Origin: Squalus acanthias
Lineage: Eukaryota
Direction: 5' to 3'
Assembly (NCBI GenBank): GCA_030390025.1
Contig: CM059432.1
Span: 97,900,001 to 97,964,000 of the forward strand
DNA length: 64,000 nt
In this document: in pieces, positions 1 to 64,000 of the stretch
How positions within the stretch are numbered: position 1 is the first letter of the stretch
How the letters are laid out: every line of letters starts with the position of its first letter
The notes under the pieces: model-generated
What the model saw: only the letters and a program-made list of their open reading frames with translations
Database searches by the model: none
Told to the model about the DNA's origin: nothing
Made by a program: the position numbers and the translations under genes

Positions 1-608
1 AATGAGGGGGTGGTCATATGAGGAGAGGTTGGGTAGATTGGGACTCTACTCATTGGAGTTCAGAAGAATGAGAGGCGATCTTATTGAAACATATAAGATT
101 GTGAAGGGGTTGGATCGGGTGGATGCGGGGAGGATGTTCCCGATGACGGGTGAGACTAGAACTAGGGGACATAGTCTTAGAATAAGGGGCTGCTCTTTCA
201 AAACTGAGATGAGGAGGAACTACTTCACTCAGAGGGTGGTAGGTCCATGGAATATGCTGCCACAAAAAGCTGTAGAAGCTACATCATTAAATAAATTTAA
301 AACAGAAATAGACAGTTTCCTAGAAGTAAAGGGCATTAAGGGTTACGGGGAGCGGGCAGGAATTTGGACATGAGTCTAGGTTCGGATCGGTCATGGCCCT
401 GTGGGTAGTGGAGCGAGCCCAGGGACCGTGTACGCTGATTCTGCTCCTATTTCGTGTGTGCAATTCTGTTAGATGCAGGAGATGGTTCTGTGATAGATAG
501 TAGATTGGCGGTTAGGATCAGATCAGCCATGATCTTATTGAATGGCGGAGCAGGCTCGAGGGGCCGATTGGCCTACTCCTGCTCCTATTTCTTATGTTCT
601 TATGTTCT
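1..608 (+). mobile_element. CR1 LINE 3' end (ORF2 C-terminus 2..373 plus 3' UTR/tail)
   Basis: SYEERLGRLGLYSLEFRRMRGDLIETYKI...TRGHSLRI...FTQRVV is the CR1 ORF2 C-terminus; the UTR ends in TTCTTATG repeats. Confidence 0.9.
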
Positions 609-699
609 TTAGACCTGGATCATGTTCTTACCCCCTCCCCACTGTTCTCACCGTGCTCTCTCCCAACAAGCTCCTGACATTCTCTCCCCGAGCTCCTGA

Positions 700-932
700 C
701 CTTCTCCAACCTCTCCGATTCCTCCCTCTCTGAGCTCCTCTCCCCCCTCTGATCCCCTCACCTCCCTCCCCTCCAATCCCCTCTCCTCTCCCCACTCTGA
801 TCCCCTCTCCTCTCCCCCTCCGATCTCCTCTCCTCTCCCCCCTCCGATCTCCTCTCCTTTCTCTCTTTGTTACCCTCTCCTCTCCCCCCTCCGATCTCCT
901 CTCCTCTCCCCCCTTCAATTTCCTCTCCTCTC
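700..932. repeat. CT-rich low-complexity repeat
   Basis: Imperfect ctcctctccccctccgat units. Confidence 0.85.
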
Positions 933-2530
933 TGATATTGCGAATCGGACTGGGATTACAAACTCCTGGGTTCCAGTTATGGCTGCATAAGATAGTGAGG
1001 CTGGAAAAACAGCACAGCCAAAGGGCTGCTTTGAATTGTTATTCTCTTGTTCTTTTGAGCCGTGGTTACAGAGCTACAATATTTGGGGTAAACGCACAGA
1101 TGCCCACCATTCAATCAAGGATGGCAGTCAAAGTTTTCACCTCCCAATATCATTTTCCTCTGCAAGGGGCCGGGTCCACCGCCAGCCCGGCTCAGAACTC
1201 CTGCCCACTCGTTGCACCATCGGCATCGGCAATTACAACCAAATTCAAGCTCTCCCCAAGGTTACCCCTTCGATCCCCTCTCCTCCCTCCCACCCACCCC
1301 TTTAATCCCCTCTCCTCTTGCCCCCACCACATCCAATCCCCTGACACTGTTGGGTACTGCACAAGTGCGACCGGATCGAGTGCACATGTGCGGTACCAAA
1401 CAGGCACACATGCGCAGAGAGAATCAAAAATGCGATGCATATAATCACTCCGCCCAAAATCAGCGGAAAAATGGAGCGGGAATGCCTCCCCAACCTCGAT
1501 TTCCTTCCCCGCCTCTCCATCCAGGACTGTTACGGATTACACTTTCCCCATCTAACACATGTAAATAGTGGTATTGAGATAGAGGATCAACCATGATCTC
1601 ATTGAATGGTGGAGCAGGCTCGAAGGGCTGAATGGCCTACTCCTGCTCCTATTTTTCTATGTTTCTATAGGGACAGGTAGAAGAGCCAAGGGTTGTTTAC
1701 TCTGGAGAAGAGAAGGCTCAGGATAATTATTATCAAGTATTCAAGATTCTTATGGGGATAAATTAATTGAATTGATAATAGCTTTGAGAATGTCCCAAAC
1801 TCTAGAAAGTAGAACATGAGCTCAAGGTTAGAAGACAGAAAGCGCACAGACAGCTTAGATTTAACTGCTTCATTAATAATGTAGTGAACATATGGAATGG
1901 ACTGTCCAGAAAGGTAGTGGAGACAGATAGACAGGAAAAGAATGAAGGAAAATTAGAAAGATATTTGAGGGAATAAAAACAGAAAATGCTGGAAATACTC
2001 AGCAGGTCAGGCAGCATCTGTGAAGAGAGAAACAGAGTTAACGTTTCAGGTGGATGACCTTTTGTCAGAACTGGAAAAAAGCAGGAAATGGAACAGATTT
2101 TTAAGCAAGTGTAGTGGCTGGGAAATGGGGAGGGGATGAAAGAACCAAAGGGAAGGCCTGTGATAGGCTGGAAGGCAGGAGAGATTAAGAGACATTGAGA
2201 GACATTAAGAGATATTCAAGGCAAAAGGGGATGGTAATGCGACAGGTTAAGAAACAAAGGATGGCTCTAGATGAAGTGTAAATTGCGCTGGCAGAATGGA
2301 AGACAGCTGCCCTGTGGGAGAGAAGAACAGAACAAAAGTGTGGATAAAAAATATATATATATATATGTTATGATTTGAAATTGTTTTGAGATAGAGTGAG
2401 TCGGTGCTGCTGAAGAGAGAGGTCGAGAGTGTTCATGTGGCGTTGCATGGCATTCAGCGTGGATCTCAGGATACGGCGAGAGCAGTGGTTCGAGGAACGC
2501 TGAATATCTTGGGGATATCTGTAGTCCTGG

Positions 2531-3310
2531 GTGGATCCAAAACACGATGCCACCTTCCATACCAGTGCTTCCGACATGTCTTCCTTTTTCCTCAACCAAG
2601 GATTCCCCTCTACGGCCCTTAACCGTGTCCGTTCTATCTCCCGCACTTCTGCCCTCACCCCTGCCCCTCCCTCCCGGAACCACGATAGAGTTCCCCTTGT
2701 CCTCACCTTTCACCTCACCAGCCTCCACATTCAACAGATCATCCTCCGCCATTTCCGCCACCTCCAGCGTGATCCCACCACCAAACGCATCTTCCCCTCA
2801 CCTCCCCTTTCAGCATTCCGTAGGGACCACTCCCTCCGCGACACCCTAGTCCACTCCTCTATCGCCCCCAACACCCCTTCCCCTTCGCCCGGCACCTTCC
2901 CGTGCAAACGTAGGAGATATAACACATGCCCTTATACCTCCCCACTTCCCACTGTCCAGGGCCCCAAACACCCCTTCCAGGTGAAACAGCGATTTACTTG
3001 TACTTCTTGCAATTTAGTATACTGTATTCGCTGCTCACAATGTGGTCTCCTCTACATTGGGGAGACCAAACGCAGATTGGGTGACCGCTTTGCGGAACAC
3101 CTCCATTCAGTCCGTAAGGGGGACCCCGAGCTTCCGGTCGCCTGTCATTTTAATTTACTGCTCCACTCCCACTCAGACCTCACCGTCCTCAGCCTCTTGC
3201 ATTGTTCCACGAAGGCTCAGCGTAAGCTCGAGGAACAGCACCTCATCTTTCGATTAGGCACTTTACAGCCCTCTGGACTCAACATAGAATTCAACAATTT
3301 CAGATCATAA
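2531..3310 (+). pseudogene. Penelope C-terminal GIY-YIG endonuclease ORF remnant
   Basis: FTCTSCNLVYCIRCSQCGLLYIGETKRRLGDRFAEH...EQHLIFRLGTLQPSGLN. Confidence 0.9.
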
Positions 3311-3612
3311 CATATATATATTTATATATTTTTTATCCACACTTTTGTTCTGTTCTTCTCTCCCACAGGGCAGCTGTCTTCCATTCTGCCAGCGCAATTT
3401 ACACTTCATCTAGAGCCATCCTTTGTTTCTTAACCTGTCCCATTACCATCCCCTTTTGCGTTGAATATCTCTTAATGTCTCTCAATGTCTCTTAATCTCT
3501 CCTGCCTTCCAGCCTATCACAGGCCTTCCCTTTGGTTCTTCCATCCCCTCCCCCATTTCCAAGCCACAACACTTGCTTAAAAATCTGTTCCATTTCCTGC
3601 TTTTTTCCAGTT

Positions 3613-3646
3613 CTGACGAAAGGTCATCGACCTGAAACATTAACTC
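3613..3646 (+). ncRNA. Minimal hammerhead ribozyme motif in Penelope pLTR (inverted, mutated copy at about 2035-2068)
   Basis: CTGACGA-AAGGTC-atc-GACCT-GAAA core with stem II; hammerhead motifs are known in Penelope pLTRs. Confidence 0.7.
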
Positions 3647-4446
3647 TGTTTCTCTCTTCACAGATGCTGCCTGACCTGCTGAGTATTTCCAGCATTTTCT
3701 GTTTTTATTTCAGATTTCCAGCATCTGCAGTATTTTCTTTTTGTTTAAAGATATTTGAGGGAGTGGGTGATTAAGAGATGGACTGCAGTCTTACCATGTT
3801 CTGTACTTTCCTATGTTCTTATGTTGAGTTTAAGTGAGCCAGTGTGAATTATTTCTCCAGCCCCTTGGACAAATTGGAACCGTCCCCTCAGACATCTTTA
3901 AAAGTGAGAGTAATTGGCAGGACCAGACTGCTGATAAATCAAGCCCAGAAATGCAGTCTGCCATTGGTCCATCCCTGAGATAAGGGCCACCTCTGTCTAA
4001 AGAGGCTATAAATGTAAGCAGCTATGTACATCACAGACCCCAGGCCTTGAGGTGGCATTTAGAAAAAGTATGAGAATAGGATAAAGGAGAGGCTGTAAAC
4101 TGACAAGCAGTATGCAAAGGCGTGAATCTTAGGTTTGTGTTTCACCAAATTGTTCCAGAATCATAATAATGTGTCACAGACTAGTTCATCTGTATGCATT
4201 AGATACAGGAAGGGGGAGGAAGTGCTGCCTTGGTTTTAAGAACATTTTGATTATTGGGTGGTATTATATCTAAAACAGTGAGCCAGATAACATATACAAA
4301 TATTGAAGTAGAAATTTGTCTTGGGTAGGAGCACAAACCATGTGCTCGTGAATCTGCAGCCTGTTTTACACTCAGCCGTTTATTCATTTTCCATTGAAGC
4401 CAAAGGAAAAGAAACATGGGTGGAGTGCAAAACAGGCTGCTGCCTA

Positions 4447-5210
4447 CAACAACAACAACAACGTGTATTTATATAGTGCCTTTAATATAGTAAAACGTCC
4501 CAAGGCACTTCACAGGAGCGTTATGAAACAAAATTTGACACCGAGCCACATGAGAGCTTAGGGCAGAAGAGGCAGGTTTTAAGGCGCGTCTTAAAGGAGG
4601 AAAGAGAGGTAGAGAGGCGGAGAGGTTTAGGGAGGGAATTCCAGAGCTTAGTGCCGAGGCAACAGAAGGCACGGCCACCAATGGTGGAGCAATTAAAATC
4701 AGGGATGCTCAAGAGGGCAGAGTTAGAGAAGCGCAGATATTTCGGGGGGTTGTGGGGCTGGAGGAGATTACAGATATGGGGAGGGGCGAGGAGAATTTTA
4801 AGATCGAGGCGTTGCTTAACCAGGAGCCAATGTAGCTCAGCGAGCACAGGGGTGATGGGTGAATGGGACTTGGTGCGAGTTAGGACACGGGCAGCAGAGT
4901 TTTGGATGACTTCAAGTTTATGAAGGGTATAACGTGGGAGGTCGGCCAACAGTGCGTTGGAATAGTCAAGTCTAGAGGTAACAAAGGCATGGATGAGAGT
5001 TTCAGCAGAAGATGAGCTGAGGCAGGGGCGGAGACGGGTGATGTTATGGAGGTGGAAATAGGCGGTCTTAGTTATGGCGCGGATATGTGGTCGGAAGTTC
5101 GTTTCAGGGTCAAATATGACACCAAAGTTGTGAACCGTCTGGCTAAACCTCAGACAGATGCTAGGGAGAGGGATGGAGTCGGTGGCGAGGGAATGGAGTT
5201 TGTGGCCTAA
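4447..5210 (-). mobile_element. L2 LINE 3' fragment
   Basis: AETLIHAFVTSRLDYSNALL...HSPITPVLAELHWL...GGRAF...LWNSLP...FKTRLKT; (TTG)n tail. Confidence 0.9.
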
Positions 5211-6855
5211 GACAAATTTATACCCTATTGAGTTTGCTAAAAGGGGATACGCCTTAGCCAGCAGGATAAATGCAAGAAAAGTTGACGGCAAGGAAAAGTC
5301 CATCAAATGTTATTCTTCCAGAAACCCCTGTGGATTTTTAGGCCCGAATGTCCTTTCCAGGTACATCCTTTCAAAATGTATCACCTCACATTTAAATTCA
5401 TCTGACATCTAGATTTACCCTATGTATTTCATTTAAAAATGTTTATACTTAGTGAGATCTCCTCCAGGCACATTGGCCTGGATATTAACAAGGGCGTGTT
5501 ACATAGCGTACGTGTAGTTTTAACTCCACAGCATGCGTCTTTTGGCCTTGACAGGTTCCCTGGCCGAAAGTCAGCCTGATTGACAGGCTTGGCTTCCAAC
5601 CGGGGCAGGAAAGACTCCTGTGCAGGCCGTAGGAGCAGGTGGCTCCAATCCACAGCCCCTGGGGGGTATCCAATCCCGGGGGTGGGGGGGTACATCCGAT
5701 GGGGGGCCCGGGGGAAGCACTCTGGCCCACAAGCAGTGCTGTAGTGCTGTAAGGGCACTTACCTTCTCCGTAAAGCTGTCCTCACCTCCCTTGAGCTGCC
5801 AGATTTCCCAAGGCTAGGGAAACCCGACAAGCCAAGTTAAATCTGTAAAACAGGTTAAATCAGAAGCTGCCAGCCTGATTAAAATATTTGAATTGCCAAC
5901 CTGCCTCCTGGGAGTGGGTTGGTTGCCCGCCGCCCCCCCCCTCCACCCCCCGTCCCGCCTCCGTTAAAGCTGAAAGCGGGCGGGTTGGAGGTGGGTTGGT
6001 GTTGGGTTTGAGATTTTTTAAATTTTAACCTCTGACCCGACCCTAACCCACCTGTTTTATGGGTGTTAAAATCCAGCCCATTCTTTCTAGAGTATAGAGC
6101 TTGAGCTTTTCTAATTGTTCCTCAGCTCCTCCCCTTTACACTGGAATCGATCATATTGCTCTTTCTCCAATGAATGTATATGCTTTTTGTGCTATAGCGA
6201 CCAGAATTGAACTGTGTGGTCTGATCACTCCAGCGTAACTCTGCTGTCCATTTTATATCTCCCAGGATTCTTTGTGAGTGAATCATGATCAACCTTGTTA
6301 GTGAAGAGTTTTGTGTCTTACTGCCTGCTGAACCATTTCATATTTGTAATACTGCTCATGAGTCTTTAAGAAATAATATTTGTGTAGTTAATATTTGCCT
6401 AAGGAAATCAAAACAAATTAACTGATAGTGTCATTTTGTCATTGTAATGTTATACTAAAGAAAATATTATTAATTCTACATGGATTTCTCCTCACAAGTA
6501 TGATAATATTTATTTGATAGGGGGTGATGGAATTTATTATGGTTCGATATTTTGTTCACTGAGGTAATGAGGTAAAACACAAAGGGAGAATGAGAAATAG
6601 ATGGGATATATTGAGCAAAATGTGGTTGGCAAGCAACAGAAGGTGAAACAGTGAAGAAAATTATAAATTTAGACCTTAGTATACAATCAGTTTAAAAATC
6701 AAGTGGTTAGCAAAGTATTAGCAGAGATGGAGCTTTTGATAAAACTAATGGGTTAAATATGGTACATTAAAGCTGCCATGCAAGATAACAAATCCCTGAA
6801 TGCTGAGTTTCAAGAAAACTAACAATCTAATATGGTGCAGACACTCAAAAGTAAT

Positions 6856-7619
6856 GGGCCAGAAATTCGGCTCTCCGGCTTCCCGCGGGTGCAAGAATCG
6901 CGCACGTACTTACCTACCGCGCCTGCCGTTGTGCTTCGGGCCCGCGTGGAATTCAGCTCCTGGGCCTCCTGCAGCTGCCGGCGCGCAGTGCTTGCGTATC
7001 CCAGGGGCGCAGTTAGTTGGAAGCGTCCCCTGGGATCATGTGAGCCATGGAGAGCCAATCGGAGCAGGGAATCTTCATTCATAGATTTTGACAGGAAGAC
7101 CTGTCAAATCTATGACTAGAGATCGGCCCCAAAACCTCACTAAAGCTTCAAATAAATTTTTTAAAAAAAATCACATTTTTAAAATAACTATAAATTACAT
7201 AAATTAACTACTTTAAACAAAAATTTAAATTTTTGAAAAAATTAATTACACTTTTTAACGGTGATAAAAATAAACTTACCTTTCTTTAAAGTATGTAAAA
7301 AAGATAAACCTGTTAAAAAAATGTTTAAATTGTACTTAATTCACCACTTACCTTGTTAAAAGCAGGCCTTGTGCCTCCTTTTTCCCCGCGCAGCTTTTCC
7401 GTACTTACCCTCACGGAGAAACCTGAAAAAAAAAACGAAATTCGCTGCGTGCGCGCTGCCTCTCCGGCGCATGCGTTCGACCTCTGAACCCCTTCCTTCA
7501 GGGGAACGGAAGTTCCGGTTTCCAGCGCATGCGCAGTGCATGCGAAACCGGCACTTTCGTTGGGTTTACGGGTGAGTACCCAGCGCGTACTCACTCGTGG
7601 AGACCCGAATTTCTGGCCC
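6856..7619. mobile_element. Harbinger-like MITE (near-identical copy at 42713-43467; more distant relative at about 23114-23829)
   Basis: Terminal inverted repeats (TIRs) GGGCCAGAAATTCGG / CCGAATTTCTGGCCC; AT-rich core; clean TSD not seen. Confidence 0.8.
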
Positions 7620-7959
7620 ACAGCATAGCTGTAACAATACTGTATTTTGAAACAAATTGATTGGAAATGCTCATCTTGATATTTTAGTTATTTCCAACCT
7701 AGAATCATGGGGAGTCAAATTCAACTTTGACTGGGGGGGGAGCGAGGTGGTGGGGGACGTAAAACAGACGGTAGCAGATCAGCCATCTGTTCTACACCCC
7801 GTCCGATTTTACATTCAATGATAATCGGGTGGAGTGTAGAAAAAGCGTCCAATCCATTATCATCCATTTTGCACCCCCACCAAAGTGGAATTTCATTCCC
7901 ATAGAATTTTACACCTCATTAGTACGCCATTCAGCCAATCTCATCTGTGCCTGCAATAT

Positions 7960-9141
7960 CTATCCACTTAGTCCCATTCCCTTGTCCTTTCTCAGTGCAC
8001 TGCTTTTTTTCATTTTCAATTACTTATCCACTTCCTTTTTAGAAGCTATTGTGGATTCTGCTTCAAATACTGTTTCTGGTAGGGAATTCCATATCCGAAG
8101 AACCCGCTGTGTAAAGCAAATTTCTCCAAACCTCTCCCATCATTTTTTGGTCATGATCTTAAATTTATGTGTTCTATCTAGTGACTCACCAACTGGTGGA
8201 AATAATTTTTCCTGATTTACTTCATTAAAACCCTAAGGGGGAAAAATTGAATCACACCCCCTTTGGGGCGCTAACTTCGCTACTTTTAGCGCCCCGAAAA
8301 AATTAGCAGCCCCGCGGCCGAAATTGAGTGGTAGCGCCCCAAGAGGGAAGCGGGGCGCTACTGGAAGCGCCCCGCCTCCCTCTTGGGGCGCTTCTTAAAG
8401 GGGAGGGGCCTTGCGCAGCCTGACCCGGAGCCCAGCTGGGCCACCGGGATCAGAGTGCCGGCAAAAGAGCCCTGGCACTCAAGAGAAGTGCCGGGCTCAT
8501 GGAGCGCAGCCGGCACTCTGCGGGTGGGGGGGGGGGGGGGCGCTGCTCAGGAGGCCAGGGACGGCAGCAGAGGCAGGTACTGGCAGGCGGCCAGCAACAA
8601 AAATGGCCACCCGGCACCTCGCCTTTAAATAGTGCCGCCCCGGCCGCAGGTAGGCACCCGTGACCCCATAGCGTCCAGCGGTGAGTCAGGGGGCACTACT
8701 GAAGATCACAGCCGGGGCGCGAGCGGGGCGCTGCGCATGGCTATGACGTCATCGCCAGTGGCGCAGCGCCGCAGGGCGATAATGGTTACCGCCGCCACTA
8801 ACCTCCTGCTAAATTTCACGGTAGGCGTTGGTGGCGCCGCACCCGGGCGCTAGTTGCTTTGCGCCCCGTTAGCACCCTCTTAGGGCGCTAACGGGAGGCA
8901 CAAAGCAACCAAATTTTTCCCCCTAATTGTCCTAATGAAAAGAGGCCCAATTTGTCTAGTCTATTTTCATAACTGAAGCCTCTCAGCCCTGGTAGCATCT
9001 TAGCATCTCTCCTCATAGGACAACCATAGCATCTCTTCTGTACTCTCTTCATGACCTTGACATCCATCGCAAAGTAAGGCAACCAAAACTGGGCATAATA
9101 TTCTAACTGCACCCTAACCAACGATTTGTACAGTTTCAGCT
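7960..9141 (-). mobile_element. Old CR1 fragment (continues about 21069-21225 and 22037-22250), host of the MITE and the provirus
   Basis: LVRVQLEYYAQFWLPY...LRGFSYENRLDKLGLFSL; CR1-like sequence resumes after the right LTR; boundaries approximate. Confidence 0.7.
8237..8923. mobile_element. Harbinger MITE (partial relative at about 44645-45079)
   Basis: TIR GGGGGAAAAATT / AATTTTTCCCCC, TAA TSD on both sides, inserted in a CR1; right end resembles the autonomous Harbinger end at 31013. Confidence 0.85.
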
Positions 9142-10865
9142 TGTAAGGGATTCCTGACCCTGCGTGTCTCGCAGCCTGTGAGATTCACGCGGCTCTGTGC
9201 AGCCTGTATGTCAGTGCGGGTCTAGGCCTGGTTGCCTGTTCTGGTCTCCAGCCAGTCTGGGAACACTAGACACACCTGTGAGTGGTTCGAATCACTCTCC
9301 CTTACGGTTCTAGACACTGGACTTAGATGCGAGAGCAGTAATGGAGATAAAACTCATGTAGACTTGGTTTGAATGGTACGAAATGGAAAATCTTTATTGC
9401 ATGATACTTAAAATTATGAAATACATGTCATAAGCACAGATTAATGACAGTACAATCTTACAAACAGTTATATAGTCGATCTTAGGGAAACGAGGAACGA
9501 ACGGCACAAAGTAAATAGGGGCACACATTACAAATATCCTTAATCCTTAAACCCTCCCCTATCAATATCTATCCTAAACTAGCTTCGTAGGATCTCGAGA
9601 CTCATGCTCACCCCTCGTGATAACTCGGAGAAATTCCGAATAGCTGATCGGATGTTTTTCACCGCAGCACCCACGTGTCGGTCAGGAGATCTCCTGGTCC
9701 CACTTGTTTACTTGCTTCTGCTGCTCCGGCTAGCAGGCTGGACCGTCTGCTGTGATGAAGACCTGTGTTGGTTGGCTTAACAGGTACTCTTGGAGCACAG
9801 TTGTCAATATCATCGATACGATGTGTTTTCACGTTCCAGTCTCCTTAGACACAGTCCCGTTATCGTCGATGCAATATGTTTTTGTTAAAAGTTCAAAATA
9901 GAAATCTTCCTGGCGAGGAAAACTTGGCTAATCGACCTACAGGCGCGGTCGGGATTTACTGACCGTGGCGATGGATATGGTCTTCCTCTCTTCTCATCTC
10001 ATCTCATCTCATCTCATCTCATCTCGGGCCTTCGGTTCCGCTGCCAGTTACCAACATAGGTCTTCGTTACGCGACACGAGGTAGATCCGAACGGATCAGA
10101 AAGTTCAACAGTCTTTTCAGAAGAGGCAACAGGCAAGCAGAAGCCCAACTACGAGTACACAGGAGCAGCCACGAGGTTACGAATCGACCGGATAAAAACA
10201 CAGGAGCAAGCGAGCGAATGCAAGAGCAAGAGAGAGAATGGACGGTTTGGAGCCTGCAATTATAGTGCAAAAATCTTCCGTTTCCCGCCCAACTATAATG
10301 TCCATTCTTTTGTTTAGGGTTTGGCGCCCAAATGTCTTGTATGGGTGATCTCCGTTCTTAATGGGTTTCGGGGCTACTCGTAAATGTCTGAGTACCTGTT
10401 AATATTTCTCCCATTGTTAAATCGGTCGGTGTTCTCCCTGGAGGGGTTTGGGGCTTCCAAGTGTCCTGTATAACTACCTGCTAACGGCTCTCTCATCGTA
10501 GAGTCGTTGGGATTTTACATATTAATGTCCTTTGGATGGGCCCTTGATTACTCGGTACAATGGCTTTCCTTTGTACCTGGGAGACCGATTCCAGTATCTA
10601 TGTTTATACTGCAAACCCATAATGTCTCGTGTATTATCTTCACTGTGCTGCATCTTAATCGATCTTGCACAAATGTTTATTGGAACGCCATCTTGTCTGC
10701 CTGTTGAAAAGTCTAGAATGTTCTGTCACGAGGTGCGGCGGCCATTTTACAGGCTGCTTGTGTCCAATTTAAACCTGCCAGCATTCTGCTGAAATAAAAG
10801 CTGTTTGAACGAAACTTTGTGTTTTCTCCTTATTAATCAAATCGCGATATATTGCGAATTCTACA
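9142..10865 (-). repeat. 3' LTR (1724 bp)
   Basis: Direct repeat of 19341-21064; minus-strand AATAAA at 9393-9398; (CATCT)n microsatellite at about 9993-10025. Confidence 0.97.
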
Positions 10866-10877
10866 GTCCCTCCTGTT
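10866..10877 (-). promoter_or_regulatory. Short polypurine tract
   Basis: Minus strand AACAGGAGGGAC immediately before the TG of the 3' LTR. Confidence 0.6.
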
Positions 10878-11304
10878 GATGCGAATAACTCCGCTTATCG
10901 TATCAAAAATCATAGTGGTGAGCAATATTATCTCGATTTCTCTCCGAATCCAGTAAATTAATCCCATAATTTTTAACTTAGCTAGGGTCTCCGTGTCGTC
11001 CTCATTTCCCAAGAAAATCACATTTTATATCACCGTAGGCATTATTTGCCCTTAACTTACACCACTTGTTTTCCTTCCCGGCGTAACCAGGCCGATACCT
11101 CTCGTATCACCTGTATATTTGTCTTTTATTCAGGGAAAGGAAAAAACAAAACCCAAAACCAAACAATCAACACCATCACCAAAATAATCAAAACCCCAAC
11201 TCTTAAAACATGTCGAGTTCCCAACGTATTTACAATCTCTGAAAATCTTATGAGTACAAACTTCCGCGGCGCACGCGGCGAGCGGGAGTGACGCCATTTT
11301 CCGA

Positions 11305-12714
11305 TTACACGGTGCTCTCATCGTGCACGCGCACGTAACGTTCTCGCCACTCTCCCGTGTTTTCATGTTTGGTGAGGCGTTTGTCTCTTTTACAATGTAT
11401 GACCAATAGGTACACTACAATAAACACTTGACATACGACTAAAATGTGGGAGGCTATTCTGATCCATGAAGGTACTTCAATATTAGTGAACAGATTCCAC
11501 CACGGTGGAACTACTATGTCCAGAATGTCTGTTCCTATTTCGACAGTTTTCTGCTCTAATGTATAAAAATGTTTCTGTGATACCGCGACGGCTTTCAGAA
11601 GTTTGGTTAAGTGTTCAGGGAGAGGGGGAATGAGGTATCCAAAATGCGCGACAAATCGCTGCAAGTCGGTGAAATTCTCTTTTACTGTGAGATGAAAAGC
11701 AGTGAACGCATCGTTCACCAAACCCCTTCTTTGCCTCCCTACTTGATCCAAAACTTCCTGTGGTGCGGTGTACAAACTTGTTTTATCAATTTCTGCAAAA
11801 TCAAACTCGTAAAATTGTCTGAACATCTTGGTCAACAGGACCTGATACAACTGTTCCGTCTTTTTGGGGCACCACTCTGGTAACCGCACCTCAGTGAGAT
11901 TTAAAATCACCGAGGCCACCGCGTAATGTACTCCCTGAAATAGTATCTGGTCTGTGGGGACCAGTACCAAACCATTCCCGGGTCCCTTACTAGTTTTAGG
12001 GCACCCTTCTTCCTCAGCCAGAACCACCGGAATCGTGGGCGGGGCTTTGCGTGGGCGCGTAATGAGTTCAGTGGCATTTACTGGGATCGGGGAGAATGGG
12101 GCTCCGCACCCCCTGGTGCTCGCATCCCACCTCATCCCCTGTCCGTTATCCTGCCATTGATTAATAAAAAATATGGAGATGCCTTTGGGGCAAACGTACT
12201 TTGACCCCCACATACATACATAAATTCCCTCATCCGGTTCCCACCATTTGTCCCAACAGACTTTCACTTGTCCGTCTGTCCCCGTAATTGTCCGATGGGT
12301 ATTATTACCCAGTCGTTCCCACTCGACCGAAGAGTTTCTCATAGTTTTGCTCAGCTTTCGCAGCCACCACCATCGGCTCAATGGGACCTTCCCACTACAA
12401 GTCAAACAAATCCGTTTGCCGACGGTGACGCTGATCCTGGGTGCGATGATCCTTACTTTGGGGCACAGTAAAGAAGTCTCTTGGTAGGCAAACCCCGAGG
12501 TGCTAGAATACTCCGTTGAGTTCGTTCCCAGCCATCCTGGCCACCTTCCCTTGTGGAAATAGGTGCTGGTCCCCTCTGCCTTCCGTCTTCCGGTCCCATC
12601 CACCGCGATGGGGGCCGTGTCCCCGGAACATCCAAACACCACGACATCCTTGGTGCGGCCTCGATAGGCCAATCCACATCCGATTGCCACGAGCAATACT
12701 AGAATTCGTTCCAT
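11305..12714 (-). CDS. env: Env-like glycoprotein, 469 aa: signal peptide, Ig-like domain, furin site RQRR, C-terminal transmembrane helix
   Basis: MERILVLLVAIGCGLA signal; LTC...WWWLR...DEGIYVC; RQRR/GLVN; IASHILVVCQVFIVVYLLVIH; candidate splice acceptor (ctgatcacag) 13 nt upstream of the ATG. Confidence 0.85.
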   Translation of the reverse strand: MERILVLLVAIGCGLAYRGRTKDVVVFGCSGDTAPIAVDGTGRRKAEGTSTYFHKGRWPGWLGTNSTEYSSTSGFAYQETSLLCPKVRIIAPRISVTVGKRICLTCSGKVPLSRWWWLRKLSKTMRNSSVEWERLGNNTHRTITGTDGQVKVCWDKWWEPDEGIYVCMWGSKYVCPKGISIFFINQWQDNGQGMRWDASTRGCGAPFSPIPVNATELITRPRKAPPTIPVVLAEEEGCPKTSKGPGNGLVLVPTDQILFQGVHYAVASVILNLTEVRLPEWCPKKTEQLYQVLLTKMFRQFYEFDFAEIDKTSLYTAPQEVLDQVGRQRRGLVNDAFTAFHLTVKENFTDLQRFVAHFGYLIPPLPEHLTKLLKAVAVSQKHFYTLEQKTVEIGTDILDIVVPPWWNLFTNIEVPSWIRIASHILVVCQVFIVVYLLVIHCKRDKRLTKHENTGEWRERYVRVHDESTV

Positions 12715-13001
12715 CCTTCCTTGGTTCCTGTGATCAGATAGAATGAGGTAGCCAGCCTCGCAAGAGTCTCTGGCTTTTGTGAAGGGTGAGCGGGTCCCCT
12801 GACCTCGCCTCACGTAAACTTCAACGTTTGCTGAATAAACTTCAACTAAACCTAACTTTAAAACTCCCATCATTTTATCGTTTTCTGTTAAAAACACTAC
12901 AAACTTAGCCTTATTAAAAAAACTATAAACTTAACCTTGAACTATAAACTTAAAACTTAACTTCTTACTATACAGTGCCGCCCGTTCTCAGGGCGGCCCC
13001 T

Positions 13002-13598
13002 TTAAATTCTGAGAAGGCTGCTGCGAGCTCTTCCCGACGGTGGGAGGGCACTGACCCTTCCCTCTGATCTGCCGCAGCCTGTTGCTGCGCTGACCCTTCC
13101 CTCTGATCTGCCGCAGCCTGTTACTGCTGCGATGTGGCCGGTCTGTACCCGGGTTATCTTAACCTGAAGTCTACGCCTTGGGGCAGTCTGGGGACATGAC
13201 CACATCCTCCTGGGCTGGGGTTCTCTACCTGACCTACGGGGAGTTGCTATGGGCGGGGGTTCCGTGACGGACGGACCGGGTTCCGAGACCTCCAACGGGA
13301 TGACCTGGGGTTCCATCACAGTCGCCGGCTCCGCCTCCGCTGACTCCGCCTCCCTAACCTCGGGGCTGGCAGTTCGTGGCTCCGCCCTGCTCGGCCCAGC
13401 AGGCGGCCCTTCACTCGTGATCTCTGCCTCCCCTGAGGACTGGACGTTCAAAGCGGGCGGCCACATCTCTGGGAGCCACACCGGTACTCTTTGTGCTCCT
13501 ATGGCGGCTGGCCCTGCCTCCTCTAGCTCCTCCCTCCTGTCCTCGGGACCTGCAGCTTGTGTGTCCACCCTGTGTGGATCTCTACCTATAGGCCCCAT
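13002..13598 (-). CDS. Pro/Glu-rich 198-aa ORF between pol and env (frameshifted Pol tail or accessory ORF)
   Basis: Open frame, low complexity, PRRSGREPQP motif, 39-nt tandem duplication. Confidence 0.4.
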   Translation of the reverse strand: MGPIGRDPHRVDTQAAGPEDRREELEEAGPAAIGAQRVPVWLPEMWPPALNVQSSGEAEITSEGPPAGPSRAEPRTASPEVREAESAEAEPATVMEPQVIPLEVSEPGPSVTEPPPIATPRRSGREPQPRRMWSCPQTAPRRRLQVKITRVQTGHIAAVTGCGRSEGRVSAATGCGRSEGRVSALPPSGRARSSLLRI

Positions 13599-13615
13599 TC
13601 CCTCCAGACCGTTCC

Positions 13616-16600
13616 TCAGGAACCACCCGTCATCATCACTATGCTCATAGCACTATCCTCATCTGACCAGGGTACCCTGGGTTCTTCCTCATCTAACCCC
13701 CAACTCCAGAAAAACGCTGCATGATCGTCCGGGATGTCCCTTCCCCTGATGCAAGCTGCTATGCCTGCCTGTGTGCCTTGTGGTCCTACCTGGGGCTGTG
13801 CTTTCCCATTGGCGGGATTTACCCCTGTAGTTTTCCCCTGCGCACCTGGCTGGTACAGTTTGCATTGGTTTATGTGGAACCACTTAGTGCGCCGAGGTAC
13901 TTTTACGGCGTAAACCATGGGACTCGCCTTGTCTACAATGTTGTAGGGTCCCATATACAGTGGTTCCAGACTCCCTACTCTGGCGTAGTTTCTGACCATG
14001 ACCTGGTCTCCTACTTCCCACTCCCGCGTTTTGCGGGGTTCCAGCAACAAGCGATTGCCCTGATGCTGCCTTCCCATGTTCCCAGCCGCCTGCTCATAAA
14101 CTTGCTTCAGGCGCTCCAAGAGAGTCTGGGCGAACTTGTCCCTGCTTATCTCTTGGAGCTGACCCTCAGTGAGCACCGGTGCTAGCACATGGGTGGGGGT
14201 TCGCATGAGCCTCCCAGTCATTACCTCGTGCGGGGAGTACCCCGTACTTTTTGACTGACTGGCCCGGACCCCCATGAGGACTAAAGGCAGAACTTCCGCC
14301 CATTTTTGGGGCGAGTTCCTAGTCTCTTTCCTCAATTTCTCCTTCAGGGTCCGGTTCATACGTTCAACAATCCCGGATGACTGGGGATTGTGTGCTACGT
14401 GCCACTTCCCTTCAATGCCCAAAAGCATGAGGGTGTTCTGCATCACCTGGCCGGTGAAATGACTCCCTTGGTCTGACTCCACAAAACGGGGGAGTCCCCA
14501 CCGCGAGAACACTTCCCGGACCAAGATTTTTGCTGTACCCAGTGCCGTAGCTGTTCGACAAGGGAAGGCTTCCACCCACTTGGAAAACACATCCACCAGG
14601 ACGAGGCAGTACTTATAACCTCCCTGGGTGGCGGGCAGGGGTCCTATATAGTCGATCTGTATCGACTGCCATGGTCCCTCTACCCTTCTTACGTGTCCCA
14701 TGGGCACCTTCCTTTTCTGGGGGTCTGGGTTGTTTGCAGCGCACACAAGACAGTTTGCACAGAACTCGCGGACTTGTTCCCTGAGCCCTGGCCACCATCC
14801 CGCTTGCTCTACCCGTTGCCAGGTAACCTCGGGCCCGGGGTGCCCTGCCCCTGGTCCCTCGTGAGCCAACTGGAGGAATTCCCTCCTGTGCTGCTGCGGC
14901 ACAACCCACTGCTCCTCGCGGAACAGCATGCCTTCCTTAACTGAGAGGGTTGCCGTACTGTACGGACCTTCTACCCGCCTCCCCTCAGCAATCGTTTTTA
15001 GGACTGCTTTTAGGGCGGGATCCTGGGTTTGGACGGTCTTGAGGTCTAGGGGCAATGCTACCCTGGTGTTCCCGGGATTCCCATCCCCGCCTCGGACCGC
15101 TGCTATGGGTCCGGCCCTATAGGGGTTCCAGAAAGTGCCGTCGCGGGCACCCTCCCTGGCTAGCGCATCCGCCTGCCGGTTGCCCTCCCCACGGGGCTCT
15201 GTGGAGGAGTGAGCTTTCACCTTATGGATGAAAATCTCTCCTTCCTCCCCTACTGCTGCTGCTAAGATCTTTTCCAGCAAGGGCTTCACCGTTAAAGGTC
15301 GCCCGTCCGCGGAGGTGTATCCGCGGCGGGACCAAATGGCCAGGTATTCCGTACACGAATTGCAGGTGAACATACTGTCCGAGCAAATCGTGTATGGGGT
15401 TGGGAAAATGTCTGGGTGGGTCACAACGTACACCACGGCAGACAGCTCAGCCTGCTGCGCGCTCATGGTGCTAGGGAGCTTGATCGCCAGGGCAAGGTCT
15501 GCCGCAGGGTCATAAACTCCACACCCTGTGAGTCGCTCGCCAGCAGACACTGTGCTAGACCCATCAACATAAATCTCGCGCCCAGTGGGATGTATCCCGG
15601 CCCGTAAACCTATGTTGACGTCCCACACCCCTTCCACCGAACACCGGTGGGCTGTACCGGGGTATACCAAATTGGCCGCAAGCCTGGGCTCGCAAAGACC
15701 TTTTACTCTAAGATCCAGCTGGGAGAGAAGAAGGGTCCAACGCGCAATGCGTGCGCTGCTTACGGTCCCGACTTTAATCCTCCCATCCAGAAGCATCTTA
15801 GTTGGTGTGTGATGTGTGAGGAGAGTGATGGGAGAGAGCCCTGTGAAGATCGCTGATCTTTTCACAGCCCAATGCGTGGCTAAAAGGTGCCTTTCGCAAT
15901 TGGAGAAACTTCTCTCCACATCCGTTAATACCCTGGATGAATAGACAACCGGCCTCAGCTTGCCGTGACGCTCTTGGAGCAGCACGGCGCTTAAGCTGTC
16001 TCCGCTGGCAGCTACCTCCAGGAAAAACTCCTTCCCCCGATCTATGGCCCCTAAGGCTGGCGCGGTCTGCAGATCCCTTTTTAACTTCTCGAAGGCTGCT
16101 TGGCAGCCCTCGTCCCAAAGCCACTCCACCCCCTTATGGAGGAGTCGGAGGAGCGGCGCCGCTGTGGCCGCATAATCTTCGATAAAATCCCTGCAGTAAC
16201 CGGTCAGTCCCAAGAAGGACCTCACACCCCTTACGTTGTTGGGAATCGGTAATTCTTGCACCGACTCCCTCCTTGCTTTGTCTATGGCTCTTTCCCCAGC
16301 GCGTATGGTCAGTCCCAGGAATTTTACTTCCCGCTGACCGATACGTGCTTTCTTAGGGTTTATTTTAAAACCCTTTCTCGCTAACAGTTCCAATAACTCG
16401 TCCAGTAGTGGTCCGTGCTCCTCCCTTGAGTCCGTAAATAGGAGCAAATCATCCACATACTGTACTATCTGATTGGGCTGACTAAACTCCTTTAAACTTC
16501 CTGCCATACACTGATGAAAAATACTGGGGCTATTGTGGAAACCCTGTGGCAGACAGTTCCACGTGTACTGTTGCCCTTTGAAAGTAAAGGCGAACTTGTA

Positions 16601-17524
16601 CTGGTCCTCTCGCCGCAGCGGGATGGACCAAAAACCGTTCGAGATATCCAGCACCGTGAACGTGGTCGCGGACGCTGGGATGCTCCCTATTAGGTCAGCA
16701 ACTGCTGCTACTGTGGGCGCGCAGGCGGGAATGTTACCGTTAAGGACTCTGTAGTCCACCGTGGCTCTCCACGAATTATCCGGCTTCCTAACCGGCCATA
16801 ATGGGGAGTTCACGTGTGTGGCTATCGGCCTCAACACGCCCTGCTGCACCAAGGAAGACATTGCTGTCTCCATATCGGGTTCTGCTTCTTTGGGGAAGTT
16901 ATACTGCTTTTGGGGTCGGGTCATGGGGTCCCCATCTACGCTGACCTCAAACCCGACCACTCTCCCACAATCGTGCTTGTGGGTTGCAAACGCGTGCATA
17001 TTATCTGACACGTACGTTTGCATGTCCGTTGGGACATCTGCGACCATAAGCCTGAGGTTGTAGCCTCCGGATGGCTGTACGGTACACAGGACCCCTGTTT
17101 CTTCCTCCCCCGGAATCACTATTACCTCGCCCTTTTCACCTTTAGCCCCCCAGAGACAGTGATTTCTGAGGTCCACGAGGATCCCGTGTCCCGCTAGGAG
17201 ATCGGACCCGAGAATACCTCTTCCACCCCCCTTTTGCCATGCCATCAGTATACACTTCCACTTAAGGCGAAGTGTTCCTAAACGAATGGATAGCGGAAGG
17301 GAAAACGTGCCAGCCTGTTCTTTTCCTGTGAACCCTGCCAACGTGAATGGGACCTTGGTAGATAGCGGCGAGTCAAAAGGGTTATCTGTATGGATTATGG
17401 TGCAAGAAGCTCCCGTGTCCAACAAATAACTGCCCTTCTGTTTCTCTACCTCCATCTCCACCACAGGTCGCCTCCACGCATCATAGCTAAGCGGACACAG
17501 GTAGACGGGCTGTGCTGGTTCTAG
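13616..17524 (-). CDS. pol: Pol: protease, RT, tether RNase H, RNase H, integrase
   Basis: LLDTGAS; LDISNGF, LPQGFHNSP, YVDD; degenerate RNase H; IYVDGSS...AQQAEL...SDS...KVKAH...GNRQAD; HHCC, IDYIGP, SDQGSHF, SSGIVERMN, GPY. Confidence 0.97.
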   Translation of the reverse strand, partial: LEPAQPVYLCPLSYDAWRRPVVEMEVEKQKGSYLLDTGASCTIIHTDNPFDSPLSTKVPFTLAGFTGKEQAGTFSLPLSIRLGTLRLKWKCILMAWQKGGGRGILGSDLLAGHGILVDLRNHCLWGAKGEKGEVIVIPGEEETGVLCTVQPSGGYNLRLMVADVPTDMQTYVSDNMHAFATHKHDCGRVVGFEVSVDGDPMTRPQKQYNFPKEAEPDMETAMSSLVQQGVLRPIATHVNSPLWPVRKPDNSWRATVDYRVLNGNIPACAPTVAAVADLIGSIPASATTFTVLDISNGFWSIPLRREDQYKFAFTFKGQQYTWNCLPQGFHNSPSIFHQCMAGSLKEFSQPNQIVQYVDDLLLFTDSREEHGPLLDELLELLARKGFKINPKKARIGQREVKFLGLTIRAGERAIDKARRESVQELPIPNNVRGVRSFLGLTGYCRDFIEDYAATAAPLLRLLHKGVEWLWDEGCQAAFEKLKRDLQTAPALGAIDRGKEFFLEVAASGDSLSAVLLQERHGKLRPVVYSSRVLTDVERSFSNCERHLLATHWAVKRSAIFTGLSPITLLTHHTPTKMLLDGRIKVGTVSSARIARWTLLLSQLDLRVKGLCEPRLAANLVYPGTAHRCSVEGVWDVNIGLRAGIHPTGREIYVDGSSTVSAGERLTGCGVYDPAADLALAIKLPSTMSAQQAELSAVVYVVTHPDIFPTPYTICSDSMFTCNSCTEYLAIWSRRGYTSADGRPLTVKPLLEKILAAAVGEEGEIFIHKVKAHSSTEPRGEGNRQADALAREGARDGTFWNPYRAGPIAAVRGGDGNPGNTRVALPLDLKTVQTQDPALKAVLKTIAEGRRVEGPYSTATLSVKEGMLFREEQWVVPQQHRREFLQLAHEGPGAGHPGPEVTWQRVEQAGWWPGLREQVREFCANCLVCAANNPDPQKRKVPMGHVRRVEGPWQSIQIDYIGPLPATQGGYKYCLVLVDVFSKWVEAFPCRTATALGTAKILVREVFSRWGLPRFVESDQGSHFTGQVMQNTLMLLGIEGKWHVAHNPQSSGIVERMNRTLKEKLRKETRNSPQKWAEVLPLVLMGVRASQSKSTGYSPHEVMTGRLMRTPTHVLAPVLTEGQLQEISRDKFAQTLLERLKQVYEQAAGNMGRQHQGNRLLLEPRKTREWEVGDQVMVRNYARVGSLEPLYMGPYNIVDKASPMVYAVKVPRRTKWFHINQCKLYQPGAQGKTTGVNPANGKAQPQVGPQGTQAGIAACIRGRDIPDDHAAFFWSWGLDEEEPRVPWSDEDSAMSIVMMTGGS

Positions 17525-19336
17525 TCATGGGGCACTATTAGACGGTCCTGCGGCACCTACGGGGCCGGTTGCGACCGCCACCTGTCCACGCGCATTCAAG
17601 ACCAGCTTGCGCATGGCTCCTAACACTGCTTCGAGGTCGTCGGGAGGGGTGGGTGCCTTGGCTTCCTTAGCCGGGACCGGCGCCTGGGCTCGCACCGCGG
17701 GATTTTTATCCTTGGAATCCTTCCAAGGGTTCCTGCAATGCTTGCGCCAGTGCCCTGTCTTCCCACACCCGTAACAAGCATTACTTGCCTGTGGGGCGCG
17801 ATTACCCTCCTGATGCCACTCTCTTTGATACGGGGCTGCGGGTCGTACCTCATGTACTCTTCCCTTAAGGGGACGTGTCGCCATACCCCTTATATTGCGA
17901 TAACCTAACGTGAGTCGATTCAAGACCGACTCTTCCGTAATGTTGAGGTCATTGGGATCAAACCATGCTTTTGCCTGCTCTCTAACGGCTGGTAAACTGT
18001 TGGCTATTATGCACCTAAGCCAATGAGTTAGAGCGGCGCCTTCCACATCTTCGCGCTCGGGCGCACCTAGACAGCTGCGCTCATATACTGGCCACAGCCT
18101 GTCGGCAAAAACCTTCGGGGGTTCTCCCTCCATCTGCACTGTCTGTCCCACTCTAGCAAACGGACCTCCGTCGTTCGCCCCCAACACTTCTAGGACCTCA
18201 TTCTTTAATTCCTCATAACTCTTGTTTCCCCTCTTGCTCTCGCCTGAGAGACACTGAAGGACCGAGCTGTCTAATGAGAACAGCAGCATTTTTGCTGTCT
18301 CCCCATCATCGCAGCCGTTAATGGCTGCGGCTTGCTCAACTTCTCTGAAATGTACGGAAGGGTCGTCTATCTCGGTCAGCTTCCGTACGTGATTTATCAT
18401 AGCTCTCAGCTGATGTGAACTGTGAGGCAACACCAGCTGTCCGAGGAGATCCCCCGGTTCTTCCCCACCGTTTCTGCTTGGGCCCCTTTTAATACCCGTT
18501 ACTGGATACAGCGATCCCTTTTCTACTTCCTTTTCAATGGGCTCTTTTGTTTCTTCCATTGCTTCCTCCCTAACCCAGGTTTCTGAATAGCTGGGTGGCG
18601 CGGAGGGCGCAGTGGCTACTACTTCTTCTGCTTTACTTGGTGGGGATTTTCTAAATCTCTCATTTACTAGCGGCTGGTGCGCCGACGGATTGATAAGGCA
18701 CACCATGCCGTTCGCATTGTTCACGGCCTTTTTGAGGTTCTCTATCTCCCTTTGACAGGCGCTATGATCGGCTCCCTGAAACTTATCCTCAAGGGCCAAC
18801 TTATATGCCGACCTAACCCCCATTAAGCTCTCTTCTTGAGTTCTTATCTGGGCAGCTTGGCGGTTACATCTTTCCTTTAACCTGCTCTCATTCAATTTTG
18901 CCTCAGTGACCTGGCACTCGAGATAATCTATCCTTGTTTTAAGGTGACTGGAGACTTCCTGGCTTTCTTGGTGTAACTCATTTAAATTCTTAATGAGCAC
19001 CTCCCCTCCAGAAACCTTCTCCTCCATTTCTCCCTCTAAATGACTGATTCGAGCTACTAGCGCTGTAATGGTCTGGTTTGAAATCTGAACCTGCCTTTTG
19101 TAGCACATAAGCCAGACTGCTTTCTCAAGTGTCTTTCTATGTTCTTTACTATCTGTCCACCTTTCAGCTGCCTCTAGTGGGCTCTTATCCGCTAACAATT
19201 CACTTATCCACTTCTTAGTTAGATTAACCTTTCCAAACACATAATCCGCTATCTTTTCCTGCATAACATTTCGTACAGTCATTCCAAAATCTAACACACT
19301 ACCCTCTCGCTGCCAGTGTCCTGCCGCGGTCGCCAT
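17525..19336 (-). CDS. gag: Gag, 603 aa, with coiled-coil-like N-half and one CCHC zinc knuckle
   Basis: CYGCGKTGHWRKHC; PSAPPSY late-domain-like motif; ATG in AAAATGG context (a later Met start cannot be excluded). Confidence 0.92.
   Translation of the reverse strand: MATAAGHWQREGSVLDFGMTVRNVMQEKIADYVFGKVNLTKKWISELLADKSPLEAAERWTDSKEHRKTLEKAVWLMCYKRQVQISNQTITALVARISHLEGEMEEKVSGGEVLIKNLNELHQESQEVSSHLKTRIDYLECQVTEAKLNESRLKERCNRQAAQIRTQEESLMGVRSAYKLALEDKFQGADHSACQREIENLKKAVNNANGMVCLINPSAHQPLVNERFRKSPPSKAEEVVATAPSAPPSYSETWVREEAMEETKEPIEKEVEKGSLYPVTGIKRGPSRNGGEEPGDLLGQLVLPHSSHQLRAMINHVRKLTEIDDPSVHFREVEQAAAINGCDDGETAKMLLFSLDSSVLQCLSGESKRGNKSYEELKNEVLEVLGANDGGPFARVGQTVQMEGEPPKVFADRLWPVYERSCLGAPEREDVEGAALTHWLRCIIANSLPAVREQAKAWFDPNDLNITEESVLNRLTLGYRNIRGMATRPLKGRVHEVRPAAPYQREWHQEGNRAPQASNACYGCGKTGHWRKHCRNPWKDSKDKNPAVRAQAPVPAKEAKAPTPPDDLEAVLGAMRKLVLNARGQVAVATGPVGAAGPSNSAP
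19318..19335 (-). promoter_or_regulatory. Primer-binding site, tRNA-Arg(TCG)
   Basis: Plus strand GTCCTGCCGCGGTCGCCA matches the recalled 3' 18 nt of vertebrate tRNA-Arg(TCG)+CCA; 5 nt from the LTR. Confidence 0.85.
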
Positions 19337-19340
19337 TTTC

Positions 19341-21064
19341 TGTAAGGGATTCCTGACCCTGCGTGTCTCGCAGCCTGTGAGATTCACGCGGCTCTGTGCA
19401 GCCTGTATGTCAGTGCGGGTCTAGGCCTGGTTGCCTGTTCTGGTCTCCAGCCAGTCTGGGAACACTAGACACACCTGTGAGTGGTTCGAATCACTCTCCC
19501 TTACGGTTCTAGACACTGGACTTAGATGCGAGAGCAGTAATGGAGGTAAAACTCATGTAGACTTGGTTTGAATGGTACGAAATGGAAAATCTTTATTGCA
19601 TGATACTTAAAATTATGAAATACATGTCATAAGCACAGATTAATGACAGTACAATCTTACAAACAGTTATATAGTCGATCTTAGGGAAACGAGGAACGAA
19701 CGGCACAAAGTAAATAGGGGCACACATTACAAATATCCTTAATCCTTAAACCCTCCCCTATCAATATCTATCCTAAACTAGCTTCGTAGGATCTCGAGAC
19801 TCATGCTCACCCCTCGTGATAACTCGGAGAAATTCCGAATAGCTGATCGGATGTTTTTCACCGCAGCACCCACGTGTCGGTCAGGAGATCTCCTGGTCCC
19901 ACTTGTTTACTTGCTTCTGCTGCTCCGGCTAGCAGGCTGGACCGTCTGCTGTGATGAAGACCTGTGTTGGTTGGCTTAACAGGTACTCTTGGAGCACAGT
20001 TGTCAATATCATCGATACGATGTGTTTTCACGTTCCAGTCTCCTTAGACACAGTCCCGTTATCGTCGATGCAATATGTTTTTGTTAAAAGTTCAAAATAG
20101 AAATCTTCCTGGCGAGGAAAACTTGGCTAATCGACCTACAGGCGCGGTCGGGATTTACTGACCGTGGCGATGGATATGGTCTTCCTCTCTTCTCATCTCA
20201 TCTCATCTCATCTCATCTCATCTCGGGCCTTCGGTTCCGCTGCCAGTTACCAACATAGGTCTTCGTTACGCGACACGAGGTAGATCCGAACGGATCAGAA
20301 AGTTCAACAGTCTTTTCAGAAGAGGCAACAGGCAAGCAGAAGCCCAACTACGAGTACACAGGAGCAGCCACGAGGTTACGAATCGACCGGATAAAAACAC
20401 AGGAGCAAGCGAGCGAATGCAAGAGCAAGAGAGAGAATGGACGGTTTGGAGCCTGCAATTATAGTGCAAAAATCTTCCGTTTCCCGCCCAACTATAATGT
20501 CCATTCTTTTGTTTAGGGTTTGGCGCCCAAATGTCTTGTATGGGTGATCTCCGTTCTTAATGGGTTTCGGGGCTACTCGTAAATGTCTGAGTACCTGTTA
20601 ATATTTCTCCCATTGTTAAATCGGTCGGTGTTCTCCCTGGAGGGGTTTGGGGCTTCCAAGTGTCCTGTATAACTACCTGCTAACGGCTCTCTCATCGTAG
20701 AGTCGTTGGGATTTTACATATTAATGTCCTTTGGATGGGCCCTTGATTACTCGGTACAATGGCTTTCCTTTGTACCTGGGAGACCGATTCCAGTATCTAT
20801 GTTTATACTGCAAACCCATAATGTCTCGTGTATTATCTTCACTGTGCTGCATCTTAATCGATCTTGCACAAATGTTTATTGGAACGCCATCTTGTCTGCC
20901 TGTTGAAAAGTCTAGAATGTTCTGTCACGAGGTGCGGCGGCCATTTTACAGGCTGCTTGTGTCCAATTTAAACCTGCCAGCATTCTGCTGAAATAAAAGC
21001 TGTTTGAACGAAACTTTGTGTTTTCTCCTTATTAATCAAATCGCGATATATTGCGAATTCTACA
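19341..21064 (-). repeat. 5' LTR (1724 bp)
   Basis: Direct repeat of 9142-10865; candidate GC box (GGGCGGG) followed by TATAAT at about 20490-20458 on the minus strand. Confidence 0.97.
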
Positions 21065-21494
21065 AGCTTTACCTCTTTGTGCCCTCATGTACGATATCTT
21101 GGATCCCAAAGACTATTTTGCAGCTCTATCACTTTGTCCTGCCACTTTTAAAGATTTATGCATCTCATTTCTTAAGACTCTTAATTCCTCGATTTCTTTT
21201 TCAAACGAAATACTATTTAGTTTATGGCCCTGAAATGATTTGGCCATTCAAGTGCCAGAACTCCAGTGGTTCCGGCAGGAGTCCAACAAAACAGTTGCAA
21301 ACTCCACCTGGACCTGGAAATGCCAGGTCCTGGCATAACTTTGGAGTTTCCAGTGGCTTTGTTTGGGAGTGAAAAGTCTACCCATCCCAAACAAGGCCAC
21401 TGACATAGACGGGGTGGGACCAAGGGCAGGGATTCATTGCACTGGATATTCCTACTCACTTCCTCAGAGGAACCCAACGTGAGTTTGGAAGTTC

Positions 21495-22514
21495 GGAATT
21501 CTGATCTATAAAATCCCCCTATACACACTTGAGATCCAACAGAATTCATCTCAATTGTACATGTGTGATTTTTCAGTGCACATGCAGTAGAGGTGAATCA
21601 CACCGGATTCAAAGGCAGTCCTGTGGTTTACTTTCCTATTGTTACTCTTCGTGCCTCTGGCTGCCTAAGTGAGATGAGCCGTTCCAGCCTCCTGAAGTAT
21701 GGAACTCGGCCCCATTAGTGCATTCAGGCTGGGCTCAGGGCCTGGACCCAGATCCCTGAAGATCAGACAAGGAACTTTCATTAAAGGTTTTAAAGCGGCC
21801 CCCTGACACAGAGGAGCCACTGGGGCCATAATTTGTTGCTTTCCAAGGAGATAGCAGTCCCTGAACCTGCCAGCTTTTGCTCATGTTTTGTGGGGTGGGG
21901 GGGGAGGGCTCTCAAGATATACAGATATGCCTCCTACGACAGCCGCTCCTAGAGGATGCTCCCCCTGACCCCATGAAGTTTGGTGGGGTCAGTGGCGGAG
22001 TTCTGCAGTGGACATGATCTTACAGTAACTGCCAGGATTGTACCTCTGTGGATTTTTGGGCCCAAATGTCCTTTCCTGGTGCATTCTTTCAAAATGTATC
22101 ACCTCACATATAATTTCATTTGACATCTATCTGCCCAGTCTATTAACTTGTCCAGGTTCTCCTGAAGTCACTTTGTCCTCTTCACAGTTAACCACGTTCT
22201 CTATTTTGGGGTCATCTGCAAATGTTGACATTGTGCGGCCTATATCTGAGTCCCCTAATTGCCAACTTTTCGTGTTTTGAGGAAGCCATCAACTTTTTGG
22301 GTGCTCGTTTGCACCACTAAAGCAGTGCTTGAAGTGCTTGTGGAATTCTGACCTATAAAATCCCCCTATACGCACTTGAGATCCAACAGAATTCATCTCA
22401 ATTGTACATGTGTGATTTTTCAGTGCACATGCAGTAGAGGTGAATCACACCGGATTCAAAGACAGTCCTGTGGTTTACTTTCCTATTGTTACTCTTCGTG
22501 CCTCTGGCTGCCTA
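21495..22514. repeat. Local 173-bp direct duplication (21495-21667 / 22342-22514)
   Basis: Three mismatches seen between copies. Confidence 0.9.
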
Positions 22515-25500
22515 CCCCTTACCCAGCTGCTGCACATGTGAGAGTGCACAGGACTATTAATGCAGCTGTGAGACAAGAACTCAATCTGTGACATTGCATT
22601 GAAGGTAGAACATTAATGCAAGACCTGTTTATACTCAGCCCTGGAAGTTACATTTATTTCAAATCATAACAGCTTGACCCAAATATGACTCTCTTTCCCA
22701 GTTTATGGTAATGACTGGCCTGGTTCTTGTACTGGAAGAAACTAAACTGAATAAAATTACCTGAACAACACAAGTGCTGATTTTCAAATTATGGTTTCAG
22801 CCCACAGCAGATTTCTATAAGCCATTGACATTAAGTTTCCTGATTCACAGAAAGAAGAGGTGGGAGATTTTACATTGAAATACAAAGTAAATAAATTCGC
22901 CAACATTTACACTGGAACAATCATTGTGATCATGCTGTAGAATTACAGGAAATAAGTATTTGCAACACATGTAGAAAGAAATGCAAACAGCACAATAAAC
23001 TGTTGAAAACTAGATTACTTAAAAGTATTGGCCAGGGCACCAGGACAACTGAAAATGCTGGAGACGCTCAGCAGGTCAGGCAACATCTGTGGGGAAAAGA
23101 AAAATAAAGTTAATGGCCCAAAAATTCGTGAGGAAGCCTTCGTGCGAGGGTAAGGCCTCCCCGCGATCTCTCACTCCGCGTTGGCTTTTTCAGTTCCAGC
23201 TCGCACGAACTTGATGTTCTGGACAGCTGCTGTGCTGGGCTTGCGTATCCCACCGGCGTAGTTAATTCGTGTGAGCTGTGGGATCACGTGACTCAGTTAG
23301 AGCCAATGGCAGCACACCATCTTCCATTCATAACTTTCACATAAGTGCTGTGAAAGTTATGAATACTATAGCCCCCCAAAAGAACCGCTAAACCTCAATT
23401 AAATTTTTTTTAAAAACCATCACATTAATAAAATAAGTATAGTTAAATAAATTAACCATTTTAAATAAAAAATTAAATTTTTGAAAAAATTTAAAATCTT
23501 TTAAAAAGTTATAAAAATAAACTTACCTGTCTTTTAAAGTCTCTAAAAAAGATATACCTGTTAAAAAAATTCAAAATAATACTTAATTCACTACTTACCT
23601 TGTTAAAAGTGGGTCTTACTCCTCCCTTTTTTTATGTGTAGAATCTTCCGTACTTACCTGCGCGTTGAAACCACTAAGTGCACTGCATGCGCGCAGCCTG
23701 TAGCGCGCACGCGGTGCACCTAGGACCCGCCCCCTTTTCCATTCACCAAGTGCCGGTTTTCAGCGCATGCGCAGTGCATGCAGAAAACCGGCAATTGGAG
23801 ACAGAATACGCGAGAGTACACAGTGGGCCATTGTTTCTGGTAAAAGGCTATTGATGCTGGTTCAATTGAAATTTTCAAAATTGAGATCAGTAACATTTTA
23901 TTTTTATTATTCATTCACGGGATGTGGGCGTCGCTGGCAAGGCCAGCATTTATTGCCCATCCCTAGTTGCCCTTGAGAAGGTGGTGGTGAACCGCCTTCT
24001 TGAACCACTGCAGTCAGTGTGGTGAAGTTACTCCCACAGTGCTGTTAGGGAGGGAGCTCCAGGATTTTGACCCGGCAACGATGAAGAAACGGTGATATAC
24101 TACCAAGTAAGGGTGGTGTGTGAATTGGAGGGGAACTTGGAGGTGATGGTGATGGTGTTCCCATGCACCTGCTGCCCTTGTCGTTTTAGGTGGTAGAGTT
24201 TGCAGGTTTGGGAGGTGCTGTTGAAGCCTTGGCGAGTTGCTGCAGTGCATCTTGTAGATGGTACACACTGCAGCCACGGTACGCCGGTGGTGGAGGGAGT
24301 GAATGTTTAAGGTGTTGGATGGAATGCCAAACAAGGGGGCTGCTTTGTTCTGGATGGTGTCGAGCTTCTTGAGTGTTGTTGGAGCTGCACTCATCCAGGC
24401 AAGTGGAGAGTATTCCATCACACTCCTGACTTGTGCCTTGTAGATGATAGAAAGGCTTTGGGGAGTCAGGAGGTGAGACACTCGCCACAGAATACCCAGC
24501 CTCTGACCTACTCTTGTAGCTACAGTATTTATTTGGTTGGTCCAGTTAAGTTTCTGGTCAATGGTAACCCACAGGATGTTGATGGTGGGGGAATTCAAGG
24601 ATGGTAAGAGGCAGTTAGACTCTCTCTTGGTGGAGATAGTCATTGCCTGGCACTTCTGTGGTGCAAATGTTACTTGCCACTTACCAACCCAAGCCTGAAT
24701 GTTGTCCAGGTCTTGCTGCATGCAGGCATGGACTGCTTTACTATCTGAGGAGTTGTGAATGGAACTGAACACTGCAATCATCAGTGAAAATCCCCATTTC
24801 TGACTTTCTGATGGAGGGAAAGTCATTGATGAAGCAGCTGAAGATGGTTGAGCCGAAGAAAATTCCCTGAAGAACTCGTGCAGCGATGTTCTGGGGCTCA
24901 GGTGATTGGCTTCCAACAACCACAACGATCTTCCTTTGTGCTAGGTAAGACTCCAGCCAGTGGAGCGTTTTCCCCGATTCTAATTGACATCAGTTTTACT
25001 AGGGCTCCTTGATGTTTTACTCGGTCAAATGCTTCCTTGATGTCAAGGGCAGTCACTCTCACCTCATGTCTGGAATTCAGCTCTTTTCTCCATGTTTGGA
25101 CCAAGGCTGTAATGAGGTCTGGAACCGAGTGGTCCTGGCAGAGCCCAAACTGAGCATCGGTGAGCAGGTTATTGGTGAGTAAGTACCGCTTGATAATACT
25201 GTTGATGACCCCTTCCATCACTTTGCTGATGATTGAGAGTAGGCTGATGGGGCGGTAATTGGCTGGATTAAATTTGTCCTGCTTTTTGTGGACACGACAT
25301 ACCTGGGCAATTTTCCACTTTGTCGCGTAGATGCCAGTGTTGTAGTTGTACTGGAACTGCTTGACTAGAGGTGCGGCTATTTCTGGAGCCGGGATTTTGT
25401 CGAGGCCCATAGCCTTTGCTGTATCCAGTGCACTCAGCCTTTCTTGATATCAAAAGGAGTGAATCAAATTGGCTGAAGACTGGCTTCTGTGATGGTGGGG

Positions 25501-26973
25501 ACCTCAGGAGCAGGCCGAGATGGATCATCCACTCGGTACTTCTGGCTGAAGATGGTTGCGAACGCTTCAGACTTGTCTTTTGCAGTCATGTGCTGGGTTC
25601 CGCCATCATTGAGGATGGGGCTGTTCATGGAGCCTCCTCTTCCCGTTAGTTATTTCATTGTCCACCACCATTCACGACTGGATGTGGCAGGACTGCAGGG
25701 CTTTGATCTGATCGTTGGTTCGATGATTGCTTAGGTCTGTCTATGGCGTGCTGCTTCCACTGTTTAGCATGCATATAGAATCATAGAATGGTTACAGCAC
25801 AGAAGGAGGTCATTCGGCCCGTCAAGCCCGTGCCAGCTCTCTGCAAGAGCACTTCAGCTAGTCCCACTTCCCCGCCCTTTCGTCGTAACCCTGCAATTTT
25901 TTTTCCTCCAGGTACTCATCCACTTCCCTTTTGAAAGCCACAATTGAGTCTGCCTCCACCAACCTCTCAGGCAGTGGATTTCAGATCCTAACCACTTGCT
26001 GCGTGAAAAAGCTTTTCCTCATGTTGCCTTTGGTTCTTCTGCCAATCACCTTAAATCTGTGTCCTCTGGTTCTTGACCCTTCCACCAATGGGAACTGTTT
26101 CTCTCTATCTACTCTGTCTAGACCCCTCATGGTTTTGATCACCTCTATCAAATGTCCTCTCAACCTTCTCCGCTAAGGAGAACAACCCCAGCTTCTCCAG
26201 TCTATTCACGTAACTGAAGTTCCTCATCCCTGGAACCATTCTTGTAAATCTTTTCTGCACCCTCTCTAAGGCCTTCACATCCTTCCTAAAGTTCTGTGCC
26301 CAGAATTGGACACAAGGGGCTGGATTTTACCAGCCCTGAGGAGGTGTGTCTGGAGGCGGAACTGCTGGGAAAATCCCCAAAAATGGGAGTGGGTCCCAAA
26401 CAGGTAGTTAACAGGCAGTTAAGAGGCTTTTTCCCATTTTTCCACTACTGCTGCGGGCTTCCCGATGTCAGGGAATCCCGCCAGGATAAGTGAGGCGTGA
26501 TGTGGATGTACTGTAATTTTTGTGTATATATGACAGCTGCAGAAGTGGTTTAAAGGATTCAATGGGACACTGGTGAGTATCAGAGGTAAGGAAAAGTTAT
26601 GAAAGTAATATTTAATGGGGTAGAAATTAGGTCGCGCCCCATTTGGGGCGCAAATATCGTCCGCGCGCAAATATTAGCGCCTGGCGCTAATTATCGGCAC
26701 TGACAGGAAACTTCACTTTTACCGCCCCGGGAGGTGAGTGGAGTGCTAAATTAGGCGCTGCACACCTCTCTTAAGGCGCAAAGGCCTAGGAGTGAGGCGC
26801 TAACTCAGCGCACGAGCGCAGCGCAGCTGCTGCCAGTTAGCGCGGGAACACAGACACACTGGCGCCGGACACTTCTTAAAGCGGGGGGGGCCACTTGCTC
26901 CCCAGCCACACCCTGCTCATTGCAGCCTTGAATCTCAGCCTGGAGAGACCTGTAATCCATTTTGCTGCCAAGC

Positions 26974-29045
26974 ATGGAGAGGGTGAGAGAACGCGCTCAT
27001 CGCTTCACCGAGCGGGCCTTGGATGCTCTGGTTGACGCAGTGGAGCGCAGACGATGCATGCTGTTCCCAGAGAGTGGCAGGAGGCCTTTGCCACGCGAGT
27101 TCAGAAGAGTGTGGAGGGAGGTGGCTCAGAGCGTCTCCTCCAGGAGCATGGTGCCCAGGACCCATGTCCAGTGCCGCAAAAAGTTCAACGACCTCACTCG
27201 GGTCGTCAGGGTGAGTGGCTTTTTCTCAATACCTCTCCATCCCTCCATCTCAACCTCACTCTATGGCCAGAGGGTCTTAAAACCCCAATGCACAACACTC
27301 ATCCAACACCTATGGCCCTTTCATCAAACACACACACACATTCCACACTTTGCATACAGTAAGGGCTATTCACCTATGGGAGGCACATCAGGCAAGACCA
27401 TGGCTGCATACAGTAAGGGCTATTCACCTATGGGAGGCACATCAGGCAAGACCATGGCTGCATACAGTAAGGGCTATTCACCTATGGGAGGCACATCAGG
27501 CAAGACCATGGCTGCATATTGTAAGGGCTATTCACCTATGGGAGGCACATCAGGCAAGACCATGGCTGCATATTGTAAGGGCTATTCACCTATGGGAGGC
27601 ACATCAGGCAAGACCATGGCTGTATATTGACTCAGATGCTGTCCTTTTTCTTGCAGGCTAAGCTGGCTCATAATCGGAGACAGCAGCAACGGACGGGTGG
27701 AGGGCGGCTTCAGCTGCAACCCCTCAGCGATCTGGAGGAGCGCGTCCACAGGATTGTGGCAAGCCGGGTGATCGGTCCCGTCGCCACTGGAGACGCCGAC
27801 CCCGTTGTGGACAGCAATGGTAAGGTCATCACCTTTTTGTCCTCTGTCCTTCCACTTGTCCCTCACAATACCAGCCTTTGACACTTTCAATCCAACTTGC
27901 TAACTCGCTGCACTTATTCCTCCCTTACTGCCACCCTGTCCTCACGCTAAAGCCACTCTTGTACCTCCCTGCTTTCAGATGGTGATTCACCAGCTGAGGA
28001 GATGGTCCCTGAAGCTGCCACTGGGAGTGATGCTGCAGCTGAGGAGGAAGAGGAAGCCGGAGCATCAGTGCCACCCTCTCCCGAGGAAGCCCATGGCCAC
28101 ACTGGGAACACGCCTTCCCCGGAGGGGAGCAGGGGGGAAGGGGCTGATGATGGTGAAGTTCCAGGACCCAGCGGGCTGCAGCAACGCCATGGGGGGGGAG
28201 GGAAGAACGGGGGAGCAGGGGGGAAGGGGCTGATGATGGTGAAGTTCCAGGACCCAGCGGGCTGCAGCAACGCCATGCGGGGGGGGAGGGAAGAACGGGA
28301 GCCTTCTCCCCAGAGGGAGAGTATGCCAGACACTCCTAATGCAATGGACGCAGAGGAGGAGCGGCTGATTGCAGAAATGAACAGCCAGGCGGTGGTCATG
28401 CACACTGAGCTCATGGGTGCAGTGGGAAGGGTGCCAGAATGCATTGAGGCACTGGCAAGGAGTGTGGAGCACTTCGCTGTAGCACAGGCGGATGCCACAC
28501 TAAAGCTTACTGCTGCAATTCAGTCACTGGCTGCCAGGAACCCATCTGAGCCTGCTCTCATGCAGACTCAGATTGAGGCCACGCGAGCACTGACTGCTGC
28601 CATCCTCGATGGTTCGTGCACATGTCCCCGGGGCTGTCACCGCGCCGCAGCAGGCCAGCAATCTGTTCTCAGGCAAATTGCTCCGGATGCTGAAGTGCTG
28701 CCCCGTGGGAGTGCCAGTGTGTCGGGCGAGCAGGGAGTTGCTGTCCTCTCTCACGATGACAGCATTCCTGCTGCCAACACTGTCACTTCTCCACTGCACT
28801 TGCCACCGCCTGTAGGACAGACTGCTGCCGCCCATGCAGAGTTGGTGCAGTCTGCAGCCGGGCCCTCCAGGCCCAGAAGTGGTCGAGGCCGTCCTTCAGG
28901 GGCATCTGCAGTGTCAGGGTCTGACAAGCAGCAGCCTTCCACCAGCCTTGCTGCAGCCACTGAGGTCCCATTACGGAGGAGCAGTAGGGTTAGAAGGGGG
29001 GAAGTGCGCAAGGGAAGGAGATCACCCTCGAAGGGCAAAAAGTAG
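26974..29045 (+). CDS. Harbinger Myb/SANT-like protein, 3 exons (26974-27210, 27657-27819, 27979-29045), predicted 488 aa
   Basis: RFTERALDALV...WREVA...RTHVQCRKKFNDL; GT-AG introns whose phases join into one open frame. Confidence 0.85.
27351..27620. repeat. 54-bp minisatellite x5 in intron 1 of the Myb gene
   Basis: Unit tgcatacagtaagggctattcacctatgggaggcacatcaggcaagaccatggc. Confidence 0.95.
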
Positions 29046-29339
29046 GAGGTGTGCCAAAATGCTGGTCATTTTTTTATTAAAGGCCGAGGTTCATGGCCCA
29101 ACTTTTGTTTAGTGTTTTGGACATTATCTCCAGGTTGTGAGAACCAGTTATGTTATTGACTGTTTTTTTGTGTTTATTTCTATGAGTTTGTCATGAGGAA
29201 TTGACACACACAGAGTTTGTACAATAAATAAGTTTCTGTATTCAAAATATACATGGCTGGTGGTTGGAATTATTGGTGCCTTGGCCGGCTTAGGGGTTGC
29301 GTGCTGGGTTGATTCGTGTTTGTAGCACTGGCAGGGGTC

Positions 29340-30500
29340 CTAGAAGCGGCTTGCTATTAGTCGTTGACGGACGGCCCTTGCAGTTTGACCATTGTGGGCC
29401 GCCCTCCTGCCTTGGTGCTGCTGCTGATCATCGTCCTCGGCCTGTTCCTCCTCTTCCTCCTCCTCCTCTTGTGGTGCTGCAAGGCCTGGTGGCATTGGCT
29501 GCGTCCTGAGGATTGCCATGTTGTGCAACATGCAGCACACCACTACGAATTTGGAAACTTGCTCAGGCGAGTACTGCAGGGCTCCTCCGGAATGGTCCAG
29601 ACAGCGGAATCGTTGTTTGAGCACGCCGATTGTGCGCTCAATAATGTTCCTCGTTGCTTGTTGGCTTTCCTGGTACCGCAGCTCAGCAGGGGTGTTTGGC
29701 GCACGGAGCGGTGTCATCAGCCAGGTGCTCAATGCGTACCCCTTGTCCCCCAGAAGCCAACCAACTGGCTGATGCGGTGCCTCGAAAATTTCTGCCACAG
29801 TACTCTGGCGCAGGATGAAAGCATCGTGGCAGCTGCCCGGATAGTGGGCATTGACAGCGAGAATCACCTGTCTGTGGTCACAGACCAACTGCACATTCAA
29901 GGAATGGAACCCCTTTCTGTTCCGGAACTCCTCTGCATTCTCTCGCGGAGCACGCAAAGCCACATGCGTGCAGTCAATGGCGCCCTGCACCATGGGGAAG
30001 CCCGCTACCCTCGCAAAGCCCATAGCACGGTCATGCTGCTTGTCTGGGGTCATAGGGAAGGAGATGAAGTCTCGTCTCCTTGTGAAGAGGGCATTGGTGA
30101 CCTGCCGGATGCAGCGATGCACCGCAAACTGGGAGATATTGGCGAGGTCCCCAACAGCAGCTTGGAATGAGCCAGTGGCGTAGAAGTTCAAAGCCACTGT
30201 GACCTTCACTGCCACCGACAGAGACGTCCTGGACCTCAGCTGAGGCTGCAGATCTGGCTGCAGCAGGTGGCAGAGCTCAGTGACCACCTCCTTGCTGAAT
30301 CGCAGCCTTCGCAAACACAGCTCCTCGGACATGTGGATGTAGGAGAGCTGTTCACGATATACCCTGGGAGGGTAAGCTCTCCTGTACATGCGCCTGATGG
30401 GCCTCCTCCGTCTGGCCATCATTGCCACTCTCTGTCTGCGTCTCACTCTGCTCCGATTGAGCTGGAGCAGGACGACGCCCCCAATCATTGCAGCCCCCAT
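29340..30500 (-). CDS. Harbinger (HARBI1-like) DDE transposase, 386 aa, intact
   Basis: GAIDCTH, NRKGFHSLNVQLVCD, PGSCHDA, LLGDKGY, IERTIGVLKQRFRCL. Confidence 0.95.
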   Translation of the reverse strand: MGAAMIGGVVLLQLNRSRVRRRQRVAMMARRRRPIRRMYRRAYPPRVYREQLSYIHMSEELCLRRLRFSKEVVTELCHLLQPDLQPQLRSRTSLSVAVKVTVALNFYATGSFQAAVGDLANISQFAVHRCIRQVTNALFTRRRDFISFPMTPDKQHDRAMGFARVAGFPMVQGAIDCTHVALRAPRENAEEFRNRKGFHSLNVQLVCDHRQVILAVNAHYPGSCHDAFILRQSTVAEIFEAPHQPVGWLLGDKGYALSTWLMTPLRAPNTPAELRYQESQQATRNIIERTIGVLKQRFRCLDHSGGALQYSPEQVSKFVVVCCMLHNMAILRTQPMPPGLAAPQEEEEEEEEQAEDDDQQQHQGRRAAHNGQTARAVRQRLIASRF

Positions 30501-32728
30501 CTTCTCTTTGCCAGAAAAGTAATGAGGTACAGCAACGAAAGTAGCAGCAAAGTTAGGATGAACTAGGCAAAACTACCTCACAAAGCATTGAGTCAATGTA
30601 GAAGTCTCTCTCTCTCTCTCTCCGAATCTCTCTCTCTCTCTCAGAACGAGTGGTGCATAAATGTCGACCACAGAAAAAGACAGGAAGAGGCCCCCTTTAA
30701 ATAGCGCCCCCCCCCAGCCCCAGACCGATTGATAACGTTCCAGTCTTCCGGTCGTTGGAAGCGCCAGGCGGTAAGGCAGGGGGCGCCACTCAATTTCCGC
30801 TCCGGGGCGCCCCAAGGGCGTTGCACCACGGACTGACGTCACAATCTGCGCGCGCAGGTGGTCGCAGCGGTAAGTTTTAGCGCCGCCGCACAATCTCAAG
30901 TTAAGTTCTCGAGCGGCGCAAACAGCGCTGCGCCCGGGCGTTAGCGCCTTAACGCCCCATTAGCGCCCATTTAAGGCGCTAACGGGAGGCGCAACCAACT
31001 GAATTTTTACCCCAATGTGTTTAGGTGTTTCTGCAGGTGACAGGCTGTGAAGTATTTGTGTAGGCTCATCTCATCGGGAGAAGTGACAGATGGCTTCTGC
31101 AATCTCAGCTGCAGCTGCCATCTGTTTTATCCTAAGGAGAGAGTAATTGGAGAGCCTGGGTACAAGGGCTCACCTTTGGACAGTGATTGTCAGTGTTTGA
31201 CAGCACCTCAATGCCGTCAAACACTGTCAAATCATCTGTCAAACAAGTGTGGTGTATATGCCTTTAAGAAAACCGGCAGATGAAGTGTCATCAACTGACA
31301 TCATCTGACACTGGCTTTCCCTTAATTGGCTGGCAAGCCCGCAGGGCGGGCTTAACAAGGCCAATCAGGAGAAAATAGCGTCAGCTCGTCAGACATCGCT
31401 GGGGGCGGGACTGGAACCCGAAAACCAGCAGTCCCGCCTCGAACTCGGCCTGGAAGGTAAGATTCCACCCAATACTCCAGATGAGGGCGGACCAGTGTTT
31501 TATAAAGGTCCAGTTTTTATATAACTTCCTTGCTTTTGTACTCTATGCCTCTATTTATGAAGCCCAGCATCCTGTATGTTTTTTTAACCGCTTTCTCAAC
31601 CTGCCCTGCCACCTTCAACCATTTGTGCACATATACCCCCAGGTCTATCTGTTCATGCACCCCCTTTAGAATTGTACCCTTTAGTTTATATTGCCTCTCC
31701 TCATTCTTCCTACCAAAATGTATCACTTTGCACTATTCTGCGTTAAATTTCATCTGCCCTGTGTCCGCCCATTCCACCAGCCTGTCTATGTCCTCTTGAG
31801 GTCTATCACTATCCACCTCACTGTTCACTATACTTCCAAGTTTTGTATCATCTGCAAATTTTGAAATTGTACCCTGTACACCCAAGTCCAATTCATTCAT
31901 ATATATCAAGAAAAGAAGTGGCCCTAGTACCGACCCCTGGGGAACACCACTCTGTACCTTCTCCAGTCCGACAAACAACCGTTCACCACTACTCTTTGTT
32001 TCCTATCTCTTAGCCAATTTCGTATCCATGCTGCCACTGTCCCTTTTATTCCATGGGCTTCAACTTATTATGTGGCACTTTATCAAACGCCTTTTGGAAG
32101 TTCACGTACACCACATCACCCGCACTGCCCTCATCAACCCTCTCTGTTACCTCATCAAAAAACTCAATCAAGTTAGTTAAACACAATTTGCCTTTAACAA
32201 ATCTGTGCTGGCTTTCCTTAATTAATCCACACTTGTCCAAGTGACTGTTCATTTTGTTCCTGATTATCGTTTCTAAAAGCTTCACCACTACCGAGGTTAA
32301 CTGACTGGCCTGTAGTTGTTGGGTTTATCCTTACACGCTTTTTGAACAAGAGTGTAACATTTGCATTTCTCCAGTCCTCTGGCACCATCCCTGTATCTAA
32401 GGAGGATTGGGAGATTATGGCGAGTATCTCCGTGATTTCCACCTTTACTTCCCTTAGCAGCCCATCTCATCCTGGTGACTTATCTACTTTAAGTACAGCC
32501 TGCCTTTCTAGTACTTCCTCTTTATCAATTTTTATGCCATCCAGTAGCTCAACTACCTCCTCTTTCACTATGACTTTGGCAGCATCTTCTTCCTTGGTAA
32601 AGGCAGGTGCAAAGTATTCATTTAGTACCCTAGCCATGCCCTCTGCCTCCATGCATATGTCTACTTTTTGGTCCCTAATCGGCCCCACCCCTCCTCTTAC
32701 TACCTGTTTACTATGTATGTGCCTATAG

Positions 32729-33260
32729 CAGTGTCAGCTGTGGCACACTCGCCTGTGAGTCAGAAGGTTGTGGGTTCAAGTCCCACTCCAGGAACTTTGA
32801 GCACATAAAAAAGCTAGGCTGAGGGAATGCTGCACTGTCGGATGTGCCATCTTTCGGATGAGACGTTAAACTGAGGCCCTGTCTGCTCTCTCAGGTGGAC
32901 GTAAAAGATCCCATGGCACTATTTTGAAGAAAAATGAGATGTCGCACAACACCAGGTTATAGTCCAACAGATTTATTTAATTTTACAAGCTTTCGAAGCA
33001 GTTCGCTCCTTCGTCAGGTAAGTAAGTTTTGAAGAAGGGCAGGGGAGTTATTCCTGGTGTCCTGGCCAATATTTACCCCTCAACCAACATAACAAAAACA
33101 GATTATTTGGTCATTATCACATTGTGTGCAAATTGGCTGCCGCGTTTCCCACATTACAACAATGACTCTACTTCAAAAAGTAATTCATTGGCTGTAAAGC
33201 GCTTTGAGACGTCCGGTGGTCGTGAAAGGCGCTATATAAATGCAAGTCTTTCTTTTTCTT
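32729..33260 (+). mobile_element. tRNA-derived DeuSINE (SacSINE1-like)
   Basis: B-box GGTTCAAGTCC; Deu core TCTTTCGGATGAGACGTTAAAC; L2-like tail. Confidence 0.8.
32932..33026 (-). mobile_element. 95-bp Penelope-type terminal fragment with hammerhead motif, inside the SINE
   Basis: 10-bp TSD TTTTGAAGAA; minus strand CTGACGA-AGGAGC-gaact-GCTTC-GAAA. Confidence 0.75.
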
Positions 33261-34994
33261 TTTTTGGATTCCCTTTTATGTTAGCGTCAATCTATTCTCT
33301 CTCTTTGCCCCTCTTACTTCCTTTTTCACTTTCCCTCTGAACTTTCTATATTCAGCCTGGTTCTCACTTGTATTCTCAACATGACATCTGTCATACGCCC
33401 CCTTTTACTGCTTCATCTTACTTTCAATATCTTTCATCATCCAGGGAGCTCTGACTTTGGTTGCCCTACCTTTCCCCCTCATGGGAATGTACCTTGACAG
33501 TACCCAAACCATCTCGTCTTTAAAGGCAGCCCATTGTTCGATTACAGTTTTGCCTGCCAATCTTTGATTCAAATTTACCCGGGCCAGATCCATTCGCAAC
33601 CCACTGAAATTGGCCTTCCTCCCATTAAGTATTTTTACTCTAGATTGTTCCCTGTCCTTTTCCATAGCTAATCTAAACCTTATGATACTGTGATCACTGT
33701 TCCTTAAATGTTCCCCTACTGACACTTGCTCCACTTGACCCACCTCATTCCCCAGAACCAAATCCAGCAATGCCGCCTCCTTCCTCGTTGGGCCAGAAAT
33801 GTACTGATTAAGAAAGTTCTACTGAACACACTTCATAAATTCTTCCTTCTCTCTGCCCTTTACACTATTACTATCCCAATCTATATTAGGATAGTTGAAG
33901 TCCCCCATTATCACTACTCTATAGTTCTTGCACCTCTCTGTAATTTCCCTGCAAATTTGCTCCTCTATGTCCTTCCCACTACTTGGTGGCCTATAGAATA
34001 CACTTAGTAGTTTAATGGCACCTCTATTGTTTCTTAACTCTAACCAAATAGATTCTGTCCTTGACTCCTTCAGGACATCCTTCTCTCCAGCACTGTAATA
34101 GTCTTCTTAATCAATACTGCCACCCCACCTCCTTTCTTTCCTTCCCTATCTATCCTGAACACCTTATATCCAGGGATATTTAGTATTCAATCCTGCCCTT
34201 TTTTGATCCAGGTCTCCGTTATTGCCACAACATCATATTCCCATGTGGCTATTTGCACCTGCAGCTCACCAACCTTATTTACCACGCTTCATGCGTTTAC
34301 ACACATGCACTGTAAACCTATCTTAGACCTTCTTGTATTCTCTCTTAGTCTGACCCCACCTAATAACGTATTATTTCTTACTCTAGTGCTATCTGTCTCT
34401 CCCAATCCTTTGTGCACCTTGTTTCTCCTTTCTAATGCTACATCCTGGTGCCCATCCCCCTGCCAAATTAGTTTAAATCCTCCCCAACAGCACCAGCAAA
34501 CCTCCCCGTGAGGTTATTGGTCCCGGCTCTGTTGAGGTGCAACCTGTCCGGCCTGTACAGATTCCACCTCCCCCAGAACTGGTCCCAATGTAGTCCTGTG
34601 TTGTAGCTTCACCAGGTTGGCACTTCATTTTTAGGTATGCCTGGTGCTGCTCCTGGCATGCTCTTCTACACTCCTAATTGAACAGGTTTGGTCCCCTGGC
34701 TTGATGGTAATGGTAGAGTGATACTATTACAAGGGATATGGAGCAATAAATGGAGGTGAGATACAGATCAGCCATGATGTAATAGAATGGCAGATCAGGT
34801 TTAAGGGGCTAAGGGCCTACTCCTTCTCCTATAACCCTTCATCAGATTATTGCTTCAAATAATTCTATTACATTTTTTAGACATGACTTTTATTTCATAA
34901 TCTATGCTGTTTGTCCTTAACTAACTTGCGAATAAACATGATGTTGTAACTCTACAACCAAGTTTGGTCTTTTACCATGGAACTCTTATTACTA

Positions 34995-37675
34995 TGTCAG
35001 CCGTGGCTCAGTTGGTAGCACCCGTGCCTCGGATTCAGGAGGTTGTGGATTCAGGTCCCACTCCAGAGACTTGAGCACAGAAATCTAGGCTGACACTCCA
35101 GTGCCATATTGAGGGAGTGCTACACTGTCGGAGGTGCCGTCTTTCAGATGAGACGCTAAACCGAAGCAATGTCTGCTATCTCAGGTGGACGTAAAAGATC
35201 CCGTGGTACTATTTCAAAGAATAGCAAGGGAGTTATCCCCGGTATCCTGGCCAATATTTATCCCTCAATCATCAATACTAAAACAGATTGGGCTAAAGAT
35301 TCGGGGGCTTTACGCCACCCTTTATCGTGAAAAAGTAGCGAAAGGAGGGTGGCTGCTGCTATTTCGCCAGCTGGTGGTGGGTCCCGCGGTGGCCGCCATT
35401 TTGTGAGGCCCAGCAGTGCACCCGGTAAGAGCGATGGCCCTGCAAATTTAAATTAGGGAGAGGTGACGCACGCCTACTTAACGTCAGCTTGGCGAACTTG
35501 GACCTTAGCGCTGGGTCCTAAGATCGCCATGAAAACACAGCTGTCTGCACCTCTTAAAGGGAACACAGACACCTTTCAGGTAAGTTTGCAATTAAGCTTT
35601 TGGACTGGATTTTTTGATTTTATTGAAGTAGTGGCTTGCTCCAATACATGTTAAAAAAATTTTTTAAGTGTGTAGGGAGTGCTGCTGGACGCTTGCAAGG
35701 CCTCAGATTCTGAATCGGCAAAATGAAAATGCTAGAAATACTCAGCAGGTCAGGCAGTATTCGTGGAGAGAAAAACAGAGTTCATGTCTCAGGTCGAGAA
35801 GTTGCCTGACCTGCTGAGTATTTGCAGCATTTTATGCTGTCATTTCAGATTTACAGCATCCGCTCGCAGAGGGAAGAGGAAGACGCAGAAGAGGAAGACG
35901 CAGAAGAGGAGGAAGCAGAAGGAAAGATGCAACTCAGACAGCCCCGTTCTGGCTGGGATATCCGGGATGGAATCATCCACCTGTGGTACCAGTGACCAGA
36001 ACCCCAATTCCTCTTTCCACATTAGTCCCACACCTTACGTTCCCTCTGTTACTGACCATCAAAGCATCCTCTTGGCCAAAATGCTGAAATAAAAACCACC
36101 ACAAAGCAAACTTTCCAATCTGACTTTAAACATCGATCCATCCAATATGACATCAAGAAATCAATTCATCACCCTTATGCATTCTCTTAGTGGCTGTCTT
36201 GTGTGTGCCTTTGCCTATCCTACTGATGTCACACCATGCTACCCCAGTGGCTGCAGCATAGCTGGTGGAAGGGTGCTGACTTTCAGTGGGGGACACTGCA
36301 AATGGCCTTGCAGGTCGACCTTGAGGAGCTGGTGGCTGTGAGTGTGAAATCGAGTGACGGTGTTTCTTCTTCTTTTTCTTTTTCTTCTTCGTCTTCTTCT
36401 CCTTCTTCTTCTTCACTTTCCTCTCCCTCTTCTTGGTCACCCACTGGCTGGGCAGGCTGCATTTCTTGGGTGTGTGAAATGAGGAAGACACAAGGGTGGA
36501 GTTGTGGTCAGTGGAGTGTGGGAAAGCAAGAGTTGCATGCCAGGAGAAGGATAACGTACGAGGATACCAGCATCTTGTATCCTTTCAGCCCCACTGCTGG
36601 CCAATGGCTCAGCCATGCCCCTGCCAAGAATGGCCAGCACCGTCTCCTCCAAAGGGGTGAGGTGAGGCCAGGAATGGGAGGTGTGCCTCGTGATTGGTAT
36701 AGATTGTTGGTAGGTGAGTGATTGGCGGGGGGGGAGTCATGCATTGAGCAGTGTGTGAGGCTAGTGGTGCAGTTGGTAGGAGACGGCTATTGAAGATGCA
36801 TTCACTGACCTTGACCACTGGTCTGAGGTCATGAATCTTCTTTGGGCACTGTAGCCAGCTGGTGGGGGTGACACTGCTGGCAGTGACGGCCTCGGTGATC
36901 TGGTCCCATATCGTTCATTCTGAGAGCCTCCTGGCCCCAGTGAGTAGAGGACCTCTCTTGCAGTGTTGACCCCCCTGCACAAAGCTAGAGTGCTGTGTGC
37001 GAGACCCTGAGTGCCTCTTCCCTGGCTTGCTGAGCTATTTGTGTTAGTGCTGAAGCACTTTTCCCATTTTTTGAGGTGCGGAAAGGAATTCAGCTTTAAG
37101 CTCTGAAGATTCCCATTTAGGACTTCTTTTTAAAAAGGCAGTAAGGGCTGAAGATGGCATTCTTTTACTTCATTTTTATTTTTATCAGTTTAGACGCATT
37201 GTCCTTTTAAGGCATTGTCCTTTTACTGTCCCACAAATGCCTAGCAAACTCATTGCCTCGCTTCCAGAGGCTGTTGAAAGATGGAACGCCGATTCTGGAC
37301 GCCAACTTCGCCACTGATGCCTGCACTAATGCCACCAGGAGGGCGTTACACTGTGAATTAGCGCTAGGCTAAAAATCTTTAGTCCCCAGCGTGAATTTTT
37401 CTCTGCTGCCGCTTCGACCATTTTCAGCGGCCGTTAACCTGAGGCAGCAGTGACACCGGCAAATCTCGTGGCGGCCACAACTTTCTAGGCCCTAATCTGG
37501 TCATTATCACATTGCTGTTTGTGGGAGCTTGCTGTGCACAAATTGGCTGCAGCGTTTCCTATATTACAACATTGACTACACTTCAGAAAAGTACTTCATT
37601 GGCTGCAAAGCACTTTGAGACATTCGGTGGTTGTTAAAGGTGCTATATGTAAATTCAAGTCTTCCTTTCCTTTTT
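34995..37675 (+). mobile_element. DeuSINE split by a decayed Harbinger
   Basis: A-box TGGCTCAGTTGG, Deu core; SINE resumes at about 37493. Confidence 0.8.
35290..37492. mobile_element. Internally deleted Harbinger with Myb (minus) and transposase-tail remnants
   Basis: GGGCTAAAGATT / TTTCTAGGCCC ends; similarity to the other Harbingers in the window. Confidence 0.65.
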
Positions 37676-38011
37676 TATTGGCATAAATTAACGATGAGTT
37701 GAATAAGGAACTCAAAACCCCAAGGAGGTGTGCGATTTATGTGGGTTATAACATTTCTTTCCTTTTAAAGATCAAGCAATTTCTTCTGAATGGTCAGGCA
37801 ATTGAAATGTTAAACATTTTGAACACTTAGGAATATAAGGTGTGAACTGTTACTTCCTGGACAGTCTTCTTGTTTTTGACACTTAACAGCAATTGAAAAT
37901 ACATCTCCGTCTGTCAGTCTGCATATATTAACATTTCAGATAAAATGTTTCAGCCACCAAAGCAATTGTAACTTAACTGGTTCCGGAACATAGGCTTTTG
38001 CCTTAGACAGA

Positions 38012-38395
38012 GGCCTCAATATTTACAGGGAGGTACTGAGGGTGTGGGGGAGGCCGCAAACAGTCGAAGAACGCAACAAGGCCAGGTACGTGGAGGTTCT
38101 GCAAACTTAACGGTTGGACCTCATTGTCATTTTTTTGTTCCGTTTCCCACCCAGCAGCCGGCCAAATTGACAGCCTGGCCAGTGGCCGGGAGGAAAAACC
38201 AGAGGCAGGAGGCTGCAACCAGGGGGACTGTCGGCGCTGGCAGCAGGGTAGAGAGACAGGCCAACAGGCAAGGGGGTTCGGCAAATGGAGCAGGAGGGAG
38301 AGACAGGTCGCGATCAGCAGGGGGGAGGCCGAAGGCTTCCTTGAGGGGCCGGAAGGAGCACTCCTGCCCTGTTGTGGGGGGTTAATATTATGGCC
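38012..38395. mobile_element. 384-bp MITE
   Basis: TIR GGCCTCAATATT / AATATTATGGCC, AGA TSD. Confidence 0.75.
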
Positions 38396-39257
38396 AGACT
38401 GTCTGGAATCCTCCATTACAGCCTTAGTTTTCATTTGAACTCCAGCAATTATTTTAATGTAATGGCACTTTTAAATGCAAAATACTTATCCTATTTTATA
38501 AAGAAAAGTATAAAAACAATCCCAAATTATCTGGATTTTCTTCCAATGCTGAATCGGCAAAATGAAAATGAAATCCACTTTTACAGATGAAAAGTTCTGG
38601 AAGTTCAAGAGGACTGGTCCACTTCATGGTTGGGGCGGAGATCACATCTTATAAAGAGTAGGTGAAATACCATCTAATAGAAGCATGGTCAATATTATCT
38701 CCTGGACCCGATTCAAGCGCCTAAGGGTGTCGGAGAGGAATTTTCCAGATTTTCTCCCCCTAATTGGCCATGAGTTTTTATCTGGCATTTTGCCTTTCCT
38801 AGGAGGTTACATGTTAGTGGGAATCTATTCATGAGGCTTCAGGTCAGATCTTTTCTCCTGCAGGGTTACAGTCAAAATCTTTCTCTTTCTCTTTCAGATG
38901 CTGACTGACCTGCTGTGTCTTTGCAGCAGCTTTTGTGTTTGTATTCAAGGTTCTGCTAAATTTTACCTAAAGGCATGTTTCAGTTGTTCAATCATTTTTG
39001 TGCAAAATAGATAGGTTTTCTGAAATTTTTGCTGTGTTAGTTTATATTGAAGTGCTGAGTAGATGTAGTCGGCCATGGTAAGATGATTTGCAAATTGGCT
39101 ACTTTATTTGCAGTGTGTTGAAATCCTGATCCAAGCAAAAAAAATCTTAGCAAATTGTTCTGCATTCATCAGGAGTCAATTGTGGTCATGGTGTTATATT
39201 TCACATCACATTTTGCTCTGTTGATGGCTGATAACAACAACAACTTGCATTTATATA

Positions 39258-42200
39258 GGTCTAGAAATTGGATATGGCCCCAAAACGTGCGTTGTCGTGG
39301 CCAAGCACTATTTAGCTGCACCGGGTCAAAGTGGTCTTGGTAGCACGCAAGATCCGCGCTCAGTACATGATTATACTGCTGATCTCAGTGCTAAAACCGC
39401 TGCACATTGGCTTACCACTCAACAGGTGGGCCAATATCGGTCTAATTCCAAGTCATGTTAGGCTTAGGCTGTCTCCACTACTTAAAGGGGAGGTTCTTTG
39501 ATGCAGCAGCACCTCAGTGTCATTCCATTTGGAGCCCCACTTGGAAGCAGAACTGATTTATCAAGAGATGGCTGAGCGGCAGCAGAGGGAGAGAGCAACA
39601 CAGTTCTCAGATGCGGCTCTGGAGTCACTGGTGGTGGCCGTGGAGAGGAGGCGGCTGTCCTCTTCCCGCAAACCAGTAGGAAGCCATCGGCCCATATATG
39701 TAGAAGGCTGTGGCAGGAGATCTCTGCTTACATGACTGCCAACAGTGTGATCCCCAGGTCCTGGAATCAATGCAGCAAGTAGTTTAATGATTTCACACGG
39801 CAGGTCAAGGTGAGTGCAGACTTCAGCAAATGCTGTATCCCACCATCTGCACCACAAGCCTCACACACTGCTCAATGCACCACAGCCCCATCACTCACCT
39901 ACCAACAATCTCTACCTATCAGCACTCAGAACTCACAATCCTGGTTTCACTTCAGCCTCACAATCTTACCACTGCTGCAACACTCACACCCACATCTCAT
40001 ACCTTGCACATACTGACAGCTATTCAACTATGGCAGAAATATCACCCAAACACATTCTACCACACTCACTCGCACACTTCCCTTTCTCTTGCAGGCTAAG
40101 ATTGCGCACAATCGCCGGGAGCAGCGGCGATACATGCCTTGAGCCAATTGGAGGAGACTGTGACCTACATCATTGGACAGAAAGTCACCGAGGCCAAAAG
40201 TTGAAGCCCATGGGAACAACAATGGTATGGTCATTCCTAATCCTTCTTCTCACATCCCACTTCCCCCTCATCCCACAATCTCTTCGCACTTACAAGCTGC
40301 TGATGCTGTATGGATGCATATCTTGCTCCCCAACCCCACCTCCCCCGCAACTCGCAACAACCCGACTCTTGTGCCTTTCTGTTTTCAGATAACCAAGAAC
40401 AAGCAGCCACAGAGCTGAGGCAATGGAGGAGAGCAAGGGAGAAGACACACCGTCACTGCATCTGACAGTCGCAGACACCAGTCCAGAAACTGGCACTGCG
40501 TGGAATTTAGAGGGTAGTGTAGATTTGGGAGCTGTACAGGGTGAGGCACCGGGCACAGGAGGGCTGCAGCAAGGCCAGGGGGATAGGGTAGCTCGGGGGC
40601 CAGCTCCCTGGAGGGCGAGTTCGCGCACGAGTTCTGCTGCACATGACTCAGATGAGGACCTCAATGGGGCAGCCTTCAGAAGAAGGGTGATGGTCATGCA
40701 AACAAAATTGCTAGGTGCAATGGCAAGCCTGCCAGAGAGCCTATTGGCAATGTCAAGGAGCATGGAGGAGTCCGCCTCCATCATTGCAAGTGGCTCTGCG
40801 CAGAGCTTGGAGCTCATGATTTCCAGGCTGGAAATGATGGAAAACTCCAGGAGAGACTGTGTCGACCCAGACATGATGCTGCGTGTGATGGGCGATGTCG
40901 CGACTGCCATTGCAGCACAGGCGGAAGTGCAGACCTCTGTCCTGCAGTCTCAGCTTGCTGCCACCCAACCTCAGACTGCTGCCATTGTGGCTGGGTTTAC
41001 CAGTGTCGAACGGGGCTTTCACGGTGTTGCAGCAGACCAGCAATCTGTCCTCCAACAGATGGCTAGGAATGCTGAAGCGCCGCCCCAGGGAACTGGCATT
41101 GGGTCAGTGGAGCAGAACCCTGCTCCCTCTCTCAGGATGACAGCATTCCTGCTCCCACCACTGCCACTCCACCAGTGTCCTTGCCGCTGCCTGTCAGCCA
41201 GCCAGCCCAGACTGCTGCCGCCCATGTCGAGGTGATGCAGTCGACAGCCGGGCCTTCTAGGTCTAGAGCTGCTCGAGGTCGTCCTGTAAGGCCATCTGTG
41301 TCCCCCCATTTAAATTCAGCAGCCTTCCACTAGCCATGCTGCAGCCACTGGGGGAGCACTTCATCGGAACACTAGAGCAGGAAAGGACACCCGAACAACA
41401 GGCACTAAGGGATTTCACAAGAGTAATTAGTTGATATAGGATTTGTGAATTGATTATTGAAAAATGTATTCATTTTGTTTGGAATCTTTGTTTTTTGGTG
41501 CCTCTCATTTCAGCTTTGTGCCCAGGAGGACGCTGTGATGTTCCGTGACGGAGAGATGGTATGATGGGGATCAGAATGTGGTGAGCAACGGGGTTCTGGA
41601 GTTTCATTCATTGGAATTAGAGTCTGATGAGGCATTCACGGACAGCCCATGCCTCAGGGGGAGAATGCTCCTCCTCCTCCTCCTGCACCCACCTCCTGGT
41701 CCTCCTCCTCCTGGTCCCACCTCCTGGTCCTCCTCCTCCTGGTCCCATAATCCTTGGGGGAAGGGCTACGCCCTCATGATAGAGCATGAGGAAACCCGCT
41801 ATCCTGGCAAAGCCACATGCGCAATCCTCCTGCTTCTCTCTGCTCAGAAAGAAGAAAACGTAATCCCTTCTCCTGGTGTGGAGAGCCTCTGTGACCTCCC
41901 AGATGCAGCGATGGACGGCGAACTGTGAGGTGTTAGCTGTGTCTCCTGCTACAGACTGGAAGGATCTGCTGGCAAAGAAATTGAGGGTCACGGTGACCTT
42001 GAGGGCCACTGGGAGAGCCGTGGCCGCAGGTCTGGTTGCAGGAGGTCCAGAGTCCTGTGACCACCTCCTTGCTGAAGTGGAGCCTCCTAATACACTGTTC
42101 CTCACTTAAGTGGATATAAGAGAATTGCTCTCTGAAGACCCTAAGTGGGTGGAGCCTCCTGTAGAGAGAGCACTCCTGGCCCGCCTCCTCCTCCCACTGT

Positions 42201-42630
42201 GCACATCTTCTTTGCTGCCTCCGCTCCCGCTCCCAAAGATACTCGAACACAAAGGGGACTGCCTGTGGAGGCCCATGACTGTGAGCAAGTGTTGTGAGCA
42301 GAAACCTTTAAATAAGAATGAAGGCATTCTCCACTTGCCCCAACACCTTAGGACCTTGAAAGAAGTTTAGAAAGCTGCTGGAGTTGCAGAAACTTCCACA
42401 AACCCAGTGAAACTGAAGAAATATGTCAGCTGCAAGTTGTTGCTGATGATCCCTTTAAGTAACCTCATAATCTCCATAATGATAGCGAATGCACACATCG
42501 CAGCATTGCCGCCCAGCCGAAAAGGGCGGCCGCCACGGAACCCACTGGCAGCAGGTGGAAGTGTAGTGGCCACCATTTTATACCGAATCGGCCTTTAACG
42601 GCTGGCGCTAAACCCCTGAATTTTTAGGCC
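39258..42630. mobile_element. Decayed Harbinger (Myb pseudogene plus strand about 39568-41430; deleted transposase minus strand about 41617-42280)
   Basis: TIR GGTCTAGAAATT / AATTTTTAGGCC, ATA TSD; RATQFSDAALESLV; VALKVTVTLNFFAS. Confidence 0.88.
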
Positions 42631-42712
42631 ATAGAACAACATCCCAAGGTGCTTCACAGAGGTGTAATCAGAAAAACAACAATGGATACTGAGCCAAAGG
42701 AGGAAATAATTT

Positions 42713-43467
42713 GGGCCAGAAATTCAGCTCTCCGGCTTCCCGCGGGTGCAAGAATCACGCGCGTACTTACCTACCGCGCCTGCCGTTGTGCTTCGGGCCC
42801 GCATGGAATTCGGCTCCTGGGCCTCCTCCAGCTGCCGGCGCGCAGTGCTTGCGTATCCCAGGGGCGCAACTAGTTTGAAGCGTCCCCTGGGATCACGTGG
42901 GCCATGGAGAGCCAGGGAATCTTCATTCATAGATTCGACAGGAAGACCTGTCAAATCTATGAATAGAGATCGGCCCCAAAACCTCACTAAAACTTCAAAT
43001 ACATTTTTTTTTAAAATCACATTTTTAAAATAACTATAAATTACATAAATTAACTACTTTAAACAAAAATTTTAATTTTTGAAAAAATTAATTACACTTT
43101 TTAACGGTGCTAAAAATAAACTTCCCTTTCTTTAAAGTATGTAAAAAAGATAAACCTGTTGAAAAAATGTTTAAATTGTATTTAATTCACCACTTACCTT
43201 GTTAAAAGTAGGCCTTGCGCCTCCTTTTTCCCCGCGCAGCTTCTCCATACTTACCCTCATGGAGAAACCTGAAAAAAAAACAAAGTTCGAGATCTACGCG
43301 CTGCCTCTCCAACGCACGCGTTGAACCTCTGAACCCCTTCCTTCAGGGGAATGGAAGTTCCGGTTTCTAGCGCATGCGCAGTGCATGCGCGAAACCGGCA
43401 CTTTTGTTGGGTCTACGGGTGAGTACCCAGCGCGTACTCACCCGTGGAGACCCGAATTTCTGGCCCA
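42713..43467. mobile_element. MITE, second copy of 6856-7619
   Basis: Near identity over full length, same TIRs. Confidence 0.85.
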
Positions 43468-46400
43468 TTAGGAGGGGCAAAAAAAGCTTGGTCAAATCCT
43501 ATTGTCACTGGGTTACAGGCTCTTTCCCATAGAATTCTGAATCACAAGATGCTGATGGATGAGGAAGGTCATTTGGTCATTAATTCACCATGCCAAAATA
43601 ACCCTAAACTGCCGTCCCCCACCCCATTGATGCATGTTGTTGTTTCTTAAATTATTCCAAAGTTTTTCGCCTCCAGAAGTGCATTCCAAATGTTGATCCT
43701 TCTCTGCGTGAAGAAAAACTTCCTGGTATCAGTCCTAAAATTACGTTTTACTAGATGGAACTCATGTCCCCGTGTTCTACTCCCACTGGTCTCTGGTTTC
43801 TACTCTTTTATGGGTTGTTTCTGAGGGTCTCCTTTCCTACCATTTATTCACAGTCTCCTGTCACTCACCCACTCTCCTTCCCAACTCTTCTAACTTGGAG
43901 GGCACTCAGCAAGGAAGGATGAGGTAATATTGGAAATACTAGGTGCAAATGGCTGGATGACTAAATAGGTTGGGATGCCCTTGGGTTGCACAAACAAGTG
44001 GGTCTCAAAGCATTGAGGGTGAGCAGACGAGAACTAGGAAATAATCAGGTTGGTCGGGGGTGGGGGGACCGTGGGGTGGTGGCATTGAAGCCCTGGGGCT
44101 AGGACTGCGGGGTGAGAATATGGATCAGGAAGCATTTAGGCCGGGCAGTTATTTTCTTAATAGTTAGCATTTCAGTAATGCAAAGCTGCGGTTAACCTTT
44201 GCAGTGCTTTACCTTCACTCCAGTCCACCAACACAAGCTGTGAATGAGTGGAGATTCAGTAGGTCATTGATGGCTAGCTAAGGTGCCAGCTATATGACCC
44301 AGAAAACCTGACCACACACTCAAACTGGACTTTTACTACCCTTTCCATTTTATTTTTCCCAAACAGGACCACCTTCTAGAAAAATAGACTGTCTGGCCAA
44401 ACAACAACAGTGAGTCAATAACCAGGGGGCATAAATCTAAGATCTCCAAAAAGAAGTTAATATCATTTTTTTTAAAACACAGAAGGTTGTTAGGATATGG
44501 AATGCCCTACCAGAAACAGTGGTGGAAGCAGAATCCATATTTGCTTCTAAAAGTGGATAAATATTTGAAAATAGAAAAATTAAAATGGTGTTGGGAAAGG
44601 GAAGGGGAAATGGGACTAATCGAATAACTCTTTCAGAGGCACAATGGGCTGAATTAGCGCCCCGGAAAAATTAGCGCCCCCGCGCCAGAACTTGAGTGGT
44701 TGCGCCCCAAGAAGGAAGCGGGGCGCTACTGGAAGCGCCCCACATCCCTCTTGGGGCGCCGCGGTATTGCAGGCCTTCCTCCCCTTCTTAAAGGGGAGGG
44801 TCCTTGCGCAGCGCGACCTGGGGCCCAGCTGGGCCCCTGGGGATCAAGAGAACTGCCGGGCTCTGGGAGCGCAGCCGGCACTCCGCGATGGGGGGGCATT
44901 CAGGAGGCCGGGGACGGGAGCACAGGCAGGTGCTGGCAGGCGGCCAGCAACAAAAATGGCTGCCCCGCACCTCGCCTTTAAATTGCCCCTCCCCGGCCTC
45001 AGGTCGGCCCCCTGACCCCGTCGGACATAGTCGAAGATAGTTGCTTTACGCCCCCCGTTAGCAACCCAATTTTTCCCCCTATGATTCTATTAGCAGGTAA
45101 ATTTGGGTTTGTTCTGTTGTCCAGTCCAGTTCAGTTCAGTGATTATCATTAAGCTTCTGTAATGAGTTTCAAATCTTCCCCGTCATTTTAAAAGAAAATT
45201 TATCTGTCAAATGCACTAGTACAAAAAATCCACTTTAAATGTGTGAGTCATTAAAATTCAAATTCTCTTTAATTTATCAAAATGTGTTTAAATTTTAAAT
45301 TGGTTTTGCATTCATCCTTAAACAAAGATCACTCTAAAGATGATAGTCCTAGAATCAAAACCAACCAGTTTGCACAAAATGGAGTGAACCACAGCAGAAA
45401 TCTTTTTACAATGGAATTGATATTTTAGTTACCTATTTAAAGGGGTGAAGATCCAGTTGACCACTTTGTTTTGTCATTTCTGCCCAAGGAATGGGCCTTC
45501 CGCAAGCTGAAAGATCAGGAAACTCAATCTAATTCCTGGTATTTAATTCAGATTTACTAGTCTTTAATTCAAACTTATTGGTATTTGTCGCAAGATTTTT
45601 TTTTTGCAACAGTTATTGTTGTACAAAATTAATATTTGCTGAGTTTGATTCTACCTGTGTTTTTCTGTGATATTTGTGTTTGGCCTGCTAGCTCCCCATA
45701 CACGACAGCATGTACATTTTTGATATTTCTTTAAAAAGAAAAATTTAATATTAAAGAGAAAACTAAAAATCCAATCTTCATTTGCATATTAACAGCAGAC
45801 CACACAAAAGAAATGGAAGTAGATCTGCAGATATTAATATACCCTATTCTATTCTATCAAACTGATCCCAATTACAGCCAAATTGTTGACTTGGTTGTAC
45901 TTCTTTCTCATTGGGAAAAAATCATTAATGCAATTGGAACAGGTTCCTAGCAAACGGACTTATGGGAGATGATTTTAAAGTAGCGTCCAAAACGGGCGCA
46001 AAGTTGCTGGAGCAGCTTCTCCATCCACCCATTCATGCCGACATGAAGCTTGAGCCACTTTGAGGCCCGGGCCTCATTCGCCATGCTGACAGCATCCTGC
46101 AGGCACCCACTGCAGCTCGCCAGTTCTGGGAGGATAGGAAATTGGCCGGCTCCCAGGCTGAGCCGACCAGCAGGGCGGGCTAGGTGGGGGGAGGCCATCG
46201 AAGGGGATGGCTTGAAATAGTCCAGCAGCAAGTCGGAGTTTCATTTTTTTTTATTATTGAGGCCCAAAAGGAGCACCAAAAAGAAAAATTACAAGTTTCC
46301 TGGCCTGTTGAGCAGCTGACAGCGGTCCATTTAAAAAACGATGATTAAGCCACTCAATGCCTGGCACATCTGGATGGTGCATGCTCCACCCATTTGTACC

Positions 46401-46620
46401 TGAAAATTGCAATTGGTCCTGCAACTGGCATCGGACCCCAATTTGAATATTAATCAGTCTCCGCCTGCTTCAGGTGAGTGGGCTGCTCACCCATTTACAA
46501 GCCCGCCATAAAATTGCATCAGGTGGACCTTGGGCATTAATGAGGTAGCTGAATTGCCTAATGGAATTCCATTGGATTTAGCACAGGAACCCACTGTAGT
46601 TAAATAAAAAAAGTTTCCTG

Positions 46621-47579
46621 GTGAACTTGGATGAAGGGACCGAGTGTAATGTAGCCAAGTTTGCGGATGATACAAAGATGGCTGGAAAAGCAAGTTGTGC
46701 CGAGGACTCAAAGAATCTGCAAAGGGATATAGACAGGCTAAGTGAGTGGGCAAACATTTGGCAGATGGTGTATAATGTGGGAAAGTGCGAGGTTATCCAC
46801 TTTGGCAGGAAAAATAAAAAAGCAAATTATTTTTTAAATGGAGAGGGATTACAAAATGCTACAGTTCAGAGGGATCTGGGGGTCCTTGTGCATGAAACAC
46901 AAAAAGTTAGCATGCAAGTAATCAAAAAGGCAAATGGAATGCTGGCCTTTATTGCAAGGGGGCTGGAGTATAAAAGCAGGGAAGTCCTGCTACAACTGTA
47001 CAGGGTACTGGTGAGACCACACCTTGAGTACTGCGTACAGTTTTGGTCTCCTTATTTAAGGAAGGATATACTTGCATTGGAGGCAGTTCAGAGACAATTC
47101 ACTAGGTTCATTCCAGAGATGAGGGGGTTGACTTATGAGGAAAGGTTGAGCAGGTTGGGCCTATACTCATTGGAATTTAGAAGAATGTGAGGTGATCTTA
47201 TTGAAACATATAAGATACTGAGGGGGCTCGACAAGGTAGATGCAGAGAGGATGTTTCCCCTTGTGGGGAAATCTAGAACTTGGGGGCATAGTTTCAGAAT
47301 AAAGGGTCGCCCTTTTAAAACTGAGATGAGGAAGAATTTCTTCTCTCAGAGGGTCGTAAATCTGTGGAATTCTCTGCCGCAGAGAGCTGTGGAGGCTGGG
47401 TTATTAAATACATTTAAGGTGGAGATAGACAGATTTTTGCAAGATAAGGGAGTGAAGGGTTATGGGGAGCGGGCTGGGAAGTGGCTTTGAGCCCAAGATC
47501 AGCCATGATCTTATTGAATGGCGGAGCAGGCTCGAGGGGCCAAGTGGCCTATTCCTGCTCCTATTTCTTATGTTCTTAT
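46621..47579 (+). mobile_element. 5'-truncated CR1 LINE
   Basis: AKFADDTK...LVRPHLEYCVQFWSP; in-frame stop at 47188; TTCTTATG tail. Confidence 0.92.
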
Positions 47580-48627
47580 AAAGTAAAGAAAAGAGTCTTC
47601 CCATCAGCTAATGATCACAGTTCATCACCACTCCATGCACAGGAGCATTACATCTTGAAAGGAATAGAAAATAAATTAATCACTTTGAAGCATTGTTTTT
47701 TTTGTGTTTTTACATGTAGAAGAAATAAGTAGCCATCTTCGTTATGTTCTTCTGCTGTTTTAAGAGCAATAATGACATCTTCATTTCATCAAGACATACC
47801 CAGAAATCATCTCTTGCCTAATTCAGCATCCTCGTCAGTTTTAAATGATATTAGAAAACAATATTTGCTCACAGTAATAGGCTGCCATTCATTGCATCCC
47901 ACTATCTTTAACCCCCTGAATAATCTACAATAAGTAACTACTTTGTTGACCTTTATAGTCAAGAGGTGTAAAATTCTTTGTAATACACAAATGGATGCAG
48001 TGCACACTACCAAAAAAAGTCAAATGTTGAACTTGGCAAAGTAAAAGCACTATGTGTTATTATAATGGCTTATCAAAATACTGTGCTGCATAAGTTCCTG
48101 TTTTTCACATTGGAATAACTTCAAGGCAAGTTTCTTTATAATCAAGTATATTTATATGCTAATACTCATGCCTTGGGATGTTTTACTATGATAAAAATAT
48201 AAATACAAGTTGTTGTTGATTACACATGTGTTTGATTGCAATAACAGTCAACAGATTGATAATTATTACCCTAAACAAAGCATAGATCAGTTGAGAAACC
48301 TTTTCCTTTCAGCTGGAAAATAAAGGACATTTGTGTGTGTGAGGGGGGCGGGGGAGTGTGGGGGGGGAGGGGGGTCGGCGGGGGTGGCGGAAATAGAGGC
48401 AAAAAAATGATAACCGAGTGGAATCACGGGGGCGTTGGTGGGGGGGCGGGGGGGGCGGTGGAGCGGAAATCCATTGCAGTGATGACGCTGGAGCAGGAGC
48501 AGCTACCAGGAAATTCCTGGCCATGATATATCGGGTCAACTATGCAACTTCTTCCTTGCAATTATTGGGCAATTATGTGGTCCCACAGATTAACCACAGT
48601 TGGAAAACAATTAACTAACTAATTTAA

Positions 48628-48850
48628 AAAAAAAACGAAAATGCTGAAATACTCAGCAGGTCAGGCAGCATCTGTGGAGAGAGAAACAGAGTTAACGTTT
48701 CAGGTCGATGACCTTTCGTCAGGACTGGAAAAGGTTGGAGATGGAACAGGTTTTTAAGCAAGTGTAGGGGCAGGGAAAGGGGGAGGGGAGGAAAGAACAA
48801 AAGGGAATGTCTGTGATAGGGTGGAAGGCAGGAGAGATTAAGAGAGATTA
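48628..48850 (-). mobile_element. Penelope pLTR fragment with intact hammerhead motif (48689-48722)
   Basis: Same family as 1973-3746; minus strand CTGACGAAAGGTCATCGACCTGAAACGTTAACTC. Confidence 0.8.
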
Positions 48851-50086
48851 GTGTTTAAGTAACTAACATTATTGGTTTTGGCTTAGATCAAACTTTCCCA
48901 AAGACAATTTGAAAGAATGACATATAACACAAACAAATTGTTTGCTATTACAATATACACATTGCAATTCTATACATCTTCCTCCTGTACAGCAAACCGC
49001 TGCAGTTGTTATTAAAATTCAGAAATATTTTTTCTGATCTTTAAACAAAGGGGAAAGTAGTTCTAGATGTGTGAAGCTTTACTGCTGGCATTGAGTGAAC
49101 TTTCTGGAATCTAAAATGTGTTTGCAACAGCCCATGTATTCCTGTAATAAAGATAAAAGTTTGACTGAAATAAAACAACCTTCCTGCTGCTGGTCTGGTA
49201 GTGATCTTGCAGAGGACTGTCTGACCGGACTTATTTTACATTGTAGAAAGTGGACTCTGGCAAGGAATGAGTGATGCTTATCTAGTTCATTGATTTGCAT
49301 GGTTTTACACTATATTGGGTCCATTTGCAAAAGATGGACTTTTCATGATGCCTGCCAAACAGAGCTACAATATTCTTTCAAATTGCAGATATCAACACCA
49401 ATGTTGCTGATTGTGAAAAGTAGCACCAAGATTTCTTGAGGATTCCCACTCTTCTAACAGTTTTTTCAGCAATATTCATCATTTTCCCCAGCAGATGTGA
49501 TTACCAGGCCAAGAGGTTAAATATTTGTAAGTGAAGAGTTAGCTGTGCAACATCGTGGTGAATCATTTTTGACAAGGTTATACCAGTCTTACCAGTGCTG
49601 AAGATAACACACCATTTGCCTGCCCATTGTTCAGCTGAGTGTATATCTGTCTACTGTGATTCAGTCACTTGGTCTTGCGAAATAGAAGCTAATTCATTAG
49701 GTGATGACAGTCAGTTCCAACGACATTAAAATATTCCCTTCTCCATCTTTGCATTGACTGGACCACTTATTAAATTGATGTGATAATTAAAGAGAATGGT
49801 ATGTCCTTTCACTGTAGCGATCTAAGAATTTCCTATTCCTTGTAAATCAGATAATAATTAAAGATAAATCTCATTATGACTATTATTTAAAGGTTATCTT
49901 TATTAAAAATAACTTATGTTTTTCTTTGCACATATTAAAGGACTTCATACACTGATAAGATGCATGGCTCAATAAGTCTAGAATGTCTTTCATGATGTCT
50001 GGAATTTGTAATAACAATGTTTGACTGTAGCATGAGTCACCATACGCAGGATGAAAAAAACAGGACAATTAAAAAGAAAACTCTGA

Positions 50087-53009
50087 GGGGGAAAATTGTA
50101 GTAGGTTTGTGCCTCCCGTTAGCACCTGGTGGGGGCGCTAATGGGGCACTGATGCAGTAGCGCCAGGGTGATACGAATCCAGCGTTGCACGGCAAATCCG
50201 GACCCCCCCCCCGCCCCCGTAGCGTCGCCACTAACAGTTACCGCCGGGGACTTCAACGCCAGGCAGATTGTGACGTCAGTGAGCATCCAATGCTCACTGG
50301 GTGCACAGTCTGCAAAATTCATTTTCGCCCCCTGCCTTAGCGCCTCACCCCGACAAGGACAGGGAGAGGAGGCGTCAAGCAGGTGAATGTCGGCTCCAGG
50401 TGCGATATTTAAAGACAGCCTCAGTAATGAGTCGCAGCTGTCAGGTTAGTGGTGTTTCACTGCTTCCTTGTCAGTTTGACATTGTGAAACCGATTCATTC
50501 AGTCATTTAAAGATTGTTTAGTATCAGGAGTGATGTGGCTACTAACAATTAGTTACATTTATTCTCATAACATATCAAAGTGCTACACTTGGTTACATTA
50601 ATGGGGGCTGTACTGGCAGTCGACCTCACCCTCCAGGATCTACGGCAGAGGGAGCGCAGGCAGCGAGAAAGACTGGAACATGTGGCCAGAGGGAAGAGAA
50701 GGGCCAGGAGGGCACTCAACATGAGGCCTTACCCTCGGAGGGTATTTCAAGAGCACTTCTCCTACCTCCAATTAAGCGAGGAGCAGTGTATTAGAAGGCT
50801 CCGCTTCAGCAAGGAGGTGGTCACAGAACTCTGCCACCTCCTGCAACCAGACCTCCAGCCTCAGATCAGGGCAACCATGGCTCTCTGAGTGGCAGTCAAG
50901 GTCACCGTCACCCTCAATTTCTATGCCAGCGGATCCTTCCAGTCTGCAACAGGAGATATAACTAACATCTCACAATTCGCCGTCCATCGCTGCATCCAGG
51001 AGGTCACAGAGGCTCTCTACAGTAGAAGAAGGGACAACATTTCCTTCCCCATCACCAGAGAGAAGCAGGATGAATGTGCATGTGGCTTTGCCAGGATAGT
51101 GGGCTTCCCCATGGTGCAGGGCGCCATTGGCTGCATCCACGTGGCTTTGCGGGCACCGCGTAACAATCCTGAGATCTTCCGTAACCACAAAGGCTACCAC
51201 TCACTTAATGTGCAGTTGGTGTGCGACCACAGACAGCGAATCCTCAATGTGAGTGCCAGCTATCATGACAGCAGCCACGATGCCTTCATCTTGCGCCAGA
51301 CCAGTGTGCCAGCACTCTTCCAGCAACCACGTCAAGCTCGCGGCTGGCTGGTCTGAGACAAGGGCTATACGCTCTCCACCTGGCTCATGACTCCCCTGTG
51401 CAACCCCAACACTCCTGCCCAGCATTCATAATGAGAGCCATGCCGCCACCAGGAACATCATCGAGCAGACCATCGCGGTGCTCAAGCAATGGTTCTGCTG
51501 TCTTGACTGCTCAGGAGGAGCCCTCCAGTACTCAGCTGAGTGGGTGTCCCATTTCGTCGTGGTCTGCTGCATGCTCCACAACTTGACCATCATGAGGGCC
51601 CAGCCTTTGTCACCCAGGATTGTGGGACCACCTCAGGAGGAGGAAGAGGGAGAGGAGGAGGAGGAGGAGGTCGACAAGGAGGAAGAGGAAGATGAGAAGG
51701 AGGAGGAGGAACAGGAGCGAGGGAGGAGGCAGCCACACAATTGACCTTCCAGAAGGGCGGTCTGTGACCGCCTCATCAGACTACGGTTCCAATAAATTAA
51801 ACCCCAGATCCCCATTGCTCACCACATCCCCATCATTCCATCACTGTTGCAGGCCATATAACAGTGCAAAGCTGAAATGAAAGACACCACAAAATAATTC
51901 AAATTGAATTAATAAATTTAGCAATAATCAGTGATCACATATTTACAGCAACATTATTACTTATTCACCCTTGTGCAATTCCTTAGTGCCTGTCGTTACT
52001 GTGCCTTTGCCTACTCTAGTGCTCCTATGACGTGTTGGCCCAGTGGCTGCAGCACGGCTGGTGGAAGGCTGCTGACTGTCCGTGCGGGAGACTTCAGATG
52101 GCCTTGCAGGATGCCCTCGACCAGCTCTGGGCCTGGAAGGCCTGGCTGTAGACTGCACCACCTCAGCATGGGCGGCAGCAGTCTGAGCTGGCTGGATGAC
52201 AGGCAGCGACAAGGACATTGGCATAGTGCCAGTGGTGGGAGCAGGAATGCTGCCATCCTGAGAGAGTACAGCAGCTTCCTGCCACTACCACTCCCCCAGG
52301 GCAGCATCTCAGCATCACTAGCAATCTGTTGGAGCACAGATTGCTGGCCTTCTGTGACACCGTGAAAGCCCTGGTCGACAGTGAAAGACTCAGCCACGAT
52401 GGCAGCAGTCAGAGCTTGCGTGGCATCAAGCTGAGACTGCATGAGAGCAGTCTGAGATTGAATGCCACCAAGCATAGACTGCATTACAGCACTAAGACGT
52501 TGTATTGCTTCTGCCTGTGCTGCAATGGAAGCTGCCACATCACACGCGGCATCAGGTCTGGGTCGCCAAGGTCTCTCTGGGAGTCGACTATCCTTTGCAG
52601 ACTGCAAATGATGGGCTCCATGGTGTGCGCAGAGCTCTGTGCAATGTTGGAGGTGGACTCCTCCACGCTCCTTACCATTGCGGAGAGGCTCTCGGGCACC
52701 CTTGTCATTGCACCTTTCATATCCATGTGCATGCCATCACCCTTCTTCTAAAGGCTTCCCCATCGAGGTCCTCATCTGAGTCCTGTGCAGCAGAACTCGT
52801 GTGCGAACTCGCCCTCTGGGGAGCTGGGCCCCGAGCTACCCTTTCCCCCTGGCCTTACTAGGCCATTAGTGCTTGATTTAACACTTCAATCCTTTCTTTG
52901 TGTGATGAGACTTAATGTTGCGTGCAGTCTGAAGCATTAGCGCTTGCCGCTAATTCTCAGACTTTTCAAAAGTTACCGCCTACTCCTGGGCTACAATGAA
53001 TTTCTCCCC
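50087..53009. mobile_element. Decayed Harbinger (transposase pseudogene plus strand about 50601-51795; Myb last exon minus strand about 51961-52860)
   Basis: TIR GGGGGAAAATT / AATTTCTCCCC; stops at 50886 and 51354 plus a frameshift; TSD not clean. Confidence 0.88.
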
Positions 53010-54886
53010 TCTTGTATTTCCACCTTTAGAGAATTGAAATGAGAAAGTAATCTTGGGAAATTCAGGGGCCTGGAGTTTCTGCTTGGTGACACTGGGTTTT
53101 TTCGGCGCAATTCACCTGAAATCAGAGAAATTACCGCAAAAGATCGCAGAATTTTAAGCACAAATTACATTCAGCACAAATCGAGTTTCCGTGATATTTT
53201 ACGCTACTTTAAAAAAACATTGCGTTAGAAGCCGGCCCTGCCCACAAAACTGGCCATGCCCCCAGATTGAATTAATCACCATTGGGAGTTTCCACTAATT
53301 GCGCTGGAGGACTTTGAGGAGGCTCTTAAAATTAAGCTTTTTTTTTTGGTACAAGAACACACACAGGCATGTTTTAAAAGCTTTTCCACATATATATTTT
53401 TTTAATTTACTAAGATACTGACTACAGTACACCAATATAACTAGCAAATGGTTCTGTATAGTTTGTTAAAGTCATTTTCAGTTATTTTAAATCAGGTTAC
53501 GCACAGGTGGTAGACTAGACACTCTTATTTAAATGTTTATTTTTTGTGATAAACCCATTTCCAGCTGTATTAATAAAGCAGGTGCAGGAATTTTGGTGCA
53601 TTAATGTCAATGAAATGTGAGAGTCTCACATTCAATTTGCAGTCAGCTGGAAAATGTCAACTGGAAGAAAACATGGCTCAGGTCTGCTCACCTAATCTTC
53701 TGCTCACCCAGCACCCAATCTGCAGCTGTCCAACTCGTGCAGCTCATCTGAAAATCTACTTTATAATATATTCCAGTAATTAATCTATTACGAAGAATTA
53801 ATGTTCTTATTTCAACAATAAACCAATTAGCAGAACCAATCACCTATTTTCCAATGAGAAAATTAACTTTGGTCTTACATTCTGGTAAATAGTAACATAA
53901 CCACAATGTGAACTATATATAAATAACAATCTCATCACAGGTATAACAGAAAGAACACTGCATGTCAGGGATGAACAGCAAATCAAAAGTCTTCATCTGA
54001 ACTGGTCCATGTTGGATCAGTTGTTTGAATGAGTCATTTTGGATTCAATTTCACTTTAAAGGGCCGATCCCTTTTAAAAGATGCATCTGTGCTTACTACA
54101 CAATACTGAATGACTGAGATTGGGAGTGATTTCCAAAGAAGGATTATGTTAGTTTCTTTTATATATATTTACTATTTTCCATTAGTGCTTTAATGTTCTC
54201 CATAAACTCTAATAGTAGTCAAATTAAGGGATATGCATTCAGGCAGACCACTGAAGCTTCTCCCTTGCTCAGTAATTGGAACAGAAGTTAAAAGATCCAC
54301 ATTTGAATTTTCTGAATCCAATATCTATACAATTACCCTTTTCTATTACATGCACTAACATAGAAACATTATTAGGTTAGGACCCTCAACTGAATGAAAG
54401 GAAATAAATTGCCTGAAAAATAGTGGCTACGAAAGTAAAGCCAAAGATAGCAGAGAGATTGCAAAGGGTCACAACCTAATGTCTGATGAAATGAACAAAG
54501 CCTGAGAACGCAGAACATTTTAGAATAACCATTTTGCAAAACACTCAGAATTGAATGTTGTCTTACAAGTAGGAAAATAAATAAAGGAAAAGATTGGGGT
54601 GGAAGCAGTCGAAAGCTGAGAGCAGTTCAATAGAATTGCTAAATGACAGATTCAATCAATTTGTCCTACATCCCAGTAGCTAAATGGTTCAGTGCATTAG
54701 TATAATGAGGCACTGTGTCACTGTGAATTAGCATAATAAAGCCACTAAATAGTAAATTGATAATGTCAATATTTTCATTAATGTCTATATCTCTTATTCC
54801 AATAGTTTATTTTTGTTGTTCCTTACATTACCATAAAAGCATATCAGCTGGATTTTACAACATGTTCTGATCTCTATTTATTATGA

Positions 54887-55186
54887 CACAAAACTTGGAC
54901 GTATAGTGAACAGTGAGGAGGATAGTGATAGACTTCAAGAGGACATAAACAAGCTGGTGGAATGGGCAGACACGTAGCAGATGAAATTTAACACAGAAAA
55001 GTACGAAGTGATACATTTTGGTAGGAAGAACGAGGAGAGGCAATATAAACTAAAGGGTACAATCCTAAAGGGGGTGCATGAACAGAGAGACCTGGGGGTT
55101 GATGTGCACTAATCATTGAAGGTGGCAGGGCAGGTTGAGAAAGCAGTTAAAAAAGCATACGGGATCCTGGGTTTCATAAATAGAGA
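54887..55186 (+). mobile_element. CR1 fragment, interrupted by a Penelope-type fragment (about 55187-62565) that in turn holds the Tx1
   Basis: DDTKLG...KKAYGILGFINR; CR1 TAGAGGCATA resumes at about 62569. Confidence 0.75.
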
Positions 55187-56227
55187 AAATTGTGAGGTCG
55201 CACAACACCAGGTTATAGTCCAACAGTTTTATTTGAAATCACAAGCTTGTGGTGAGCAGCAGCAGCAGAGTGGTGGTCTCTGTGACCAGGAAGAGGAGAA
55301 GGAGAAGGAGAAGGAGACCAGACAGCAGACCACCACCAACAACCAACACATCCACAACTGAGGTGCCTGGAGAGAGAGGACAGGAGAGGAGAAAGAAAAG
55401 AAGAGAAGGCCAAGGCCATTAACAACAGAGGAGAGGCCTTTCCAACACTGCCTCCTCAATTGGCCTCCATTTTAGGAGAGGGAGAGAGGGGAGAAAACAA
55501 CACAACATCCATCATCTGTTTGGAAGGAGGGAGGAAAGAAAGAACAACATCTACAGGTGGGTGTGATTCTGGTGCACTCTCCCAGAGACTTTGTTTTGTA
55601 GGTGGGGGGAGGAAAGAAGAAAAGAAGAGGGCCGGAACATCCAAGGGGTGTGTGTGTGTGTGGCTTCTGTAAAAGCTAGGCCGCACACACCATATTAAAC
55701 ACCCCTTTCCCATTGCCTGACCTGGGACAGCTGGAGCTGCCTAGGTGAAGTCCCCAATTAATTTAATCTTATTGGGCATCGTTAAGACCTGGTGCAGGAC
55801 TGAGCCTGGGCATCTCCAGCTATCCCAGGTGAAGACATCTTCTCCCCCCACCAGAAGACCACCACCAAAGACTTTTATTACATCGGAGAGTGCACCCCCC
55901 TGCCAACACCCACCCACCCACCATCCTGAGTGGCGACCCTGCCCTTGCGGCTTCCCTCCTTCCCACCCCCCCTCTCTCTCTCTCTTTGTCTCTTGTCTCT
56001 CTCTGCCTCTCTCTCTAAGAGGCACCTCAATCTACTTTTTATTAAGTACCCATTGAGCAGAGGGGAGAAGGCCCCTCTCCCAATTAATTCATAAAAAGGG
56101 AGAGGTGTGCCTTCAATTTAAGAGCTCCCTCTGCTCAGGGGAAAACAAAAACAAAAAAAAACCGAGGCCATTAACACCTTCAGGCCTGTGACTTGGGGTG
56201 AGTGTAGCCCTTAAAGAACCCTCCATT

Positions 56228-58384
56228 ATGGCGAGTACATCTTCGTCGGTGGCGGGGGCAGCGAGGACGTATGCGAGCGTGGCAGCCGCGGCCACGGCCG
56301 CAGCCACGAGTCCTCCTGTTACCCCGTCACCTTTTACCCTCCTTACGAGGAAGAATGGGGTCAAGAGCTACACTCACCCCAACATGACAATAGAGGCGTG
56401 CGTAAAAGCCATGGCTGGGGTTGTCGGCCCTTCAGCCATCGTCGCCGCCTCTAAAATGTACGGCAAGGCTGTGTTCTTCCTGGGGTCGGAGCGGGCGGTG
56501 TCCCTGGCCATCAAGAAGGGGCTCACCGTGGGCGGGACCTTCCTGCTGGTGGACCCCCTTGAGGCCACCGCGCAAAGGATTGTGGTTTCCAACGTCCCGC
56601 CCTTTGTTCCGGGTGAGCTCCTCCTCCCCCACCTACGTCAACTGGGGGAGGTGAGGTCGGGGATCACACCCATCCCGCTCGGCTTCCGGGAAGCCAGCCT
56701 TCGGCACGTCTTCTCCTTCCGGCGCCAGCTTTTCGTCCGGCTGGCGCGGGAGGAGGACGCGGATGGCGCGTTCACGGTGCTCCACGGGGGGACCGCCCAC
56801 CGCGTCTTCTGGACCTCGGACGGCGTGCGGTGCTACGCCTGTAAGGAGGTGGGGCACGTCCGCAAAAACTGCCCCGCCTCCAAGGCCGCCACGACACCTG
56901 GCGCGGCCAGGGTTGGCGCCGCCGCCCCCCCTCCCCCTGATACTGTCCGCGCGTCGACGGCGACGGATGCGCGGTCGAAATCGGAGGCCAACACCACCAC
57001 GGCCTCCGGCGGGGGGGAGGGAGAGCGTCCGGGGGGAAGGAAGGCGCGTAGGAAAAATAAACACCTAGGGGCGGATCCCCTCGCGGAGGAAACATCGGAG
57101 TTGACCGAACTCACGCCCGAGTACATCGCGGAGTTGGTCGGGACGCATGAGACTGGGGGGGTCCTCGTGCCCGGGCCCGTGACCGTGACCGCAACTGCTG
57201 AGGCAGCTAAATCAAGACCTGCGGCAGGGCTCGGGCCCGAGGGGCCCAAGAAACCCAGTCGTCGGAAGGGGGCAGAGAGGGAGGCCCCAGCAGACATGGA
57301 GGCCTCCCCCTCTCCGGGCCCCAACTTGTTAAAAAGAAAGCTCCGCCCCCAGCAGGAGGACTGCGAGGAGGAAGGTCCCTCCGCAAAAGGGGGGCAGTCG
57401 CCCGCCGCGGGTGCTGCGCCCCACCCCACCACCGTCATCGTCGTGCGCGATCGGCAGGGGTCGTCTGTCCCTCGGGAGGGTGGGACAGCAGAGTCTGTCC
57501 GACCTGTGCCTCCCGGGGATGGGGAAGAGACCCTGCCCGTGGGGGGGGGCGCGGAACAACCCGCGGAGGGAAATGTAGTTCCGGAACCGTTGCTCCTCGC
57601 CGGGTCGGGCGTCCTGGGGACTGGGGCGGGCGAGGCCAAAGAGGCTGAAGCCGAGCCCGCCTTTTATAACCCAGACATCTCCCTGGGACTGCTCGACCTG
57701 GTGGAGGAGTGTAGCAATCCCCAGCCCGCTGGGTCGGAGGTTGGTGGCGGGGAGACGGAAAGCCCCCTGACTCCGTCTCTGTTGTTGGCGCCGGACGTGC
57801 TGGAGGAATTTGGGATTATTTTCTCCCCGGTTTCTCCGGTCGCCCCGGCGCCTGAGGCGGGGGGGGGCCCCGAACCGCCGCCGCCGCCTCCCGGCCCGGC
57901 GCCCCTGAAGGAGCCCAGGGTGGACTCCTCTGCCACCGATCCTGGGGGTGGGATCGTGACGGAGGCGGGGCCGGCCGGTGCGGCCGAGCCGTTCGCTGCA
58001 CCCTGTGCGACGGACGGGTCGGCCGCCGGTGACGACCTCCCGGAGGAGGACGGGGACTCGGTGTTGGGCACTGAGGAAGATTTGGAGTCCATCAGCAGCG
58101 AGGCGATGGACGCCCTCGTGCCCTTCACTGACTCTCCCCTCATCCCCGTAGGGGAACTCCGGGATTTTATGGCCGTGAGCCAGGGTCGTCACAAGAAGAT
58201 CCGGCTGGCCCTCGACAAGTGGTCGGAGCTGGCGCTGCTCATCGTGTCCGTCCGCGCCGCCGTTAAAATCATGGGCGCGGACAAGGACGTTGGCCGGCTC
58301 GAGCTGCGTCGGCTCAAGAGTTTCCACACTGGGCTGCTGAGGGAGTGGCGGTCGTCAGTGACCGCGCTCCCTCCCCTCCGTTAG
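56228..58384 (+). CDS. Tx1 ORF1 nucleic-acid-binding protein
   Basis: IVAASKMYGKAVFFL, IVVSNVPPF, SFRRQ, CYACKEVGHVRKNC knuckle. Confidence 0.9.
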   Translation: MASTSSSVAGAARTYASVAAAATAAATSPPVTPSPFTLLTRKNGVKSYTHPNMTIEACVKAMAGVVGPSAIVAASKMYGKAVFFLGSERAVSLAIKKGLTVGGTFLLVDPLEATAQRIVVSNVPPFVPGELLLPHLRQLGEVRSGITPIPLGFREASLRHVFSFRRQLFVRLAREEDADGAFTVLHGGTAHRVFWTSDGVRCYACKEVGHVRKNCPASKAATTPGAARVGAAAPPPPDTVRASTATDARSKSEANTTTASGGGEGERPGGRKARRKNKHLGADPLAEETSELTELTPEYIAELVGTHETGGVLVPGPVTVTATAEAAKSRPAAGLGPEGPKKPSRRKGAEREAPADMEASPSPGPNLLKRKLRPQQEDCEEEGPSAKGGQSPAAGAAPHPTTVIVVRDRQGSSVPREGGTAESVRPVPPGDGEETLPVGGGAEQPAEGNVVPEPLLLAGSGVLGTGAGEAKEAEAEPAFYNPDISLGLLDLVEECSNPQPAGSEVGGGETESPLTPSLLLAPDVLEEFGIIFSPVSPVAPAPEAGGGPEPPPPPPGPAPLKEPRVDSSATDPGGGIVTEAGPAGAAEPFAAPCATDGSAAGDDLPEEDGDSVLGTEEDLESISSEAMDALVPFTDSPLIPVGELRDFMAVSQGRHKKIRLALDKWSELALLIVSVRAAVKIMGADKDVGRLELRRLKSFHTGLLREWRSSVTALPPLR

Positions 58385-58409
58385 GTAGAGGTTGCACTAT
58401 GCTTCTGAG

Positions 58410-61400
58410 ATGAAGATAACCATAGCCAGCCTCAACATCAACGGCAGCAGGGAGGCGCGCCGTAGATTCAATAACTTCTCGGTCCTTCGGGACGGGAAAT
58501 ATGCGGTGTGCTTCCTGCAAGAAACCCACACCGTTCCGGGAGACGAGGCCACGTGGCTCCTGGAGTGGCAAGGAGGGGTCAGCATGAGTCACCTCTCCAA
58601 CAATTCCTGCGGGGTGGCTGTCTTGCTGGCCCCGCATTTTCAGCCGGAGATCTTGAGGGTCAAGGAGCACGTGCCGGGCCGCTTGCTCCAGGTCACTGTT
58701 CGCCTGGGAGGCGTGCCGCTCCATTTAGTGAACGTGTACGCCCCCCGGACCGGTGCGCAGCAAGTGCGCTTCTTCGGAGAAGTGTCCGCTCTTCTGGGCT
58801 CCATCGACGTGGGCGAGTGCGTCATCCTCGGGGGGGATTTCAATTGTACCCTCGAGGCGCGGGACCGGTCGGGTCCCCCGCGAAGCCCGGCGGCGATGGA
58901 GAAGTTGCGGGACCTGGTCGGGTCCTTCGACTTGGTGGACGTCTGGCGAAATCTCCATCCCGACTCCAGCGCCTTCACGAGCGTGAGGTCTAGAGGAGGA
59001 AGGTCCAGAATCGACCGCCTTTACATTTCCCGGGCGTACGTCTCCTGCGTTCCGGCGGCTTCCATGCGGCTGGTGCCGTGCACGGACCACCACCTGGTGT
59101 GGGCGGAGCTCGCTCCGCTGCGCGCGCGGGGGGGGTCCGCGTACTGGCATTTTAACAACCTGCTGCTGGAGGACGCGCGGTTCCGGGATTCGTTTCGCCG
59201 GTTCTGGGCCGACTGGAGAAGGAAGCGGGGAGGCTTCCCCTCCTTGAGGCTATGGTGGGACGTGGGCAAGGCTCACGTCTGCGTCTTCTGTCAGGAGTAC
59301 GCGAAGGGGTCGACCAAGAGGCGGGAGGCCCGGGTCGGGCGATTGGAGAAAGAAGTGCTCGACCTGGAGTCCCGTCTCGGTCAAGTCGTCGAGGACCCGG
59401 CCCTGCGGAAGGTGTACGAAGAGAAGAAGGGCGCGCTGAAGGACCTGCAGCTGGTCGGGTCCCGAGGCGCGTACGTGAGGTCGCGGATCCAGTTCCTGCG
59501 GGACCTGGACCGCGGCTCCCCCTTCTTCTACTCGCTGGAAAAAAGACGGGGGGTCCGTAAGCAGCTCTTGGGGCTGCTGGCCGACGACGGATCTCTGGTC
59601 TCGGATCCGGAGGGCATCAGCGCGGAGGCCCGGGCCTATTACGGGGCTCTGTTCTCTTCGGATCCGTCCAGCGAGGATGCGCGCAGAGTTTTGTGGGAGG
59701 ACCTGCCGAAGGTCGGCCCGGAGGGCGCCGAGAATTTAGAAGCTCCGCTAAGCCTGGCGGAGCTGACCGGCGCCCTGCGCCAGCTCTCGAGGGGCAAGTC
59801 CCCGGGGCTGGACGGGCTGACCGTGGAGTTCCACAGGGCGTTCTGGGACGTCTTGGGGGACGACTACGCGCGGGTCCTGGGGGAAAGTCTGGCGACCGGG
59901 GAGATGCCCCTCTCTTGGCGCAGGGCGGTCATCGTCCTGCTGCCCAAGAAGGGCGATCTCCGCCTACTTAAGAACTGGCGCCCAGTCTCCCTCCTCAGCA
60001 CGGACTACAAAATTTTCGCCAGGGCTATGTCTGCTCGCCTGGCACCGTGCTGGCCCGCATTATCCACCCCGACCAGTCCTACACGGTCCCGGGCCGGAGC
60101 ATCCACGATAACATCCATCTGGTCCGGGACCTGGTCCACCATTCCCAGAGGGCTGGTCTGTCGGTCGCCTTCCTTTCCCTGGATCAGGAGAAGGCGTTCG
60201 ACAGGGTGGATCACGAGTATCTTTTCGGGACTCTGCGCGCATTCGGGTTCGGGACGCATTTCGTCGCCCGGATCCGACTTCTGTACGCCGCCGCGGAGTG
60301 TCTGATTAAAGTTAACGGGTCTTTGACGGCGCCCCTTCGCTTCGGGAGGGGGGTGCGTCAGGGATGCCCCATGTCCGGTCAGTTATACGCCGTTTGCGTG
60401 GAGCCTTTCCTGCGCCTCTTGCGGAAGAGGTTGACGGGACTGGCTCTGCAAGGGCCGGGCGTGGAGGTGGTCCTCTCGGCTTACGCCGATGACGTGCTCC
60501 TCGCGGTTACGGATCCCGTCGACTTGCGGAGGATGCGAGAATGCCAGCAGATTTACTCGGACGCATCCTCCGCCAAGATCAACTGGGAGAAATGTTCTGG
60601 ACTCCTGGTGGGCCCATGGCGGGTGGACTCCCTGCCGGAGGAGTTCGGGCCTTTCGCCTGGAGCACCACGCACCTCCTCTACCTGGGAGTCTACCTCAGC
60701 CCGGCCGAGGACGCCTGGCCGGCGAACTGGCAAGAGCTGGAGGCCAAAGTCACCGCTCGCCTAGGACGCTGGACAGGACTGCTCCGAGTGTTGTCCTACA
60801 GGGGTCGAGCGCTGGTCATAAACCAGCTGGTGGCCGCCATGTTGTGGTACCGGTTGATCACTTTGATCCCTCCCCTTGCGTTTGTCGCCAAGATGCAGAA
60901 GAAGCTCGTCGACTTCTTCTGGGACAAAAGGAAGCACTGGGTCTCTGCCGCGGTTTTGAGTCTCCCGCTTAGGGAGGGCGGTCAGGCGCTGGTGTGCCTT
61001 CGCACCCAGGAGGCGACTTTCCGTCTTCAGACGCTGCAGCGATACCTGTACGTAGAGAATCCTCCTAGGTGGCGTGCGCTGGCGACGTATTTCTTCCGCC
61101 AGCTGCACGGCCTCAATTACGACACGCAGCTCCTGTTTGTGAGAGTGGGTGGCACGCGTGCCAGCCTGCGGGAGCTGCCTGTCTTCTACCAGGAACTGCT
61201 ATGGGTTTGGAACAGCGTCGCCTCCGAGCGCAGTTCTCCCCCGTCAGGAGCGGCAGCCGTCCTTCGGGAGCCGCTGTTCAGGAATCCGCACCTCCACGAC
61301 CGCGGGTTCGGCTGGCTGGCAGAGGGCAGGGCTGTGCCCGGTAAGGTGACCAGAGTCGGGGACCTGCTCGATGGCGGAGGAGCGGGCTGGATGGCGCCGG

Positions 61401-62308
61401 AGGAGTTGGTGAGGCGCATGTCCTGGGTCAACGTCCGGCTCGCGGTCAAAGCCATCGAGTCGCTAAAAGTGGCACTGGGCCCCGTCTCCACTAGGTGTGT
61501 CGAGGAGGCTCAAGCACGTGGGGCGATCCCGTCCGTACTGACCCCCGTTCGGACGGAATTCATTATCGGCGCCCGGCCCCGAATCCTCGCTCGGGAGCCG
61601 CCGCCTCACCACTTGAGCCTTCTCGGAGAAATGCCCTCCGTGCCCTTTCAATCCGCACGGAGGCGTTTCCTGTACGGGCTGCTCCTGCATACTCTCCACT
61701 TTGCCATCTTCGTCTGCCGTCCGGACACGCCTTGGCGTACCATCCTGCCGTCCGGCGGAGGCGAAGGTCCCCATTGGAAGGCTCTCTACGCGGGAGTCTT
61801 CCCTTGTTCTATTGGGGACTTGGCCTGGAGGGTGTTGCACGGAGCAGTCCCGTGCAATAGGATTTTAAGTAGGTTTACGGACTCCCAGGCTGCTTGTCAT
61901 TTCTGCGGCCTAGAGGAGTCCGTCTATCACATTTATATTGAGTGTGAGAGGTTGCAGCCCCTCTTTCATTATTTGAAGGGGCTGCTCCTCAATTTCTGGT
62001 TGCACTTCAGCCCCACGCTCCTGATCTACGGTCACCCGGTGCGGAGGGGAGCGGGTAGGTCGGAGGACCTCCTCGTAGGACTGCTCCTGGGCCTGGCCAA
62101 GAAAGCCATTAATTGGTCCAGGCAGCGGGCGGTCGAGGGGGTCGTTCGGCCCGATTGCCTGCCTCTCTTCCGCGGCCATGTTCGCGCCCGGGTGGCCCTG
62201 GAGATGGAGCACGCGGTGTCCGCCGGCACGCTTGAGTTTTTCCGCGACCGGTGGGCGCCGCGGGGACTGGAGTGCATCGTCATCCCGGACTTCCAAATTT
62301 TGATTTGA
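58410..62308 (+). CDS. Tx1 ORF2 (APE endonuclease, RT, zinc finger) with a single frameshift near 60041
   Basis: SLNING, LQETH, GGDFN, RIDR, TDH; NWRPVSLL, LDQEKAFDRV, GVRQGCPMS, YADD; CHFC...H...C. Confidence 0.92.
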
Positions 62309-63368
62309 TTTGTTAAGTTTCATTTAAAGTTTTAATTGATTTACAGTAAATTTCTGTTTGTCCAACCAAAAAGAGCAACACCAGGTTATAGTCCAACAGT
62401 TTTATTTTAAATCACAAGCTTTCGGAGTTACAACTCCTTCGTCGGGTGAAGTGAGGAGATACAGAATCGTCAAAGCATATATAGATTGAGAACAATGCAT
62501 GTGTAACTTACAATTGCAGACAACTGAATTCAATCATCCTGACTGTTTATCTGCCGAGGTGTGATAAGTAGAGGCATAGGGCTGGACTTTCTCAATGGAG
62601 ACGAGTTGGAGGCGGGACTGCTGCTTATCATGTCAATGTCCCGCCTCCATCATCGTCTGACCAACCAGAGGGATTTTCCCCTGATTGACCTTGTTAAGCC
62701 CGCCCTGCGGGCTCAGCAGGCCAATTAAGGAGGAAGTCACTGACAGAGCACGTCAACGTCTAATGTGCTATCTGTCAAGACTTCTTGAAAGAAGAAATGT
62801 CAGCGTTTCACAGCTCTGTGAAGCTGTCAAACACTGACATTCTCTGTAGTTTGATGAGGCCTTGTGTTCAGGACTCATCAAACCTTTCAACTTTGTCAAT
62901 TTCAGATGGCTGTTGGTTCGGAGGATCCAACAGCCAGTCTGTGAAATCAACAAGGAAGATGTCGGTCTCCCGATCCAGGGTGGATGAAGGCTGCAGGAAG
63001 AAAACAAGGTAAGTGAACATTTTTAAACACTTATCACTCACCTTACATACTTACCACTCCACACTTGCACCCATCACTCACCTCTACATCTTACTTCCAG
63101 GTGCCTCCAAACCCCGCAGACCTCCTTCACGTCTCCTCCAACCCGACGGGGTTCTCCGAGGTCGGGAAGCCTTCACCTGAGAAGGCAAAATGGCACTAAT
63201 CCTTTTTCCTGCTTGTTAACTACTTGTTAACAGGCAGTTAAAAGGATTTAATGCCTTTCCCGCCTCCAGGAGATGGGACCCGAAGCAGCACATCTTCCCA
63301 CCTCCTGGCAAAGGGGCACAGAGGTGGGATGGGGGCGGGTTTGCCATCCGCCCCCACTTTCTGCTACT

Positions 63369-64000
63369 TGTAGAATTCGCAATATATCGCGATTTTATTA
63401 ATAAGGAGAAAACACAAAGTTTCGTTCAAACAGCTTTTATTTCAGCAGAATGCTGCCAGGTTGTTCAAAGTGGACACAAGCAGCCTGTAAAATGGCCGCC
63501 GCACCTCGTGACAGAACATTCTAGACTTTTCAACAGGCAGACAAGATGGCGTTCCAATAAACATTTGGGCAAGATCGATTAAGATTCAGCACAGTGAAGA
63601 TAATACACGAGACATTGTGGGTTTGCGGTATACAAATAAATACTGAAATCGGTCTCCCAGGTACGAATGAAAGCTATTGTACCGAGTAATCAAGGGCCCA
63701 TCCAAAAGACATTAATATGTAAAATCCCAACGACTCTACGATGAGAGAGCCGTTAGCAGGTAGTTATACAAAACACTTGGAAGCCCCAAAACCCCTCCAG
63801 GGAGAACACCGACCGATTTAACAATGGGAGAAATATTAACAGGTACTCAGACATTTACGAGTAGCCCCGAAACCCATTAAGAACGGAGATCACCCATACA
63901 AGACATTTGAGCGCCAGACCCTAACAAAAGAAAGGACATTAAGGTTGGGCGGGAAACGGAAGATTTTGTACTATAATTACAAGCTCCAAACCGTCCATCT
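63369..64000 (+). repeat. Diverged LTR of the same provirus family, opposite orientation, runs off the window end
   Basis: Begins TGTAGAATTCGCAATATATCGCG, the reverse complement of the LTR end at 21064; scattered substitutions and a small indel. Confidence 0.95.

Follow-up and report, generated by a model that had tools for sequence, protein, structure and literature searches.

What kind of retroelement lies at positions 9142 to 21064 of the window (the whole 64,000-nucleotide stretch of DNA analysed), and is it still whole? An earlier note on this DNA had described a very young provirus with uninterrupted gag, pol and env, and it judged lokiretroviruses or a sister lineage to be the best fit. 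We find that the provirus is a real retroviral insertion but a damaged one, and that it is a member of a very young retrovirus family with about 2,500 copies in a shark-type genome. We consider it likely that the family, a large and very young group of endogenous retroviruses (ERVs), belongs to the grade of the snakehead retrovirus (SnRV; class III, clade Huo), with the window provirus as a recent defective copy.

The provirus is oriented on the minus strand and has the following features (window positions).

19341..21064, minus strand: 5' LTR, 1724 bp, from LTR alignment
9142..10865, minus strand: 3' LTR, 1724 bp, one substitution relative to the 5' LTR, from LTR alignment
9138..9141, no strand: target-site duplication AGCT, left copy
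21065..21068, no strand: target-site duplication AGCT, right copy
19318..19335, minus strand: primer-binding site (PBS), from its match to host tRNA-Arg(TCG) genes
10867..10874, minus strand: short polypurine tract, adjoining the 3' LTR
17525..19336, minus strand: gag, 603 codons, ending in UGA
17521..17527, minus strand: putative gag-pol readthrough context UGA-CUAG
17325..17501, minus strand: predicted long stem 3' of the stop, inside the protease coding region, from the folding z-score
13616..17524, minus strand: pol, 1302 codons (protease, reverse transcriptase (RT), tether, RNase H, integrase)
13002..13652, minus strand: acidic, proline-rich Pol C-terminal tail, out of frame here and in frame in siblings
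11305..12714, minus strand: env, 469 codons from Met
12214..12453, minus strand: Ig V-like domain at the Env N-terminus, about aa 88-167

The LTR termini are TG...CA. As the earlier note had claimed, exact alignment of the LTRs gave one mismatch (9347 A vs 19546 G), in keeping with a very young insertion, and the 4-bp target-site duplication is perfect on both flanks. The PBS begins 5 nt past the 5' LTR and overlaps the first gag ATG. It consists of TGG plus 15 nt that are the exact complement of the 3' ends of host tRNA-Arg(TCG) genes, which points to a tRNA-Arg(UCG) primer. The 5' LTR contains a TATA-like box at about 19668-19673 and an AATAAA at about 19592-19597; if U3, R and U5 are divided by the positions of such motifs, U3 would be long, at about 1.4 kb. 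The LTR contains no sense ORF of at least 50 aa starting at Met, and the interval from env to the LTR held no sense ORF of at least 100 aa and no 3'ORF.

Gag comprises an N-terminal coiled coil, a PSAP motif, a capsid-like region and one CCHC knuckle, and a single in-frame TGA separates it from pol. Pol carries the RT motifs LPQGFHNSP and YVDD, two RNase H domains (the tether and a second RNase H) and an integrase with HHCC, core and GPY/SH3 parts. All of the motifs listed previously, namely the CCHC Gag, the GPY integrase, the in-frame gag-pol, YVDD and LPQGFHNSP, were recovered. For comparison we drew 20 siblings from the 40 best RT matches, a sampling that favours young copies. The UGA-CUAG context is kept in 20/20 siblings and in 9/9 copies of a class that lacks pol; across subfamilies about 75% identical, UGACUAG was found in 16/20 copies and UGACUGG in 4/20. 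The downstream stem had z-scores of -3.9 to -4.6, and 4 of its 56 pairs were changed on both sides. Such a signal is not unique within the element (3 of 22 RT/RNase H control windows were at z -2.4 to -3.4), and in the most distant subfamily the z-score was weaker than or equal to -1.8 in eight of ten copies. It is possible, with modest support from these predictions, that the stem acts as a readthrough stimulator.

The reported integrity of the three genes did not survive comparison with the siblings. A frameshift near 13650 removes about 205 codons of the pol tail, leaving 108 residues past the integrase GPY as compared to 262-326 in 20/20 siblings, while the enzyme domains look unbroken. 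The env gene, although open, has an in-frame deletion of 942 nt (314 codons) at 11695/11696. This segment is present in 19/20 siblings; the 20th has its own deletion overlapping it, and the junction seen here occurs once in the whole genome. Among the 18 siblings with anchors found, 17 show a 2-nt microhomology at the deletion ends. We rejected a spliced intron as the source of the gap, as GT-AG occurs in no register. The deletion and the frameshift together rule out an intact provirus.

The window Env is ordered as signal peptide, Ig-like domain, F2-like part, furin site RQRR, deletion, HRB, transmembrane helix and short tail; the full-length family Env is about 780 aa. Pfam and PDB sequence searches with Env returned no F family, and the F likeness comes from fold and feature searches only. 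With a low-confidence Env model (mean pLDDT 46), the best Foldseek matches were paramyxo- and pneumovirus F (E 3e-9), and VIA matched Newcastle disease virus F (Z 8.1) and Ig V domains (Z 7.5, rmsd 2.5 over 84 residues). These matches suggest an architecture in which an Ig-like domain precedes a paramyxovirus-F-like core, and they agree with the previous observation that this env does not look like a classical retroviral one. The deletion, private to this copy, removed most of the fusion core, so the window Env presumably cannot fuse membranes.

To size the family we used exact word counts, for which reversed-pattern controls were 0. The genome contains 2,564 LTR-PBS junctions and 4,477 LTR words, with 1,454 RT words (about 1,450 pol-bearing proviruses) and 997 words of the pol-less class (about 1,000 pol-less, env-bearing proviruses). 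This second class retains gag, the readthrough context and env. LTR pairs differed by 0-4 substitutions in the 14/20 siblings with both ends found, a count that leaves out the 6/20 whose LTR ends were not found, and by 0-1 substitutions in eight of nine pol-less copies.

These features suggest the following life cycle. The LTR would drive a full-length RNA; Gag would terminate at the UGA, and some ribosomes would read through UGA-CUAG to yield Gag-Pol. Host tRNA-Arg(UCG) would prime reverse transcription, and integrase would generate the 4-bp duplications. Env, presumably made from a spliced RNA, may act as a class I fusogen that is cleaved by furin and built on a paramyxovirus-F-like core, its N-terminal Ig-like module probably binding the target cell. 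The pol-less class would depend on pol-bearing copies for its replication in trans. An open env is seen in most of the sampled copies (Met to end in 14/20 siblings), and the family has therefore most likely spread by germ-line reinfection.

It could be speculated instead that the copy number arose by intracellular retrotransposition or by segmental or tandem duplication, env surviving only because the burst is young. All copies are indeed very young, env is already broken in 6/20 siblings and some copies are tandem or nested. However, 13/14 resolved siblings have their own 4-bp duplications at different sites, which rules out segmental duplication for those copies, and the pol-less copies, whose LTRs are 89-99% identical to those of the window, still have an env ORF of at least 815 codons in 9/9 cases despite the loss of pol. 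We regard this origin as rather unlikely and favour reinfection.

Contigs from two sequencing runs, X3 and X1, follow the left flank to 9142 with 0 and 3 differences, respectively, and past this position they continue for 598 and 486 letters of non-element sequence. The left flank has no paralogue above 87% in the genome. The site is apparently empty in these two other samples, the continuation presumably being the right flank, and the window insertion appears not to be fixed in the host population. Near-identical family sequence was present in runs with six organism labels. None of the runs holding family sequence is recorded as RNA; two that we guessed to be RNA also cover the host flank and so have no bearing on transcription. 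The proposal that the host is a cartilaginous fish was supported, in a comparison with the shark exon only, by a match of the genome to an fbxo15 exon of the horn shark Heterodontus (89% over 88 aa). For both Gag and Env, the nearest relatives with a species name come from a skate and sharks.

Where does the family belong? In our trees the window provirus grouped with retroviruses and Ty3/Gypsy was excluded at 100/100. This exclusion and the two RNase H domains rule out an ordinary single-RNase H Ty3/Gypsy element, an alternative that the earlier note had raised. Rows labelled ERV-L-like, a label assigned from motifs, formed a separate branch (100/100) with the window provirus outside it. ERV4 and ERV3 (ERV-L) were rejected on the 4-bp rather than 5-bp duplication and on the presence of CCHC and GPY. 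The Odin retrotransposon, described in the available text as having dual RNase H, no env and sea-anemone hosts (PMC9040795), is set apart by that description, as the window provirus has an env.

The trees held no lokiretrovirus (Loki) or foamy virus rows, and those comparisons were made by eye. Over 237 aligned RT columns, the window provirus shared 109 residues with SnRV (46%), 89 with MuLV, 85 with feline foamy virus (about 36%) and 78 with Loki-Ame (33%). Its RT signature is PQG, in contrast to PFG in 24/24 of the published Loki RT rows available to us (PMC7947760). By these RT comparisons it is probably not a lokiretrovirus, and the lokiretrovirus fit proposed before is not upheld. We hold it very improbable that this is the first chondrichthyan lokiretrovirus, and the provirus does not extend the lokiretrovirus host range as had been envisaged. 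The two RNase H domains would suit a lokiretrovirus but are common to all retroviruses. The F-like Env core resembles that of Loki-Xtr (10/28 identical in the first heptad block, by eye), but Loki-Xtr Env begins at the F core without an Ig arm, and F-like Env is not diagnostic as it also occurs in SnRV, walleye viruses and foamy viruses. Also in favour of a lokiretrovirus, the best Pol matches are auto-labelled "NYNRIN-like", and CGIN1 is a close relative of the Loki integrase. In the published Loki screen, none of five chondrichthyan genomes is marked positive in the part available, if an asterisk denotes a positive (PMC7947760). Since the trees neither resolved an SnRV clade nor held Loki or foamy rows, the fallback of a Loki sister lineage may still stand.

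RT supports the SnRV-like placement: of the named viruses, SnRV comes nearest, at 44% identity over 247 residues. In the RT search the top identity was to Q88285_1 (44% over 212 columns, 36th by E-value), which we take to be SnRV Gag-Pol; a literature search for this identifier gave no match. Scanning the viral collection with one protein gave no hits. An alignment-based search gave 23 pattern matches, of which SnRV alone was confirmed as a relative, and none of the best 8 of 81 loci in the collection was recognised as Loki or foamy. The SnRV genome used here is locus L141 (10,688 nt), whose length agrees with PMC12193657 and whose UAG-GGC junction agrees with PMC13517186, as far as the text of each was available. 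The family Env profile matched SnRV Env in hhalign (E 3e-5, probability 73%, 288 columns), tblastn alone gave no match, and nor did the Env of another locus, L143. Gag likeness is weak (E 3e-4) and confined to the coiled coil. SnRV Env gave only a 21-column Ig hint (E 0.18) and no match in a PDB search. By RT identity, signature and the traits shared with SnRV, the outcome that the earlier note had named as refuting its reading, an RT nested in a known family, largely applies.

A clade uniting the window provirus with SnRV and with its relatives from frogs and coelacanth had support of 42/87 and appeared in 55% of bootstrap trees, and a second tree did not resolve it. One alternative is that the family belongs to its own deep, genus-level lineage of sharks, skates, coelacanth and frogs, having ancestral traits in common with SnRV but not being its sister. 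Its closest Pol relatives (frogs, coelacanth and further records) are 49-54% identical in RT as compared to 44% for SnRV, the tree base lacks resolution, Env proteins of the Ig-headed family are present in the frog Pelodytes as well as in seven named chondrichthyans, and the family is unlike SnRV in its LTR length, its stop codon and its primer site. On the other hand, gene layout and Env homology are common to SnRV, and SnRV-like ERVs are already described as a broad vertebrate clade, clade Huo, in the available text of PMC6001957 and PMC4422223. We consider a separate deep lineage possible but unlikely. A bolder version, to which we give a little less credence, is an unnamed genus-level lineage near the retroviral base, with an Ig-capped F-type Env and an alphavirus-type UGA-CUAG, that is still invading the shark germ line, as thousands of copies, unfixed sites and env-donating pol-less satellites might suggest. 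If true, the six organism labels would reflect recent interspecies spread and a circulating exogenous virus. We retain the SnRV-like placement.

In the literature outside subscription journals, Repbase and Dfam, we found no account of this family (about 2,560 proviruses and a pol-less class) or of its apparently empty site in two other samples; the same literature, again outside subscription journals, yielded no Ig-headed F-type retroviral Env and no retroviral UGA-CUAG readthrough. A 2023 screen for genome-invading retroviruses included 13 cartilaginous fishes; the invasions named in its available text are all in vertebrate groups other than these (PMC10435555). With about 2,500 young copies and sites that appear to be unfixed, this family would be a natural system in which to follow endogenisation in a vertebrate that evolves slowly. 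Its Env would support the F-type fusogen as widespread in fish retroviruses, in this case in compact form and with an Ig-like module at the N-terminus. If it is functional, the UGA-CUAG junction would be a readthrough class absent from the retroviral contexts listed in the available part of a 2026 review (UAGGGA, UAGGAU, UAGGGC, UGAAGA, UGACGA and UGAAGU, and not UGACUA; PMC13517186). The same source describes alphavirus type II readthrough with the same UGA-CUA(G) context and a predicted extended downstream stem.

Foamy virus pol is not known to be made by readthrough. A foamy virus was rejected, as the note had argued, on the CCHC Gag, the GPY integrase and the in-frame stop junction of the window provirus; foamy viruses are described in the available text as having Gag without a zinc knuckle and integrase without GPY (PMC4299795). 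They resemble the window provirus in long LTRs, YVDD and an F-scaffold Env, but the extra Env module is N-terminal here, as the text available describes for coronavirus spike, and not between subunits as in foamy viruses (PMC11468914). Lokiretroviruses share the dual RNase H and an F-like Env with an RXXR cleavage site, according to the accessible text (PMC7947760). Crocodilian ERV4 and CrocERV31 are likewise non-class I/II ERVs and a precedent for ERV-captured Ig-like domains. Unlike the window provirus, ERV4 has a 5-bp duplication and no zinc finger or GPY, and CrocERV31 has nectin3 in place of env, not fused to it as the Ig-like domain is in the window provirus (PMC4299795, as available for both).

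SnRV is the closest of these systems in layout: one CCHC in Gag, in-frame gag-stop-pol, LPQGFH, YVDD, a GPY integrase and the same tether and RNase H arrangement. The mixed traits recorded by the earlier note are real, and SnRV itself has them too: CCHC, in-frame gag-stop-pol, GPY, YVDD and a homologous F-type Env. A zinc finger and GPY may be present in SnRV-related ERVs, as stated in the available text of PMC4299795, and an SnRV-like ERV, the elephant-shark CmiERV lineage I, is already known from a chimaera (PMC4422223, in the part available). The differences from SnRV lie in the LTR (1724 vs 518 bp), the gag-pol junction (UGA-CUAG vs UAG-GGC), the Env (about 780 aa in the family vs a 1134-codon ORF), the accessory ORFs including the 3'ORF, which the window provirus lacks, the primer site (the window PBS is absent from SnRV within 3 mismatches) and the start of Gag at that site. 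The family also consists of thousands of very young copies, in contrast to the elephant-shark element with its estimated age of 75 My (PMC4422223, likewise).

Two long terminal repeats (LTRs) bound the element, which is on the minus strand. They differ at one site, have TG...CA ends and are flanked on both sides by AGCT. The earlier note had claimed near-identical 1724-bp LTRs and a perfect 4-bp target duplication, and both are confirmed.

9142-10865, minus strand: LTR, 1724 bp
19341-21064, minus strand: LTR, 1724 bp
5 bases past the 5' LTR, minus strand: primer-binding site, 18 nt, overlapping the first gag ATG
gag, minus strand: 603 codons, one CCHC, terminating at a single UGA
pol, minus strand, in frame after the UGA: protease, RT, tether, second RNase H and GPY integrase

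The primer site is made up of TGG and a perfect complement to the final 15 bases of host tRNA-Arg(TCG) genes. A primer-matching gene of this kind, beside tRNA-Ser(GCT), is borne by long tandem arrays with a period of ~1.6 kb at ~39.0-41.9 Mb of C26 in the genome assembly (L089, L090); the tRNA gene pattern has 522 matches overall, part of them tRNA-Ser(AGA). We dated the element by LTR divergence with the rates assumed in PMC4422223. One difference in 1724 bp gives ~0.13 My at the mammalian rate or 1.3 My at the shark rate, with a very wide margin for a single event.

The copy had also been taken as near-complete with uninterrupted gag, pol and env, but comparison with 20 siblings drawn from the 40 best RT matches shows that it is not intact. 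At 11695/11696 it is missing 942 nt of env that are present in 19 siblings, while the remaining one has a separate, overlapping env deletion. The in-frame deletion starts about ten residues past the furin site and eliminates the greater part of the fusion core. Genome-wide, there is a single occurrence of its junction. Only 108 Pol residues follow the integrase GPY motif, compared with 262-326 in all 20 siblings; the cause is a frameshift near 13650 that shifts the acidic, proline-rich tail into another frame. Judged from its sequence, the window copy is a recent, presumably fusion-dead family member with unbroken enzyme domains.

The family was counted by exact-word matches in the whole 3.7-Gb assembly, a procedure that misses diverged copies and may double-count loci on unplaced contigs. 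It returned 2,564 LTR-primer-site junctions, 4,477 LTR words, 1,454 RT words and 997 words specific to a class without pol; reversed-word controls gave 0 matches. Both LTR ends were located in 14 of the 20 siblings; their two LTRs are 0-4 substitutions apart, and a separate 4-bp duplication flanks 13 of these 14; env is open from Met to end in 14/20. A hand count over the first 100 listed LTR matches gave 37 pairs, 24 of them ~11 kb apart, 9 ~7.6-7.8 kb apart and 4 at other spacings. All nine short pairs (L131-L139) lack the enzyme genes and keep gag (broken in one) and the UGA-CUAG junction. Each then has an ORF of 373-393 codons, in which a short coiled-coil repeat is joined to the Pol tail, followed by an env ORF of at least 815 codons; LTR pairs differ by 0-1 substitutions in 8/9. 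A second family member, ~95-96% identical and in opposite orientation, occupies window positions 63369-64000 and the sequence just beyond (L140); its LTR runs straight into the terminal part of gag, and the bulk of the gene is therefore missing. At least two older subfamilies, ~75-80% identical in pol, are represented by L033 and L111-L130. No published description of this retrovirus family was found in the literature searched, although the supplements of PMC10435555 and PMC6001957 may include one.

Contigs from sequencing runs of two other samples of organism A bear on whether the insertion is fixed. One (run X3) follows the left flank to 9142 with 0 differences in 245 nt and continues into 598 non-element letters; the other (run X1) has 3 differences in 224 nt before 486 non-element letters. 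An empty allele would match exactly through 9142, because the base past the right duplication is the LTR's first base, and the left flank has no paralogue above 87% in the genome. The left-flank side of the junction is strong but indirect evidence that the site is empty in both samples. In 20 listed runs (10 studies; six organism labels, some runs unlabelled) 57-75% of the element's words were present, which may reflect close relatives or cross-species spread alike.

The gag-pol junction is UGA-CUAG in 20/20 siblings and 9/9 pol-less copies. Among 20 copies of subfamilies ~75% identical, 16 have UGACUAG and 4 UGACUGG; their alignments start no more than 4 bases from the stop, which means that the gag end has diverged and the signal has not. 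The accessible text of PMC13517186 gives UGACUA for alphaviruses and UGACUAG for human genes, and the six contexts it names for retroviruses are different ones. Readthrough of the UGA is likely. A long stem predicted downstream (z -3.9 to -4.6) may aid it; 97% of cells are paired, with both-side changes in 4 of 56 pairs (equally high in 62/500 shuffles). One subfamily has only a weak version of the stem. The pol-less class lacks it; in that class other sequence takes over 11 codons past the stop.

For Env we used the undeleted env of one sibling (783 codons) as a stand-in. Sequence searches did not find the F family in it; a language-model search placed F-type clusters at 0.94. An AlphaFold model, although weak (pLDDT 46), has its best matches among F proteins of paramyxo- and pneumoviruses (Foldseek E 3e-9; VIA Z 8.1, rmsd 4.3, 125 aligned), with foamy Env at VIA Z 7.8. 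An F-type Env is not specific to lokiretroviruses, since walleye retrovirus Envs came 4th and 6th in the search of the viral library and foamy Env is built on the same scaffold (PMC11468914). Residues to ~174 resemble Ig V domains (VIA Z 7.5, rmsd 2.5, 84 aligned), and in a PDB profile search every one of the 19 best matches has an Ig fold (lowest E 7e-4). This Ig-like arm may serve receptor binding. For the Env of snakehead retrovirus (SnRV) an Ig-like beginning is no more than faintly suggested, so the arm may be shared beyond this family.

Env relatives occur in Rhinoraja (73-76%), Pristiophorus, Rhincodon, Heptranchias, Scyliorhinus, Chiloscyllium, Heterodontus and the frog Pelodytes; among named Gags, that of the skate Rhinoraja is closest (50%). 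Env-family ORFs of 739 and 723 aa, annotated as host genes in Chiloscyllium punctatum (P0055, GCC29952.1) and Pelodytes ibericus (P0059), may be proviral or co-opted envelopes. Four shark gene models enclosing bits of this Env (P0045, P0047, P0051 and P0061; zinc finger, Niban, cadherin-related and fbxo15) are probably annotation chimeras or exonised proviral DNA. All but the first of 80 listed genome matches to P0061 fall in its env-like part with 35-47% identity, which suggests that further Env families exist. On the identity of the host, an fbxo15 exon from the horn shark agrees with the genome at 89% in an uncontrolled comparison.

The window holds other mobile elements:

56192-62308, plus strand: non-LTR retrotransposon with CCHC ORF1, endonuclease and RT, ORF2 divided over two frames
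26956-30572: Harbinger-like DNA transposon with a Myb/SANT ORF and DDE_Tnp_4 transposase; kindred pieces at 40300-42200 and 50700-52900
~1970-3710: GIY-YIG ORF (2525-3310) flanked by inverted repeats, probably Penelope-like

Anatomy, primer match, duplications, copy numbers and the two classes were observed directly, and a life cycle can be proposed around them. Gag-Pol would be made by stop-codon readthrough and env expressed from spliced RNA; Env would be cleaved by furin, with attachment through the Ig-like domain. Spread would proceed by germ-line reinfection, and pol-less elements would be copied in trans.

The earlier note had favoured a chondrichthyan lokiretrovirus or a sister lineage, and the RT argues against the first. 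Motif B is PFG in all 24 lokiretrovirus RT rows in the PMC7947760 supplement, which also has reference viruses, and PQG in the window, as in SnRV. Counted by eye over 237 columns, the window RT agrees with SnRV at 109 positions, with MuLV at 89, with feline foamy virus at 85 and with Loki-Ame at 78. Placement within Ty3/Gypsy, named in the same note as a contrary outcome, was excluded: trees built without lokiretrovirus or foamy rows separated Ty3/Gypsy and ERV-L-like rows at 100/100. Two results speak against filing the element with SnRV: a clade of the two had support of only 42/87 in one of these trees and was not resolved in the other, and the nearest Pol relatives are unclassified frog, coelacanth and other elements (RT 49-54%). 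A retrovirus in metagenome assemblies (L142, L143; RT 40% identical, CCHC Gag, in-frame UAG, 579-codon ORF in the env position) grouped with SnRV at 91/96 in one tree.

A sequence returned by alignment search (L141) is identified as SnRV by its 10,688-nt length and UAG-GGC junction. With the element it has in common a single CCHC, a gag-stop-pol arrangement in frame, LPQGFH, YVDD and the GPY motif; its RT is 44% identical, and its Env aligns with this Env family across 288 columns (E 3e-5). The traits that had been called mixed are therefore those of the SnRV layout. The family appears to be a very large, young and unfixed invasion of SnRV-like type, in which both the readthrough context and the Env layout are unusual. 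ERVs of this type have been described from elephant shark (PMC4422223) and, as clade Huo, from all major vertebrate lineages (PMC6001957).

Follow-up and report, generated by a model that had tools for sequence, protein, structure and literature searches.

A young, deep-branching endogenous retrovirus of Squalus acanthias with an in-frame UGA-CUAG, a probable readthrough signal, between gag and pol

The window, that is, the whole 64,000-nucleotide stretch of Squalus acanthias contig CM059432.1 analysed here, carries a provirus on its minus strand. The element shows the traits of the Retroviridae: an LTR-gag-pol-env-LTR layout, the PR-RT-tether-RNase H-IN order and a target-site duplication. 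Its features are as follows, in positions of the window:

9142-21064, minus strand: LTR provirus, with LTRs of 1,724 nt each and one mismatch between them
21065..21068, with its partner at 9138-9141, no strand assigned: target-site duplication AGCT, 4 nt, in the flanking sequence
19341..21064, minus strand: 5' LTR, 1,724 nt, TG...CA termini, 99.94% identical to the 3' LTR
19318..19335, minus strand: primer-binding site read from the sequence, beginning TGG, 5 nt past the LTR
17525..19336, minus strand: gag open reading frame, ATG at 19336, 603 aa plus TGA
17735-17776, minus strand: CCHC knuckle of gag, at about aa 521-534, read from the sequence
13616-17524, minus strand: pol open reading frame, 1,302 codons, in the same frame as gag
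17419-17411, minus strand: protease DTG, within pol
13002..13652, minus strand: Pro/Glu-rich open reading frame of 216 codons, between pol and env
11305..12930, minus strand: env-like open reading frame with an Ig-like motif, an RQRR cleavage site and a C-terminal hydrophobic helix
10866..10877, minus strand: purine-rich tract preceding the 3' LTR, read from the sequence
9142..10865, minus strand: 3' LTR, pairing with the 5' LTR

With only one of 1,724 LTR sites differing, this copy of the provirus must be very young. The gag ATG overlaps the first bases of the primer-binding site, whose putative primer we take to be tRNA-Arg; no tRNA gene was found within the 64-kb window, and a search of published papers returned no match to the 18-mer. 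The pol product comprises protease, RT, tether, second RNase H, integrase and an SH3-like tail, with Pfam matches to RVP, RVT_1, RT_RNaseH, RNase_H, Integrase_H2C2, rve and SH3_Tf2-1. Pfam searches gave no match for Gag or for the Pro/Glu-rich frame, which is possibly an accessory gene or a chance open reading frame. The env assignment is based only on the cleavage site and the hydrophobic helix, the Ig matches being weak (E about 0.8). The ectodomain past the cleavage site is only about 90 aa long, and the frame is probably internally deleted; Env had no match in Pfam, Atlas or PDB, and its predicted fold (pLDDT 35) was too poor for a structure search. These searches thus yielded no likeness to the F protein of Mononegavirales, which the Env of lokiretroviruses resembles.

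The gag-pol junction had been singled out, in a sequence-only reading of this DNA, as a stop-codon readthrough signal. Indeed, the minus strand reads CCA TGA CTA GAA CCA from 17530, and the frame remains open past the TGA into the protease, giving a product of 1,906 aa (603+1+1302). Three features are located at this junction:

17521..17527, minus strand: candidate UGA-CUAG leaky stop (TGA 17527-17525, CTAG 17524-17521), read from the sequence
17493..17529, minus strand: short stretch, stop to about +33, apparently still matched in diverged relatives, judged from alignment clip boundaries
17452..17518, minus strand: hairpin predicted by folding, a candidate stimulator, starting 7 nt past the stop

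From 17900 to 17201, the TGA is the sole stop in the gag-pol frame, and the other two frames contain 13 and 9 stops. Counting from the stop, residue 36 is the protease aspartate, which leaves 35 codons between the two. CTA accounts for 19 of the 1,905 gag and pol codons (1.0%) and G begins 36% of codons, thus CUAG is expected to follow a stop only about 0.4% of the time; TGACTAG occurs three times on both strands of the whole window. Frameshifting can be rejected, since the frame is unchanged from gag to pol. Only one slippery-like heptamer lies within 150 nt, at 17381, and it is downstream of the protease site.

The arrangement is familiar from other retroviruses. MoMLV, WDSV and snakehead retrovirus likewise keep gag and pro-pol in one frame, with a single stop between the nucleocapsid knuckle and the protease aspartate, and the stop-to-aspartate spacing is 27-32 codons in loci L001-L008, L014, L024 and L033. 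Snakehead retrovirus (32 codons) and gammaretroviruses (27 codons) have UAG as the stop at this position, and gamma- and epsilonretroviruses place G after it (type III; UAG-GGC in snakehead retrovirus), whereas the provirus has UGA-CUAG and its RT falls outside the gamma/epsilon clade. In line with the earlier statement that gammaretroviruses use UAG plus a pseudoknot, the gammaretroviral loci carry UAG-G, and the literature describes an H-type pseudoknot after an 8-nt spacer.

What the provirus has instead is the type II context. Its recognition as the leaky context of alphaviruses and vertebrate genes was correct: the available text of the source reports names Sindbis, chikungunya and PSIV, and human OPRL1, OPRK1, AQP4, MAPK10 and MDH1, as cases of UGA-CUA(G) readthrough. 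These systems share the heptamer with the provirus and possibly a stem-loop about 7 nt past the stop, which is a candidate for stimulation only. Type II readthrough depends on such a stem-loop only under some conditions. The accessible parts of two reports give 1.5% readthrough in human cells for UGA-CUA alone (PMC4132726) and at least about 1.3% for UGACUAG (PMC13517186). A UGA gag stop as such is no novelty among retroviruses of fish and frogs: the published excerpts available list UGAAGA in SSSV, UGACGA in a zebrafish ERV and UGAAGU in a frog ERV, as well as a TGA at the gag/pol junction of the frog XtERV-S. All four share UGA and aquatic hosts with the provirus, and readthrough in them is assumed and untried. 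None of the three listed hexamers is UGACUA; what is new is confined to the CUA(G) context. We found no alphavirus-type CUA(G) context at a retroviral gag-pol junction in the published literature, and the available portion of a 2026 review of readthrough in animal viruses, which names alphaviruses, a triatovirus and host genes, does not include retroviruses under the type II signal.

Folding of the downstream sequence, proposed in the sequence-only reading as a check, gave a mixed outcome. A hairpin is predicted, with z -3.8 at 155 nt; this value has to be discounted because of the sliding-window controls, among which the fold is unexceptional (rank 7 of 55 windows at 155 nt and 13 of 112 at 70 nt). 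At 100 nt z is -0.9, and the 200-nt fold pairs differently from the shorter ones. The folding tools used predict no pseudoknots.

The heptamer is not private to this copy. In a second organism (organism B), a contig spanning 17463-17563 matches with 0 differences, so TGACTAG is kept. None of the 40 variant places listed, of 194, falls within 17340-17599 (P = 0.008 over the 40 places, 0.064 over 23 clusters), which is only suggestive of depleted variation around the junction. Among the loose alignment ends listed, some lie at 17528/17529 in three of four runs and at 17493/17495 in three of four; diverged relatives thus seem to align just over the interval between the stop and about +33, its letters, the TGA included, being deduced from these clip boundaries. 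At the protein level, three of the four members of a skate cluster are Gag relatives that end without a protease. The skate Gag P0001 is 50% identical along the whole provirus Gag. Beyond the knuckle, Gag runs on for 68 aa in P0147 and 64 aa in P0149, compared with 69 in the provirus. Seven of the eight closest Pol relatives are Pol-only models. A longer, fused Gag-Pol relative was not seen among 8,000 scored candidates, a weak negative. In a coelacanth model (P0007, XP_064407972.1), the C-terminal part of Gag runs into Pol with no intervening stop, which may be real or the effect of a predicted intron. Viral and metagenome contigs scanned with a single query yielded no relative; the alignment scan was empty for metagenomes and returned only distant reference retroviruses for viral contigs.

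A similar junction is found in the lokiretroviruses, for which we used the 24 published consensus sequences of Wang and Han (PMC7947760). In all seven whose gag stop could be traced, the stop is TGA-CTA in frame with pol (four CTAG, three CTAA), and the provirus shares TGA-CTA-R with these seven. Eleven of the 24 are given as fused Gag-Pol; with the coelacanth model, they show that the junction stop is not universal. The sequences of Aro, Lch and Ape start only at pol, the junctions of Lca and Rca went untraced, and Tfu was left out of the count, its gag frame reaching a TAA inside apparent pol sequence. The main text of PMC7947760 makes no mention of the TGA-CTA junction, and the hosts it covers include no cartilaginous fish. 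The provirus further resembles lokiretroviruses in its dual RNase H (common to all retroviruses), its NYNRIN-like Pol matches and its 5-nt spacer between LTR and primer-binding site, as in Loki-Sri. Its RT, however, joins the canonical retroviruses (branch 99/96 in a 15-row tree rooted on three gypsy rows), apart from the single Loki-motif row tested. Pairing with that row, P0013, was rejected (p-AU 0.028), with the weak taxon sampling of a sole Loki-motif representative. A 41-row tree leaves the provirus in an unresolved basal group. Judged by its RT sequence, the provirus is neither a lokiretrovirus nor a mammalian foamy virus; it branches deeply among the retroviruses and has relatives in frog and coelacanth. 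From their descriptions rather than their sequences, it can be likened to the shark and frog foamy-like ERVs CmiFLERV/XtrFLERV (PMC5512871) and to lineage I of CmiERV (PMC4422223). These are basal retroviruses whose hosts are cartilaginous fish, and they cluster with either a frog element or snakehead retrovirus.

Considering the in-frame UGA-CUAG, the identical junction in the second organism and the TGA-CTA of the seven lokiretroviruses, which support the initial readthrough interpretation, we regard it as highly probable that this young, deep-branching ERV expresses gag and pol by readthrough. Both would be translated from one unspliced RNA. Most ribosomes would halt at the UGA of gag, yielding Gag alone (603 aa); we propose that the CUAG context weakens termination, so that a few percent would insert an amino acid at the UGA and continue to the 1,906-aa Gag-Pol. 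The residues inserted at a read-through UGA are Arg, Trp or Cys. Either the hairpin or the sequence at +1 to +33 may lift the rate. The Gag:Gag-Pol ratio would then be set as with the gammaretroviral UAG and pseudoknot, via an alphavirus/vertebrate type II signal.

Separate expression of Pol is the first point to weigh against readthrough. Foamy viruses start Pol on its own upstream of the protease, and their Gag lacks the CCHC knuckle. Were Pol produced in this manner, whether through splicing, through an internally initiated mRNA or through reinitiation, the CUAG would be incidental. The RT-RNase H scores are about equal for foamy virus (222 bits) and MLV (238 bits), a weak acceptor-like AG is present at 17487, the lokiretrovirus Lro has an ATG three codons past its TGA, and the first Met of pol, residue 24, is the model start of the close relative P0002. 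Yet this Met is inside the protease, downstream of its N-terminal PL...RP segment and of residue 17, where the Pfam match begins, whereas most foamy-type loci offer a Met ahead of the protease motif and after the upstream stop. The AG at 17487 is followed by out-of-frame ATGs; a clade with the three foamy-type loci is rejected for the RT (p-AU 0.024); and the CCHC knuckle and in-frame stop also set the provirus apart from mammalian foamy viruses. Spliced pol reads, which the sequence-only reading had suggested looking for, did not appear: contigs of run X9, presumed RNA, contain no splice joint, although contigs cannot exclude splicing. The sole joint, in DNA run X3, skips 342 nt (17374-17715), with loss of both the stop and the protease site. 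It lacks GT..AG ends and was rejected as a splice; we read it as a deleted copy. As separate expression would also leave the rare CTA after TGA in all seven lokiretroviruses unexplained, we consider it quite unlikely.

It is also conceivable that the UGA is decoded in another way or is simply a defect. UGA is the selenocysteine codon, and the Candida albicans element Tca2 has a gag-UGA-pol junction with no readthrough in reporters (PMC2194720, available text); like the provirus it is an LTR element with UGA between gag and pol, but it is fungal, and its junction alone is insufficient, so that bypass there requires more distant sequence. Against a selenocysteine, 9000-21200 contains no Rfam family, SECIS included, at the gathering score (eight weak matches, E 0.2-0.8, none SECIS), and against both, the local context is known to suffice as a signal according to the accessible sources. 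Such decoding is very unlikely. The reading of the TGA as a nonsense mutation or sequencing error in a normally fused lineage can appeal to the fused P0007 and lokiretrovirus sequences. It is at odds with the youth of the copy, with the identical junction in the second organism, with skate and other Gag relatives that, at no more than 50% identity, terminate at the corresponding position, and with a stop that coincides exactly with the Gag/protease border and sits in a context known to be leaky; it is already largely refuted, and its chance is slight indeed.

If readthrough is true, retroviruses have a further way to set the Gag:Gag-Pol ratio, and a signal present in two deep branches near the retroviral root bears on the origin of Pol expression. 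UGA-CUA(R) readthrough may be the ancestral retroviral Gag-Pol switch, inherited by the lokiretroviruses, as the sister group, and by the earliest-branching canonical lineage, that of the provirus; this is a tentative and rather doubtful proposal. That retroviruses converged repeatedly on the leaky context that is strongest in vertebrates is at least as likely, because many lokiretroviruses (of lamprey and amphibians) and the coelacanth model are fused. Were the ancestral switch real, UAG with a pseudoknot, frameshifting, spliced pol or plain fusion would have replaced UGA-CUA(R) later. In practice, gene callers break such an element up, annotating one part as an 'uncharacterized protein' and the other as a 'NYNRIN-like' protein whose protease is truncated; the junction stop may also be counted as damage when ERVs are screened for intactness. 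The lokiretroviruses, with their stop-containing and fused members, offer a natural comparison for the need of ratio control.

The gag ORF of the young endogenous retrovirus encodes 603 aa, from the ATG at 19336 to a TGA at 17527-17525 on the minus strand, where the sequence at 17530 reads CCA TGA CTA GAA CCA. Past this TGA, pol continues in the frame of gag for 1,302 codons, to 13616. The sequence-only reading had predicted a readthrough product of 1,906 aa, and this length is borne out (603 + 1 + 1,302). The TGA is the single stop of the gag-pol frame in 17900-17201; the other two frames hold 13 and 9. CTA accounts for 19 of the 1,905 gag and pol codons and G is the first base of 36% of them, from which CUAG is expected after a stop at a frequency of about 0.4%. 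The junction is very probably a site of programmed readthrough, with a predicted rate of a few percent at the UGA-CUAG. Termination suppression between gag and pol is textbook knowledge for gamma- and epsilonretroviruses; at the equivalent place, however, gammaretroviruses and snakehead retrovirus carry UAG, 27 and 32 codons before the protease aspartate, whereas the element carries UGA, 35 codons before it. UGA junctions are on record, in the accessible part of the literature, for SSSV (UGAAGA), a zebrafish ERV (UGACGA), a frog ERV (UGAAGU) and XtERV-S. No report of UGA-CUA(G) in any retrovirus was found in the literature searched, which consisted mostly of papers outside subscription and outside Repbase entries.

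The junction lies in an element with the following parts.

Parts of the element around gag and pol
9142-10865 and 19341-21064, minus strand: LTRs, 1,724 nt each, with TG...CA ends and one differing site
Flanks of the LTR pair: target duplication of 4 nt
11305-12930, minus strand: env-like ORF with cleavage site RQRR, hydrophobic helix and short ectodomain
13002-13652, minus strand: Pro/Glu-rich ORF of 216 codons, with a 37-nt overlap with the pol end and a short internal repeat
19318-19340, minus strand: primer-binding site and gag start, the gag ATG overlapping the primer-binding site

The LTRs differ at one site, and the insertion is therefore very young. Pol comprises protease, RT, tether plus second RNase H, and integrase, and a Pfam search with the Pro/Glu-rich ORF gave no match. 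In the env-like ORF, just about 90 aa separate the RQRR site from the membrane helix, which suggests an in-frame internal deletion; its surface part holds an Ig-like segment with weak matches to junctional adhesion molecule and antibody domains (E about 0.8). The primer-binding site forms the first six Gag codons (MATAAG), with no leader between it and gag, and presumably matches tRNA-Arg(UCG), which we take to be also a near-cognate reader of UGA. Among Gag relatives, P0149, P0154 and P0160 begin with MATAAG and the skate protein with MATTKG; a change of primer tRNA would account for the two starts. Elsewhere in the window lie an LTR part of the same family (63367-64000, plus strand, 95% identical, in opposite orientation and running off the window end), a non-LTR retrotransposon broken into several ORFs (56192-62308, plus strand; CCHC ORF1, endonuclease, RT) and a tandem array of 54-nt period (27297-27680).

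The first Met of pol is residue 24, downstream of both residue 17, where the match to the Pfam protease family begins, and a PL...RP segment that snakehead virus and coelacanth also have; thus, a Pol initiated separately would be without its protease N-terminus. A SECIS search of the element found none. The residue inserted at the UGA would be Arg, Trp or Cys. As to readthrough itself, PMC4132726 gives 1.5% for UGA-CUA alone and up to about 31% for CUAG in OPRL1, and PMC13517186 describes downstream structure as required only conditionally. The 155 nt 3' of the stop fold with z = -3.8, including a predicted hairpin at +7 to +67, and rank only 7 of 55 sliding windows; the 70-nt post-stop window ranks 13 of 112, z is -0.9 for 100 nt, and a fold of 200 nt pairs differently from the shorter one. 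Of the diverged downstream sequences, only that of run X17 aligns well; by eye, the inner stem is kept in it with two G-U pairs turned into Watson-Crick pairs, and several outer pairs are broken if the 5' arm is unchanged. Stronger folds (z about -4.7 to -5.9) than that of the junction occur within pol, in the windows 16275-16374, 15825-15924 and 16870-17024 (minus strand).

At least half of the element's sampled words are present in 20 of the 24 listed sequencing runs, from nine studies and six organisms, and the assembled contigs of four of those runs were aligned to 16800-18200. A contig of a second organism shows 0 differences across 17463-17563. No variant falls in 17340-17599 among the 40 places shown of 194 in the four runs; for the region from the stop to +155, P = 0.008 with 40 places and 0.064 with 23 clusters, and the gap around the stop is only suggestive of conservation. 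The 24 loose ends listed, of 96 in all, include breaks immediately 5' of the TGA (17528 or 17529) in three of the four runs and breaks about 33 nt past it (17493 or 17495), likewise in three; the summed depth of bin 17505-17551 exceeds both neighbours in three runs, and by eye the loose-end letters have other codons at the Gag C-terminus and specify a protease whose N-terminus has diverged. We take these to be diverged relatives in which only the stretch between the stop and about +33 still matches the element, with the TGA there inferred from clip points; the two loose ends may come from different contigs. Run X3 carries among its genomic copies a 342-nt in-frame deletion (17374-17715) that takes out the end of gag together with the stop and the active site of the protease.

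The sole Gag relative in the first search is the skate protein, 50% identical over its full length; three of the four members of its cluster terminate at the same residue, and the fourth is a 334-aa model. This skate relative suggests that the host of the element is a cartilaginous fish. The protease motif is found in none of 18 Gag profile matches inspected of 87, and two long matches end 68 and 64 aa past the knuckle, as compared with 69 in the element. No longer, fused Gag-Pol relative appeared among 8,000 candidates, which is weak evidence according to the search tool. The closest named Pol relatives come from frogs and coelacanth (37-41% identity), and seven of the eight closest are Pol-only gene models, which show separation from Gag and not the nature of that separation. 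The exception is the coelacanth model P0007, in which a C-terminal part of Gag is joined to Pol; this Gag part has a Gly-Arg-rich stretch and lacks a CCHC knuckle, which resembles foamy viruses although the Pol of the model is otherwise close to that of the element.

An RT tree of 41 rows, reference viruses included, puts the element and its close Pol relative P0002 (91% identical) in an unresolved basal group with frog and coelacanth proteins; the gamma/epsilon/delta clade, the snakehead clade and the foamy clade all lie apart from this group. For the trees, rows were hand-picked from matches, with thin Loki sampling; gamma, delta, foamy and gypsy labels were assigned by us from length, junction type and domains, and a match with the SnRV row of the supplement identifies locus L001 as snakehead retrovirus. 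With three gypsy rows as root, a tree of 19 rows separates the element, together with canonical retroviruses, from the single Loki-motif sequence (99/96). AU tests reject the element as partner of that sole Loki representative (p 0.028) and in a clade with three foamy-type loci (p 0.024). Its RT-RNase H scores 238 bits with MLV, 222 with foamy virus and 145 with Ty3. The element could be a member of the foamy-like group from shark and frog (PMC5512871) or of CmiERV lineage I (PMC4422223).

The same stop occurs in lokiretroviruses. In the PMC7947760 supplement, with 24 consensus sequences, TGA CTA stands at the gag-terminal stop in all seven traceable cases, followed by G in Ofa, Pyo, Sau and Cne (the last identified via its matching Pol translation) and by A in Bsp, Dcl and Lro; translated by eye, all seven stops are in frame with the pol start, and the Bsp consensus has a frameshift further downstream. 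Eleven of the 24, as given there rather than base by base, have a fused Gag-Pol or a fused-like start (Oja, Sri, Ame, Sme, Pma, Pfl, Str, Npa, Xtr, Xla, Bpe), Tfu is ambiguous, and five yielded no junction: Aro, Lch and Ape, which begin at pol, plus Lca and Rca. A term search of the main text of PMC7947760 found no mention of readthrough, stop codon, termination or frameshift, and the literature search found no paper on lokiretrovirus readthrough. Since the seven are related, their stops are not seven independent events. Loki-Lro has an ATG three codons past the TGA-CTA, and Loki-Tfu, whose Pol is like those of Dcl and Lro, seemingly reads on past the junction as far as a TAA further downstream; both consensus sequences suggest a junction state that changes within one group. 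It is rather unlikely that UGA-CUA is an ancestral retroviral Gag-Pol switch, and convergence on it is at least as likely.
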